Shown: positions 1-61,873, numbered from the whole stretch's first letter. The stretch is DNA of 61,873 nucleotides, filler included, from an uncultured virus (IMG/VR IMGVR_UViG_2049941000_000860) (12 parts of one record of this genome joined end to end with filler, not necessarily neighbours in it); one strand, 5' to 3'. The notes: generated by a model not told the origin, from the sequence alone. Numbers and translations are program-made.

Positions 1-44
1 TCACGGGGAGCGGCTCCCCGTAAACGTAGTGTTCNNNNNNNNNN

Positions 45-702
45 GATAAATCGCCACATGGTTCGCACCGCAGACAAAGGCCTTATCAATGTCACTCTTC
101 AGATCTTCAAAGCTCTGTCCAGGAAGAGCGAAAATAAAATCCATTGATACTGTCTCGAAAGGAACCATCGAAAGCGTTTGATGAATCGCCTCGGCATCAA
201 AACCTGCCCGCCCCAAGATGTGTTGATACTTATGTTGGAAGGACTGTATGCCAATGCTGATTTTTGTGACCCCTGCTTCTTTAAGAGCCTTCAGGATATC
301 GGGCGTTACATTGTCCGGGTGTAATTCGACGCCAATACCTTCCGTAATGATGAAATGCTTTTGGATGGCATCAATTATCTCGCGTAATCGATTTGTTGCC
401 AGTGCAGGAGTCCCGCCGCCGAAGTACAGGCTTGTTACAGTTTTCTTATCAGTATGCTGACTTCCCACAAGATGTATCTCCCGGATCAGTGCATCAATAT
501 ACCGATCACAGGTGTCCGGGTCGTATTTCACTTTACAGTAAGGGCAGAAATTGCATATGCTCCTACAGAACGGGATGTGCACATATAATCCCAAACTCTC
601 ACAGTCTGAATATGGAAGAACCTGATCATAGTCATCCCGAAAGATAAAGGGCTTTACCGAACGTGTCAGCCACATTCTTGTCAGGTTTGTGATGATACTC
701 AT
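45..702 (-). CDS. HemN/coproporphyrinogen III oxidase-like radical SAM protein (partial, probably host)
   Basis: LYVHIPFCRSICNFC (CxxxCxxC), YFGGGTP, ISIGIQSF and DFIFALPGQ motifs. Confidence 0.85.
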
Positions 703-845
703 TATGTCAATCCTCAGATATACTTTAGATAGGTTCGCAGCATCNNNNNNNNNNNNNNNNNNNNNNNNNNNNNNNNNNNNNNNNNNNNTTAATTAATTAA
801 NNNNNNNNNNNNNNNNNNNNNNNNNNNNNNNNNNNNNNNNNNNNT

Positions 846-935
846 TCTCAATGCAGAACATGTCAATCAGTTTTCCGCCGTGCTCATCCAAAGTAACGTA
901 CCATATAAACCAATTATAATCCGGGATTAACAGTT
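846..935 (-). pseudogene. Fragment homologous to the C-terminus of the 51762-52709 gene
   Basis: Translates ELLIPDYNWFIWYVTLDEHGGKLIDMFCIE versus ELIIPDEDGYIWYVTLDEHGGRMIDMFHIE; homology stops abruptly near 936. Confidence 0.6.
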
Positions 936-1324
936 CTGAGGTAATGGGCAGATTTCAGGAGTTCCTACTATATTATAAATTCATGCAGGAGATAAGGGCG
1001 TATTGTGCAGAAGCCCGTGCAGTAATCCGTGAAATGCTCGCACTTTTGCAACAATTCGCATTGCAAGTTTCTTTAGTTGGGATTGCATTTTTCATTCGGC
1101 GATTTGTATCACTAACGCCTTAAGCTATAAATACGAGCATGTTGGTATCAGTTTTTGCTTATTTCATTTATGGCTTCGACACTTTAAATCAATCGCATAA
1201 AGCGATATTCTTTTCCATCTTTCANNNNNNNNNNNNNNNNNNNNNNNNNNNNNNNNNNNNNNNNNNNNTTAATTAATTAANNNNNNNNNNNNNNNNNNNN
1301 NNNNNNNNNNNNNNNNNNNNNNNN

Positions 1325-2119
1325 CTTGAGTATGTTATCCGAATCTAAGTAAACTGCGTACCCACTGCATGTCCCTTCTAAAACGCCTTTCTCTACCTCT
1401 TCAATAGTGACTTTGCTTAGAGAGTCAAACTCAAGCCACTGACCAGGTTGAAGTTTATAGAACGATAATGATGAAAAATCATAAACTGCTGGCGGTGTCG
1501 GATAGGAGGGTGATAATTTCCACTCAGCATTAACAACGTACAAATCGCAATCTCCTACATTGGTCCATTTAGCATGTTTCAAAACTTCCGCACCTTCGTA
1601 GCGTTTCCCTGCACCCGCGTCATCCGCCCAGGTCCACTCCGCATGCAGCCCGGGGTGCGGGCCGTCGTCCTCGGGCTTGAGCACGCCAATCGTGCAGGAC
1701 GCGGTATCGCTGCAGATCACCTCGTCCGTGCCGGGACGGTAGCCGGGAACTGTGGCGGTATAGGTGATCGTTCCCGCAAGGGTTTCGGTTTGCGTGCCTG
1801 GGGTGACTTTGTCTGTTTTGGCCGTGTCAACGACCCCCAGGAAAGGATGAGCATCCCAAGTCTCAACCGTTTCCCCGGGTTTCAGCAGATAGCGACTTGG
1901 CATAGTTCGATCAAGTGACCATCCATAACTCCGAGAATTATGACTATTATAGATTTCGATATCTACGTTCCCGGTGTTGGTGACAGTACCATGAAACCAA
2001 TACACTTCTCCTTCTTTAAACTCAGTTTTCTTTTCATCGGTATAATAGTCAAGTGCCGACAGATTAATGGTCAGGGCAGGCTTCTCCTCCCCGCCCGTGG
2101 CGGGGATGACCTCTGTCTT
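1325..2119 (-). CDS. Large surface protein fragment with Ig-like (NTGNV-type) repeat domains
   Basis: Open frame KTEVIPATGGEEKPALTI...TVTNTGNVDI...VTPGTQTETLAGTITY...WTNVGDCDL; continues from the Cys-rich fragment across the gap. Confidence 0.6.
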
Positions 2120-2510
2120 NNNNNNNNNNNNNNNNNNNNNNNNNNNNNNNNNNNNNNNNNNNNNNNNNNNNNNNNNNNNNNNNNNNNNNNNNNNNNNNNN
2201 NNNNNNNNNNNNNNNNNNNNNNNNNNNNNNNNNNNNNNNNNNNNNNNNNNNNNNNNNNNNNNNNNNNNNNNNNNNNNNNNNNNNNNNNNNNNNNNNNNNN
2301 NNNNNNNNNNNNNNNNNNNNNNNNNNNNNNNNNNNNNNNNNNNNNNNNNNNNNNNNNNNNNNNNNNNNNNNNNNNNNNNNNNNNNNNNNNNNNNNNNNNN
2401 NNNNNNNNNNNNNNNNNNNNNNNNNNNNNNNNNNNNNNNNNNNNNNNNNNNNNNNNNNNNNNNNNNNNNNNNNNNNNNNNNNNNNNNNNNNNNNNNNNNN
2501 NNNNNNNNNN

Positions 2511-2930
2511 GTGGCCGATGGCTTCCAGCGGGCGACGCCATTCGTAGTTGCAGCGCACGCAATAGTTGACTTCCTGCCCGGCGTCTTCGCAGGTGGGCGC
2601 TATCGCGATCGTCCAAGGCTTGGGGAAGTAGTGGCCGAGGGCGGGAATCTCCTCTTCGACGTCAACATAGCAGCGCAGGCAATAGCGCGTGCGCAGACCC
2701 TTCTCGGTGCAGGTGGCCTCATCCACGGTCTCCCACGCGCTCCAGTTGTGCCCCAGCGCGGGAGCGCTCTGCTCAAAGACCTCCTTTTTGCAGTACCTGC
2801 ATCGGTAGGTAGTGCCGCCGGGAGTGGTGCACCAGGGTTCTTTATAGTTGCCTGCGCCCCAGACATGCTTGCCGCCCGGGGCCATGGAACTGGTGCAGCC
2901 ATCCGTGGACGGCGCGGCCTGTCCCCCGGG
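2511..2930 (-). CDS. Cys/His-rich repeat region of the surface protein (allele 1)
   Basis: PSTDGCT...C-x2-C...PALGH-x-W repeats; homologous to 19542-19952. Confidence 0.7.
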
Positions 2931-2940
2931 NNNNNNNNNN

Positions 2941-3349
2941 CCGACAGCGTAGAAGCTGACAGTCGTGGTGCCGAGCAAGTTTTCTGTGTCTGTGCCGGGT
3001 GTCATGAAAACCGTTATCGGGTTTGACCCCCAAGAACTAGTGGCAGTTATGCCTGTTATTGTAATATGTTTATGTCTGTTTTGTCCATTTCCATAAGCAG
3101 CATATGTAACTACTTTCAGAGGAACGTTCCCTGAGTTGATGACGATAAAACGTGCATCGGCCCAATCTTCAGGAGTTAAGAGGCCTGGTTCAGTAGTGTT
3201 ATACCAACTATCCGTACTATTATACTTGATCTGATCATAAAGCCATGTTATCGTCAGCTCCGGCTTCGCCTCCTCGGGCTCCTCTCCGTCCGGGTAGGTC
3301 AGGGGGATGGAGATCGGAACTAAATTTGAAGTAATACCCTTGAGTATGT
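2941..3349 (-). CDS. Ig-like repeat domain fragment of the surface protein
   Basis: INSGNVPL and MTPGTDTENLLGTTTVSFY; aligns with 17975-18383. Confidence 0.6.
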
Positions 3350-3359
3350 NNNNNNNNNN

Positions 3360-3491
3360 CTTCATCGCGATCAAAGGATCAACGCCTGCTTCGTACAGGA
3401 GCGTCACATAATTGTGCCTCAAAAAGTGCGGAGTCAGCGTAGGCTTGACCTGTTTCAGGATGTCCCAGTTCTTCTCGGCGTGCGGGTCGTA
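3360..3491 (-). CDS. Tyrosine integrase C-terminal fragment (allele)
   Basis: LTPHFLRHNYVTLLYEAGVDPLIAMK (HxLRH box). Confidence 0.85.
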
Positions 3492-3591
3492 NNNNNNNNN
3501 NNNNNNNNNNNNNNNNNNNNNNNNNNNNNNNNNNNTTAATTAATTAANNNNNNNNNNNNNNNNNNNNNNNNNNNNNNNNNNNNNNNNNNNN

Positions 3592-3745
3592 TTGATCCGG
3601 AAGAAATACTTGAACGCGGAAGAATCTGTGAGTTATTCACATATTTATTTATTTTCCATACTCCTATCAAGCTATCTTCCTCTCCAAACGCCATCAAACC
3701 AAAACCGATGATTATTGTGAGCAATAAAGCAGCTATTCTTTTCAT
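3592..3745 (-). CDS. Secreted cassette-type protein (5' part)
   Basis: MKRIAALLLTIII signal peptide; upstream leader shared with the genes starting at 48674 and 50474. Confidence 0.6.
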
Positions 3746-3865
3746 AACCGTGTTTCCTTTCCGTTAATGTTTTGAAGATGATCTTCTATATATAAAGACA
3801 GTTTTCAAGCCCAAAACGAGACAAATTCTCTGTTAATTCTTTTTTAAATCTTTCGCTTTTTCTGC

Positions 3866-3894
3866 ATTATACCATTTTCCAACTGCTTTTTCAA
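3866..3894 (-). promoter_or_regulatory. SigA-type promoter downstream of the integrase remnant
   Basis: TTGAAA-17bp-TATAAT with TG extension, just after the hairpin CCGGGC-AAAAC-GCCCGG (~3911-3927). Confidence 0.6.
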
Positions 3895-3954
3895 TCCAAA
3901 ACGCAAAGAATCCGGGCAAAACGCCCGGAACCGTCATAATTCCAGCCTGTCAGC

Positions 3955-4039
3955 CCTTCTCCCTGCTCCCGAACACTTCTCCCATGTTCACCGTCGCCTT
4001 CTTCAGCATCTCGTCCCTAACGTGCGTGTAGATGTTCGC
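3955..4039 (-). pseudogene. Orphan integrase 3' end
   Basis: ANIYTHVRDEMLKKATVNMGEVFGS, joined without a gap and out of frame to an unrelated short ORF starting at 4079. Confidence 0.7.
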
Positions 4040-4164
4040 CGAGTCCAGGCTTGTAATATCCTTTCTTCTTGCTTGTCATAATCAAGGCCTCCTATGAATT
4101 ATTCTTCTATCACAGAAGGCCTCGGTTTTCTCTTGTTTACAGACTTTTCTTCTCATGCTCGCAT

Positions 4165-5097
4165 TTAATTTTCCGTGCGGCATGAAAAACGCGCTTTGCT
4201 GGACCTCCGTCCGGTATGTGGTATTCGTTCCTCTTCCAGTACCCACACCCAGCGCTTATCAGACTGACGCACAGATCGAACGCCCAGTTCCCTTTTAGCC
4301 CTGCGTATGGTAGCTGTTGAGAAACCCTGCGACAGCATCTCTGCCATCGCGTCAATGGCGCAGACTACATGACCTTTGAGCATATTACGCATATACAGCA
4401 TGGCTTCATTTAACTTCCCCGGATTTGGTGCCTTTGCCTGTTCTTCCAGATCATCCAATTCTTCCGGGTCACATGGGCCTATCCATTTTACATCGCCTAA
4501 TCCAACGATTTCATAAGCAAAGTCTTCACCCTGCATAGCGTCGTTGCACTTGATTTGTCTTATGTATCTGAGCGAGGAGTGATCATTAACTTTGAAAACA
4601 TGAATCATGCTCCTGACAATGGCGGATAAGTCTACACTGCCCATTCCCCGATACAGCGCTTTGGCTGACCTCTTCTTTGTGAAATGACCGACGAGAATGA
4701 CGGCGCAATCCGTTTCCGCTGCAAAACTGCAAATGGGAGCCAGCTCCATGCGGAGCCTTTGAGCTGAAGACATATTGCCTCTCAGATAGTTTTGTATGGG
4801 ATCGATCACAAGGATCTTAGCGCTTGTTTCCCGAACCGCTCTTTGTATGCGTGTATCGTTGATGGTCAGATCGGCTCCTTCAATAAACGAAACGGCGTCA
4901 AGGTCTGCACCCGAGTTGAGCAGCATTTGCTTCGTGACACTAGCTTTGCCTGCTTCCAGACACTGATAAATGGATGTTATTGGCTTATCCAGTCTGCTGC
5001 CATCCGGCATCATTCTGCCTTTGCTTGCTCTCGCAATGATATCCAGAAGCATGGATGATTTCCCACTTCCGGGGCAGCCTTGGACAATCGTCAAATG
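4165..5097 (-). CDS. AAA_25/RecA-like ATPase (partial)
   Basis: Walker A GCPGSGKS, Walker B ILVIDP, VILVGH, YRGMGS. Confidence 0.8.
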   Translation of the reverse strand, partial: HLTIVQGCPGSGKSSMLLDIIARASKGRMMPDGSRLDKPITSIYQCLEAGKASVTKQMLLNSGADLDAVSFIEGADLTINDTRIQRAVRETSAKILVIDPIQNYLRGNMSSAQRLRMELAPICSFAAETDCAVILVGHFTKKRSAKALYRGMGSVDLSAIVRSMIHVFKVNDHSSLRYIRQIKCNDAMQGEDFAYEIVGLGDVKWIGPCDPEELDDLEEQAKAPNPGKLNEAMLYMRNMLKGHVVCAIDAMAEMLSQGFSTATIRRAKRELGVRSVRQSDKRWVWVLEEERIPHTGRRSSKARFSCRTEN

Positions 5098-5107
5098 NNN
5101 NNNNNNN

Positions 5108-5414
5108 GTGTGATCTTGGTCACTTTGATCGCTTTGTTCATGCTCTCCGCGGTCCCGATAAAACTGTATGGATCGAGTTTGAGCACAGCGCATATGGACA
5201 ACCCAATGCGCATGCTGGCTCCCATAATGTTGCGCTCGCCGGATTCGAGCCGCTGGTATTGCTTGACCTGTATACCTGCCAACTTTGCTACCTGCTGCTG
5301 TGTCAGCCCCAGATGCTTTCTTCTATGTTTAAGAACGCCGGCATCGTCCAAACCAACGATATAGTCTTCGCCATTGATGCGCTGGAGAGGAAACTCAAAT
5401 TTAATAAAATCCAT
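5108..5414 (-). CDS. XRE-family HTH transcriptional regulator
   Basis: RKHLGLTQQQVAKLAGIQVKQYQRLESGER. Confidence 0.85.
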
Positions 5415-5466
5415 ATATTTACCTCAACACGTCCAAACGGACAATATTCCCTAATTGGTACTTTGT

Positions 5467-5495
5467 ATTATAGCATGAGCATATGTGTCTGTCAA
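5467..5495 (-). promoter_or_regulatory. Consensus SigA promoter for the XRE gene
   Basis: TTGACA-17bp-TATAAT with TG extension. Confidence 0.8.
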
Positions 5496-5589
5496 CTGAC
5501 ATAGAATAAAAAGCAAAAGTAATGCTATGAGCAACGAAGCACCGCGCCCATGAAAGGGGAGAGCAGTGTTAATCCGTCGTATGAGGATG

Positions 5590-7084
5590 TTAATCCTTCA
5601 TGTAAAACTCGCACTCATACCCATCAGCCCTCAGCACAGCCCCTGGTAGCCACGGCGGTACCCGGCCCATCTGTTCGCAGACTGCCTGCAAATTTACACC
5701 CTTGCTGGCTTCGATAATAAGTTCATCATGGATGTGCCCGCAGATGAAGCAGTGTGACAATGTTCGCATGGCGTAGCACAAAATGTCTCTGCTTATGGCC
5801 TGTACAATGTTTTCCACGAACTTTGGCCCATAACTTTCGATTCTCTCCCACTTTTTTGTGGTGCCAACACCCTCATAGGTGACTGATTCGCCACCAAACT
5901 TGTTGAAGTCAATCTTCGGCTTTACATAAGCCAGCCGTCTGCCGGAGGGCAAGGTGATAAACAGCATAGCGCTCTGGCACGTGAACTGGATGCCGTGTGT
6001 TTCGGTTTCTGTCCTCTGCCGGATTGCTTTCTTAACGGCCTCATCGGCAGCCCACCAGAAGGACACAATGTTGGGATTGGCCTCGCGCCATGCTGCGACC
6101 AGCGATGCCCTNNNNNNNNNNTTGAAGTTCCTCTTCTTTCAGGCCCATCTCCAAACCACCCATTGCCCGCAAGGCTCCGCTGCTGCCGCCGTAGCCCAAA
6201 GCCAACTCGGCTATTTTGCCTTTTTGCCGGAGATGACCGTTGATCCCGTGCTTCTCCACAGGCACATGAAACATCTGACTTGCACTTGCGCAGTAAATAT
6301 CACCGTTGTTGCGGAACACCTCCGTGCGCCAGGTTTCCCCGGCCAGGTACGCGATTACCCTGGCTTCAATGGCGCTGAAATCGCTGACGATAAACTTGTA
6401 TCCGGGCTTCGGCACGAAGGCTGTCCGGATCAGCTGACTGAGCGTATCGGGGACATCCTCATACAGCAGGCGGAGCATATCATAATCGCCTGCCTTGACG
6501 AGATCACGTGCAGACCCCAGATCCGGGATGTGATTCTGCGGCAAATTCTGCAACTGCACAAGCCTGCCTGCCCATCTCCCAGAGCGGTTCGCCCCATAGA
6601 ACTGGAACATTCCCCGGCAGCGCCCGTCTGCGCATACGCAGTTTTCCATGGCGATATACTTCTTCACGCTCGACCGGGCAAGCTGCTGACGGAGCTCCAG
6701 CGCCTTTGCCAGTTCCGGTGGCGCAGTTTTCAGCAGCTCTTTCACAGCTTTTTTGTCCAGTGATTCCACTTCCATCCCGTGATCGGCCAACCACTGCTTC
6801 ATCTGCGAAACGGAGTTTGGATTTTCCATCTGCGTCAGTCGTTGCATTTCGGCGGAGAGCTCGTCCCGGGATAGATCGTCAAGGGTGATGGCCTGTTTGA
6901 CCAACTCCCTGTCCAGGGCGATGCCCCGGTCGTTTATTTCTTCGGACAGATGGTATTCATCCCAAACGGAATCAGGAACAGGAAATGCAGACAGCTTTTT
7001 CTGTATCGCCATTTCTACTTCAACGTCACGCTTGTTATACTCTTTAAACACAGCCCACTTGTCAGGCGCGTGTTCCGGAAGATT
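5590..7084 (-). CDS. Phage family-A DNA polymerase (gapped)
   Basis: SDFSAIEARV (motif A), RQKGKIAELALGYGG (motif B), HIHDELIIE (motif C), ENIVQAISRD. Confidence 0.9.
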
Positions 7085-7184
7085 NNNNNNNNNNNNNNNN
7101 NNNNNNNNNNNNNNNNNNNNNNNNNNNNTTAATTAATTAANNNNNNNNNNNNNNNNNNNNNNNNNNNNNNNNNNNNNNNNNNNN

Positions 7185-8089
7185 GTGCCAAAGCCCTCAG
7201 GTACCCAGTGGGAGAAGTCCAGCCGCTGCTCTACCAGCACAACGGGGTCGGAACAGTGCTTCTTGGTCTCCGCCAGCTGTTCCATGACGAAGGCGCAGTA
7301 AGCGTCGGTGCAGTCTTCCATTTCATGATCTAACAGGGTCAACTCCCCGGTGGGGTCTTTTGCGTCCATGCCCAACGCCCGCATTACCTTATAGGCGGCA
7401 AGGCTGTGCGCCTGCGTGCCTTGCAGGGAATAGGGGGATGAGGTATCAGGGTATTCAGCTGCAAGCCTCGCGCTGGGCGGACAGTTNNNNNNNNNNGCCC
7501 AGCAGCTTCCTTTCATAGGGGTCAGCGCCGACTGCCTTGACGGCAAGCGCCACGGCGTCCTCGTCGGTGTACTTTGTTACGGAGCGTCCGGCTACAAGCT
7601 TAAACCCAGGATAGTGTGTGCCCGAGATCGCCTGCGCCAGGGCATGAGCTCTCACATCATCCGCCCACGCCACCAGCTCGTCCAGGCGGGGCAGTATTGC
7701 GGCGACTTCATCCTCGCTTAGTGTCGCAGGCGGCGTAAAGTCGTAGCGCGCCATTTCCAGGTTGTACTCGGCCCGTTTCCGGCAGGTAGCCTTGACGGGG
7801 CAGAACCGGCAGTGATCGCCCGCCTTGAAGGTGCCTTCTCCCTTGTATGCCAGTTTGGCGGTAGGGGCGAGCACAGGCTCAGCCCAGAAAAGCAGATCGC
7901 GCTTGCTGATCTCATACGTCGAAACATTGTCTCGCCGGGGCTGAAAGATGCTCATACGGATTGTGCGGATAGTGTAGATTTCGTCGAAAGCCTCCAACAG
8001 CCCCAGTGCGTAGCACATCATCTGCGGATTGCGCTCAGCTTCCACAAGAACGCCCATGCCGTATTTGAAATCGATGACGTGCAGGTGGT
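7185..8089 (-). CDS. DUF2800 (Cas4-like PD-(D/E)xK nuclease), two misordered fragments
   Basis: NCPPSARL, VEQRLDFS, HVIDFKYGMG, NPQMMCYALG, HCRFCPVKATCR. Confidence 0.85.
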
Positions 8090-8099
8090 NNNNNNNNNN

Positions 8100-8407
8100 C
8101 GGGGCCCTCCTTTGGAAGCTCCTGCTGCGCGGGCTCTCCCTTTTCAGGCCACGGCAGGTCGGGATCATGCGCCGGTGTCAGTTCCGCGTCACTTTTGAAC
8201 ATTTCGCGGATGGCAGATGCCGACCGGATGAGCGTCTCACCGCACGCGATAAGGGCATCCAGCGTCTGCATCAGTTCGTTCATTTTGCCCATGTTTTTTC
8301 TCCTTTTCCAAGATTTCCAGTTTCCTTGCCAATCGCCTTGCTACAACACTGATTGCGATCAGCACATCGATCAGTTCCTGATCATTGGCGGGCCTGTTTT
8401 CATCCAT
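8100..8407 (-). CDS. Two small phage early proteins (8237-8407; 8100-8292 partial)
   Basis: Both have an RBS (AAAGGAGG, AAGGAG); MDENRPANDQELIDVLIAISVVARRL and MGKMNELMQTLD. Confidence 0.55.
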
Positions 8408-8427
8408 GTGGACCTCCTTTCACCCGA

Positions 8428-8552
8428 TATGTAGCCAAACCACCTGTTTTTCCGGTCATCCGAAAACTTTTTTGAAGGACGCTCCGGATTTCGTCCTTCC
8501 ACAAGCTATGTAGCCAAAGGACCTGTTTTTCCGGTGCCCCCGAAACTTTTTT
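8428..8552 (-). repeat. Two ~45-bp direct repeats, 79 bp apart, upstream of the replication operon
   Basis: TATGTAGCCAAA-xx-ACCTGTTTTTCCGGT...CGAAA(A)CTTTTTT at 8428 and 8507. Confidence 0.75.
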
Positions 8553-9255
8553 CAGAAAACTTTTCACGCCCGCGCGCAGAAAAAATATTTTTCTGCGGAN
8601 NNNNNNNNNNNNNNNNNNNNNNNNNNNNNNNNNNNNNNNNNNNNNNNNNNNNNNNNNNNNNNNNNNNNNNNNNNNNNNNNNNNNNNNNNNNNNNNNNNNN
8701 NNNNNNNNNNNNNNNNNNNNNNNNNNNNNNNNNNNNNNNNNNNNNNNNNNNNNNNNNNNNNNNNNNNNNNNNNNNNNNNNNNNNNNNNNNNNNNNNNNNN
8801 NNNNNNNNNNNNNNNNNNNNNNNNNNNNNNNNNNNNNNNNNNNNNNNNNNNNNNNNNNNNNNNNNNNNNNNNNNNNNNNNNNNNNNNNNNNNNNNNNNNN
8901 NNNNNNNNNNNNNNNNNNNNNNNNNNNNNNNNNNNNNNNNNNNNNNNNNNNNNNNNNNNNNNNNNNNNNNNNNNNNNNNNNNNNNNNNNNNNNNNNNNNN
9001 NNNNNNNNNNNNNNNNNNNNNNNNNNNNNNNNNNNNNNNNNNNNNNNNNNNNNNNNNNNNNNNNNNNNNNNNNNNNNNNNNNNNNNNNNNNNNNNNNNNN
9101 NNNNNNNNNNNNNNNNNNNNNNNNNNNNNNNNNNNNNNNNNNNNNNNNNNNNNNNNNNNNNNNNNNNNNNNNNNNNNNNNNNNNNNNNNNNNNNNNNNNN
9201 NNNNNNNNNNNNNNNNNNNNNNNNNNNNNNNNNNNNNNNNNNNNTAGACACAATA

Positions 9256-9702
9256 ATGATCGAAAAAACAGGTCATCGCAATGTTCCTGCGGAGATACTT
9301 AATTCATGCAGACGGCAGTGGAAGCAGATGGGCATGATTGATCTTGTCTACGAGCATATGACTACGTGGTACGGCATCCAGGTTGCGCTGCTGCACCCGA
9401 CCGTAAAGGACGTCTTCCGTAATCCCCGAACCGAACCCGTATACGCGGCATATGGAAAGAAAGGCAATCACAGGAGATTTGTCCGTTATATCCGTAAGCA
9501 TGTCATTAACGCGGATGACATCCATAGGGCTCAATACGGCTCTGACCGTGAATTCGAACGCCACACACTGGTCTGGTATGTGATCGGTCATTGGCGTCAC
9601 TACGGGGACGGCAAAACGGTTTTCATTCAGCCCTACTGGAAAGGCGCATTGAGGGAGTTCCGTATGAGTCTCGACGGACGCGACCGTGAAATTATTCTGT
9701 GA
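9256..9702 (+). CDS. Hypothetical phage protein (partial)
   Basis: WYVIGHWRHY...FIQPYWKG C-terminal motif. Confidence 0.6.
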   Translation: MIEKTGHRNVPAEILNSCRRQWKQMGMIDLVYEHMTTWYGIQVALLHPTVKDVFRNPRTEPVYAAYGKKGNHRRFVRYIRKHVINADDIHRAQYGSDREFERHTLVWYVIGHWRHYGDGKTVFIQPYWKGALREFRMSLDGRDREIIL

Positions 9703-9716
9703 AAGGAGAACCAGAT

Positions 9717-12700
9717 ATGCGCGATTTAAAGATTGCCCTCGGCCGCAGCGCCGACTCCCTGAAATGGACGAACAGCACGATCAGCTGGGAAAAGCTCTGC
9801 GAGAAGCTGAAGACCACGCTCAGGACGCGCGAGACGGTTGCAGAGTATCACGCCATGAGCCGGGACGATAAAGAGAAGGCAAAAGACATCGGCGGTTTTG
9901 TCGGCGGCAGCCTCAGGGACGGCAGACGCCTGGCAGAGAACGTGGAATGCCGGTCGCTGCTCACACTCGATTCCGACACCGCAGACATGGGGTTCCTGAA
10001 TAAGTTTCTCAGCCGGTGCGGTTATGCGGCGGCGGTTTATACCACCCACGGGCATACGCCCGAGGCTCCCCGGTACAGGANNNNNNNNNNNNNNNNNNNN
10101 NNNNNNNNNNNNNNNNNNNNNNNNNNNNNNNNNNNNNNNNNNNNNNNNNNNNNNNNNNNNNNNNNNNNNNNNNNNNNNNNNNNNNNNNNNNNNNNNNNNN
10201 NNNNNNNNNNNNNNNNNNNNNNNNNNNNNNNNNNNNNNNNNNNNNNNNNNNNNNNNNNNNNNNNNNNNNNNNNNNNNNNNNNNNNNNNNNGAAAAGGACA
10301 TCACCCCGGACTGCTATAACGCGGTCGCCAGATACTTTGCCGCTCAGTGGGGCATCGACCAGTTTGATATGTGCTCCTACAAGGTAAACCAGCTGATGTA
10401 CTGGCCTTCGACTCCGTCAGACGGCGAGTACATCTGTAAGGTGGTCGACGGACCGTTCCTGAACGCCATGGATTTCCTTGCCGCGTATCCGGATTGGCGC
10501 GACTGTTCCAAATTGCCGATCGCCAGCAAGGAAAAGCCGCTGCGGGCTTCCGACGGCAGAAAGCAGGAAGACCCGCTGACCAAAAGCGGCATTGTCGGTG
10601 CGTTCTGCCGCACCTACAGCATCCACGACGCGATCAAAAAGTACCTGTCAAGTGTATATTCGCCGTCTCTCAAGGAAGGCCGCTACGATTACATCCCCGG
10701 CGAGGGCACAGCAGGCGTCGTGATCTACGACGGTAAATTTGCCTACAGCCATCACGCGACTGACCCGGCTGGGGGCAAACTGCTGAACGCCTTCGACCTC
10801 GTCCGGCTGCACCGCTTTGGCGACGGGGAGGGCTCGTTCCAGCAGATGTGCGCGCTGGCCGAAGAGGATGAAGAGGTCTGCAAAGCGCTGCAGACGGAGC
10901 GGACGGCGAAGGCGCAGAAGGATTTCGAAGAAGTGTCTTCCTCATGGGAGGAGCCGATTCCCTTTGGCAAACATACTATTACCGCATTTCCCGTGGACGC
11001 GCTGCCTCCTGTTTTGGCAGACTACGTAAACGCCTACGCTGACAGCATTCAGGTACCACCCGACATGGTAGGCTGCAGCGTTCTTAGTGCAGTATCGGCA
11101 AGCATGAATGGCAAATACGAAATTCAGGCCAAGCCCGACTGGAAGGAGCCGCCACACTTGTATGAAGTTGTTATCGCGGCACCGTCCGAGAGAAAATCCG
11201 CTGCGCAGCACGGACCGGTAAGCCCGCTCAGCACTTACGAGAGCCGTTATAACCGGGAGCACGCCGCAGCGGTCGAAACGAGCCGCATGCACATGCGCAT
11301 TCTTGAACGCAGGNNNNNNNNNNNNNNNNNNNNNNNNNNNNNNNNNNNNNNNNNNNNNNNNNNNNNNNNNNNNNNNNNNNNNNNNNNNNNNNNNNNNNNN
11401 NNNNNNNNNNNNNNNNNNNNNNNNNNNNNNNNNNNNNNNNNNNNNNNNNNNNNNNNNNNNNNNNNNNNNNNNNNNNNNNNNNNNNNNNNNNNNNNNNNNN
11501 NNNNNNNNNNNNNNNNNNNNNNNNNNNNNNNNNNNNNNNNNNNNNNNNNNNNNNNNNNNNNNNNNNNNNNNNNNNNNNNNNNNNNNNNNNNNNNNNNNNN
11601 NNNNNNNNNNNNNNNNNNNNNNNNNNNNNNNNNNNNNNNNNNNNNNNNNNNNNNNNNNNNNNNNNNNNNNNNNNNNNNNNNNNNNNNNNNNNNNNNNNNN
11701 NNNNNNNNNNNNNNNNNNNNNNNNNNNNNNNNNNNNNNNNNNNNNNNNNNNNNNNNNNNNNNNNNNNNNNNNNNNNNNNNNNNNNNNNNNNNNNNNNNNN
11801 NNNNNNNNNNNNNNNNNNNNNNNNNNNNNNNNNNNNNNNNNNNNNNNNNNNNNNNNNNNNNNNNNNNNNNNNNNNNNNNNNNNNNNNNNNNNNNNNNNNN
11901 NNNNNNNATTATGCGACCCTCGCTCACGATTCTCATGATGGCGCAGCCTGAAGCCGTGTCCAGGGTCCTGAGCAACAAGACCTTCCGCGGCAGGGGCCTC
12001 ACCGCGCGTTTCCTCTACAGCATGCCCAAATCCATCGTCGGATCAAGGCAGTACCGGAGTACGCAGGTCCCGCCCGGCGTCTACGAAGCCTATGAGCGCC
12101 GTATCTTCAACCTGCTGGAAGATGAGTACTCGGAAAGGCCTGAGCTCATCACGTTGTCCCCTGAAGCGGACAGGCTGCTGGAAGCGTTCTCGGACGAGAT
12201 CGAAGGCAAGCTCGTGAAGGAGTACGCCGAAATCGCAGACTGGTGTGGCAAGCTGCCTGGCAATACGCTGCGTATTGCGGGGCTGCTGTGCAGGTCGTCT
12301 GTCGAGCGCTGCCATGACTTTCTCGATGTGCCCGAGCCGCTTGTGATCGATGGGCAGACAATGAAAAATGCCATCCGGCTGGGAAGGTACTTCCTGAACC
12401 ACGCCCAGGCTGTGTTCAACGTCCTGCCCGATAACGCCATGTTCCAGAACGCGCACAAGATTCTGAAGATGCTGCATGACAAGCGGCTGCAGGAGTTCAA
12501 CCGCAGGACGGCCATGCGCAACTGCCAGATGTTCAAGACTGTGGCTGAAATCCAGCCCGTCCTGGATTTCCTCGAGGACTACGGCTATATCACCACTGTC
12601 CAGCCCACGGCAAGCTATGGCAAGGGAAGACCGCCCATGCCGGCCTATCTCGTCAACCCCTGGGTCGAACACTACTATTGTCAGTTTGACATAACAAGCG

Positions 12701-12717
12701 TCGTCCGTTCCGAATGA
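9717..12717 (+). CDS. Primase-like N-terminus fused to a DUF3987/YfjI helicase-like domain (gapped)
   Basis: KDIGGFVGG, YTTHGHTPEAPRYR, YSHHATDP, FPVDALP, SERKSAA, GLTARFLY. Confidence 0.75.
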
Positions 12718-13002
12718 CACCCCAACACACAAAACCCTCTGTATTTTAGGGAGGTTTCAGTCTTTGGACAGTCCCGTCATTTATGTCATTACACATAGTC
12801 AGTCAAAAAAAGATAATAATTATTATTATNNNNNNNNNNGTGATCTCGCGTATGACATGGAACGCGATAAGGAAGACTTCCCCAGAAACAGTTCGTGCAA
12901 GTTCGACGACTGGCACGAGATCATTCTGGCGCATCTGTATCGTCACAACGCCTGCGATGAATGCCTGGAGACTTTTGAAGAATGCTGGGAGGAGTATGTC
13001 AG

Positions 13003-13132
13003 ATGCGAGAAAAGCAGATTGAGCAGAAACTGGTCCGGACGGTAAAAGACCTGGGCGGAATCTGTTCCAAACTGGTCTGCCCGGGGATGGACGGCATGCC
13101 GGACAGACTGGTGCTGCTGCCGGTAGGGCGCA
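13003..13132 (+). CDS. VRR-NUC nuclease (5' part)
   Basis: MREKQIEQKL...PGMDGMPDRLVLLP. Confidence 0.85.
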
Positions 13133-13318
13133 NNNNNNNNNNNNNNNNNNNNNNNNNNNNNNNNNNNNNNNNNNNNNNNNNNNNNNNNNNNNNNNNNNNN
13201 NNNNNNNNNNNNNNNNNNNNNNNNNNNNNNNNNNNNNNNNNNNNNNNNNNNNNNNNNNNNNNNNNNNNNNNNNNNNNNNNNNNNNNNNNNNNNNNNNNNN
13301 NNNNNNNNNNNNNNNNNN

Positions 13319-14322
13319 AGGCCAAACGTTTCAAGAGCCTTATGAAGGTGCGTCCCCGCGTGAAACGCATTGTCGGGCTAACGGGCACGCCCAGCAGCAA
13401 CGGGCTTATGGACCTCTTCGCGGAATTCAAACTGCTGGATATGGGTAAGCGGCTGGGGAGGTTCATCGGACAATACCGCAATGCTTTCTTCACGCCGGAT
13501 AAAACCAACGGCCAGATCGTGTACAGCTACAGGCCACTGCCCGGCGCGGAAGAGGAAATTTACCGCAGGATAGGGGATATCACGATCAGCATGAAGGCGT
13601 GCGGACAATTGCGGATGCCGGAACTCATCACCACGAATTATGAGGTCGAGATGTCCTATCCGGAGATAAGGCAGTACGTGAAAATGAAGCGTGAATTGAT
13701 GCTGTCTCTCCCGGACGGCGAGGTGACCGCAAGCAATGCTGCTGTGCTGACGGGAAAGCTCCTGCAGCTGTCGAGCGGCGCGATTTACGCGGACGACGGA
13801 AGCGTGATGTACCTTCACGACCGGAAGCTGGACGCGCTGNNNNNNNNNNNNNNNNNNNNNNNNNNNNNNNNNNNNNNNNNNNNNNNNNAGGACATCATCG
13901 AGGGCATGAATGGAAAGCCGCTGCTGGTAGCCTACTGGTTCAAGCATGATTACGACCGCATCGCCGCGCGGCTGACGAAACTGGGCATCGCCTGTGAACG
14001 GCTTGACTCCGAAGCATCGATGCAACGGTGGAACGCCGGGCAAATTCAGGTGGCGCTGGCGCATCCCGCTTCAACCGGCCACGGGCTTAACCTGCAGGCG
14101 GGCGGTAACACGATATGCTGGTTCACGCCCACCTGGTCGCTGGAACTGTATCAGCAGATGAACGCGCGGCTTTACCGGCAGGGGCAGACAGCCGATACGG
14201 TTGTGATCATGCACATTGTGACGAAAGACACTGTAGATTCGAGGGTGCTGAAGGCGCTGTCCGAGAAGGACAGAGTGCAAGAGGCGCTGATTGAAGCTGT
14301 GAAAGCGGAGGTGAAAGTGTAA
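13319..14322 (+). CDS. SNF2-family helicase (partial)
   Basis: GLTGTPSSNGL, GHGLNLQAGG, WSLELYQQMNARLYRQGQ. Confidence 0.9.
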
Positions 14323-14581
14323 TGGAAACCGAGAAAGCGATATTCAGGGATCTTTGGAATTACCTGAAAACATACGACAACCCGCCCACGATCCACAATC
14401 CCGGCTGCGAGGAATTCTGGCGCAAAGCCGGTGAGGATCTGATGGCGCTGATCCGCAAGTGGCACGAGCATCCGCTGGCAANNNNNNNNNNNNNNNNNNN
14501 NNNNNNNNNNNNNNNNNNNNNNNNNTTAATTAATTAANNNNNNNNNNNNNNNNNNNNNNNNNNNNNNNNNNNNNNNNNNNN

Positions 14582-15020
14582 AAGCACAGATCACGCAGGA
14601 ACCGGTGGAAATTTCCTGCGCCATCGGCGACGAAACCGTGGACGGGCTGCCCTACGAAGTGATCGTGGACATTGCCCGCAGATACATTGAAGCCTTAGGT
14701 GGATTTGAAAAGTTCGCTGAATGGGGACTGATCAGATGAAAACGGCAGCGGCTCTGAGAGAATGAGAGGCGCAGCCGAACGCATTGTCTCGGCCGCGCCC
14801 GAATNNNNNNNNNNAAGACCTCTCCAAAGCCGACGTGAGCGTGAACATCTATGCCTGGCTGAAAGCACAGATCACCGCAGAACCCGTGGAGATCTCCTGT
14901 GCCATCGGAGATGAGATTGTGGACGGGCTGCCATACGAAATGATCGTGAGAATAGCCCGCAGGTACATCGAACACGTCGGCGGATTTGAGAAGTTCGCCG
15001 AGTGGGGACTGATCAGATGA
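14582..15020 (+). CDS. metK: Phage S-adenosylmethionine synthetase C-terminus (two alleles: 14582-14739 and 14815-15020)
   Basis: DLSKADVSVNIYAWLKAQ...GGFEKFAEWGL; overlaps the fragment at 17537. Confidence 0.75.
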
Positions 15021-15109
15021 AAACGGCAGAGGCTCTGAGAGAATGAGAGGCGCAGCCGAACGCATTGTTTCGGCCGCGCCTGAATGTTTTTGCTCGTGAA
15101 GACTCACGA

Positions 15110-15523
15110 TTAATACGTCTGCGTAAGGCCCTGGTTCAATTGGGGATCTTTCACCAGATCTGTGCTTACGTACTGGCCGTCGTAGCTGAACAGCACCCGC
15201 CAGACCAGCGTGTTGTCCGTACTTTCAACGCCGCCGTCCCAGTATACGTAGATGCCTTCGTTGACCGGTTCGATGTAATAAGGCCAATAAATATTCTCGT
15301 CGTCGCAACTGCATTCCCAGAGGAATCTGCCGTCAGGAGATATTGCGGTCAGTACGGATGAATAGTAGCCTATTACGTAGAACACACCGTCAGCCTGCAC
15401 AGCGTAGGAGATGCCGGCGCCGACAGACTGCGCCTGCTCGTCGTTCAACTGCCATTGCATGCTTCCGTCGGGTCCGATGTTGTAGGCGGTAAATCCCTTG
15501 CCGCAGACAAACAGGACGAGCAC
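15110..15523 (-). CDS. Probable extracellular beta-propeller (PQQ-like) protein fragment; second allele at 17773-17874
   Basis: AYNIGPDGSMQWQ and TAISPDGRFLWE repeats; antisense moron directly after metK. Confidence 0.5.
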   Translation of the reverse strand: MLVLFVCGKGFTAYNIGPDGSMQWQLNDEQAQSVGAGISYAVQADGVFYVIGYYSSVLTAISPDGRFLWECSCDDENIYWPYYIEPVNEGIYVYWDGGVESTDNTLVWRVLFSYDGQYVSTDLVKDPQLNQGLTQTY

Positions 15524-15536
15524 NNNNNNNNNNGAA

Positions 15537-16055
15537 ATGAATAAGGCGCTGTTCGATTTACGAGCCAGACAGGAATCCGGTGAACACATGCCCTGCCCCA
15601 GGTGCGGCAGGGACACCATGAAACCCAAGCTGCACACCAACGCGCTGAGCCGGCATGCCGAGGGCATATACGTCTGCGATGAATGCGGCGCCTCCGAGGC
15701 TATGCTCGACTTCATGAACAACCCGCTGCCCACTGAGGATTGGGCAATATTAAACCCCCAGCAGCACAGCATGGATTTCCAAGATGTCCTCGGCGACGAA
15801 GCCTGGAGACAGATCCAAAAGGAACAGGCACAGATTCTGACAGAGCTTTTTCAACGCTGGCAGGCTGAAAACGTCGGCGCGGATTTTAAAGCGTACCGCC
15901 GGGAGGCGATGCGGCGCTGCCCCGGGCTCTCATTCCTTTTCGACAAGCCCTTCTCCGCTGTGTACAAGGTGGTCGAGGGCGACCTGATCCTGCGCTTCAA
16001 AAACACGGACGAAGGCGTAATGATCAGCAGGGACATCCTGCATTTCATGAAATAA
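15537..16055 (+). CDS. Hypothetical phage protein with Zn ribbon
   Basis: CPRCG...NALSR...CDECG. Confidence 0.65.
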   Translation: MNKALFDLRARQESGEHMPCPRCGRDTMKPKLHTNALSRHAEGIYVCDECGASEAMLDFMNNPLPTEDWAILNPQQHSMDFQDVLGDEAWRQIQKEQAQILTELFQRWQAENVGADFKAYRREAMRRCPGLSFLFDKPFSAVYKVVEGDLILRFKNTDEGVMISRDILHFMK

Positions 16056-16414
16056 GCTCCGGTTAAATTCAAAAGCGGCAAGGCGAAAAGCCCTGCCGTA
16101 TTTCTTTGCCCGCACGGGCTGCGACGTTGGCTCACGTTCGCTTTTGCCGCAGGCCCCGGGTGAGTGCCGCTGCCGATTCTGAAGCNNNNNNNNNNNNNNN
16201 NNNNNNNNNNNNNNNNNNNNNNNNNNNNNNNNNNNNNNNNNNNNNNNNNNNNNNNNNNNNNNNNNNNNNNNNNNNNNNNNNNNNNNNNNNNNNNNNNNNN
16301 NNNNNNNNNNNNNNNNNNNNNNNNNNNNNNNNNNNNNNNNNNNNNNNNNNNNNNNNNNNNNNNNNNNNNNNNNNNNNNNNNNNNNNNNNNNNNNNNNNNN
16401 NNNNNNNNNNNNNN

Positions 16415-17130
16415 CGATTTCGTAGATGTCCATGGCGTCAGCCTCAATGCCGTCGAGCCACAGGTCGTGCGCCACGTCATCCGCGTCGTCGACGCACCAG
16501 TGGGCGATGTCCTCATCGTTCATGTTTCCGTACACTTCGCCGAGCAGGAAACCCGGCAGGTCGAAGTCCTGATTGGAAAGCATAGTGTTTTTCATGGTGT
16601 GATTCCTCCTTATGAATTCCTTGAATTTACAGCGTGTAACCGTAGAGCGCAGCCATGTCGAGAACGTCGATTGTGTAGTCCTTTTCGGATCTGAAGGGGT
16701 CGCTGTCGTACAGTTCAACGCCGTCGATTTGGGAGAGGACGCAGTCTTCGATAAAACCGTTTCGGGCGTTACCGTCCGGGAAGGCAATCTGCCCGTCCTG
16801 TTCCAGTTCGCTTACGGCCGCCTCTATTTCAAAGCGGATGTCAGACTCGGTGACGGTGGCAATGTGCTTTTTCATGGTGGCACCTCCTGCATTTCAGAGC
16901 TTATCGCCGTTTTCGTCGAATGCGTAGTGAAGGCGTTCGGCGATGTCGGCCAGTGCGTCGACGAGTTCGAAGTAATCGGCCGGGCCGTTGATTTCTATGT
17001 CGTTGAATTCGGCAGTGCTGTAGATGGCGTTGAGGAACGCCCACTGCTCGAGTTCGTTGATGCTGTACCTGCGCTGCGGGGTATTGCCCTCCCTCCGGAC
17101 GGGCGTCATCAGGCAGCTGTCTTTGCTCAT
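16415..17130 (-). CDS. Cluster of three small acidic hypothetical genes (16894-17130, 16627-16875, 16415-16596)
   Basis: Consecutive ORFs each preceded by an RBS (GGAAAGGA, AGGAGG). Confidence 0.55.
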
Positions 17131-17536
17131 GGTGTTTTTCCTTTCCGGGCACGATGCNNNNNNNNNNNNNNNNNNNNNNNNNNNNNNNNNNNNNNNNNNN
17201 NNNNNNNNNNNNNNAAAGCTCATTCGGCGGTGATGCATTCGGTTTCGTCTTCGTTGATGAAAACGGCTTCGCCGTTCTCAATCCTGACGCTCCAAATTTC
17301 GCCGTTCAGGGCGTGCAGCGCGGTGGCNNNNNNNNNNACGGGACTTCCTGATCAGGCACGGCATCATCCATGAAGTACCTGATGCCGGGATGGAACCTGC
17401 CACAGACTGTGGAGAAGCATCAGAACGCGTCCCAAAGTCCATTAGTGATGTGGACAGCATCGAACTGAGCATTCCCTCGAACGACCTTACCGCACAGCAA
17501 CTGATCAACCTGATTCACATCCTGTANNNNNNNNNN

Positions 17537-17762
17537 GACCCTGGACCGGTGGCACTGACGTGGACACCGGCGCGGTGAACCGCAAGCTGGGCAGCGACAT
17601 GGGTGATTCTGTCACCGGCGGCGGCCTGCACGGCAAGGACCTGTCCAAGGCTGACGTGAGCGTGAACATCTACGCATGGCTCAAGGCACAGATCACGGAA
17701 GAACCCGTGGAAATCTCCTGCGCCATCGGAGATGAGATCGTGGACGGGCTGCCATACGAAAT
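17537..17762 (+). CDS. metK: Phage S-adenosylmethionine synthetase internal fragment
   Basis: DTGAVNRKLGSD...GGGLHGKDLSKADVS (MetK GGG...GKD-x2-K-x-D signature). Confidence 0.8.
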
Positions 17763-17974
17763 NNNNNNNNNNATTCAGTTGCCACTGCACGCTTCCGTCG
17801 GGACCAATGTTATAGGCTGTGAAACCCTTGCCGCAGACAAACAGGACGAGCACCGCATTGCTGTCGGTGTAGGTNNNNNNNNNNNNNNNNNNNNNNNNNN
17901 NNNNNNNNNNNNNNNNNNTTAATTAATTAANNNNNNNNNNNNNNNNNNNNNNNNNNNNNNNNNNNNNNNNNNNN

Positions 17975-18383
17975 GACGATAAAGTGGAAGTATGACGAGA
18001 TCTGGCCTAATGGCGATTGGCATGATTTTACTAAAACTGCCGAACCAGGTGTTTTAGCGCCGGAAGATTCCGCTTTCGCAAGATATACCAACACTAACTC
18101 TGGAAACGTGCCTTTGATAGTGATTTCATATGTGACTTTTGGCAATGGAGAACATTATTCCAGGTTTGAAGGATCGTTTACACCGGGCGAATCTCGTTCG
18201 CATGTTTGGGGTTCGGACCCGGTAACTGAACGTATGACACCCGGCACGGAGACGGAAGACTTGCTCGGCACCTTAACCGTCAGCTTCTACTGTGTTGGCT
18301 ATGCCCCAGAGACCTATGTAAATTCTGCGGATACTGGCCCTGAGCTCTGCCGCACGGAGACCATCACCCGCACCTGGAAGATC
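17975..18383 (+). CDS. Ig-like repeat domain of the surface protein (allele)
   Basis: NSGNVPL...MTPGTETEDLLGTLTVSFYCVGY. Confidence 0.6.
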
Positions 18384-18393
18384 NNNNNNNNNN

Positions 18394-18735
18394 CTGCAGG
18401 ACCTGCAGGCTTCCGGATATGATCTCGGAGCGACCGGGTTCGACGCAGCTGAGGTGGACGACCTGTTCTCCAAGGTGCATGACAAAGAAGTGCATGACGA
18501 CGACTGCGATATCGACCCGGAGGAGATCACTCCGTATGTACAGCCCGGAGATATATGGACACTGGGCAAACACCGCATGATGTGCGGGGACAGCACAGAC
18601 CCGGATGCGGTGGATATGCTCATGGATGGACTGAAGGCCAACCTGGTCGTGACAGATCCCCCGTACAATGTAGCATATGAGTCTGCCGACGGAAAGAGAA
18701 TCCAGAACGACAGCATGGCAGATGAGCAGTTTTAT
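18394..18735 (+). CDS. ParB-associated phage DNA (N4/N6) methyltransferase fragment
   Basis: GDIWTLGKHRMMCGDST...VTDPPYNV. Confidence 0.85.
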
Positions 18736-18745
18736 NNNNNNNNNN

Positions 18746-19227
18746 TGAAGCGTACGTTTTCCACGATCCCCAGGGCAACCCTCTGTCCCAGGCAACGTTC
18801 AAGCGCATGTGGTGCCGGATGATGGCGGACGCGCGGTGCGCGACGGTGCGGGACTACGACCCACATGCCGAGAAGAACTGGGACATCCTGAAACAGGTCA
18901 AGCCGACGCTGACGCCGCACTTCCTGCGTCACAATTACGTAACGCTCCTGTACGAAGCCGGCGTCGACCCGCTGATCGCGATGAAGATCGTCGGCCACAC
19001 GGACTACAAGACNNNNNNNNNNTACGCTGACGCCCCACTTTCTGCGGCACAATTACGTGACCCTTCTGTACGAAGCGGGCGTCGACCCGCTGATCGCGAT
19101 GAAGATCGTCGGCCACACAGACTACAAGACCACAGCGAACATCTACACGCACGTGCGGGACGAGATGCTGAAGAAGGCGACGGTGAACATGGGCGAGGTG
19201 TTTGGGAGCAGGGCAGAGAGTGGATAA
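18746..19227 (+). CDS. Tyrosine integrase C-terminus (two overlapping allele fragments)
   Basis: PHFLRHNY, IVGHTDYKTTANIYTH (catalytic His and Tyr), stop at 19227. Confidence 0.9.
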
Positions 19228-19304
19228 CAGAAGATATGGTAGGACCCTGGGCGGTGCCTGGGGCTCTTTTTCGTTATGTGCATTCTAAAACAGTTATTCT
19301 GTTC

Positions 19305-19333
19305 TTGACTTTTATGGGTTAAATCGATATAAT
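19305..19333 (+). promoter_or_regulatory. SigA promoter for the cargo gene
   Basis: TTGACT-17bp-TATAAT after the integrase terminator-like hairpin (~19241-19271). Confidence 0.7.
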
Positions 19334-19395
19334 TTAACATAGATTGGCAGTGCCTGAAACAAACTAGTGCAAAGGGAGCGAGAGGAGTTTAACTT

Positions 19396-19479
19396 ATGTA
19401 CGCTGTAATGCTGCCATCCTTCGCAAGCGAGCAATCAGGCGTAACTATGCCCATTTGTGCTATCAGGGAGAATTTGTAA
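19396..19479 (+). CDS. 27-aa leader/small ORF
   Basis: AGAGGAG RBS; MYAVMLPSFASEQSGVTMPICAIRENL*; terminator immediately after. Confidence 0.4.
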   Translation: MYAVMLPSFASEQSGVTMPICAIRENL

Positions 19480-19482
19480 CGC

Positions 19483-19509
19483 GGTACGTTTGCCGTGCCT
19501 TTTGTTTTT
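19483..19509 (+). terminator. Intrinsic terminator/attenuator in the leader
   Basis: GGTACG-TTTGC-CGTGCC followed by TTTTGTTTTT. Confidence 0.55.
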
Positions 19510-19541
19510 GGATCAAATCACCGAACGGGAGGATGATTGAT

Positions 19542-19952
19542 ATGACGTTCAAACGATTTATCGCCGTGGCGCTGTCTCTGCTATTGCTGCTAGGCGCGTT
19601 GCCGGAAATGCTTCCTGCGGCGCTGGCTACACCGTCCACCGACGGCTGTACCAAATCTTCAGACGGAAAACACGCCTGGTACCCGAGGCCCAGGGATCCG
19701 TGGTGCGAAATATCAGGCGGACTGGTCTATATCTGTTCCTACTGCAACAAACAAGTCTTTGAAGAAACCACGCCCGCGCTGGGGCATGACTGGGGTGCGT
19801 GGAAGACCATCACGGAAGCTTCCTGCACGAAGGAAGGACTCAAGGCCCGCTCCTGCAACCGCTGCGGCAAACGCGAAACAGAAAACATCGGTTATGCACA
19901 CCAGTACGGCCCATGGGAAACGGACATTCCCGGCACCTGCATCGCAAAGGAG
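19542..19952 (+). CDS. Secreted Cys/His-rich surface protein, N-terminus (allele 2)
   Basis: GGGAGG RBS, signal peptide MTFKRFIAVALSLLLLLGAL, PSTDGCT, PALGHDW repeats. Confidence 0.75.
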
Positions 19953-19962
19953 NNNNNNNNNN

Positions 19963-20500
19963 GTAAGCTTCAGGCTGGACAACCGGGCGCTGGCCGCAAA
20001 CGACAACAAAACGGGCTTCGTGCTGCGAATAAGCTGGGAGAACTATGTGCAGGGCTATAACACATCCAAGGAGGACGGCACCGGCAGGGAGATACTAAAG
20101 GAAGAGCATACGCTGATATACGACGGACAGACCTGGGAAACCTACGTAACGCTCATTCCGCTGGAGGATATCAGAGTAAACAAGTGGTACGGCTTCCAGA
20201 TCAACGGGCTGAACGCCACCGCGTTTTCAAATATCAGCTACGTGGGCGCGACCAACAGGGCCGTGTATTCCTATACGGAAAGCTCCACCAACTGCGGAGA
20301 CAAGACAACGCGCGAGATACGGTGCTACGGTACGAACCATCGCGCGATCATGCGCATCGATCCTGACTGCGACGTGGGCGACCTCACGCACATCGTGAAC
20401 GCGTCCGTCACCGCCTCGCTGTTCACCAACACATACGGCATCAGCGGCAAGGCCTACGCCTATTTGATCGATTATGTAAACATGGACGAGGGCGACAGAT
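19963..20500 (+). CDS. Hypothetical beta-rich protein fragment
   Basis: Open frame across the whole fragment; no recognised motif. Confidence 0.4.
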
Positions 20501-20510
20501 NNNNNNNNNN

Positions 20511-20672
20511 GCGTTCGTGCGAACGGACCCTGCCGGGAACCTGAAGATCGATAAGGAAAAATCCACAGAAAAAGTCGATGGAGCGGTCGCTTTGGTCATG
20601 GGATTGGACAGAGCCATGAAGAGTCAAGGTGGCGAATCCGTCTATAACAATCGTGGGTTTTTGGTGTTGTAG
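20511..20672 (+). CDS. Terminase large subunit C-terminus
   Basis: DPAGNLKIDKEKSTEKVDGAVALVMGLDRA...GFLVL*. Confidence 0.85.
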   Translation, partial: AFVRTDPAGNLKIDKEKSTEKVDGAVALVMGLDRAMKSQGGESVYNNRGFLVL

Positions 20673-20682
20673 GAGGAAAAAG

Positions 20683-21024
20683 ATGCCAAATAAACCGAGA
20701 CGACCCTGTCGTTATCCCGGATGCCCGGGTTTCTGTGAGCAGGGTCAGGTATTCTGCAAAGAGCACATGGCGTGGAGCAGCGACCGGATGCGCGGCGGAG
20801 CGGACGCACGGGGGTATGACGCCCGGTGGCGTACGGCCCGAAGACGATTCCTGCAGCTGCACCCGCTGTGCGTGGAGTGCATGAAGAAGAACAAACTGAC
20901 TCCTGCGACAGTGGTCGATCACATCATTCCGCACAGAGGAGACCAAGGTCTGTTTTGGGACGAAAACAACTGGCAGCCCCTTTGCAAGGACTGCCATGAC
21001 AGGAAAACGGGACAGGGAATGTAG
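20683..21024 (+). CDS. Packaging-associated HNH endonuclease (HK97 gp74-like)
   Basis: MPNKPRRPCRYPGC...VDHIIPHRGD...NWQPLCKDCHDRKT; AGGAGG RBS. Confidence 0.9.
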   Translation: MPNKPRRPCRYPGCPGFCEQGQVFCKEHMAWSSDRMRGGADARGYDARWRTARRRFLQLHPLCVECMKKNKLTPATVVDHIIPHRGDQGLFWDENNWQPLCKDCHDRKTGQGM

Positions 21025-21354
21025 TTATTCTACTTCTTTTGCAAGCAGCTTTATACTTTCCACAATCATTGACCAGGATATATCGCTGACATAAAAGGAA
21101 TCTGCCTTATAGTTTTCCCATTGCATTTGGATGATTGCGTCTGTTTCAAGGGTACGTAGGATTTTCCTAAGACCAGCAATCCGGCTGTCTGTATTACGGG
21201 CTTTGCTCGTTGCCGCCAATGCAGCTTTGACTACAGCAGCGTCATATCTGCCCTGCTGAATTACGAGAAAAATATCGTAAAAATCGCGCATTCTGGTGTT
21301 CGCAACGCCTCTTGCAATAATCGTTTCCAGCTTTTCAGCTAATGATGTTTCGAT
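21025..21354 (-). CDS. AbiEii/AbiGii nucleotidyltransferase toxin, C-terminal part
   Basis: LAEKLETII...TRMRDFYDI; continues the 23762-24265 fragment. Confidence 0.85.
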   Translation of the reverse strand: METSLAEKLETIIARGVANTRMRDFYDIFLVIQQGRYDAAVVKAALAATSKARNTDSRIAGLRKILRTLETDAIIQMQWENYKADSFYVSDISWSMIVESIKLLAKEVE

Positions 21355-21364
21355 NNNNNNNNNN

Positions 21365-21510
21365 ACCTGAAGATCATGCAGTCGTTCTGTTCGGAATTTG
21401 GGCTTACGCCTGCTTCCCGCGCACGGCTGTACGCCAATGCGGGTGAACAAAATGCGGTTGACGATCCCATGGAGCAGGTGTTTGGCGGAGGCTGGCGGGA
21501 TGTTCAGTGA
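21365..21510 (+). CDS. Terminase small subunit (P27 family) C-terminus
   Basis: SFCSEFGLTPASRARL; overlaps the TerL start. Confidence 0.85.
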
Positions 21511-22992
21511 AGCCAAAGCTCGCAGGGTTACTCAGTTCATTGAGTGTCTGAAACATACCAAGGGTGAATTCCACGGGAAACCTTTTAAGCTGCTGCCCTG
21601 GCAGGAGAAGATCATACGGGACGTTTTCGGCACGGTCCGAGACGAAAACCCGACTATGCGGCAGTACAATACGGCATACATCGAGATCCCGAAAAAGAAC
21701 GGTAAATCCGAACTGGGTGCAGCAGTCGCGCTGAATATGCTCTGCAACGACGACGAATGGCGGGCTGAGGTATATTCCTGCGCCAGCGACCGTCAGCAGG
21801 CCGGTATCGTGTTTGATGTGGCCGTAGATATGGTGAAGCAGTCCCCGGCGCTCAGCAAAAGGATAAAGATCATACCATCAACGAAACGAATGGTATACCA
21901 GCCCACCGGGAGCATCTACCAGGTTTTATCCAGCGAAGTGGCAACAAAGCACGGACTGAACGTATCGGCCTGCATCTTCGACGAGCTGCATACGCAGCCG
22001 ACCCGGGCTTTGTACGATGTAATGACGCAGTGCTCGGGTGACGCACGCAGGCAGCCGCTGTGGTTTTTCCTGACTACGGCCGGCACGGACCGCGAGTCCA
22101 TCTGCTGGGAAGTGCACCAAAAGGCACTTGACATCCTCGAAGGACGAAAATATGATCCGCGCTTTTATCCCGTGATCTACGGTCTTCCCGAGGACGCGGA
22201 TTGGACGGATGAAAGGAACTGGTACAGCGCCAATCCTTCGCTGGACAAAACCATCGGCATCGACAAGGTCCGCGACGCATTCCGTAAGGCCCAGGAAACG
22301 CCCGCCGACGAGAATATGTTCCGGCAGCTGCGCTTGAACCAGTGGGTCAAGCAGTCGGTCAGATGGATGCCCATGGACAAATGGGACGAGTGCGGCGGTG
22401 CCGTGAACGAGTATGAGTTGGAAGGCCGCGCCTGTTATGCGGGACTTGACCTTTCCAGTACGAGCGACTTGACTGCAATGGTGCTGGTGTTTCCTCCGCT
22501 GGATGATGAAGACAAGTATATCGTCGTGCCGCATTTCTGGCTCCCAGCAGATACGCTGAAGCTAAGGGTGCGCCGCGATCACGTCATGTACGACAAATGG
22601 GAGCAGTTGGGCTTCCTGCATACGACCGAAGGCAGTGTGGTGCATTACGGATTCATCGAGCAGTATATCCTGCGGCTCGGCGAACGGTTCAACATCCGGG
22701 AGATCGCCTACGACCGCTGGAACGCCGCGATGATGGTACAGGCACTGCAGGACGACGGTTTCACCATGGTTCCGTTTGGACAGGGATTCCGGGACATGAG
22801 TCCCCCGACCAAAGAACTGATGCGCTTGGTTCTGGAACGAAAGCTCAACCACGGCGGGCATCCGGTTTTGCGCTGGAACATGGACAACGCATTCGTGCGC
22901 ACGGACCCTGCCGGGAACCTGAAGATCGATAAAGAAAAATCCACGGAAAAAGTCGATGGAGCGGTCGCTTTGGTTATGGGATTGGACAGAGC
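21500..22992 (+). CDS. Terminase large subunit (near complete)
   Basis: IPKKNGKSEL, IFDELH, GLDLSSTSD, YDRWNA, KVDGAVA. Confidence 0.95.
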
Positions 22993-23002
22993 NNNNNNNN
23001 NN

Positions 23003-23751
23003 CCGCGAACCCTTCTCTCGGGAGAACAGTGGATATTGAATACTACCAGCAGCGCTGCCAGTCAGCGAAGGAAAACCCCGCGGAAGAAATACAGTTCCGG
23101 CAGTTCCATCTCTGCCAGTGGACAAATACGTCCGTGCGCTGGATGCCCATGGATAAATGGGACGCCTGTGCCGAAACGTTTACCGCGGAGGACCTCGAAG
23201 GGCGGCCGTGCTACGCGGGCCTCGACCTTTCGTCCACCAGTGACCTTACCGCGCTAGTGCTGGTGTTCCCGCCTTTTGCGGATGATGAGTATTACAGGAT
23301 CATTCCTTATTTCTGGCTGCCGAAGGAGACACTGCAGCTCCGGGTCCGGCGCGATCACGTCATGTATGACGTGTGGGAAAAACAGAAGCATCTGCTTACG
23401 ACGGAAGGAAACGTGGTGCACTACGGGTTTATCGAGGAATTTATAAACGAGCTTGGCGAGCGGTTCGAGATACGGGAGATCGCTTACGACAGATGGAACG
23501 CCACCATGATGGTACAGGCACTGGAAGACGACGGTTTCACCATGGTCCCGTTCGGACAGGGGTTCCGGGACATGAGCAATCCGACCAAGGACCTGATGCG
23601 CCTGGTGCTGGAGGGGTCAATCCGGCACAACAATAATCCCGTGCTCAGATGGAATATGGACAACGTGTTCGTCCGCACCGATCCCGCCGGGAACCTGAAA
23701 ATTGATAAAGAAAAATCTACGGAAAAAGTCGACGGCGCGGTCGCGCTGGTC
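23003..23751 (+). CDS. Second, divergent terminase large subunit (nuclease half)
   Basis: ANPSLG...FRQFHLCQW...GLDLSSTSD...KVDGAVA. Confidence 0.9.
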
Positions 23752-23761
23752 NNNNNNNNNN

Positions 23762-24265
23762 ATTGTAGCTTTTTAATGGGATGGAGCGCTCCTCGAACAT
23801 CAGCGGATATCTGTACTCAATTGCTCCCGGCGTGATAACATCCCCAGTGGAGATGTCGATCTTGATAGCCTGCCGCAGGTTATCCAGAGTGGCTTCCAGC
23901 ATGATGCGGATACCGGGGTAGTCGTGCTCCTCCATGATGCCGGATATGTTTGTGATGCGAAAGATGATATTGTCCGGAACTTCGACCGCGATAATCTCGT
24001 TCACGATCTTTTCCGCGGTATCTGCGGATAAAGGAAGGGCACTGACGGTGGCATCAATATCCATCGTCGCTCTTAAGTCAAGACCCACAATAGAGGCAAT
24101 GAGCATGCCGCCTTTCAGGATGAAGCTATCCCGATATCTGGAAAGGGATAACCTCTCCAGAAAACGCTCCATCATGAAATTTCGGATGTACGTCTGTGCT
24201 TTCGTGCTGTCGCCCTGGGACAGGTTGCGAACTTTGGCTTTTAATTGAATAGCGGTTTTAATCAT
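23762..24265 (-). CDS. AbiEii nucleotidyltransferase toxin, N-terminal part
   Basis: FILKGG, RATMDID, KIDISTGD. Confidence 0.9.
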
Positions 24266-24855
24266 AGCATTACCTCGGTATAGGTTCGGACTTTGTCTTC
24301 GATCTGAAGGATCTTTGCGTATTCCATCAGGTTGGGGAGATTCTTTCGACGGCTGGCCATGTATTCTTTCAGCGCATACTGGAATACTTGGATATCCATA
24401 TCTCCCTTACGGTGAATGATGTCGCAGATTGATCGTTCCATATCATAGACTCGAACGACGTTTCCGAAGGCCGTGACTGCGTTTATTACGCCAAGCTCCG
24501 CGATATCGGCTTTCACCTGGTATACCCGAATGCCTTTCTTACGAAGATGCGTCGCGTTATACCCGGCTTTTACAGTGACACTCGTAACCTTAGGCTCACG
24601 CTCCATCAGCCCATGAAGCATTAATGCTGTTTCGTGCGAGAAAACAATGCGCTGGCATGACAAATACAGCTGGTAAAGCTCATCCGGCCACGAATCATCG
24701 GACAGATAAATGCCATGCGCTACCCGCTCCATCTTACGCCTTGAGATGTATTCGGCGAGCGTTGGTTTCGATATACCGTTGTTCAGAACCTGAGATGTGA
24801 TCAGATATCCGTTGCCATCGGCAACCATTTTATCCAAGACATTGAACTGAGCCAT
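24262..24855 (-). CDS. AbiEi type IV antitoxin / transcriptional regulator
   Basis: RVAHGIY, FSHETAL, YDMERSICD; translationally coupled to AbiEii. Confidence 0.9.
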   Translation of the reverse strand: MAQFNVLDKMVADGNGYLITSQVLNNGISKPTLAEYISRRKMERVAHGIYLSDDSWPDELYQLYLSCQRIVFSHETALMLHGLMEREPKVTSVTVKAGYNATHLRKKGIRVYQVKADIAELGVINAVTAFGNVVRVYDMERSICDIIHRKGDMDIQVFQYALKEYMASRRKNLPNLMEYAKILQIEDKVRTYTEVML

Positions 24856-24864
24856 AGAAACACC

Positions 24865-24909
24865 TTACTTTCTCGCTCTCGATTATACACTGTTAGAGCG
24901 TGAAAGTAA
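24865..24909. promoter_or_regulatory. 15-bp inverted-repeat operator flanking the abiE -10 box
   Basis: TTACTTTCTCGCTCT / AGAGCGTGAAAGTAA (1 mismatch), with minus-strand TATAAT at 24882-24887. Confidence 0.7.
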
Positions 24910-24958
24910 AGTAACAAGTTGTTAAGAAACTCCCAAAAAATCCAAGGAGATACATGCC

Positions 24959-25746
24959 ATGAAAAATCCATTCAACATCTTCTTCCGCGCACGAGACAAG
25001 CCTAAGGATGCCGTCAGCGCGGCAACAACCTTCTCATTCGGCATGGCGGGGTCCGGGAAGAACGTCAATGCCCGCACGGCCATACAGGTGTCAGCCGTGT
25101 ACGCCTGCGTGCGGGTCATCGCCGAAACCGTTGCATCTCTGCCGTTCTCCGTGTTCGAACAGGATAAACAGGGCAGCCAAAAGGCACTGGATCATCCGCT
25201 GTACAGGCTTCTTCATGATGAGCCCAATCCAGAGATGACCTCGTTTGTCTGGCGTGAGACTATGCTTACACACCTTTTGCTGTGGGGAAACTCGTTCAGT
25301 CAGCTATTACGGGCGGGTCGCGGGAACATCGTCGGCATATACCCGCTGCTCCCGGACCGCATGGAAGTTGACCGGGACGATAAGGGTACCCTGACATACA
25401 CCTATTCCACGACAAACGGTCAAACTGTAAAGCTCAGACCTGAGGATGTACTTCATATTCCAGGTCTGGGGTTTGATGGGATCATGGGCTACAGTCCAAT
25501 AGCTGTCGAGCGCAATGCTGTAGGTTTATCCATCGCATCGGAAGAATACGGCAGCAAGTTTTTCTCCAACGGCGCGCGGCCTTCCGGCATCCTGACACAT
25601 CCGAATACGGTAAAGAACCCCAAGGCGCTGCGGGAAAGCTGGGACGCGGCTTATGGTGGCTCAAGTAACGCAAACCGCGTTGCGGTGATCGAGGAGGGCA
25701 TGACCTTTACGCCGATCAGCATGCCTAACAACGAAGCGCAGTTCCT
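24959..25746 (+). CDS. HK97-family portal protein (allele 1, partial)
   Basis: AVYACVRVIAE, PNPEMTSF, VLHIPGLGFDG...GYSP. Confidence 0.95.
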
Positions 25747-25756
25747 NNNNNNNNNN

Positions 25757-26345
25757 GAAGCGCGCTGAAAAAAATTTGAGAGAAATTTGGAGAAAACGTC
25801 CGATTTGACTCATCGCCAAGGCTACCCAATGGATACACGGAAAAACAAAGACTTATCTGCTCCACCGTTGTGTTCTGAATGTTGAGTGGCAGTCTGCCGC
25901 AGAAAAGTGTGTGGATCATATTAATGGAAACAAACTGGATAACAGGAAGGCAAATCTCCGGATTGTCAGTTACGCACAAAACGCAGCAAACAGGCACGCG
26001 GTTTTAACATCAACAGAGAGACTTCACGTATCAAAATCCGGGCAAGCATACATTGCCCGACTTAGAATAGATGGAGTGCCCATTTATATCGGGTCCTTTT
26101 CCAACCCTGAAAAAGCGGAACATGCTGTTAAACGTTATATTGAAACAAGCCAATTTCCTTATGAGAAACGCAAAACACGGAAGGTGCGGCAGAAATCGAT
26201 GTCAGGTGAAGTGATCGCTACATATGCTTCCTGCATGGAGGCATCAAAACATACTGGCATATGCGCAGAGAATATTTGCCGGGTTGCTAACCATGACCGT
26301 CAGCGAAAACAAGCTGGCGGTTTTCTTTGGGAAGATGCAAATTAG
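25757..26345 (+). CDS. HNH homing endonuclease with AP2/NUMOD1-like C-terminus, directly upstream of a portal start (26357)
   Basis: LLHR...VDHINGNKLDNRKANLR; YIGSF; KQAGGFLW; an in-frame stop upstream suggests 5' degeneration. Confidence 0.75.
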
Positions 26346-26373
26346 GAGGTTCGCATGAAAAATNNNNNNNNNN

Positions 26374-26880
26374 CCGCTGCTGCCAGACCGCATGGAGGTG
26401 GACAGGGACGACAAGGGAAACCTGACGTACACCTATTCCACCACAAGCGGCCAGACGGTCAAGCTCCGTCCGGAAGACGTGCTTCATATCCCGGGCCTGG
26501 GCTTTGACGGCATCATGGGCTACAGCCCCATAGCGGTTGAACGCAATGCCGTGGGCTTGTCCATAGCGGCGGAGGAATTCGGCAGCAAGTTTTTCTCCAA
26601 CGGTGCGCGTCCTTCCGGCATCCTGACGCACCCGAATACGGTAAAGAATCCCAAGGCGCTCAGGGAGAGCTGGGATGCGGCATACGGCGGATCCGGCAAT
26701 GCCAACCGTGTCGCAGTCATCGAGGAAGGCATGACGTTTACCCCGATCAGTATACCGAACAACGAAGCGCAGTTCCTGGAGACGCGGAAGTTCCAGGTGG
26801 AGGAGATCTGCCGGATCTACCGGGTGCCCCCGCACATGATCGGGGACCTGGAGCATGCAACCTTCAGCAATATTGAGCAT
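26374..26880 (+). CDS. Portal protein allele 2, 5' exon
   Basis: ...RIYRVPPHMIGDLEHATFSNIEH, then homology breaks at GTGCG. Confidence 0.9.
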
Positions 26881-26924
26881 GTGCGACCGGAAATGTCGCT
26901 ACTGAAAAGCAAACTAAGGTAATG
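26881..26924 (+). mobile_element. 5' end of a putative group II intron in the portal gene
   Basis: GTGCGAC at a codon boundary; the portal resumes MSIDFAVHT at 27580. Confidence 0.65.
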
Positions 26925-26934
26925 NNNNNNNNNN

Positions 26935-27137
26935 CGCGGGCTACCAGCTGGGCGAGCCCGTCTCCACCGTGCTGACCGTGGAGAACGTGGGTATCGTCGG
27001 CATCGAGTCCTTTTCTGTGAGCGATCCATTTGACGGCGCGACCTTTTCTGACGGCCCCATCGCCGTGAGCGGAACCAAGAGCTATATCCGCGCGGACATC
27101 ACCGTGACGGATGACGACGTGGAGAGGGGCTATATCG
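26935..27137 (+). CDS. Ig-like repeat fragment of the surface protein
   Basis: TVENVG...ITVTDDDVERGYI. Confidence 0.45.
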
Positions 27138-27579
27138 NNNNNNNNNNNNNNNNNNNNNNNNNNNNNNNNNNNNNNNNNNNNNNNNNNNNNNNNNNNNNNN
27201 NNNNNNNNNNNNNNNNNNNNNNNNNNNNNNNNNNNNNNNNNNNNNNNNNNNNNNNNNNNNNNNNNNNNNNNNNNNNNNNNNNNNNNNNNNNNNNNNNNNN
27301 NNNNNNNNNNNNNNNNNNNNNNNNNNNNNNNNNNNNNNNNNNNNNNNNNNNNNNNNNNNNNNNNNNNNNNNNNNNNNNNNNNNNNNNNNNNNNNNNNNNN
27401 NNNNNNNNNNNNNNNNNNNNNNNNNNNNNNNNNNNNNNNNNNNNNNNNNNNNNNNNNNNNNNNNNNNNNNNNNNNNNNNNNNNNNNNNNNNNNNNNNNNN
27501 NNNNNNNNNNNNNNNNNNNNNNNNNNNNNNNNNNNNNNNNNNNNNNNNNNNNNNNNNNNNNNNNNNNNNNNNNNNNNNN

Positions 27580-27927
27580 ATGAGCATCGACTTCGCCGTG
27601 CACACGATCCGGCCCTGGCTTGTCCGCATCGAACAATCCATGAACCGCGCGCTCTTTACCGATCAGGAGAAAGGGCGCTTTTATGTGCAGTTCAATATAG
27701 ACGGTCTGATGCGCGGAGATTACAAGAGCCGGATGGAGGGCTATGCCATAGCCAGGCAGAACGGCTGGATGTCCGCCAACGATATCCGCGCGCTGGAGAA
27801 CCAGAACCCGATCCCCGCGGACCAGGGCGGCGATGCCTATCTGGTCAACGGGAACATGATCTCTATTCTGACTGCAACACAAAATCGACCCTCAGGCGGA
27901 TTGACGCTGCCGGCTGAGGATGAATAA
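27580..27927 (+). CDS. Portal protein C-terminus (3' exon)
   Basis: IRPWLVRIEQ, GLMRGD, GWMSANDIR. Confidence 0.9.
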   Translation: MSIDFAVHTIRPWLVRIEQSMNRALFTDQEKGRFYVQFNIDGLMRGDYKSRMEGYAIARQNGWMSANDIRALENQNPIPADQGGDAYLVNGNMISILTATQNRPSGGLTLPAEDE

Positions 27928-27945
27928 AAGAAGGGAAGTGATCAT

Positions 27946-28231
27946 ATGCGTCACTTTTGGAACTGGGTGAAAAACGATGACAGCACCCGCACCCTGTACC
28001 TGGAAGGCGTGATCGCCGAGGAAAGCTGGTTCAAGGATGATGTAACGCCTGCCATGTTCAAGGAGGAACTTTTCTCCAGCAGCGGACCGATTACCCTGCA
28101 TATCAACAGCCCGGGCGGCGACTGCATTGCGGCAAGCCAGATCTATACCATGCTCATGGACTATCCCCATGACGTGACTGTACAGATCGACGGCATGGCG
28201 GCAAGCGCGGCATCCGTCATCGCCATGGCGG
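27946..28231 (+). CDS. ClpP-like prohead protease (partial)
   Basis: INSPGGD, IDGMAASAASVIAMA. Confidence 0.9.
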
Positions 28232-28336
28232 NNNNNNNNNNNNNNNNNNNNNNNNNNNNNNNNNNNNNNNNNNNNNNNNNNNNNNNNNNNNNNNNNNNNN
28301 NNNNNNNNNNNNNNNNNNNNNNNNNNNNNNNNNNNN

Positions 28337-28850
28337 TTCCAGCGCAGGGCCGGTGCCGCCGAGGAAGAGGCCATCCTCTCCGGTGACGGTTCCCACAAGC
28401 CCATCGGACTGCTGCACGATACCCTCGGCGCACAGGTGGGTGTGACCGCAGCGAGCTCGACTGCAATTACGGCGGATGAACTGATCGACCTTCAGCATAG
28501 TCTCAAAAGTGGTTATCGCAGAAAGGCCGCGTTCATCATGAACGACGCTACCATCAAGGCCGTGCGCAAGCTTAAGGACGGACAGGGACAGTATATCTGG
28601 CAGCCCTCCATCAGGGACGGTGTGCCGGATATGCTGCTGAATACCCGCATCTATATGTCCAACTACATGCCCCTGCCTGAGGCTGGACATAAGGTCATCC
28701 TTTACGGTGATTACAGCTATTACTGGCTTGCGGATCGAGCGGGCAGGACGCTGCAGCGCCTGAACGAGCTGTATGCCATGACCGATCAGATTGGCTTCAA
28801 ACTCACGGAGCGCCTGGACGGCCGCCTTATCCTGCCGGAAGCCGTGAAGG
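28337..28850 (+). CDS. HK97-type major capsid protein fragment
   Basis: RKLKDGQGQYIWQP, GDYSYYWLADR, ERLDGRLI. Confidence 0.9.
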
Positions 28851-28946
28851 NNNNNNNNNNGGAAATCAAAATACTGGTTGGATGTACAGAAGAAGAAAAG
28901 CTGGAAATATACAAAACGCATAACCGGTATTTGAGGAGGAGAGGAT

Positions 28947-29396
28947 ATGGCACAGTCAGCGGAATGGAAAAGCATGTGTCATGAGTTGAAGAAATCGGTG
29001 ATCCCTGATCTTCGCAAAATTGGCTTTACCGGATCATTTCCTCATTTACGCAGAACAAGGGAAGATAAAATCGAATTATTATCCTTTCTGCCACACAGCA
29101 ATGTGGGCGGAGCTTTCGAGGTAGGTGCATCTATCATCTTTCCAGGTGCGGCAGGATCAGAGGAATCCAATTTATTCTACCCCGGTGCTGAATTCGATCC
29201 CAAGAAACTGATTTGGGCAGATGGGCGAATCAGGAACGGACTTCCCGGTATATTTGATGGTGCGTTTTATTTTGTGGATGTTTATTCAAAAGACATTTCA
29301 TGGACTGATGAAAGAACACATATCCATTATTCAGGAAGACACTACACAGCGGTAACGCCCAAACAATCGTTCTACATCTTAAATCATCTTATGGCC
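28947..29396 (+). CDS. DUF4304-like protein (immunity-like); allele at 51405-51549
   Basis: VIPDLRKIGFTGSFPHLRR. Confidence 0.6.
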
Positions 29397-29406
29397 NNNN
29401 NNNNNN

Positions 29407-29611
29407 CTTGTTCGACAGTGAAAACGATAATGGTTTTACGCCTGCAGCTTACCAGGCCGACAGCACCGCGTCCAGCTATACTGCGCTGAAAGAGGACTTT
29501 AATGCGCTCTTGGCGAAGCTTCGTGCATCCGGTCTTATGGAGGCAACCATGCCTGCCGAAACGCCTGCTCCCGAAGAGACACCTGTCCAGGGTGAAGGCG
29601 GCGGTACCTGA
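29407..29611 (+). CDS. Head fibre/decoration-like protein C-terminus
   Basis: QADSTA...LKEDFNALLAKLRASGLM, located before the connector gene. Confidence 0.6.
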
Positions 29612-30424
29612 TGATCATTTCCCTTGCCGAGGCCAAAACACACCTGCGGATTGAGCACGATGAGGAGGATGAATACCTGACCGGACTCATCCTCCAGGCG
29701 CAGGCCGCTGCCGAGGATTACTGCCGGGTATCCTTTGAGCCATACCTGAATGAGGATGGTGAGGAGATCGACGCGCCTGAGCCGGTGCGCCTGGCGCTGC
29801 TGCTGTTCGTGGGGTTCTACTATGAAAACAGGGACATCCCGGATATGACCACCTACAAGGCCATGCGAATGGCGTTCGACAGTTTGCTCTACCCGTACCG
29901 CGATCCCGAGAAAATGTTTTGAAAGGAGTGATCCTGCTTGCGAGGGTATAAAAACTTTGAGAGCGATCCGCATCCCGGATCACTCCGGCACAGGATCGAG
30001 ATCGGGTACACGGAAAACGCCATCAACGAAAACGGTTATCCACAGCCTGTGGATAAAGTCATATGCCGGGTGTGGGCTGCCGTGGTCGACGCCGGAAACC
30101 AACACTATCGAGCGGCTGACGTCATGAACACCGAAGCCGTCATCAACTTCACCATACGCTACCGGACGGACATCAAGCCCGGGATGTGGGTACGCTTCCA
30201 GGGAGAGAAATGGAACATCTCAACGTTCGGCGAATACCAGTTCAAGCGTACCTACCTCGGACTTAAAGCCTCCCTTTCCAAGGGGGTGAGCGGATGAGGC
30301 AGGTTCAGGAAGCACTGGCCAATATTGGTATCCCTGTTTTCGCCGGCATCTGGCGCGCTACTTCGCCGGACCAGAACCCGCCGGTGCAGTATGTGGTCTA
30401 CTCGTCCACGACTACGGAAAACAN
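29611..30424 (+). CDS. Head-tail connector (29611-29922), head-closure protein (29938-30297) and tail-completion start (allele 1)
   Basis: AKTHLRIEHDEED; LRHRIEI...FTIRYR; HK97-type synteny. Confidence 0.85.
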
Positions 30425-30541
30425 NNNNNNNNNCGCCGAAATCAAGGCGTTCGCCCTCCTGGCGAGGGTGCTGCCGTTGGTGACATATGTCGTCGTGGAA
30501 CCAATCGAAGTCAAACAGACGGAAGGCATTCNNNNNNNNNN

Positions 30542-31885
30542 TACCTACAAGGCCATGCGAATGGCGTTCGACAGTTTGCTTTACCCGTACCGCGACCCGG
30601 AGAAGATGTTCTGAGAGAGGTGATGGTCGTTGCGAGGATATAAGAACTTTGAAAGCGATCCGCACCCTGGGGCACTCCGGCACAGGATCGAGATCGGGTA
30701 TACGGAGAACGCCATCAACGAAAACGGTTATCCACAGCCTGTGGATAAAGTTATCTGCCGTGTCTGGGCAGCTGTTGTCGACGCTGGTAACCAGCACTAC
30801 AGGGCTGCCGACGTTATGAACACCGAAGCCGTCATCAACTTCACCATACGCTACAGAACGGACATTAAGCCCGGGATGTGGGTGCGCTTCCAGGGAGAGA
30901 AATGGAACATCTCAACNNNNNNNNNNAGCCTCCCTTTCCAAGGGGGTGAGCGGATGAGGCAGGTGCAGGAAGCACTCAAAAATATCGGCATACCCGTTTT
31001 CGCCGGGATCTGGCGCGCAACGTCGCCGGACCAGAATCCGCCGGTTCAGTATGTGGTCTACTCGTCCACGACAACGGAAAACAGCCACCAGGACGATCAC
31101 GTGACCTCGTTCAGGACATATGTGTACTTAAACCTGTGGAGCGATATCGACCCGACAGAGATGGCGGATACCATACGAGAGGCAATGTACTCCTACGGTT
31201 TTACTATTCTGGAGGAGTCAGATAAGGGGTATAACCAGCCGCAGTATGACACCGCCACCCGGCAGTACACTGTTCAATGGACGTGGGTCTTGTACCAGGA
31301 GAAAAGATATGCCGCTGGAGATTAGGGGACTGGACGATCTGAGCAACGACCTGAGCGCCATGGCCGCTGCCTTTAGCGACGACGGACCCGTCATCAACAA
31401 AGCGCTGAAAGCCGGAGCCGTGCCCATCGAGGAGCAGATGAAAATGAACGCGTCCAGTGACCCGAAGATNNNNNNNNNNCTATGCCGCTGGAGATTAGAG
31501 GGTTCGATGAACTGAGCAATGACCTGAGTGCCATGGCCGCGGCCTTTAGCGACGACGGTCCAGTCATCAACAAAGCGCTGAAAGCCGGAGCTGTGCCCAT
31601 CGAGGAGCAGATGAAAATGAACGCGTCCAGTGACCCGAAGATCATTACCGGGGACCTCTACTCGTCCATCCATACCCACGGAGTAAAACACAAAAGAGGC
31701 GGCTCCGGCAAACACATCACCATTGGCGTAAAGCACAGTGAAAGAGGCGCGTACTATTCAAACGCTGTCGAATTTGGCCACGGCGGACCGGCTCCGGCTC
31801 CCATGCATCCCTTCGTCCGTCCAGCCTTTGACGTCCGCTATCCGGACGCCTGCGAAGAAATGAAGCGCGTGCTCAGGGGCGCGCT
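30542..31885 (+). CDS. Further allele fragments: connector, head closure, tail completion and two HK97 gp10-like genes
   Basis: Near-identical to allele 1; gp10 motif YYSNAVEFGHG...HPFVRPAFD. Confidence 0.8.
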
Positions 31886-31985
31886 NNNNNNNNNNNNNNN
31901 NNNNNNNNNNNNNNNNNNNNNNNNNNNNNTTAATTAATTAANNNNNNNNNNNNNNNNNNNNNNNNNNNNNNNNNNNNNNNNNNNN

Positions 31986-32576
31986 CAAAATGGCACTGGA
32001 GCGGATTGTGGGAACGGTGCATCAAAACGGCTATCACTGGATTGTCGAAGGTGACATTTCCAAATGCTTTGACAGGATAGACCACAGCATTCTCCTAAAA
32101 CGCCTATACCATATGGGTGTGAAGGATCAAAGAGTGCTGATGATCGTAAAATCCATGCTCAAAGCAGGCATCATGGACGAATGTGATGTAAACGAAGAAG
32201 GGACCCCGCAGGGCGGTATACTTTCTCCGCTGCTTGCAAATGTTTATCTGGATATACTGGATGAATATGTGGCCAAACAGTGGATCAACAAGAAAGTACA
32301 TACTACCTACTATAACCAAAGTACCAAAATGACGGCGCTACGGAAACGCAGCTCTCTCATACCCGGTATTCTGGTCAGGTACGCAGACGATTTCGTCGTA
32401 GTCACGGACAGCCGTGAGCACGCTGAATTTTGGAAAGAAAGAATCGGTCTTTTCCTTGCAAAGGAAATGAAGCTGACGCTCTCACCGGAGAAAACGCTTA
32501 TTACCGATGTCCGGAAGAGATACATCCAGTTTCTGGGGTACGAATACAAGGTCGTACGAGGAAACAGCAGAAAGGG
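31986..32576 (+). CDS. ltrA: Group II intron reverse transcriptase/maturase fragment
   Basis: WIVEGDISKCFD, GTPQGGILSPLLANVYL, VRYADDF, LSPEKT, FLGY. Confidence 0.9.
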
Positions 32577-32684
32577 NNNNNNNNNNAAACGGTTATCACT
32601 GGATTGTCGAAGGTGACATTTCCAAATGCTTTGACAGGATAGANNNNNNNNNNCAAACCAATCTAAGAAAGGACTTATAAGACT

Positions 32685-32876
32685 ATGGCTAACAATACTC
32701 CAACCGCATCCCCCAAAGTATCCTCGACAATCGGCCTGAAAAACGTGGTGCTCGCGCCGCTGCTGACCGATACGGATGAGGGTCATACCTACGGCGACCT
32801 GCAGTTGGTCGCCGGTGCTATTGAGGCCAGCGTCACGCCGGACAACGCTGATCCAGACGTCCAGTTTGCCGATGAT
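32685..32876 (+). CDS. Major tail protein (phi13 type), 5' exon
   Basis: IGLKNVVLAPL...QFADD; AAGAAAGGA RBS. Confidence 0.8.
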
Positions 32877-33137
32877 GTGCGCTCTGTTGCCTGACAACCT
32901 GCACGGAAACGTGCAATAAAACAGGCCAATTTCTACATTGGAAATTGAACTTTGCGCTGATTTGACAGGTGGAATTCCTGTCTGACCCTGCGTGAGGGGT
33001 TACAAAGACTCTGATACTCCGACATGCGACTGAATGCGTTTGTTCTGCCGTATGAAGCTCGGTGAAGAGCGGGAAAGGCTCCTGAGATGGAGCGCAATAC
33101 CGCAGGAGGTCAGTACAGCCATGCTTAGGATGCTGGC
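32877..33137 (+). mobile_element. Group II intron 5' region in the major tail gene
   Basis: GTGCG directly after GAT GAT, followed by an early stop; intron domain-I-like TGAAGCTCGGTGAAG; RT fragment adjacent in the scaffold. Confidence 0.75.
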
Positions 33138-33147
33138 NNNNNNNNNN

Positions 33148-34298
33148 TGAGCACGATGAGGAGGATGCGTACCTGACCGGGCTCATCCTCCAGGCACAGG
33201 CGGCCGCTGAGGATTACTGCCGCGTGCAGTTCCCCGAGGAAGATCCGCCCGAACCTGTGCGTCTTGCGCTGCTGCTGTTTGTCGGCTTCTATTATGAAAA
33301 CCGGGATATTCCTGACATGACCACCTACAAGGCCATGCGCATGGCGTTTGATTCTCTGCTGTATCCGTACCGCGATCCGGAGAAAATGTTCTGAGGAGGC
33401 GATGATCGTTGCGAGGTTATAAGAACTTTGAAAGCGATCCCCATCCCGGAGCATTGAGGCACCGGATCGAGATCGGGTACACGGAGAATGCCATCAACGA
33501 AAACGGTTATCCACAGCCTGTGGATAGAGTGATCTGCCGTGTCTGGGCGGCTGTAGTCGATGCCGGAAACCAGCATTACCGGGCAGCGGACGTCATGAAC
33601 ACCGAGGCCGTCATCAACTTCACCATACGCTACAGGACGGACATCAAGCCCGGGATGTGGGTGCGCTTTCAGGGAGAGAAATGGAACATCTCCACGCTCG
33701 GCGAATACCAGTTTAAGCGCACATACCTCGGACTTAAGGCGTCCATAGCGAAGGGAGTGAGCGGATGAGGCAGGTGCAGGAAGCGCTGGCTAATATCGGC
33801 ATACCTGTGTTTGCGGGTGTCTGGCGCGCAACATCTCCGGATCAGAATCCGCCCGTGCAATATGTGGTATACTCTTCCACAACTACGGAGAACAGCCATG
33901 AGGACGATCATGTGACCTCATTTAGGACATATGTGTACTTAAACCTGTGGAGCGATATTGATCCCACGGAGATGGCTGACCGGATACGCGAAGCTATGTA
34001 CGCCTACGGTTTTTCCATCCTGGAAGAGTCAGATAAAGGTTACAACATGCCCGCGTATGACGCCGCTACCCGGCAGTACACCGTGCAGTGGACGTGGGTC
34101 CTTTATGAGGAGCGATGTTACTATGCCGATGAGCATTAGCGGCCTGGATGATCTAAGCAACGACCTGAGCAAGATGGCTGCCGCACTGGGCGATGAGGGT
34201 CACGTGATCGACAAAGCGCTCAAGGCCGGTGCCGTTCCCATCGAGGAACAGATGAAAGCGAACGCGTCGAGCGACCCGAAGATCATCACCGGCGACCT
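33148..34298 (+). CDS. Third allele: connector, head closure (33409-33768), tail completion (33765-34139), gp10 start
   Basis: Homology to the 29611-31885 genes. Confidence 0.85.
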
Positions 34299-34463
34299 NN
34301 NNNNNNNNNNNNNNNNNNNNNNNNNNNNNNNNNNNNNNNNNNTTAATTAATTAANNNNNNNNNNNNNNNNNNNNNNNNNNNNNNNNNNNNNNNNNNNNAC
34401 CATCGATCGGGTGTGGCCGGGGCTGAAACCGTGATTCATCTTTCTGATTGAACGTACTCGTCG

Positions 34464-34784
34464 TTACTGTGAAAGCAGTATGCCCATCTCTTCAGCAAAA
34501 TGAGGATTGGTTTTCATAAGTCCAAGTATCCTTCTGGCCGGTCCGTCGGGATGACTCCTGCCACCTTCCCATGCTTCAATAGATTTGACGGATACGCCTA
34601 TGCATGCGGCAAAAGTCTTTTGAGTCATTCCGGTTCCTGTACGAACAGCTTTGATCTGCTGAGGAGTAAAGGTATCTAGATCTGCTACCGTTCTTTTGTG
34701 GATAATAGCGCCGGTTTCCTTGCCTTCGGCCATTTCGATCAGTTCATTCAGGGAAGCCATGATATCATCATATACTTTGGGCAT
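34464..34784 (-). CDS. HigA-type HTH antitoxin
   Basis: MTQKTFAACIGVSVKSIEAWEGGRSHPDGPARRIL. Confidence 0.85.
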   Translation of the reverse strand: MPKVYDDIMASLNELIEMAEGKETGAIIHKRTVADLDTFTPQQIKAVRTGTGMTQKTFAACIGVSVKSIEAWEGGRSHPDGPARRILGLMKTNPHFAEEMGILLSQ

Positions 34785-35154
34785 CTGTCATTCCTCTTTT
34801 CTTACCGGTCGGTTATAATAGTTCTCAAGTGTCTGGATAGCCTTCCTGATGGCNNNNNNNNNNNNNNNNNNNNNNNTGTGTAAGGTTTGCTTTGTCGGAC
34901 TTGGCATAAGCGGCTAAGCCGCAGATCTTTTCACCAATCTCAAAATCTACATAGATGATTCGGCTGGAACCGCTTTTCCCACGACCTTCAAACTCAAAGC
35001 GAAACTTCCGCGCGCCTCCTGTACCTTGGATAACATCTCCTGCTTTAGGATCAGCCAATAAATCATCTTCCAACCGTACCAGGTCGTCGTCGGAGAACCC
35101 GCACCGATGCCATCCGGAAAGGAAAGCAGTTGTCCATATAAATTCTCGAGTCAT
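34781..35154 (-). CDS. RelE/HigB-family toxin (gapped)
   Basis: GDVIQGTGGARKFR...RGKSGSSRIIY...YAKSDKANL. Confidence 0.85.
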
Positions 35155-35166
35155 TTAAGCCTCCGC

Positions 35167-35221
35167 AACCCCTAAATTTAAGGGGTTAATTATATTATAC
35201 CTATCATTCACTAGCTGTCAA
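35167..35221 (-). promoter_or_regulatory. TA promoter and palindromic operator
   Basis: TTGACA-16bp-TATAAT (35221-35194); AACCCCT-7bp-AGGGGTT (35167-35187). Confidence 0.75.
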
Positions 35222-35251
35222 GTTAAACATTTCATAAAATGAGGTTGTTTC

Positions 35252-38200
35252 ATGAGTGATGTAGTACGCGACCTTGTGGTCTCGCTGAGTCTTGACGCGG
35301 GCGAATTCACCCGGAATATGCGCGCCATCAACGCATCCATCAAGGAAGCGGAGAGTTCCTTCCGGCTCGCGGGCGCGGGCGTCGACAAGTTCGGGTCAAG
35401 CCTCGGCGGGCAGCTGGCGAAGGCGCAAATGCTGGAGCAGACCTATATTCTCCAGGGCGCGGCGGTCAGGCAGTACTCCGCTCATCTTTCAGAAGCCAAC
35501 GCCAAAATGGTGGCGACGGAAGGCTACCTCGCCAAGTACTCCGCCCGCCTCGCCGAAGCAAAGGCCCAGATGGCTCCGCTCAACGCGGAGATCGCCCGGC
35601 AGCACGCCGAGGTCGAACGTACCAACGCGGTCTATGCCAGCGTGGACGCCGCCTACCAGCAGAATATAAACTCCATCAATTCCCTGCTGCAGTCCATGGT
35701 CTCCCTGGAACAGGAGATCGCCGCGACCGAGATGATGTACGAACACAGCTTCGCCACGCTCGGCGCGGGCGACAGCCAGACGGAAGCGTACCGTTCGAGG
35801 CTCGCCGCGCTGAACAGCGAGCTCAGCAAGCAGCGGTCGCAGATGGCGTCCCTGCAGGCAATGACCAAAACACTGTCTACCGCACGCGCGTCCGCCGCGA
35901 ACCAGGCGAACCGGGCCGCGCAGGCGGAGCAAAACCTGCTGCAGCAGAAAGCAGCGCTTCAGGCGGAGATAAAAAAACTGGAGGGTCAGGTCAAAGAAGA
36001 GACCCAGGCCCTCGAAAACAACCGTACTGCCGTCGTAAGGGCGCAGACGGAGCTCAATAACGCAAAAGCCCGGCTCCGGGAAACAGAATCAGAGCTGAAG
36101 GCTCTGCAGAAGCAGATCGCGCTGATGTCGTCCATGTGGACACAGGCGGGCGCTGCGCTGACGGCGGTTTCCCAGAAATGTGTTTCCCTTNNNNNNNNNN
36201 NNNNNNNNNNNNNNNNNNNNNNNNNNNNNNNNNNTTAATTAATTAANNNNNNNNNNNNNNNNNNNNNNNNNNNNNNNNNNNNNNNNNNNNCAGGGGAGAA
36301 AAGAGCGTCGTCGATCTCAATGATTTCATTTCCGGGCTCGACGAAAGCAGCATCACCGAATTCTACGGACTGGTCACGCAGATCCAGTCCCTGCGGGATC
36401 AGGGGCTTGGATATGATGAGATCAGCAGCCTCACAGGTGTAGACGTTTCCTTCCTCGAAACCGCGTATACCCAGCTGGAGCAGATCAATACGCTGCTGCA
36501 GGGTATGAANNNNNNNNNNCACGCAGATCCAATCGCTACGGGACCAGGGGCTGGGCTACGACGAGATCAGCGGCCTGACCGGCGTGGATGTATCCTTCCT
36601 TGAGACCGCGTATACCCAGCTGGAGCAGATCAATACGCTGCTGCAGGGTATGAATACGGACAAAAACCTTGAACCGATCAGGGCGATGTTCGGAGACGCT
36701 CTTTCCGAGGAAGTGCTGAAAATAGCGACCGACCTCGACATGGAAGGCGCGAAGAAAGCGTGGGCGGAGTTCGNNNNNNNNNNNNNNNNNNNNNNNNNNN
36801 NNNNNNNNNNNNNNNNNNNNNNNNNNNNNNNNNNNNNNNNNNNNNNNNNNNNNNNNNNNNNNNNNNNNNNNNNNNNNNNNNNNNNNNNNNNNNNNNNNNN
36901 NNNNNNNNNNNNNNNNNNNNNNNNNNNNNNNNNNNNNNNNNNNNNNNNNNNNNNNNNNNNNNNNNNNNNNNNNNNNNNNNNCGCTGGGTGCGAACTCTCC
37001 GGCGACACGGTTTATCCCGATAGGCGTTGACATAGCCGAAGGTCTGGCGGCCGGTATCACAAGCGGCACGAGCATCGTGACAAACGCGATCGTCGCGCTG
37101 GCAAACGCCGCCGTTGCCGCTGCCAAGGAGGCGCTGCAGATACATTCGCCGTCACGCGTGTTCCGCGACGAGATCGGCGCGATGGCGATGGCCGGCTTCG
37201 GCGAGGGCGTCATAGCCCAGACCGAAGCGGAAGGCCGGGTCATACGCAATGCCGCCCGGTACCTGACCGACGAAGCGAGCGGCGGCGTTATGACCGGACG
37301 GAACGCTTACAACACCTACAATTACACTACCGACGCGCCGATCAGCTTTGAGGGCGCGACCTTCGCGATCCGCGAGGAGCAGGATATCCACTCCCTCGCG
37401 CAGGAGATCGCCTCGCTCATAAANNNNNNNNNNAGGGCTACAAAGAAAAGGAAGGCGGCGCGGACAAGAGCGCGGTAAGTAATCCCGGAGGGTTCTATGC
37501 CCTGGTCGAAGGATACCAGAAAGACCCCAAAAACTTCAATAGCGCCTTTGCCGCTCCATCCGAGCTGACCGCGCTGGTCGTGGCCTATGCCAAGGATCCT
37601 GAAAAGTTCAGTTCCTACTTTACCGCTCCCGGCGGGCTCAGCGCGCTGGTGACGCAGTACCAGAAGGACCCGGGAAACTTCGTATCGACATTCGACGGAC
37701 CGGCCGAGCTGCTGGCGTATGTGATTGCGTATGCTAAAGACCCGGCGGCATTCAACGCGGCCTTCGATGATCCGAACGGCCTGACCGCTTACGTGACCGG
37801 TTACGGCAAAGCGCCGACGTTCAGTTCGCTGTTCGAGGAACCGAGCGGATTGAGCGCGTTGGTGAAGATGTACGCCAAGGCCCCGGAATTCAGCGCTGTA
37901 TTTGACAATCCAACCGGACTGACCGCCCTGGTCATGATGTACGCGAAAGATCCGAAGGGCTTCAGCGACGCGTTCGCCAGCCCGGAAGGCCTGAGTGCTT
38001 ACGTGAAGCAGTACGCGAAAGATCCGGAATTCAGTTCGTACTTCGACGGACCGTCAGGACTGAACGCGCTGGTGGCTGCGTATGCCGCTGACCCTGAAAA
38101 CTTCACTGCGTTCTTTAAGAGTCCGTCGGGGCTTGTTGCGCTTGTCAGCGCGTACCAGCAGGACCCCTCCGGTTTCAACGCGTTCTTTGCCAATCCCAGC

Positions 38201-40316
38201 GGCCTGACCGCGCTGGTTGCGGCTTATGCCGAAGACCCGGCAGGCTTTGACGCCGCGTTCGCCGATCCGTCCGGATTGCAGGCACTGGTAACGAGCTATA
38301 AGAAAGACCCGGCGGGATTCATTGCCGACTTCGACGGGCCCAGCGGACTGCTAGCCCTGGTCGCTGCCTACGCCGAAGTGAGCACCGGCGCGAGCACGGC
38401 AGGCTTGACGCCCTCTGTCACCGCTACGGTCACGCTGAGCGATATTGACGCGGCTGCCCTCAAAACATGGAAAGCGACCAACGGTCCCAAGGTGAAGCTG
38501 ACGACTTCCGTTGGACTGCGTGCGTCCGTCACGCTGGGCACAGACTGGCAGGCAAAACTGAAAGAGAAATATGACGCTGGACTTTTGGCCGTATACGGGA
38601 CGGACGGCATGCCCCTGAGCGTGACGCCAAAGGTGCTCAAGCAGCTGACCGCCGACAGCCTNNNNNNNNNNGTCGATGAAAACGGCGTGTATCATGTGAT
38701 GGTCAAGCCCCAGTGGGCCAGCGCCACGGATGAGGAGATCGAGGATTTCAATAAAGAGTTTACCCCCGACACGGACACCTATAAAAAGCTGACCAGCAAA
38801 TGGGACCAGTACCGTGCGCACATGGCCATGGGCGGTTCGATGCACTGGTTCGGCGATGACGACGACGGATTCATCGGCGCACTGAATGACGCGGCCGACT
38901 GGGTCGGCGGAGCGATCAACGATGTGTCGGATTTCTTCTCCGAAGGCCTGACACCGTATGAGATCACCGAATTCGCCGAAGCCACCGCAATGCTGACCAA
39001 CGCCGTGAATGAGGGATCGAACTCGTATAAGGTTTACGGCGAAGACGCGATACAGTTCCTGAATGACATGGCCGACGCGACCGAGGCCGCCAACGCCAGC
39101 GGAAAGAATATGGACCTGGTGAACAGGACGCTGGCTGAGTTGGCGTCCGTGGGCATCAACATAAAGGCCACCGACCTTCCGGCTTACCTGCGCAGCATGG
39201 CCAAGGGCGCTCAGTACGGAACGGCGACCCTTGGCAGCATGACCAACCGGCTCGCCCAGATGAACGAAGAGGTCGCCGCCGCCAAAGAGGAAAGCTCGGA
39301 TATAACCGGATTGATCAGTTCCCAGAATGAGCACCTGGCCTGGGCAAACTATACGCTGAAGGCTAATGAAATCCGGTCACTGACCCGGGAGCTGACAGCC
39401 GAGGAAAAAGCATACCTCGTGGCATATGATGCTTACCAAAGCGCCCGCTCTGAGGCAATGAATTATGACCGGAGAATCAACAACAGCAGGTTTGCCACAG
39501 ATGCCGGTCAGACCAATGCCGCAACAAATCTGGAAAAGGCGGGCAACAACGCGGCAAAATTCCAGGCGCTGAACGAACAGCTCAAGCAGGGCATCATTGA
39601 CCAGGAAACGTATGTATCCAGGGCAAATACCCTCATGGGCAGTTTTAATATGAAGGTGTGGGAAGATTACTACAGGGACGTGAAAGAATACGTCGACGCC
39701 CTCAAAGAGTACGGCGTCGAGGTCCCGGAAGTGTACGACCAGTTCATAGAGGCATACCTGGAATTCAGCAGGGAATATAACGCCACGCGAGGCTACGCCG
39801 TAAACGGCTACTCCACGGAAATGGATCATGTAAATGAAAACCTGAATTGGGGCCTCGAATTCCTTTCTGAGTTTGTGCGCCTGTCGGAAGAACTCGGCTC
39901 ATCCGAAAAGGCGCTAAAACAGCTGCAAGTCGGAGAAGAGTTTAATCTCGTAAATATGTACCTTGGGCAGCATCTCTCCGCGTGGAAGCAAAAGTATGAC
40001 GAGCTGACGGCGATCCTCGACGCGGGCGGTACCCTAGATGAAAAGCAATCCGTGTTCATGAGCAAATACCAGACGCTGATGGACTTCTTTGGGGAGGATT
40101 TCCTTGCGGATGTCGATCTGACAGAGGACGGAAGTGAGATCGCCGGAAGTCTTGGCGAAGGCATAGAAGCCCGGCTCAAAAGCTATGATTTCACCGGCAC
40201 AGGCAGCGCAGTTGCGGACAACCTCGACAAAGCGGTCAGGGACCCGCTGGGCGCGCATTCCCCGGCGACGCGGTTCATACCGATCGGCATGGACATAGCC
40301 GAAGGCCTGGCTGCTG
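35252..40316 (+). CDS. Tape measure protein (misordered fragments of at least 2 alleles)
   Basis: MSDVVRDLVVSLSLD N-terminus, coiled coil, HSPATRF/HSPSRVF motifs, C-terminal REEQDIHSLAQEIASL. Confidence 0.8.
37480..38380 (+). repeat. ~13 tandem 23-24 aa repeats in the tape measure protein
   Basis: Consensus P-S-G-L-x-A-L-V-x-x-Y-x-x-D-P-x-x-F-x-x-x-F. Confidence 0.85.
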
Positions 40317-40356
40317 NNNNNNNNNNGCGTGAGCAGGCGGGAAAGGGTTTCAGGCG

Positions 40357-41396
40357 ATGATAAAGGAAATAGACGGTATACCGGTAAAAACAGACGTGGA
40401 GCTTCCGGACGGGGAGCTCCGTTCTTATGTTCAGCGTGGCCGGGAGAAATACGGCCGCGCGCTCATAAGTGTCGAAATAAAGATCGACGGCGAATATGCG
40501 GACGTGTGCTACCACACGAAGAAGGTGCCGTTTGATCGTATCAGACGCATCACGGGTTGAGCCTACAGTTAGCCCGCAAATGCCGCTGTTCCCCGCATGA
40601 CAATCGTGTGGGGAGCTTCTATATCTGGACTCGTTGAAGCGGGGCAGAAATTAAATAATGGGTATAGAGGTATCAAGAGATGCAAAATCAATATGCAAAC
40701 CTTGAGTTCCGCAAGGTAAAATCACTTCTGTTTTTATATGAGATAAACAGTAATGGTACAATTGTCCGGAATGTAAAATCCAAAAAGCGCACGAAAATAC
40801 ATACCGATGATGACGGCTATCATTATTGTCTGTTTACGATTGGTGGCAGGAAAGGTAAGACGCAACGACGCACAGTTGCGCGCATGGTTGCTGAGTGCTG
40901 GCTGGGAGACAGGCCAGAGGGTTATCAGATAGATCACATGGATCGGAACCGCACAAATAATGATTACAGAAATCTACGCTACGTAACTCATTCCGAACAG
41001 ATGAAAAACCGTGTACTGTCTGACCGCATCATTAAACAGGCTACAGCAAATTGCTACAAGTGGACTATGGAGCATATTGCTAAGCCTGTGACGGTTTCCC
41101 GTAACGGTGTCATCCGAACATTTCCGTCAATGATGCAATGCGCTGCAGCGTTAGGAGCTGAATACGGTCTAAAGCCAGAGCATATACGTAGCAAGCTCAA
41201 AAAACACCGCTCTCATATATACGATTATGATATTACTTACGGAATGCAGAGACTGGACGCGGCAACCGCATGACGGTAAGGAACAGTCCATAAGTATCTT
41301 GTAGGCACACTCGACCGTTTCAACAACGCGAAGCGGTCGGAAGTTTATGACAGACTGAAACACGGGATGGAAAACAATGAGAACAACGATCGTTGA
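40357..41396 (+). CDS. Small NrdD-C-terminal-like (glycyl radical motif) protein, split: exon 1 40357-40557, exon 2 41295-41396
   Basis: Joined frame FDRIRRITG|YLVGTLDRFNNAKRSEVYDRLKHG. Confidence 0.85.
40558..41294 (+). mobile_element. Group I intron
   Basis: Exon ends in U and intron ends in G; P1 CGGGUU/AGCCCG with a U.G pair; GCCTACA/TGTAGGC P10-like pairing; CAGAGACTGGAC...CAGTCC P7 elements. Confidence 0.85.
40680..41273 (+). CDS. Intron-encoded HNH homing endonuclease
   Basis: YEINSNG...VARMVAECW...IDHMDRNRTNNDYRNLRYVTHSE. Confidence 0.9.
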   Translation: MQNQYANLEFRKVKSLLFLYEINSNGTIVRNVKSKKRTKIHTDDDGYHYCLFTIGGRKGKTQRRTVARMVAECWLGDRPEGYQIDHMDRNRTNNDYRNLRYVTHSEQMKNRVLSDRIIKQATANCYKWTMEHIAKPVTVSRNGVIRTFPSMMQCAAALGAEYGLKPEHIRSKLKKHRSHIYDYDITYGMQRLDAATA

Positions 41397-41512
41397 CGAT
41401 ATCCACGCGGCCGCGGCCATGGCGGACAATCTGCTTGGCCACGGTGTGAGCGTATTCAAGGCGGTACTGATCCCGGAGACCGGACAGTACCGTGTTTCAT
41501 GGGAGACGGATA

Positions 41513-42229
41513 ATGAAGGACTACATCATCTGGAAAGGGATAAACAGCCGGACTGTGGGCATTACAGTGACCGACCTTCCGGAGATCATACTGCCTGAGG
41601 AGCGGGTCACGTTCACGGACGTCCCGGGTCTCAGCGGATCACTGGCGCAGACTGAGGGTGTGGACGTGTATAAGGACATAACCCTGGGGGTGAAATGCTA
41701 CTGTCCCGATCCTACGCCGGCGGCTGTGGCAATGATTGCAGCATACTTTCGTGGAGCGGGCAGGCTGGAACTGCCCAATCGTCCTGACGGGTACTATGAG
41801 GCGCGGATAGTCAACCAGATCGCCTTTGCCAAAATCCTGCGCGGAAACACCCCGCGAACATTCACGGTCAATTTCCGCTGCAAACCGTTTTTGCGTTTAT
41901 ACAGCGGTGAAACTGAGCAGACGGTCAGCAGTGGAGACTTTCTGCATAACCCGACCGGTGTGCATGCAAAGCCGCTGATCACGATTACCGGCAGCGGTGA
42001 CATCACCCTGATGGTTGGAACGCAGATCATACAGCTAAACGGAATTGAGGGCGGCATTGTTTTAGACAGTGAACTTCAGGAAGCATACTGGGAGAATGTT
42101 CTCAAAAACAGCAGCATGACCGGAGAGTTTCCCCTGCTTGGGGAGGGCAACACGGCCATAAGCTGGACAGGCGGTTCAGTCTCTGAGGTAAAAGTTACGC
42201 CGCGCTGGGGTCACCGCTACGGTCACGCT
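41513..42229 (+). CDS. Distal tail (Dit-like) protein
   Basis: VPGLSGSL, FRCKPF, NPTGVHAKPLITITG, VTPRW; lies between TMP and Tal. Confidence 0.8.
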
Positions 42230-42329
42230 NNNNNNNNNNNNNNNNNNNNNNNNNNNNNNNNNNNNNNNNNNNNTTAATTAATTAANNNNNNNNNNNNNNN
42301 NNNNNNNNNNNNNNNNNNNNNNNNNNNNN

Positions 42330-44677
42330 GCTCCGGGAGCAGCCGTTTCGGATATACAGGGTCGTACCCGAGTTGAATAAGATCACGGTTTATGCCCGGC
42401 ATATCTTTTATGACCTGCTGGATAATTACATAAAGGAATACAGTCAGGGACCGGATGATCGCGGTGCGGAGGTGGTAAAGGGCATCGGCGCAGCAACGGA
42501 AACACCGACAGACTTTGCATTCTATTCCGACCTTATTACCACGGTCGATGAATTCTCTGTCGAAAACGCCAATCCCATCGAAGCCTTTCTCGGAGACGAG
42601 GGTGTCGTAGCCACTTTTGGCGGGGAACTGGCCCGGGACTGGTATGACGTGTATATCGTCCAGCGTGTAGGCGAAGATACAAGCATCGAGATACGGGAAG
42701 GCAAGAACCTGAAAAGTGTTTCCTATGACGTGGATACCACAAACGTGATCACACGTATCGTTCCGACAGGAGAAACGTCGAAAGGTAAAACGCTCTATCT
42801 CCCGGAACTATATGTTGACAGCCCGAACGCCGGAAACTACGATCATCCGAAATGGACGCATCTGGCCGTTTCCGATGTCAAGGAAAGCAGTAAGCTGAAA
42901 CTGAACGCCTGCTATGAAAAGCTGCGGGAGGCTGCCCAGGCTGAGTTCGATAAGGGCTGCGATCAGCCGACGGTCACCGTTACTGTTGACTTTATAAACC
43001 TTTTCGATACTGAGGATTATAAGGATTACGCCTTCCTGCAGAATATCTTCCTTGGCGATGCCGTAAGGGTTATAAGCAAACGGCTGGGCCTTTCCGTCTC
43101 CATGCGCATGACGCAGTACACGTACGACTGCCTGAAAAAGCAGTATACGAACATGACGCTGGGCACTGTTGCGGACACATTGGCAGGTAATACGATCACA
43201 GCTGCACAGCTGCCCACAGGTATCATTTCCGGCAGCAAGCTGGCGATCAATTCTGTGGGCACCGGAGCGCTGCAGGACGGAGCAGTAAAGAGCGCAAACA
43301 TTGATGTTGCGGCTATCGAGACAGCGCACATACAGGATGCGGCAATTGCGACGGCCAAAATAGCAGATCTGTCTGTGACGAGCGCCAAGATAGCAGATGA
43401 AGCCGTTACCAACGCCAAGATCGAGAATGCTGCTATTGACAACGCCAAAATAGCGGACGCTACGATCGAAGGGGCGAAGATCAAGGACGCAGCAATCACT
43501 ACAGCAAAGATTGACGATGCTGCGATCACCCGGGCGAAGATAGCCAACCTCGCAGTCGGCGAAGGACAGATCGACAATCTTGCTGTTACCGCCGCCAAAA
43601 TAGCCGATGCCGCAATAACGAACGCGAAGATTGCCAACGCGGCGGTCGATACGGCCCAGATTGCGCTGGGCGCTATAACGGCAGCTCTAATCCAGCAAGG
43701 TGCTGTGGGCACGGTGCAGATTGCCGATGCCAGTATCACGGAAGGCAAGATTGTCTCCCTGAACGCCGATGTCATCCAGTCCGGTACACTGGCGACGGAG
43801 CGGTTGATCATTACAGGGGCAGACGGCCTCATATACGAGATAAATGCCCAGAGCGGCACACTGACCACGCAGGAACTGAGCCAGGCAAAGTACCGNNNNN
43901 NNNNNTACTACTACAGAACCCGGCGTCCTGGCTCCAAACGACGGTGCGCTTGCACACATTACCTTGAAGAATACCGGCAATGTGGATCTGAAACCAATGA
44001 CATGCTATAGTTTTCTTGATGGCTATAACAATGCTTATATTTGGCCTGTAATGAATCCTGATGACGAAATACCGTTTGATGTCGGTACTTCACCGCTGAC
44101 GAACCATCTGACTCCCGGGTCAGAGACGGCAGAGCTGCTGGGCACTGTCGCTGTAACCTGCTGGGCCGTCGGTTATGNNNNNNNNNNTGGAAGTGTGCTT
44201 GTTGCTCGTTCTGTCACCGCTGAGCAGATCACCGCTGCGACAATAACCGCGAATGAGATTCTATCGGGGACGATCACCGGCGACAAGATAGCCGCAGCTA
44301 CCATCGAGGGCAGCAATATAAAAGCCGGAACGATCACCACGTCCCACGTTGCGGCCAATTTCGGGGAGCAACTCGATCTGTCATCCAACAGGGGCATCAA
44401 CCTGAGGGTGGGCGCGATCGAGGACGACGTTAGCGCACTGCAGGAGAGCAGCGTAGCCGGCGTAGTTGTGCAATACGCTTTGAGCACATCCTCTTCGACT
44501 GCCCCCTCACAGGGCTGGTCAGCCAACGCGCCGCCCTGGGAAGACGGGAAGTTTATGTGGCAAAAGACAGTCACCACATACGCTGACGGCTCCACAGACG
44601 AAAGCGATCCCACCTGCCTTTCGGGAGCGAAGGGCCAGGACGCGACGGTGCTCCGGATCGATTCCTCGCGTGGGACC
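42330..44677 (+). CDS. Tal/endopeptidase-type tail spike protein with IADAAITNAK repeats (fragments 42330-43895 and 44188-44677)
   Basis: VYARHIFYDL, ITRIVPTG, LGDAVRV; 10-aa periodic repeats; WEDGKFMWQKT. Confidence 0.8.
43906..44177 (+). CDS. Ig-like repeat fragment of the surface protein
   Basis: LKNTGNVDL...LTPGSETAELLGTVAVTCWAVGY. Confidence 0.55.
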
Positions 44678-44802
44678 NNNNNNNNNNCACGATTTGCCAA
44701 TTCGTACCTGGCTGTTTTGCTAACGAGTGATACAGTAGAGACAACCTTCGTTGGGCATGCATAAGGTATGCCAATTTGCGCGAAACTATTGATGGTATCT
44801 CT

Positions 44803-45056
44803 CTAATCTGCCTCGATTATTGTATCAACATAAATGTGTTTGCTTCTCGCTTCGTAAAAAAATGTGTATTTTGCGCCTTTCAAAAGCCTATCTTGCAGAA
44901 ATTGTGCTTCTCGTAATGTAGCATAGAATAACTTATATGGCTTTTGATCACCAGCATCAAAAGAGAAACTATTACGGCCTCGCATATATGAGTACTCAAT
45001 ATATGTTCCCGTAAATTCTTTGTTCTCCGGATGGATAAATATCATAAATTTGACAG
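44803..45056 (-). CDS. AT-rich hypothetical protein, 3' part
   Basis: Open frame to the stop at 44803. Confidence 0.4.
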
Positions 45057-45066
45057 NNNNNNNNNN

Positions 45067-45443
45067 CGCCGCCTTCGCGTTTTCCAGCTCCCTCTGGCTC
45101 TGGGCGGTAACGTATTTCTTGATCGGCTTGCCGTCCTGATCGGTGCCGATACGCACGGAGCCTTTGTACTTCTTTTCGCCCATGTTCATGCCTCCTTCGC
45201 CTTGCTGGCCCACCTGCCGACCTTTGCGGCGGCCAGGAACTCACCGCGGCTGATCTCGCCCTTCGGGTGGGATTTGCGCGTGCGGGCGGCGTAGTTCACC
45301 ACGGTCAGGTTCTCGATGTACTCGCAGATGGAGCGTACGTCCACGCCGTGGCCTACCCGGCGCAGGCGGCCTTCCTCCATCATCCGCGCGATGGTCCTGG
45401 GGACTACGTTCAGGATCTTCGCGGCCATCTTCTGCTCACAGAT
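45067..45443 (-). CDS. Excisionase-like HTH protein (45186-45443) and integrase N-terminus (45067-45189)
   Basis: AAKILNVVPRTIARMMEEGRL; YKGSVRIGTDQDGKPIKKYVTAQSQRELE arm-binding domain. Confidence 0.75.
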
Positions 45444-45453
45444 NNNNNNNNNN

Positions 45454-45607
45454 GTCGCCTTCCGGAGCATCTCGTCCCGTACGTGCGTGTAGATGTTCGC
45501 TGTGGTCTTGTAGTCCGTGTGACCAACGATCTTCTCGCCCTTCCATGCGATTCCCCCGGCTTCCACCCGATTCTGCCAAAATCGATCCACGCAGAAAGCG
45601 ACGGATA
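45454..45607 (-). other. att-arm-like sequence joined directly to an orphan integrase 3' end
   Basis: 45548-45607 is the reverse complement of ~58935-58995; 45454-45534 encodes KIVGHTDYKTTANIYTHVRDEMLRKA. Confidence 0.65.
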
Positions 45608-45641
45608 GTGTGGATTATTGACCGCTTACACTCCTCTTCTA

Positions 45642-45910
45642 TCACATAACATTTAAAAACCTGTACATTAATATAGTGCTAAGTAGCACACCGCCAAATG
45701 CACTTATTCTCTTAAGATCTATTATACTAAAGCCATATCCTTGACTGCAAGAGACAAGAATAATTAGTAAAAGGGAGACTGTAATGTATTCTATTAAGAC
45801 TACTCTTGACCCACAAGGATAGGTATCTTCGATATCACTCATTGCATATTTGAAGATTATGCCAAGTCCTAGTATCGAATGTAGAAATGCACTTTCTATA
45901 AGTATATATA
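45642..45910 (-). CDS. AT-rich membrane protein, possibly degenerate
   Basis: Hydrophobic stretches; low GC. Confidence 0.35.
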
Positions 45911-46207
45911 AGATCTAAAGCCGCACTAATCATAAAACTCCTCGTATTATATTGATGTAGTACTTATAGACCTCTCNNNNNNNNNNNNNNNNNNNNNNNN
46001 NNNNNNNNNNNNNNNNNNNNNNNNNNNNNNNNNNNNNNNNNNNNNNNNNNNNNNNNNNNNNNNNNNNNNNNNNNNNNNNNNNNNNNNNNNNNNNNNNNNN
46101 NNNNNNNNNNNNNNNNNNNNNNNNNNNNNNNNNNNNNNNNNNNNNNNNNNNNNNNNNNNNNNNNNNNNNNNNNNNNNNNNNNNNNNNNNNNNNNNNNNNN
46201 NNNNNNN

Positions 46208-47173
46208 GTGCACCCTGTCGTAGTCCACGTTGGAGTAAAAGTCAAGGATGCAGCCGGGCGCATACTGTATCATTGCGTGACCCATATGGCCGCTGCGTTT
46301 ATGTGCCTGGTGATTCACAAAGATCCGAGGCTCTGTAAAGCGATAAGACTGTTCCATGCCGCTACCTCCGGTAGAATCTTTTTCTGCTCCACATATTATA
46401 CTGCGCGGTCTCTCTTTTTGCAAACAAAAACCGCACACGAAGCGCGGCTTTTGTTCGGGATTTTTTATTCAAAAATGTCGTTTTCCCGGAACTGCAGGGA
46501 GTAAAGCTTTTTGTACGTGCCGTCCAGCTTCATGAGCTCTTCGTGCGTGCCCTGCTCCTTGATGCGTCCGTTTATGACCACGGCGATCTCGTCAGCGTTG
46601 CGGATGGTGGACAGCCGGTGCGCCGCTACAAGAGTGGTCCTGCCTTTGCACAATTCGTCAAGGGCGTGCTGTATGAGCACTTCCGTTGTGTTGTCCAGGG
46701 CGCTCGTGGCTTCGTCCAGTATCAGAATGGCGGGATCTTTCAAAAACACGCGAGCGATGCTGAGCCGCTGCTTCTGGCCGCCGGAGAGCTTCACGCCCCT
46801 CTCGCCGATCTNNNNNNNNNNNNNNNNNNNNNNNNNNNNNNNNNNNNNNNNNNNNNNNNAGAATCCATCGTCATATCCTCCGTCAGGTGTTTTCCACCCA
46901 CATATGCATGATGTTCACCCGGTTCAAGTCATATACGTGTGAAAACTGGATCAACAGCTTTCTTTCTTCCGCAAGGTACAGGTTGTTGGAGTAATATCCG
47001 ACGCCCGGGCCGGGCCTGCGTATCACCACTTTGCCGTCGTCCCAGTGCATGCCGTCCTCGGAATGGTAAATCACCAGCCCGTCGCCCTTATCTCCGTTCC
47101 GCCCGTGCAGGAACCATCCGTCGGCGGTGCAGGCGATCTGCGGATTGCGGATAAGCTGCTTAAAATATCCGTA
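46208..47173 (-). CDS. Host fragments: sialidase-like protein (46208-46357, 46883-47173) and ABC transporter C-terminus (46465-46811)
   Basis: SEDGMHW Asp-box; LSGGQKQR...[10 protein letters not shown]...AHRLSTI. Confidence 0.75.
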
Positions 47174-47384
47174 NNNNNNNNNNNNNNNNNNNNNNNNNNN
47201 NNNNNNNNNNNNNNNNNTTAATTAATTAANNNNNNNNNNNNNNNNNNNNNNNNNNNNNNNNNNNNNNNNNNNNATTTTCCGCGCCCATTCCGTGACACTT
47301 TTCCGGTCTGACCTTCCCAGCCTTGCATTGAGTGGAAAAGATTGATAATATGCGTGTGTTTTGCGTCGTTCTTTATTTCATCGC

Positions 47385-47867
47385 TTATTTTTCTTCTAAG
47401 CTCAGTATTACCCGGTTTTTGTCGATCTCACAGATGAGCTGGTCTCCGACAACAATCAGTTCCTTTCTCCACGGATGCCCATACAGACCCACAGACCAGT
47501 CCTTTGAAACAAAGAAGTAATAATCACCATTAGGATAATATGTGGGGAACCAAACCTCGTAGTTTCTTTCCGCGTCAAAATAATGATAGTCGACAGGTAT
47601 CCATTCATTGGGATTGTAAGCGAAGCAAGTATGCTGCCAATCCAGAGCATACATTTCTTCATTGACAACTTTGCATAGAATCTCATTTATCAGAGACTCT
47701 TGTTTTTCGTTCCAAATATATCCTGTATCTTTTATACGATACTTTTTTATTGTTCCCTTGGGCATTAACCATTCCTTGGCCTTATCATATGGATGTGGGA
47801 AAAACTTATACTCATCATAGAGCTTATCCCAAATTTTTTTATACTCTTCCTGCGTGATAATACGCAC
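47385..47867 (-). CDS. DUF2716-like protein (immunity-like)
   Basis: MYALDWQH, YYPNGDYYFF, GHPWRKEL. Confidence 0.7.
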   Translation of the reverse strand: MRIITQEEYKKIWDKLYDEYKFFPHPYDKAKEWLMPKGTIKKYRIKDTGYIWNEKQESLINEILCKVVNEEMYALDWQHTCFAYNPNEWIPVDYHYFDAERNYEVWFPTYYPNGDYYFFVSKDWSVGLYGHPWRKELIVVGDQLICEIDKNRVILSLEEK

Positions 47868-48062
47868 AATTGACCTCCTATTATCGTTAGTTGCTTTTCT
47901 CCACTTCGCGTATTGTGCCGTAATAAGGAAGAAAGTGGCTTGATTTTGCTTATTTCACTATACAATCCCTTTTCCGCGCCCATTCCGTGACGCTTTTCCG
48001 GGCCAGCTGCCCCTCTCCTTCGCATTGGATTTGCGCGGAAAAGGAAGTATAGGAGTGGAATT

Positions 48063-48674
48063 TCAAGAATCAGCGGCACCTTCTTCAAATAGGTATTCCG
48101 GTATATAATCCGCTCCAATATAAACGATATAAACGATTCTGTGCCGGTTTATCAGATAGTAGATTTCAGTGCTGCCCAAATCCCAAGCATGGATTTTTCC
48201 GTCAAGGGAAGCATAGGTCTCCTGTGCCTGTTCGAGGCTGAGTGGCTCATTTATGACATGGCATCCGTGCATCAACACAGTTGCTGGATCAGCGTTTGGT
48301 TCGCCGTACAGCCTCTTCAATTCGCCGAGAATGAATGTACAGTCATCACTTGAAACGTTTGCAATTTTATACTGGCCGCAGACCATTTCATCCGTGTCTG
48401 CCTTTATGCTGATGTGAACATCGGCTTTAAAGCAGCTCACTGGCATATAGTTATCCCAGCCCAACGTTTCAATACCGTTCCAGATGATTCTTTCACCGCA
48501 TAAATCCGCGACAGTCTTGCCCATGTTCGCAGTGATCTCATCGCGATGTGCCCCCCATGAAAAACCGCGGAAGCCTTGCGGATCACCGATTTCGCCATGT
48601 TCCTCTCCAAATACAAAGATAGTGGTGCTCAAGCATATCACCAACGTAAGCAGTAAAGCACCCACCCTTTTCAT
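48063..48674 (-). CDS. Secreted hypothetical protein
   Basis: Signal peptide; GFRGFSWG...YGEP motif. Confidence 0.7.
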   Translation of the reverse strand: MKRVGALLLTLVICLSTTIFVFGEEHGEIGDPQGFRGFSWGAHRDEITANMGKTVADLCGERIIWNGIETLGWDNYMPVSCFKADVHISIKADTDEMVCGQYKIANVSSDDCTFILGELKRLYGEPNADPATVLMHGCHVINEPLSLEQAQETYASLDGKIHAWDLGSTEIYYLINRHRIVYIVYIGADYIPEYLFEEGAADS

Positions 48675-48881
48675 AATCTTGCTTCCTTTCCGTTTATGTT
48701 TTAAAGATAATCCTCATATAGACAGTTTCCCCCGCCCATTCCGTGACACTTTTCCGGGCCAGCTGCCCCGCACCTTCATCTCATCTTGCGAGAGATATGG
48801 GAGATTATGGATTTGCATGTAATGTTTAAGCTTCAGGTATTCCACAGAGTCAGGGAAACAGTCTGGATTGATATCCGGTTA

Positions 48882-50474
48882 TCATTGATGCTGAGATGTG
48901 TACCGGTCAGAACCGAACTCGCTTTTATCAAGCAGAACAGCTATGACAGGGCGGATGCCGAAATGTTCGTTTGTGATACCTGCATCTAAACTTATCCTTC
49001 CAAATCGATTGATGCTGGCTTCACAATTTGTGCTTTTACCTAGGGAGCGGAGCCACCAAGGGCATGTCCCCACTCCGTCAATGAAATACTCATCGTCTTG
49101 AGCCGCGCCCTGCGCTGTCGCGTATTTCGTCGGAATGCACATGCGGGCTTCCTCGTTGGCAAAATAACGCCCGGCTTCCGTCGCGCTGAGCAGAAAGACC
49201 CTGTCCCGTATGATGTTTGCGCTTCCTGCCCCGATGTCAGACACGTTTTCCGTTTCAAGATCAGTAATCAGGATGGCGGCTTTCTCTTCCTCCGAGAAGG
49301 CGGCGCGGTAAAAACCTTCATTGAGCCATGCCCTCAGAGAACTGTCTTCCCAAGTAAGCGTACTGTACAGAGATACCTGTCGTTCATTAAACCGTCCGGC
49401 GTCCAGTATGTATTTGCTAATGAGCAGCAGGCTGCCATCATCTCTTTTATCCAGTATGATCCACTCGATGGGTTCTTCGCCGTTTTCTGCGTAATCGTCC
49501 TGCTCATATCTACCGAAGCAGATCGTCCCAAAAGGGTTGTCAAACAGTTCCGCACCGTCAAAATACACCCTGCGAGCTTCATAACTGTCAATAGCATCGG
49601 CTATGGGACTTGCATCAGCATATACCGGCCAATCTTCGTCCTTGTTGTTGGACGCACCGAAATACCCAGCAAGTCGACCGTCATCAACGATATAGAATAT
49701 ACTGAATATTCCGTTTGAATTGCTGTAATATTTCGTGCCAAACGCCGATATGAGTTCGCCGTAAGTGGCGGGTTCGCAGCTGTCGAACAGTTCAGCGCTG
49801 AGCAAGTCCATGCCCTCATTGCAAAGCAGCACACTGGAAAGGCTGAATCCAACTGCCGCTGTAACCATATCGTTTTTAATTTGATATGCGATATATCCGT
49901 CTTCGCATTTTAGGAAACCGATGTATACTGGTCTTCTGGGACGATCCGGGTATTCCTTGTCCAGTTCGCGGAGTTCTTTTCCAATCATGTTTTTTATACG
50001 CTTCCGCATGGCGTCCACTTCCCAGCGCGACACGAGCCAGCCGGGCCTTTGCACAGCATTATCCTCGACCCATTTGCCATCGCTGCAGCACATCGCAAAG
50101 ATGCCAACGTCGCCGGATTGCAGCCAGATGTCATGGCTGTCCCTATCCCAACAGATGCCCCAAAAATCAAGCATGCGTCCGGCGCGGAACACATCTACCG
50201 TTTCCTCACTCTGGACGTCCCGGATGTAGACATACACCATATCCACCGGGTCGCTCTCGCGCTTTTCTATACTCTGCACGGCTTCGTACCTGCCGTCTGA
50301 GCTTTGGCTCGGTAAATATGTAAAACTGCCGAATTCCGCAAAGATCTCTTCGTCAGTCGGCACATAACTACGTATATAAAAATCGAACCAGTTGCATGAA
50401 GTATCCTTTTCAGCGGAACCGACTGTACCGGTGCAGAACAGAAGTAAAAGCAGCAAGGCAGCCATCCTTTTCAT
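48882..50474 (-). CDS. Secreted multi-domain protein with C-terminal DUF6273-like domain
   Basis: MKRMAALLL signal; FGRYEQD..EPIEWIIL..WEDSSLRAWLN..VFLLS..WWLRS..GIRP. Confidence 0.75.
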   Translation of the reverse strand: MKRMAALLLLLLFCTGTVGSAEKDTSCNWFDFYIRSYVPTDEEIFAEFGSFTYLPSQSSDGRYEAVQSIEKRESDPVDMVYVYIRDVQSEETVDVFRAGRMLDFWGICWDRDSHDIWLQSGDVGIFAMCCSDGKWVEDNAVQRPGWLVSRWEVDAMRKRIKNMIGKELRELDKEYPDRPRRPVYIGFLKCEDGYIAYQIKNDMVTAAVGFSLSSVLLCNEGMDLLSAELFDSCEPATYGELISAFGTKYYSNSNGIFSIFYIVDDGRLAGYFGASNNKDEDWPVYADASPIADAIDSYEARRVYFDGAELFDNPFGTICFGRYEQDDYAENGEEPIEWIILDKRDDGSLLLISKYILDAGRFNERQVSLYSTLTWEDSSLRAWLNEGFYRAAFSEEEKAAILITDLETENVSDIGAGSANIIRDRVFLLSATEAGRYFANEEARMCIPTKYATAQGAAQDDEYFIDGVGTCPWWLRSLGKSTNCEASINRFGRISLDAGITNEHFGIRPVIAVLLDKSEFGSDRYTSQHQ

Positions 50475-50669
50475 AATCCTGCTTCCTTTCCGTTTTTGTT
50501 TTGAAGATGAGCTTCTGTAAATAAAGCCACTTTCCCCGCCCATTCCGTGACACTTTTCCGGGACAGCTGCTCCTCTCCTCGCCCTGCGCGGGAAAACGGA
50601 GAGGAACAATTTGTTCTTCCGTTTGCGTTTACAATAGAATCTCGTTAGTCTTATTCGCTNNNNNNNNNN

Positions 50670-51008
50670 CTCTGACCCATTCGTATTAAAAGATTCACTG
50701 AGAAGATATAACTTTCCTTCATCCGGGACGATAGTTGTGAACGAGTGCGGATAGCTGTTGATCAGTATATCCGTTTTACCGCTCTGTCTGTCGATCCGGT
50801 AAACGCTGAAAACAGTACTCCACCAATCCCATTCATCCTCAAACCATCCGTTGGCAAGGTAGATGTATTCTTCATCCCATGCAAGAGAATTACAGCCGCC
50901 CGATTGTTCATGATAGCAGTTCTGATCCGCACTTGAATTAAAAGCAAGCGCCGTTGGCAGGCAAGCCAAAATCAGGATTGCCGCAATGGTCGTCAGCGTT
51001 TTTTTCAT
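50670..51008 (-). CDS. Secreted beta-propeller-like protein (5' part)
   Basis: Signal peptide MKKTLTTIAAILIL; GGAGG RBS; repeat copy upstream. Confidence 0.6.
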
Positions 51009-51107
51009 ATCGTTGTTCCTCCAATGAAGATATACTCAGGAAATCAGAGTTATATCCTTCGTCAATAAACAAGCCATTTTCCGCGCGCCCATTCCGTNNN
51101 NNNNNNN

Positions 51108-51394
51108 CGGATTATGTGGAGCTTCAGGTGACGGTGAATAAAGCGCCTTCCTCTATCAAGCTGAACAGAAAGACCGTGGAAATGCTGCCGGACAGCGAGT
51201 TCGTCCTGACCTGCACTTTGTCCAAGGGCAGTTCCGGACAGGTCACCTTTTATTCTGCCAACGAAGACGTGGTGACCGTGGATGACAGCGGAAAACTGAA
51301 AGCCGTCGCTCCCGGCACAGCGCAGGTATTCGCGGAGACGTACAACGGCAAAAGCGACCGCGTGGACGTCACAGTACTCACCCCTCCGCCCGCC
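51108..51394 (+). CDS. Bacterial Ig-like (Big_2) domain fragment
   Basis: SANEDVVTVDDSGKLKAVAPGTAQV...TYNGK. Confidence 0.75.
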
Positions 51395-51404
51395 NNNNNN
51401 NNNN

Positions 51405-51549
51405 GCACAAAGGATATGAGCTCGGCTTTACCATCCCGCAATCTTCGATAATGGGGAAACGTTCCTTTGAATCCAACTCCACGAAGTTCCGGAATCACAA
51501 TCAGTTTCAATTCAGCTTGCATTTTAGTCCACTCAGGTGACTGTGCCAT
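51405..51549 (-). CDS. DUF4304-like protein (5' part)
   Basis: VIPELRGVGFKGTFPHYRR; repeat copy upstream. Confidence 0.6.
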
Positions 51550-51761
51550 GATACCTCCATTGATGTGACAGAAAGCTCAAAATTCGAACTGTTTCCGCGC
51601 CTATTCCGTGACACTTTTCCAGCCTGTCTGCCCCTCTCGCCTCGCATTGCGCGCGAAATAGAAGAGGGTATCGTCTCATTTGCGAATTCCTGTAATTAAT
51701 CCAGAACTGGTGCATTACCAGCATCCATAATGAAAGAGCAGACATGCCGTGCCGATCAAGA

Positions 51762-52719
51762 TCATCCCGCTTCAGAATCCCAGTCGTCCTGATCCGTTAT
51801 TGAAACATTACTCTCAATGTGGAACATGTCGATCATTCTTCCGCCATGCTCATCAAGGGTAACATACCATATATACCCATCCTCATCCGGAATAATTAGT
51901 TCGACAGTGTATACAGCTTTCTCTTCGTTATAGCTTATGCTCATGGGAACGGGCGGTTCGTTGCCGGATTTATAATTGGCGTCAAGCAGAGCGCTTGCAA
52001 GTATTGCTGCATGTCTTGCATCAATATCGTTTGTGTAGGCATCATCATTGTTATACTTGAGTTCCTGTTCGGAAAAATCGTCCCTGCTCAGCGCATGTGT
52101 GCTGGTTAAGTTGCGCTTGACCGAGCCATCTGCAGCATCGATAATTTCCATATTGTACAGATCTGGATCGTTGATGATTTCGCCGTTGCCGATATGGACG
52201 CAATAAGTTTTATTATATTCAATACCACTGTTGTCCGTAAAGAGCGTATCGAGCTTCCAAAGCAGGATACGGCTGTTTTCTACGAGCGCGGCTTTTCCTA
52301 GACGCCAATTGTCCCATTCACCCTGCTCGCAGTTTACGGCATCATCATGCGGTATGATGCACACGTTTGCGTATCCGTCCGTCATCTGGTCAAAACTGTA
52401 AAAGTCTTCTGAAACTTTCCGTCTCTCATGTGTGTTTACATCTATCTCCAACATGCAGTATTCCTTGCTATCCCACAGATACAATTTGCCATTTAGAACA
52501 ACGTACCAGTACTGATTAGTGTGAGTGTACGTCTTATTCATCTTGTCGTTGAACCCACTGAAGAGCGTTTGGCTTTCACCATTCGCATTCACGCGGCAGA
52601 TCATGTCGCCATCTAATAAATACAGCCAATCATCTTCGATGATGGGTTGGCAGACATATCTGTCGTTTATGATTTTTGTCTTGGCCGAGTAAATTGTTTT
52701 TGCCTGCATGGTCTCAGTC
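51762..52719 (-). CDS. Extracellular beta-propeller-like protein (3' part)
   Basis: 315+ aa open frame; DWLYLL and GKLYLW blades. Confidence 0.55.
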
Positions 52720-52765
52720 NNNNNNNNNNNNNNNNNNNNNNNNNNNNNNNNNNNNNNNNNNNNNN

Positions 52766-54980
52766 TACGGTGACAGTGCCCGAAAGTGTGCCTGTCTGGC
52801 CGTAACTGTCCGTCACGGATATCGTGTAGGCAATGCTGCCGCTTACGGTGATCACACTGAGCGTTCCGCTGTTGCCGCTGAGCGTATAGGTTTTATCTCC
52901 CAATGTGAGCACACGACTCTCGTAACCAATTCCGCTGTCAGCGCTCGTATCGAGGGTGACGCTGAAGCTTATGGTCGGTATCGTTTTCCCGGCTATCAGA
53001 TTCCCGTACGTGCTGATATGGCTCGTCCCGCTCTCGCCCCAGGTNNNNNNNNNNACCGGCTGAGATGCAGGGAGCGACGTTCAATTCCGCAACGCTGACA
53101 TACACGGTCTCCTCGCCCAGCGGAACACGGTATGTGCGCTATAACGGTGAGAGCGTCAGTGTGGGCAATAACAACCTGCTGGAACGCCTGATAGCGGGCG
53201 GCAATCTTGATCTGTACTTTTCGTACAAGGCTACGGGCGGCACCGGCGGGGAAGGCAGCCACAGCGCTTCGTGTACGTGGACGAATATCTCCATAGCCGT
53301 AGACTATACGCCTGCGGCGGGTATCACGAATACTGTAACGGTGACGAATGCCGGCACAGCTGTCTATTCCATTGAGAAGAAGTCACTTGCTTACGGTGAA
53401 AGCTGTGCGTTTACCATAACGGCAAGGCCCACAGTGGCCATAACCCGGGCCACGGCGGAGATACGACCCGGGTCACTTTCATCCGTAGCGACATATACCA
53501 CGGACAAGAGCATCGCAGCCAACGCGGCGTCTTCGCTGTCCTACACGCTGCAGATCCCGGCGGCAATGAATACCGCGATGTCTAGCCGTGTGTATGCTGC
53601 CCAGATACGGGTATCGTTCCTGGGAGCAAACGGGACTACATACACCTCAGGCTGGGTGTCGGTCACCAATGCCGCCAACTCGCAGGCGTTCAATTTGCTC
53701 AAAAGCAGGACTGCGCCGGTGATCAGCGGTGTCACCTGGGGCGAGAGCGGGACGAGCCATATCAGCACGTACGGGAATCTGATTGCCGGAAAGACTGTGC
53801 CGACCATAAGCTTCAATGTCACCCTGGATACGAGCGCTGACAGCGGAATTGGTTACGAGAGTCGTGTGCTCACTCTGGGAGAAAAGACTTATACGCTCAG
53901 CGGCAACAGCGGCACACTCAGCGTCATAGCCACAAGCGGGAGCGTTTCCTTCACCATCTCCGTGACGGACAGTTACGGGCAGACAGGCACACTTTCAGGC
54001 ACGGTTACGGTATTGGCCTACACGACGCCCACGCTCAGTGGAGTGGCAATAAGCCGGTATGTGAGCAGCCTGAACACGCAGGGCCAGACGGTGTATGAGT
54101 TGGACGATGACGGGACGAGCCTATGGTTCGACGCAGCGATCACGGTACAGACAACGCTCGGCAGCGGAACGAACAAGTGGACGCTGCGTATAACACCGAG
54201 CGGAGGCAGCATGATCAGCGTTCTGATCAATTCGAGCCTTGCAACCAAAACGTATACGCACGNNNNNNNNNNATACGAGCTGGATGACGACGGCACGAGC
54301 TTGTGGTTCGACGCGGCGATCACTGTACAGACGATGCTCGGCGGCGGAACGAACAAGTGGACGCTGCGTATAACACCGAGCGGTGGCAGCACGATCAGCG
54401 TTCTGATCAATTCGAGCCTTGCAACCAAAACGTANNNNNNNNNNCTCCGAACAGGCACAAAGTGCCGTCGAATCCACTGTCAACCAGCTTTTTCGCCGCG
54501 CAGCCCAGATTAAGCACGATGCGCTCCCCGGTCCTTCGTGTGTCAAGCCCNNNNNNNNNNCTTCACCGTCGAGCTGAGCGATCAGTTTACCACGATCACG
54601 TATTCGGTGAACGTTCCCAAGGCAGGCGGCATATTCAACATCGAAACCACGGGTGTTGCGGTGGGCATGAGGAGCACAGGCACTGACGCACAGCCGCTGT
54701 TCCAGTCCGCCTATCCCGCGCACTTCCTCGGCGGGGCGTACGGCGCTGACGGAAACAGGATCGATGTAAGCGATGACACCGGCTGGCAGGCATTGACGCT
54801 GGTGAACAGCACGGCATACGACAGCACAACAACACCTATGGCCCGACGGAGGAACAAGGTGATCTACATCAAGGGCGCGATCAAGCTGAACGCAACGCTC
54901 TCCTCATACGCACAGGGCGCGGCCCAGAGAACGCAGATCGGTACGCTGCCGACAGGCATCCTGCCGGGTGACAATTACCA
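52766..54980 (+). CDS. Tail fibre/receptor-binding protein fragments (52766-53044 is an inverted allele piece)
   Basis: Ser/Thr-rich beta domains, VTDSYGQTGT, DTGWQALTL...IGTLPTG. Confidence 0.7.
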
Positions 54981-55772
54981 NNNNNNNNNNNNNNNNNNNN
55001 NNNNNNNNNNNNNNNNNNNNNNNNNNNNNNNNNNNNNNNNNNNNNNNNNNNNNNNNNNNNNNNNNNNNNNNNNNNNNNNNNNNNNNNNNNNNNNNNNNNN
55101 NNNNNNNNNNNNNNNNNNNNNNNNNNNNNNNNNNNNNNNNNNNNNNNNNNNNNNNNNNNNNNNNNNNNNNNNNNNNNNNNNNNNNNNNNNNNNNNNNNNN
55201 NNNNNNNNNNNNNNNNNNNNNNNNNNNNNNNNNNNNNNNNNNNNNNNNNNNNNNNNNNNNNNNNNNNNNNNNNNNNNNNNNNNNNNNNNNNNNNNNNNNN
55301 NNNNNNNNNNNNNNNNNNNNNNNNNNNNNNNNNNNNNNNNNNNNNNNNNNNNNNNNNNNNNNNNNNNNNNNNNNNNNNNNNNNNNNNNNNNNNNNNNNNN
55401 NNNNNNNNNNNNNNNNNNNNNNNNNNNNNNNNNNNNNNNNNNNNNNNNNNNNNNNNNNNNNNNNNNNNNNNNNNNNNNNNNNNNNNNNNNNNNNNNNNNN
55501 NNNNNNNNNNNNNNNNNNNNNNNNNNNNNNNNNNNNNNNNNNNNNNNNNNNNNNNNNNNNNNNNNNNNNNNNNNNNNNNNNNNNNNNNNNNNNNNNNNNN
55601 NNNNNNNNNNNNNNNNNNNNNNNNNNNNNNNNNNNAGAGGTGCAGATGGTCCGGAAAAGTGTCACGGAATGAGTGCGGAAAAAGGCTGATAATGTTAAAG
55701 CCATCCTCTCCGTTTTACTGCGCAAGGCGAGACGAAGGGAAGAAAAGCCGACCTTTTGTCACATCACCAAAT

Positions 55773-55855
55773 GTCCGTCCATGACTTACATTTTAGACAA
55801 TTCCGGTCACAGACCGTCATAGGCGCACAAGAATCCGGTGGTATCCGAGTGGATC
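55773..55855 (+). repeat. att-arm-like sequence (copy of 58877-58959)
   Basis: GTCCGTC..TGAC..TTAGACAATTCC.GTCAC.GACCGTCAT..CGCACAAGAATCCG..TCCGAGTGGATC. Confidence 0.7.
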
Positions 55856-55883
55856 AATAGGGTGAAATGAGTTTGTCTCGAAG

Positions 55884-56110
55884 ATTCCGGGCAAATGCCC
55901 GGATTTCTTTGTTTTTGGGACGTTGCGGAGCGGGAGGGAGTGTGGTATAATAGGGGCAATCAAAGCATAGGCTACAGCACCAAATGTAGGCTTCTTCAGA
56001 ACAAACATATGAAAACGATCTTTGATACCCTGGTTTTGCCAGCCTTTCGCGAAAGACCGGGTCTCTACATCGGTGCACGTGATCTCCAAACTCTTGAAAC
56101 ATGGATGCAG
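55884..56110 (+). other. Terminator, SigA promoter and 5' end of a cargo gene (ATG at 56009)
   Basis: CCGGGC-AAAT-GCCCGG hairpin; TTGCGG-17bp-TATAAT; MKTIFDTLVL..RPGLYIG. Confidence 0.5.
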
Positions 56111-56733
56111 NNNNNNNNNNNNNNNNNNNNNNNNNNNNNNNNNNNNNNNNNNNNNNNNNNNNNNNNNNNNNNNNNNNNNNNNNNNNNNNNNNNNNNNNNN
56201 NNNNNNNNNNNNNNNNNNNNNNNNNNNNNNNNNNNNNNNNNNNNNNNNNNNNNNNNNNNNNNNNNNNNNNNNNNNNNNNNNNNNNNNNNNNNNNNNNNNN
56301 NNNNNNNNNNNNNNNNNNNNNNNNNNNNNNNNNNNNNNNNNNNNNNNNNNNNNNNNNNNNNNNNNNNNNNNNNNNNNNNNNNNNNNNNNNNNNNNNNNNN
56401 NNNNNNNNNNNNNNNNNNNNNNNNNNNNNNNNNNNNNNNNNNNNNNNNNNNNNNNNNNNNNNNNNNNNNNNNNNNNNNNNNNNNNNNNNNNNNNNNNNNN
56501 NNNNNNNNNNNNNNNNNNNNNNNNNNNNNNNNNNNNNNNNNNNNNNNNNNNNNNNNNNNNNNNNNNNNNNNNNNNNNNNNNNNNNNNNNNNNNNNNNNNN
56601 NNNNNNNNNNNNNNNNNNNNNNNNNNNNNNNNNNNNNNNNNNNNNNNNNNNNNNNNNNNNNNNNNNNNNNNNNNNNNNNNNNNNNNNNNNNNNNNNNNNN
56701 NNNNNNNNNNNNNNNNNNNNNNNNNNNNNNNNN

Positions 56734-58717
56734 GCAAGCAGACGCCACGGCAGCGGACAGGAAGTCTGTAACCGTAGGGGCGCACAAACGCAAGGCGAAA
56801 CGAACGCTGGAGGAACTGTGCGCGGATCTGCCTGTGGAAGAGATCATATCCGACCTGCCCGAGAAGCAGAAGATAAGCGCGGACGGNNNNNNNNNNGAAC
56901 CCGGCTTAGTCTATTGAGAATTTAACATATATTCCCGAAAAAACCAAAAGGAATCAGTCGTACAGTCGTCGAAATATATATGTGTGCGCGGAGGACAAAA
57001 CCGCGTGAACATATGTGTGAAAGGACGGTGAGCGGCGTGGGCGAAGCGATGGTACCACAGGCGGTCGTAGACGCGCTTATACAGCAGATAACGTCGCTGC
57101 AGGCCACGATCGACCGGCTCACCGCGATCATAGAAGAAAAGAACCAGATCATACTGAACCAGAACCGTGCGAGATTCGGACAGAGCAGTGAGAAGCGCAC
57201 ATATATACTTAACGACGGTCAGCTGAGCCTGTTCGAGCGAGTCGGAGACGGAATAACGGATAAGGCACAGGCAGACGCTGCGGCAGAGGACGTGAAGTCT
57301 GTAACCGTAGGGGCGCACAAGCGAAAGGCGAAACGAACGCTGGAGGAACTGTGCGCGGATCTTCCTGTTGAAGAGATCATATCCGACCTGCCCGAGAAGC
57401 AGAAGATAAGCGCGGACGGATATCCGCTGAAATGTATCGGCATAGACGAAGTACGCACGGAACTTGTGCGGGAACCGAGCCGTATATTTGTGAGAAAGTA
57501 CTACTGCAGGAGTTACGCTGATCCGAGGGCGGAAGCCAGGACGGGTTACGCGGTGATAAAACGCGCGTATACACCGGCGCCGCTGCTGGAGCACAGTTAC
57601 GCGTCGGCATCGGTAGTGACAGACGTCATAATGAAGAAGTACGCGGACGCGCTGCCATTATACCGTCAGGAACAGATCTGGAAAAGGGAAGGCGTCGATC
57701 TCAAGCGCGGGACTATGGCTAANNNNNNNNNNGCAGATCTGGAAAAGGGAAGGCGTCGATCTCAAGCGCGGGACTATGGCTAACTGGGTGATACAGACCG
57801 CCGGAAAGTACCTGAGGCCCTTCAGCGACAGATTCCTGGAAGAATTACTGAAGCAGTCAGTGATACACGCGGATGAAACAGTACTGCAGGTGAACCGTGA
57901 ACCCGGAAGAGACGCCACTGATGAATCCCGCATATGGGCATACGCATCATCCAAGCGTTCGGAGAAACAGATAAGATACTTCCGCTACGAGGCGAGCCGG
58001 AAAGGCGCGTGCGCGGAAGAAGTACTTAGGGGTTTCAACGGAGTACTGGTCGCTGACGGTTACAGTGGATACAATGTGGTAAGCAGGGTCACCCGTGCCG
58101 GCTGCTGGGCGCATGCGAGACGAAAATGGCTGGAAGCCATGCCCAAAGAGGCGACCAAAGAAAACTCACTGGCCGCCAAAGGCCTCGAATACTGCTCAAG
58201 AGTGTTTGAATTGGAACGTGAATTCGAAAACCTGTCTGACGCCGAACGACGACGTCAGCGGCAGGAGCGTTCCAAACCAATAGTAGATGAATACTACGCC
58301 TGGATCGAGACGCTGTTCAAGCCGAGCGGAAAACTGAAAGACGCCATAACCTACGCCATAAGGCAGCGGGAATANNNNNNNNNNNNNNNNNNNNNNNNNN
58401 NNNNNNNNNNNNNNNNNNNNNNNNNNNNNNNNNNNNNNNNNNNNNNNNNNNNNNNNNNNNNNNNNNNNNNNNNNGGAGAACGCTATCCGACCCATCGTCG
58501 TAGGCAGGAAGAACTGGCTGTTCAGTGATACGCCTGACGGGGCACAGGCGAGCGCGGTCATATTCACTGTTTTGGAGACGGCAAAAATGAACGGTCTAAA
58601 CCCGGAAAAGTACATTGGACATCTGCTGACAGTACTGCCGGAGCGTTTCGCGCATGATCCAAAATCTTCGATCGACGACCTGCTGCCTTGGGCTGATGGG
58701 CTGAGGGAACTCTGCCA
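56734..58717 (+). mobile_element. IS66-family transposase TnpC (gapped, partly duplicated)
   Basis: RFGQSSE, KYADALPLYRQ, IHADET, ADGYSGY, GCWAHARRK, ENAIRPIVVGRKNWLF. Confidence 0.9.
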
Positions 58718-59051
58718 NNNNNNNNNNTTGATCTAACGCCGCCATCCTTGACAGAACCTTGAAAAACGCCAGATTGGAAGGTGCCGACGGCGAAGAACTC
58801 ATCAGCAAGACCGGTGTGTTTAGATTTATATGTTTCCGTGTCCAATTTTTGTTTACCATTAAGTACTTCAGCAAAAGTCCGTCTCTGACTGACATCTTAG
58901 ACAATTCCAGTCACTGACCGTCATAAACGCACAAGAATCCGTTGCTTTCCGAGTGGATCGTTTTGAGCAAAATCGGGTGGAATCCGGGGGAATCGAGTTT
59001 GAGGGCATAAAAAAGACCGGACTTGGATTGACAAGCCCGGACTTTATTACC

Positions 59052-59065
59052 GCGTGCCTGGAGGG
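59052..59065 (-). tRNA. Possible tRNA 3' end (Arg-like) marking the att core
   Basis: CCCTCCAGGCACGC resembles a T-arm plus acceptor 3' strand; truncated by a gap; adjacent to the att-arm-like sequence. Confidence 0.35.
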
Positions 59066-59075
59066 NNNNNNNNNN

Positions 59076-59702
59076 TATTGCGGACTGGAAGATCGGAAAC
59101 ATCATTAACGGCGAGGTCTACTGTCCTGTCTGCGGCGAGATCGTGATGGACGCGCTGAGCAGGCTGCTCGACAACCTGGACGAGATCAAAGCCCGTACGG
59201 AGAAGGGCATACGCATCCTCACGGAGGCGCTGCTCCTGTCCGGCATGACCATCATGATCATCGGCCACACCCGCGCCGTGGCTTCCGTAGAGCACAACGT
59301 GGCGCACTACTGGGAGATGATGCAGTTGCTGCACGGTAAGCTGCCGCCCAGTCACGGCTCATCGGTGGGCGTCGCAACGCTTCTGGTGCTGCCGGTGTTC
59401 AAGGCCTTTGCCAAAGAGGACCTGTCCCAAATCGATTTTGAAGCGATAAGGAAAAACCGTCTGGAACGGGAAGACAGGGTCCGCTGGATGTACCGTGCCT
59501 TCGAAAAGACGGCTGCCGAGTCCATCATGGCGGACAACGAAGGCGATTTCTTAAGCTGGGAGGAGCAGGCCCGGCGCGTAAGGACCGCGCAGGAAAGGTT
59601 CGAAGACATCCGCCGCGTGATAAACGAACTGCCCTCCCCGGAAAAGCTCGAAAGCGCCATGCGCTTCCTGGGCTGCGAAATGACGCCTGCGGACTGCGGC
59701 GT
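59076..59702 (+). CDS. sn-glycerol-1-phosphate dehydrogenase-like protein (host, partial)
   Basis: ADWK..NGE.YC, ASVEHNVAHYWEM, HGSSVGVAT. Confidence 0.75.
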
Positions 59703-59903
59703 NNNNNNNNNNNNNNNNNNNNNNNNNNNNNNNNNNNNNNNNNNNNNNNNNNNNNNNNNNNNNNNNNNNNNNNNNNNNNNNNNNNNNNNNNNNNNNNNNN
59801 NNNNNNNNNNNNNNNNNNNNNNNNNNNNNNNNNNNNNNNNNNNNNNNNNNNNNNNNNNNNNNNNNNNNNNNNNNNNNNNNNNNNNNNNNNNNNNNNNNNN
59901 NNN

Positions 59904-61168
59904 NCAGCGCCTTCGACGCCCGGCGCAAAAGCAACGCCACAATCAACGCGGCGGTGGAAAGCAGCGTCACGGGCATACGCGTGACGAAAGCGTATACCAA
60001 TTCAGAGCTGGAGATCGAAAAGTTCAACGTGGGGGACCGTGAATTTGTAAACGCTTCGCACAAGACCTATATGGCCATGGCAAAGTTCTTTGCGTCCACA
60101 TCGTTCGTCACCGACGTATTCAACGTGATCATTCTGATCGCCGGCGGCCTTTTCCTGTACGCGGACAAGATCACCTTCGGCGATTATTCCACGTTTATCG
60201 TTTCGGTCAATCTGTTCATAAGCCCTGTGAATACGCTGATCAATTTCATGGAGCAGTATCAGAACGGCGTTAGCGGTTTCAGGCGTTTTCTGGAGATCAT
60301 GGATGAACCCCCGGAGACGGACGCGCCGGATGCTAAGACGCTTGAAAACGTGCGCGGCGAGATCGATTTTGACAACGTCACTTATGCCTATGATCCCACC
60401 CTCGAGGTGCTGCACGACGTAACCCTTCATATAGAAAAAGGCAAAAAGCTTGCCCTGGTGGGCCCCTCCGGCGGCGGCAAGACCACCATATGCCACCTGC
60501 TTCCAAACTTTTACAAGCTCGAGGACGGTTCCGGTTCCATTCGCATCGACGGGCAGGATCTGCGCTCGCTGACACTGGAGTCCGTGCGCAAAAACATCGG
60601 CATCGTCCAGCAGGACGTGTTCCTGTTCGTTGGTTCCATAAGGGACAATATCATGTACGGCAAGCCTGACGCCACCGAAGAAGAGATGGTCGCCGCAGCC
60701 AAGCGCGCAAACATCCACGATTATATCATGACGCTGGAAAACGGCTACGATACGCAAATCGGCGAGAGAGGCGTGAAGCTCTCNNNNNNNNNNTATCGCG
60801 GGTGCAATCGTGCTGGCACTGTACATCATACGCATGCTGCTCAGGTTTTTCGTGCAATATTACGGGCACATCATCGGCGTAGGCATGCAGTCTCAGATGA
60901 GGCGCGACCTGTTCGCCCACCTGGAAAAGCTGCCATTCGGTTTTTACGACAATCACGAGACCGGACGCATCATGAGCCGTATGACCAGCGACCTTTTTGA
61001 GGTGTGCGAGCTTGCGCATCACGGCCCGGAAAATCTGCTGATCAGTTCGATCATGATCATCCTTTCCTTCTCGTACCTGCTCAGCATCCAACCCTGGCTC
61101 ACGATGATCGTGTTCGCTTGCGTTCCCATACTGGTATTCGTTACGCTGCATTTTCGCAGGCCTATGCG
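59904..61168 (+). CDS. ABC exporter (TMD+NBD), misordered fragments
   Basis: [40 protein letters not shown]. Confidence 0.9.
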
Positions 61169-61178
61169 NNNNNNNNNN

Positions 61179-61803
61179 CGGACGATTCTGGCAAGGGCTT
61201 TGAGCTTCAGAGCGTGCTGCCGATCGACGGCATCGGGAAGGGCTACTGCTGCATGGAATATGATGTAAATGGTGATCTGATCGCCTATGTTTACGATTGC
61301 AGGGATTGCGGGTGTCCAGCGGNNNNNNNNNNCAATACCTGGGGCCCCGCCAGGGTGCTGGATTACTCCAAAAAGGTTTTTGACGCGGGCGTTCACACGG
61401 CGCTCTGCGAAAAAGGCGTGTGTACTTCGGACGGTACGATCTGCCTTCTGTTTCAGATCACAGACGCTTCGCTGCCCATCGCCTGCGAGCCATGGAGTGA
61501 ACCCACATACATCTTCAGCCGCGATCAGGGCCATACATGGTCGTTCGCTTCCGCCGCCTGCGACGCGAAAGGCCGTATATACGATGCGAGGGCAAAAGGC
61601 GACAGGGTACAGTTCCTGATCAACCGCAACGAGCATTTCATCGGGACCGGCCCTGAGCATGACATTGCACTGTACGCCTTGGACGATCCTGGCAAAGGCT
61701 TTGAGCTTCAGAGCGTGCTGCCGATCGACGGCATCGGAAAGGGCTACTGCTGCATGGAATATGACGTAAACGGTGATCTGATCGCCTACGTTTACGATTG
61801 CAG
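61179..61803 (+). CDS. Sialidase/BNR-repeat protein fragments (host)
   Basis: SRDQGHTWS Asp-box; duplicated assembly pieces. Confidence 0.65.
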
Positions 61804-61873
61804 NNNNNNNNNNCGCAAGGCTAGGCGATGGGAATGAAGAGACAGCACCAACAGTCGAGAATAGCCTGATCAC

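Follow-up and report, generated by a model that had tools for sequence, protein, structure and literature searches.

The repeat-delimited genes towards the end of the window (the whole stretch of DNA that was analysed, 61,873 nt from an uncultured virus, IMG/VR IMGVR_UViG_2049941000_000860) are best explained as a gene-cassette array comparable in its working to integrons and to the rAID loci of Bacteroidales, a reading whose probability we put at about 50%. Arrays of the same architecture recur in other genomes: they are tightly clustered and low in GC, they begin with an integrase gene or its remnant and a promoter, and their cassettes are reassorted with junctions in a conserved core.

According to the proposed scheme each cassette would consist of one ORF. 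It would open with the 3′ part of a core and a short leader; at its other end a hairpin-like segment of pyrimidine and purine tracts would lead through a linker into the next core's 5′ part. The cassettes would be co-oriented, with neither a sigma-70 promoter nor an intrinsic terminator to each, and would probably be read as a polycistron from a single sigma-70 promoter at the head, just 3′ of the gene for a phage-type tyrosine integrase and its terminator. Gain, loss and reshuffling of whole cassettes would take place via recombination inside the ~30-nt core; this recombination may well be site-specific and catalysed by the linked integrase, in cis or in trans. The arrays would be cargo of a prophage or integrative element, placed between its integrase and its end, and would outlast the decay of that element.

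A cassette array on one scaffold of the window

The window is a pseudomolecule assembled from many small contigs, with N10 gaps and 11 N44-linker-N44 scaffold joins. The 31-nt core has six matches in it (at most three mismatches), against 0.00 expected from 100 shuffles. All seven core copies belong to a single scaffold, from 47274 to the window end; the core scan returned zero copies from the remaining ~47 kb. The minus strand has six copies, every one 50–110 nt 5′ of an unrelated gene, and the plus strand has one:

47276..47306, minus: core copy 1, 0 mismatches, abutting the scaffold end; pyrimidine/purine hairpin-like part just 5′ on the minus strand (~47307-47350)
47385..47867, minus: cassette gene, 160 aa, DUF2716 (Pfam 6.7e-30), without signal peptide
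47971..48060, minus: unit 2, core 47971-48001, linker and hairpin-like part
48063..48674, minus: cassette gene, 203 aa, signal-peptide-like N-terminus; no Pfam, PHROG or PADLOC family
48727..48815, minus: unit 3, core 48727-48757 and hairpin-like part
48882..50477, minus: cassette gene, 531 aa, secreted, DUF6273 C-terminal (Pfam 1.1e-24)
50531..50625, minus: unit 4, core 50531-50561 and hairpin-like part (CCTCTCC...GGAGAGG)
50670..51008, minus: secreted cassette protein, N-terminal fragment; the contig stops at a gap
51080..51097, minus: 3′ half of a core copy, truncated by the N10 gap 51098-51107
51406..51549, minus: DUF4304-type cassette protein, N-terminal 48 aa
51592..51668, minus: unit 6, core 51592-51622 and hairpin-like part
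51765..52718, minus: 318-aa ORF, presumed cassette gene, stopping just 5′ of unit 6; a gap has removed its 5′ end; no significant family
55651..55745, plus: core copy 7 (core 55651-55681), on a small contig, orientation uncertain

Read on the minus strand, the ungapped stretch 47274-50659 agrees with the initial annotation, which had described it as repeat-gene-repeat-gene-repeat-gene-repeat with all parts co-oriented. The further copies that it placed beyond 50659 are also present (51080-51097, partial; 51592-51622; 55651-55681, plus strand). The core of the plus-strand copy is followed by a tail (GGCTGATAATG...), a second hairpin-like part and then a repeat flanking IS66-family transposase genes. 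Because the contigs are joined by gaps and linkers, order and orientation past 50659 are insecure, including those of this lone copy; three of the seven copies stand next to a gap or at the end of the scaffold, so the assembly did break at the repeat.

Among the gene families first proposed, DUF2716 and DUF6273 are borne out by the Pfam matches listed above, and DUF4304 is reached through a relative: the first 40 residues of the 48-aa fragment (51406-51549) are the start of a cassette protein in L089, which itself matches DUF4304 (3.6e-6). The 318-aa product, however, taken for a beta-propeller, has no significant Pfam match.

Anatomy of the repeat unit

The unit is ~110 nt long (117 nt whole) and contains a nearly invariant ~30-nt core. 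The three CGGAA direct repeats reported in this core, 13 and 11 nt apart, were confirmed on the minus strand. Across 123 distinct copies, positions −2 to +35 carry 1.5–2 bits almost throughout and the flanks are much less conserved; ~27 contiguous core positions are near invariant. Two core positions, 7 and 23, are polymorphic, and the sequence of neither side is linked to them. Inspection of the core by eye revealed no dyad-symmetric recombinase-type site, save the 7-nt palindrome GTGTCAC. About half of the copies have a TATAGT/TATAAT-like motif ~8–10 nt past the core (+36 to +41, 0.49–0.55 consensus).

What had been called a variable GC hairpin is a pyrimidine tract, CGCGCA..GCGA and a purine tract: the hairpin-like tracts exist, but they are moderately conserved, fold with a mean of −12.9 kcal/mol (z −1.1) and show no element-specific covariation. 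RNAalifold gave no consensus helix for this part, and the arm-to-arm duplex energy was −14.6 kcal/mol within elements versus −14.07 between them (t = −1.3). Rfam gave no match for the units at an E-value of 1 or below, no consensus RNA structure emerged, and neither sigma-70 promoters nor intrinsic terminators were predicted at the units of the window. Separately, one contig from an RNA library spans hairpin, core, tail and hairpin, a weak observation as the library may contain DNA.

Cassettes and cargo

All copies are co-oriented in 73 of the 74 loci. The complete distinct cassettes (n = 58) are single-ORF and 471–2574 nt long; in every one the longest ORF lies on the array strand, with a median coverage of 81%. 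The GC content of the arrays (0.416–0.475) is 12–15 points lower than that of their flanks (0.567–0.609).

A Pfam family was found for 15 of 47 distinct cassette proteins, including Imm-NTF2-2, DUF1963, UPF0167, DMP19, LRR and WG repeats, and none for the other 32. The initial annotation spoke of secreted and immunity-like cassettes: ~60% of the cargo proteins do look secreted, but the immunity label extends to few families, of which Imm-NTF2-2 is the sole one confirmed as an immunity family in a paper. The cargo thus appears to comprise mostly small secreted or membrane proteins without assigned function, with a few immunity-type families.

Array heads and the linked integrase

A complete head consists of an intact gene for a 376-aa integrase, a terminator, TTGAAA-N17-TATAAT and a core; variants of the sigma-70 promoter read TTGAAA/TTGATA-N17-TATAAT. 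Five heads join promoter to core, each with a different first cassette. Ten have a diverged core without CGGAA repeats, and all ten diverged segments come after the promoter. The integrase is co-directional with the array; it is intact in L058, and remnants occur on about 10–11 other contigs and in the window. Most arrays have 3′ remnants only, with left ends that vary (aa 318–345), and such remnants recur, some inside arrays and some outside them (L057 has two, L147 three). Genome G001 contains one intact copy and many remnants; an intact close copy is absent from G002, and none was found in G003. The suspected link to a tyrosine recombinase is real: directly 5′ of the heads lies an integrase gene, intact or reduced to its 3′ end, together with a terminator and a sigma-70 promoter. 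Two features of this kind occur in the window:

3802..4042, minus: head-type module on a different scaffold from the array: integrase 3′ remnant (3953-4042), terminator hairpin with T-run, sigma-70-like promoter (TTGAAA 3894-3889, 17-nt spacer, TATAAT 3871-3866) and diverged core (3823-3802), after which comes a secreted-protein gene
18747..19212, plus: phage-type tyrosine integrase fragments, aa 258-373, 97–100% identical to the integrase heading the L058 array; no core after

The best family of the integrase is PHROG phrog_1 integrase (1.4e-67), that of a typical phage integrase. An IntI-type enzyme was rejected (TIGR02249, 60 bits versus a cutoff of 265; NF011946, 28.5 versus 435). Relatives that are 65–66% identical are terminal on their viral contigs; for one of them downstream sequence exists, and it contains no array. 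In one MAG the intact integrase lies at a prophage end and the arrays lie between it and the element end; the proposed position at the end of a Clostridia prophage holds there, but the window's own prophage is on another scaffold than the array. The island in G002 adjoins a tRNA-Arg gene, and integrase remnants on contig C14 of G001 adjoin a tmRNA gene, which suggests that the integrase's own attachment site may differ from the core; these genes have only 6–8 nt in common with the unit. The linked integrase may be the recombining enzyme.

Reassortment between arrays

Cassette order is not fixed. Eight of the nine upstream families present on at least two contigs have varying downstream partners, and cassettes found whole on at least two contigs have unrelated upstream neighbours in 8/9 and unrelated downstream neighbours in all nine measurable pairs. 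In pairs between different contigs the upstream side alone is common in 24, the downstream side alone in 26 and both in one. The end of the shared block falls at +29 to +38 in 15 of 18 pairs and its start at −13 to +7 in 18 of 22, the breaks lying at −52 to −21 in 4/22; the breakpoints of gain and loss map to the core, at a crossover resolution no finer than the core itself. Cassettes of the window behave likewise: that of the 203-aa gene (48063..48674) has a whole copy in L095, where its neighbours are different, contigs from three further studies part from the window at cores, and a 2553-nt contig from run X5 spans the DUF6273 cassette and continues for another 718 nt that do not resemble the window past core 3. 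At least six different genes are preceded by a second conserved leader (62 nt), so junctions outside the core exist.

As far as sequence comparison goes, cassettes reassort as discrete units and synteny breaks in the core. Heads and internal units have only the core in common, so the homology available in their exchanges was at most ~30–45 nt. Homologous recombination at the conserved unit would yield identical mosaics; site-specific recombination is the process that we favour. The original proposal of a cassette-capture system thus keeps its reassortment and its linked integrase, but the enzyme is of ordinary phage type rather than IntI-like, its 65%-identical relatives are without arrays (in the one with downstream sequence), and site-specific capture is a step that we infer.

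Two other explanations bear on these junctions. The first, which we hold to be rather unlikely, is that independent prophage 'moron' genes are separated by a conserved expression signal, the unit (its hairpin-like part would terminate the upstream transcript, an activator would bind its CGGAA repeats, and its TATA(G/A)T-like tail would act as −10), or else that the unit is an RNA leader or processing site, shuffling being a by-product of homologous recombination or gene conversion. The three CGGAA direct repeats and the TATA-like tail suit such a role, yet the tail is missing from about half of the copies, no promoter or terminator is predicted at the window's units, and ~27 contiguous near-invariant positions are unlike promoters and operators, which tolerate spacer variation. 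A head with its own sigma-70 promoter and a diverged core without CGGAA is as expected if the repeats serve internal promoters only, and the arrays occupy the usual cargo location of prophages, from integrase to element end; the co-orientation of all cassettes, however, would be unneeded for independent transcription units. The RNA-library contig, for what it is worth, agrees with an RNA role, but the unit has neither an Rfam family nor a consensus RNA structure. Shuffling as a by-product would account for junctions that are not at one point (the 4/22 pairs and the 62-nt leader) and for polymorphic core positions linked to neither side; it sits poorly with whole cassettes that move with both ends at cores (8/9) and with exchanges between heads and internal units over so short a homology. 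The variant with a shared activator-dependent promoter is weakened.

The second explanation, an improbable one, makes the core the attachment-site core of a temperate phage encoding the integrase, and the arrays tandem accretions of att-flanked remnants that arose by repeated integration and decay and are mobilisable in trans, as cis-mobilisable elements of streptococcal ICEs are. Integrase, terminator, promoter and core are indeed contiguous, like an attR junction, but no example of the predicted attL form (hairpin, core 5′ part, phage arm) was found: the ten diverged-core segments all follow the promoter. The recurring 3′ remnants, the single intact integrase among many remnants in G001 and the five heads joined to five different cassettes all accord with accretion, whereas the core has 0 matches among 2.9 million viral contigs scanned, and the integrase-bearing islands stand beside the tRNA-Arg and tmRNA genes described above. 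The far end of the L058 prophage is beyond its contig, outside the reach of the flanking-core-pair check.

Distribution

Outside the window the unit was found only in three rumen Clostridia MAGs, labelled Clostridia or Lachnospiraceae, and in many gut-metagenome contigs, and it is always clustered. The three MAGs contain 9, 3 and 3 core copies, all in one to three tight clusters, and BLAST with the 117-nt unit gave nothing significant elsewhere in them; a genome-wide scatter, which would have spoken against the cassette reading, is absent. Among 401 sampled genomes of the order one had the unit, the MAG used as search centre. Our search of the literature found no published description of such arrays in Clostridia.

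The comparative data are short-read assemblies throughout, in which chimeric joins at repeats may occur; the exact repeat of ~30–45 nt is shorter than the usual read length, which argues against chimeras. A selfish interspersed repeat (MITE, REP or BOX-like) that happens to lie between genes, or an artefact of fragmented assembly, is a very improbable explanation: the unit has a hairpin-like part, and gaps or the scaffold end adjoin three of its seven copies in the window, but it is never dispersed outside array clusters in the three MAGs, is co-oriented with genes in 73/74 loci, showed no terminal inverted repeats or target duplications, and has the same architecture in independent MAGs, metagenome contigs and runs from other studies.

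Relation to known systems

Our verdict is that these are integron/rAID-like cassette arrays, in a variant new in Clostridia. An integron consists of IntI, attI, Pc and attC-bounded cassettes, attC sites being imperfect palindromes conserved in structure and not in sequence; we know of no integrons in Clostridia. As in integrons, a tyrosine recombinase stands at the head, with a promoter beside a head-specific site (by analogy only); cassettes are co-oriented, mostly single-ORF, apparently promoterless and 0.5–2.6 kb long with a recurring site between them, and they move as discrete units whose neighbours differ between genomes. Unlike in integrons, the recombinase is phage-type, fails the integron-integrase model and points the same way as the array; what is conserved at the recurring site is its sequence (~30-nt core), without covariation; and the locus lies in the cargo region of a prophage or island in Clostridia. 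IntI has a characteristic insertion in its catalytic domain, whose role is described in PMC8138268.

We raise tentatively, as possible rather than probable, a bolder reading: that Gram-positive gut anaerobes independently invented the integron, a phage integrase capturing, excising and reordering single-gene cassettes at ~30-nt cores behind one promoter in a prophage cargo region. If so, an expandable stock of genes for secreted and immunity-type proteins would travel with phages and be seeded by them into chromosomes.

In the accounts available to us in part, rAID-1 (recombinase-associated acquired interbacterial defence) is a Bacteroidales system (Ross et al.; 10.1101/471110; PMC12247911) defined by at least two co-directional short genes (~100–300 codons) with conserved intergenic motifs (PMC12247911); a conserved tyrosine recombinase lies upstream and is co-directional, the cargo is orphan immunity genes, and the published search rule is a GC under 41%. 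By those excerpts the present arrays resemble rAID-1 in their co-directional short genes with conserved intergenic motifs, in a GC skewed relative to the genome and in having some cargo from immunity-protein families; recombinase and motifs could be set side by side by description only. They differ in phylum, rAID being reported there for Bacteroidales only, in cargo that is immunity-like in a minority (~60% look secreted and 32/47 proteins have no family), and in an array GC of 42–47%, not under 41%.

Prophages have moron or lysogenic-conversion regions, and phages have short conserved 'boundary' sequences that promote modular exchange. The arrays share with these a location from integrase to element end, accessory genes of foreign composition and exchange at short conserved junctions, but have one ~110-nt unit in register before every gene, with an invariant core, strict orientation and whole-cassette mobility, a combination that to our knowledge has not been described for moron regions. 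Streptococcal ICEs undergo tandem accretion and give rise to cis-mobilisable elements (CIMEs). Compared with these, each module here is one gene of ~0.7 kb, and at least three modules form an array with a common head promoter, the core being no more than a candidate for the element's att site; as in CIMEs, small modules without a recombinase of their own are bounded by candidate recombination sites, and integrase remnants accompany an intact copy elsewhere in the genome.

Copies of the core and the layout of the window

The 31-nt core has six matches in the window at three or fewer mismatches, against 0.00 expected (100 shuffles), and the near-invariant repeated core described in the initial annotation is thereby borne out. 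All copies are confined to one scaffold, with none in the remaining ~47 kb. Each minus-strand core lies 50–110 nt 5′ of a start codon (strand read directly), and ahead of each window core are found, in order, a pyrimidine tract, CGCGCA..GCGA, a purine tract and the linker GGCAG(A/C)TGGSCC. The products of the genes between the copies are mutually unrelated, as had also been claimed.

Core copies, array heads and genes of the window (start or range, strand where assigned, feature)
47276, minus: core copy, pattern match
47971, minus: core copy, pattern match
48727, minus: core copy, pattern match
50531, minus: core copy, pattern match
51592, minus: core copy, pattern match
55651, plus: core copy, pattern match
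51080–51097: partial seventh core copy, interrupted by a gap
Between copies: DUF2716 gene; 203-aa secreted protein without a family; 531-aa secreted DUF6273 protein; two N-terminal fragments; 318-aa ORF
3802–4042: array head of the diverged-core type, on a scaffold other than that of the array
18747–19212: integrase fragments

The window is a pseudomolecule with 11 joins, each made of a 12-nt linker with stops in all frames between two N44 runs. Order across linkers is uninformative. The pseudomolecule further contains ~80 gaps of N10 or longer, and many of its contigs are just 100–1500 nt. The array scaffold begins precisely at a core and gaps adjoin two further copies, which indicates that the repeat itself broke the assembly. 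The layout past 50659 is therefore uncertain, including the lone plus-strand copy and a Big_2 fragment. The latter, an Ig-like fragment on a 287-nt contig (51110–51394, plus strand), is encoded on the strand opposite to the array, midway through its scaffold, and the contig is probably misplaced. Further along, IS66-family transposase genes (56926–58717, plus strand, within 55780–59000) are flanked by two direct copies of ~80 nt (about 55786–55860 and 58884–58960). The same ~80-nt sequence abuts integrase remnants at 45453–45614 and in a related locus (L107), and an IS66-type element thus seems to insert repeatedly beside array and integrase modules.

Distribution of the unit

An exact degenerate pattern with 17 specified bases was run against the genomes of 185,579 species. 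It returned 57 stretches, about the chance expectation by our own estimate, among which the full core was present in only three MAGs: two recorded as ‘Clostridia bacterium’ (goat and sheep) and one as ‘Lachnospiraceae’ (rumen). Whole-genome searches of these MAGs found 9, 3 and 3 core copies, all within one to three tight clusters, and BLAST with the entire 117-nt unit gave nothing significant outside them; in all three MAGs the repeat is clustered, not scattered genome-wide. Among 401 sampled genomes of the same order the core was present in one, the query MAG itself, and a scan of 2.9 million viral contigs gave no match. Metagenome contigs yielded 96 stretches, the majority of them short contigs bearing 1–3 copies, and DNA runs from 11 studies, mostly of bovine gut, contain parts of the window; RNA runs contain small shares only.

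The chromosomal location of the arrays differs between MAGs, and array GC is 12–15 points lower than that of the flanks. In one MAG (G002) the island adjoins a tRNA-Arg gene; in another (G001) a contig, C14, carries a tmRNA gene followed by integrase remnants. The unit has just 6–8 nt in common with these neighbouring tRNA-Arg and tmRNA genes, and no direct repeats were found bracketing the whole island of L057, one of the related loci.

Copies are co-oriented in 73 of 74 loci, the sole exception being the window. From core to core, 58 distinct complete intervals (471–2574 nt) were delimited; the array strand carries the longest ORF in all 58, with a median coverage of 81%.

Reassortment of cassettes at the core

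When copies on different contigs were paired (duplicates kept), 24 pairs had the upstream flank in common and not the downstream, 26 showed the reverse, and a single pair had both in common. Eight of the nine upstream families found on at least two contigs have more than one downstream partner: cassette order varies. Among nine cassettes present whole on at least two contigs the upstream neighbours are unrelated in eight, and the downstream neighbours are unrelated in all nine measurable pairs. When contigs from four other runs are aligned to the window, loose ends cluster at cores; one DNA contig of 2553 nt has the DUF6273 cassette (5 differences) and runs on beyond core 3 into a different sequence of 718 nt.

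If the repeat is the site of exchange, breakpoints should map to it, and most do. After de-duplication the block shared by same-upstream pairs ends between +29 and +38 in 15/18 cases, and that shared by same-downstream pairs starts between −13 and +7 in 18/22; the outliers (−49, +46 and +60 for the ends, −52, −32, −22 and −21 for the starts) fall outside the core. The bases at core positions 0–2 follow the upstream flank and those from +29 onwards the downstream flank, while the polymorphic positions 7 and 23 follow neither, so the crossover is placeable only to the core as a whole. All of this evidence comes from short-read assemblies; the exact repeat is ~30–45 nt, below ordinary read length, which would argue against chimeric joins.

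Two observations were set aside: an apparent hybrid at core 3 of L057 (left half of the head site, right half of the core) proved ambiguous on alignment, and a 658-nt skipping joint in a run of another study (X5) has just 27 letters on one side.

Anatomy of the unit

Positions −2 to +35 are near invariant among the 123 distinct copies, in part through ascertainment because the search pattern spanned +3 to +22. Moderate conservation is seen in the linker and purine tract (−20 to −3) and in the tail AGGGCTTATATAGTGTAA (+29 to +46); nothing else is conserved. The initial annotation had described a GC hairpin as part of each repeat. As a conserved structure it is not supported: the mean folding energy of the hairpin-like part is −12.9 kcal/mol (z = −1.1), RNAalifold on 85 units gave a 4-pair helix inside the core only, with no consensus helix in the hairpin-like part and no covariation, and column-wise pair counts gave no more than an inner stem of 3 bp, present in about one unit in three. 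A suspected long-range pairing of the pyrimidine tract with the 3′ end of the core was rejected, being no better within an element than between elements (arm complementarity −14.6 versus −14.07 kcal/mol). Rfam models at E up to 1 found nothing at the units in window positions 44000–58000 (a weak Thr-leader match lies elsewhere), and a scan of the window array for sigma-70 promoters and intrinsic terminators predicted none at any unit.

Two further features lie in or next to a core. At 10040–10110 (minus strand) of L058, a locus of G001, an unrelated insertion of ~31 nt, edged on either side by GGAA, splits a core (GTCACGGAA ... GGAATGGGCGGGGAAA); an aberrant event there may have left this footprint. 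A second conserved leader of 62 nt (AGGTCTTGATCAGTT...CCCAGATATTGT) lies 3′ of the core in L057 (15106–15170) and eight other loci; a small stem of its own (ACGGT/ACCGT) is part of it, lengthened by a change in one variant, and at least six different genes follow it.

The integrase and the array head

L058 contains, in order, a gene for a 376-aa tyrosine recombinase, a terminator hairpin with a T-run, the promoter TTGAAA-N17-TATAAT, a core ~4 nt after TATAAT, and two cassettes; endolysin and tail genes, as well as a 136-aa ORF, lie 5′ of the integrase. A tyrosine recombinase beside the cassettes had been anticipated, and at heads – in L058 and as remnants elsewhere – the linkage stands. An integron-like enzyme it is not: the protein is a typical phage integrase (phrog_1, 1.4e-67) and fails both the integron-integrase and the XerC/D models.

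Pieces of this integrase, mostly its last ~45 residues, occur five times in the window and on a further 11 contigs; the left ends of the remnants range from aa 318 to 345. Where the sequence 3′ of the pieces was read or matched, it is this terminator-promoter module. The promoter is followed by a core in five heads, no two of which share a first cassette, and in ten by a segment of 59 nt, the second half of which is a diverged core, with TGTCTCGTTTTGGGCTTGAAAA in place of the core's TGTCACGGAATGGGCGCGGAAAA. A neighbouring scaffold of the window carries tail genes and the integrase N-terminus. G001 has one intact integrase copy and many remnants and G002 remnants only; in the third MAG (G003) no copy of it was found. 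In viral contigs no array was seen at relatives of the integrase (two loci, of which one has downstream sequence).

Remnants also occur apart from the core. On C14 (locus L147, 2072–13974), past the tmRNA gene, integrase 3′ remnants recur three times, 4.5–5.3 kb apart; here and at 19150–19960 of the window they alternate with large secreted-protein genes, without a core. These proteins (524, 845 and 1586 aa) have Cys-rich zinc-ribbon-like and Ig-like repeats. A second type of array, with integrase remnants as its boundaries, may be present here.

A proposed cassette platform and its alternatives

We favour a cassette platform in which recombination within the core would move cassettes and the head promoter would drive their expression, a reading to which we assign a probability of about one half. 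We infer that recombination is site-specific and performed by the head-linked integrase, given ~27 contiguous near-invariant bases, very short homology between head and internal units, and physical linkage. The main rival, which we judge less likely but deserving of weight, takes the unit to be a conserved element between prophage cargo genes, a terminator-promoter or an RNA leader, with the shuffling done by homologous recombination; CGGAA repeats together with a TATA-like tail in about half of copies, the junctions outside the core, and the ordinary kind of the integrase speak for it. Accretion of phage att sites, which overlaps with the cassette-platform reading, is improbable; the predicted attL form was not seen, and none of the viral contigs scanned matches the core.

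The leading examples of platforms dedicated to gene capture, integrons and rAID loci, are both described for Gram-negative lineages. Integrons are not known from Firmicutes. The arrays resemble integrons and rAID-1 in architecture, clustering, orientation and whole-cassette mobility, and also in an integrase-plus-promoter head, a head-specific diverged site and foreign GC. The proposal of an integron- or rAID-like capture system is supported in part. The locus is a member of neither family: the integrase is not IntI, the recurring site is not attC-like, and the hosts are not Bacteroidales. The rAID comparison draws on 10.1101/471110 and PMC12247911. Searches of the full-text literature returned papers on rAID and integrons, and nothing that describes arrays of this kind in Clostridia or Firmicutes. 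If the cassette-platform reading is true, a rumen Clostridia array with an unrelated phage-type recombinase and an unrelated, sequence-conserved site would imply convergent evolution of the architecture and tie it directly to prophage cargo regions; the compact 30-nt site and its recombinase would be a candidate tool.

Cargo of the cassettes

Fifteen of 47 distinct cassette proteins have a Pfam family (DUF6273, DUF2716, DMP19, Imm-NTF2-2, DUF5412, BlaR1, PBP_like_2, DUF1963, LRR_4, WG repeats (twice), UPF0167, DUF4304 and DUF5640) and 32 have none; a simple heuristic finds a signal-peptide-like N-terminus in 28 of the 47. PADLOC matched none of 49 cassette proteins and PHROGs none of 10. DUF1963/YwqG and UPF0167/CbrC are related to toxin immunity. 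Imm-NTF2-2, the only cargo family checked in print as an immunity family, is given as one in PMC3482391. The arrays define a pool of ~50 small, mostly secreted proteins without known function. Since these proteins pass between rumen strains, they are candidates for a part in conflict between bacteria or between phage and host.

The largest window cassette (48882–50477, minus strand) encodes the DUF6273 domain, which is also encountered in papers on phage receptor-binding proteins and diversity-generating retroelements. A BlaI/BlaR1-type repressor-sensor pair forms a two-gene cassette of 2574 nt within the L057 array (12814–14840, plus strand). Immediately 3′ of the array head in another locus (L128, 1098–2092, minus strand) are a 189-aa ORF with an RHS-repeat match and a 143-aa ORF, which may be an orphan toxin tip and its immunity gene carried as a cassette.
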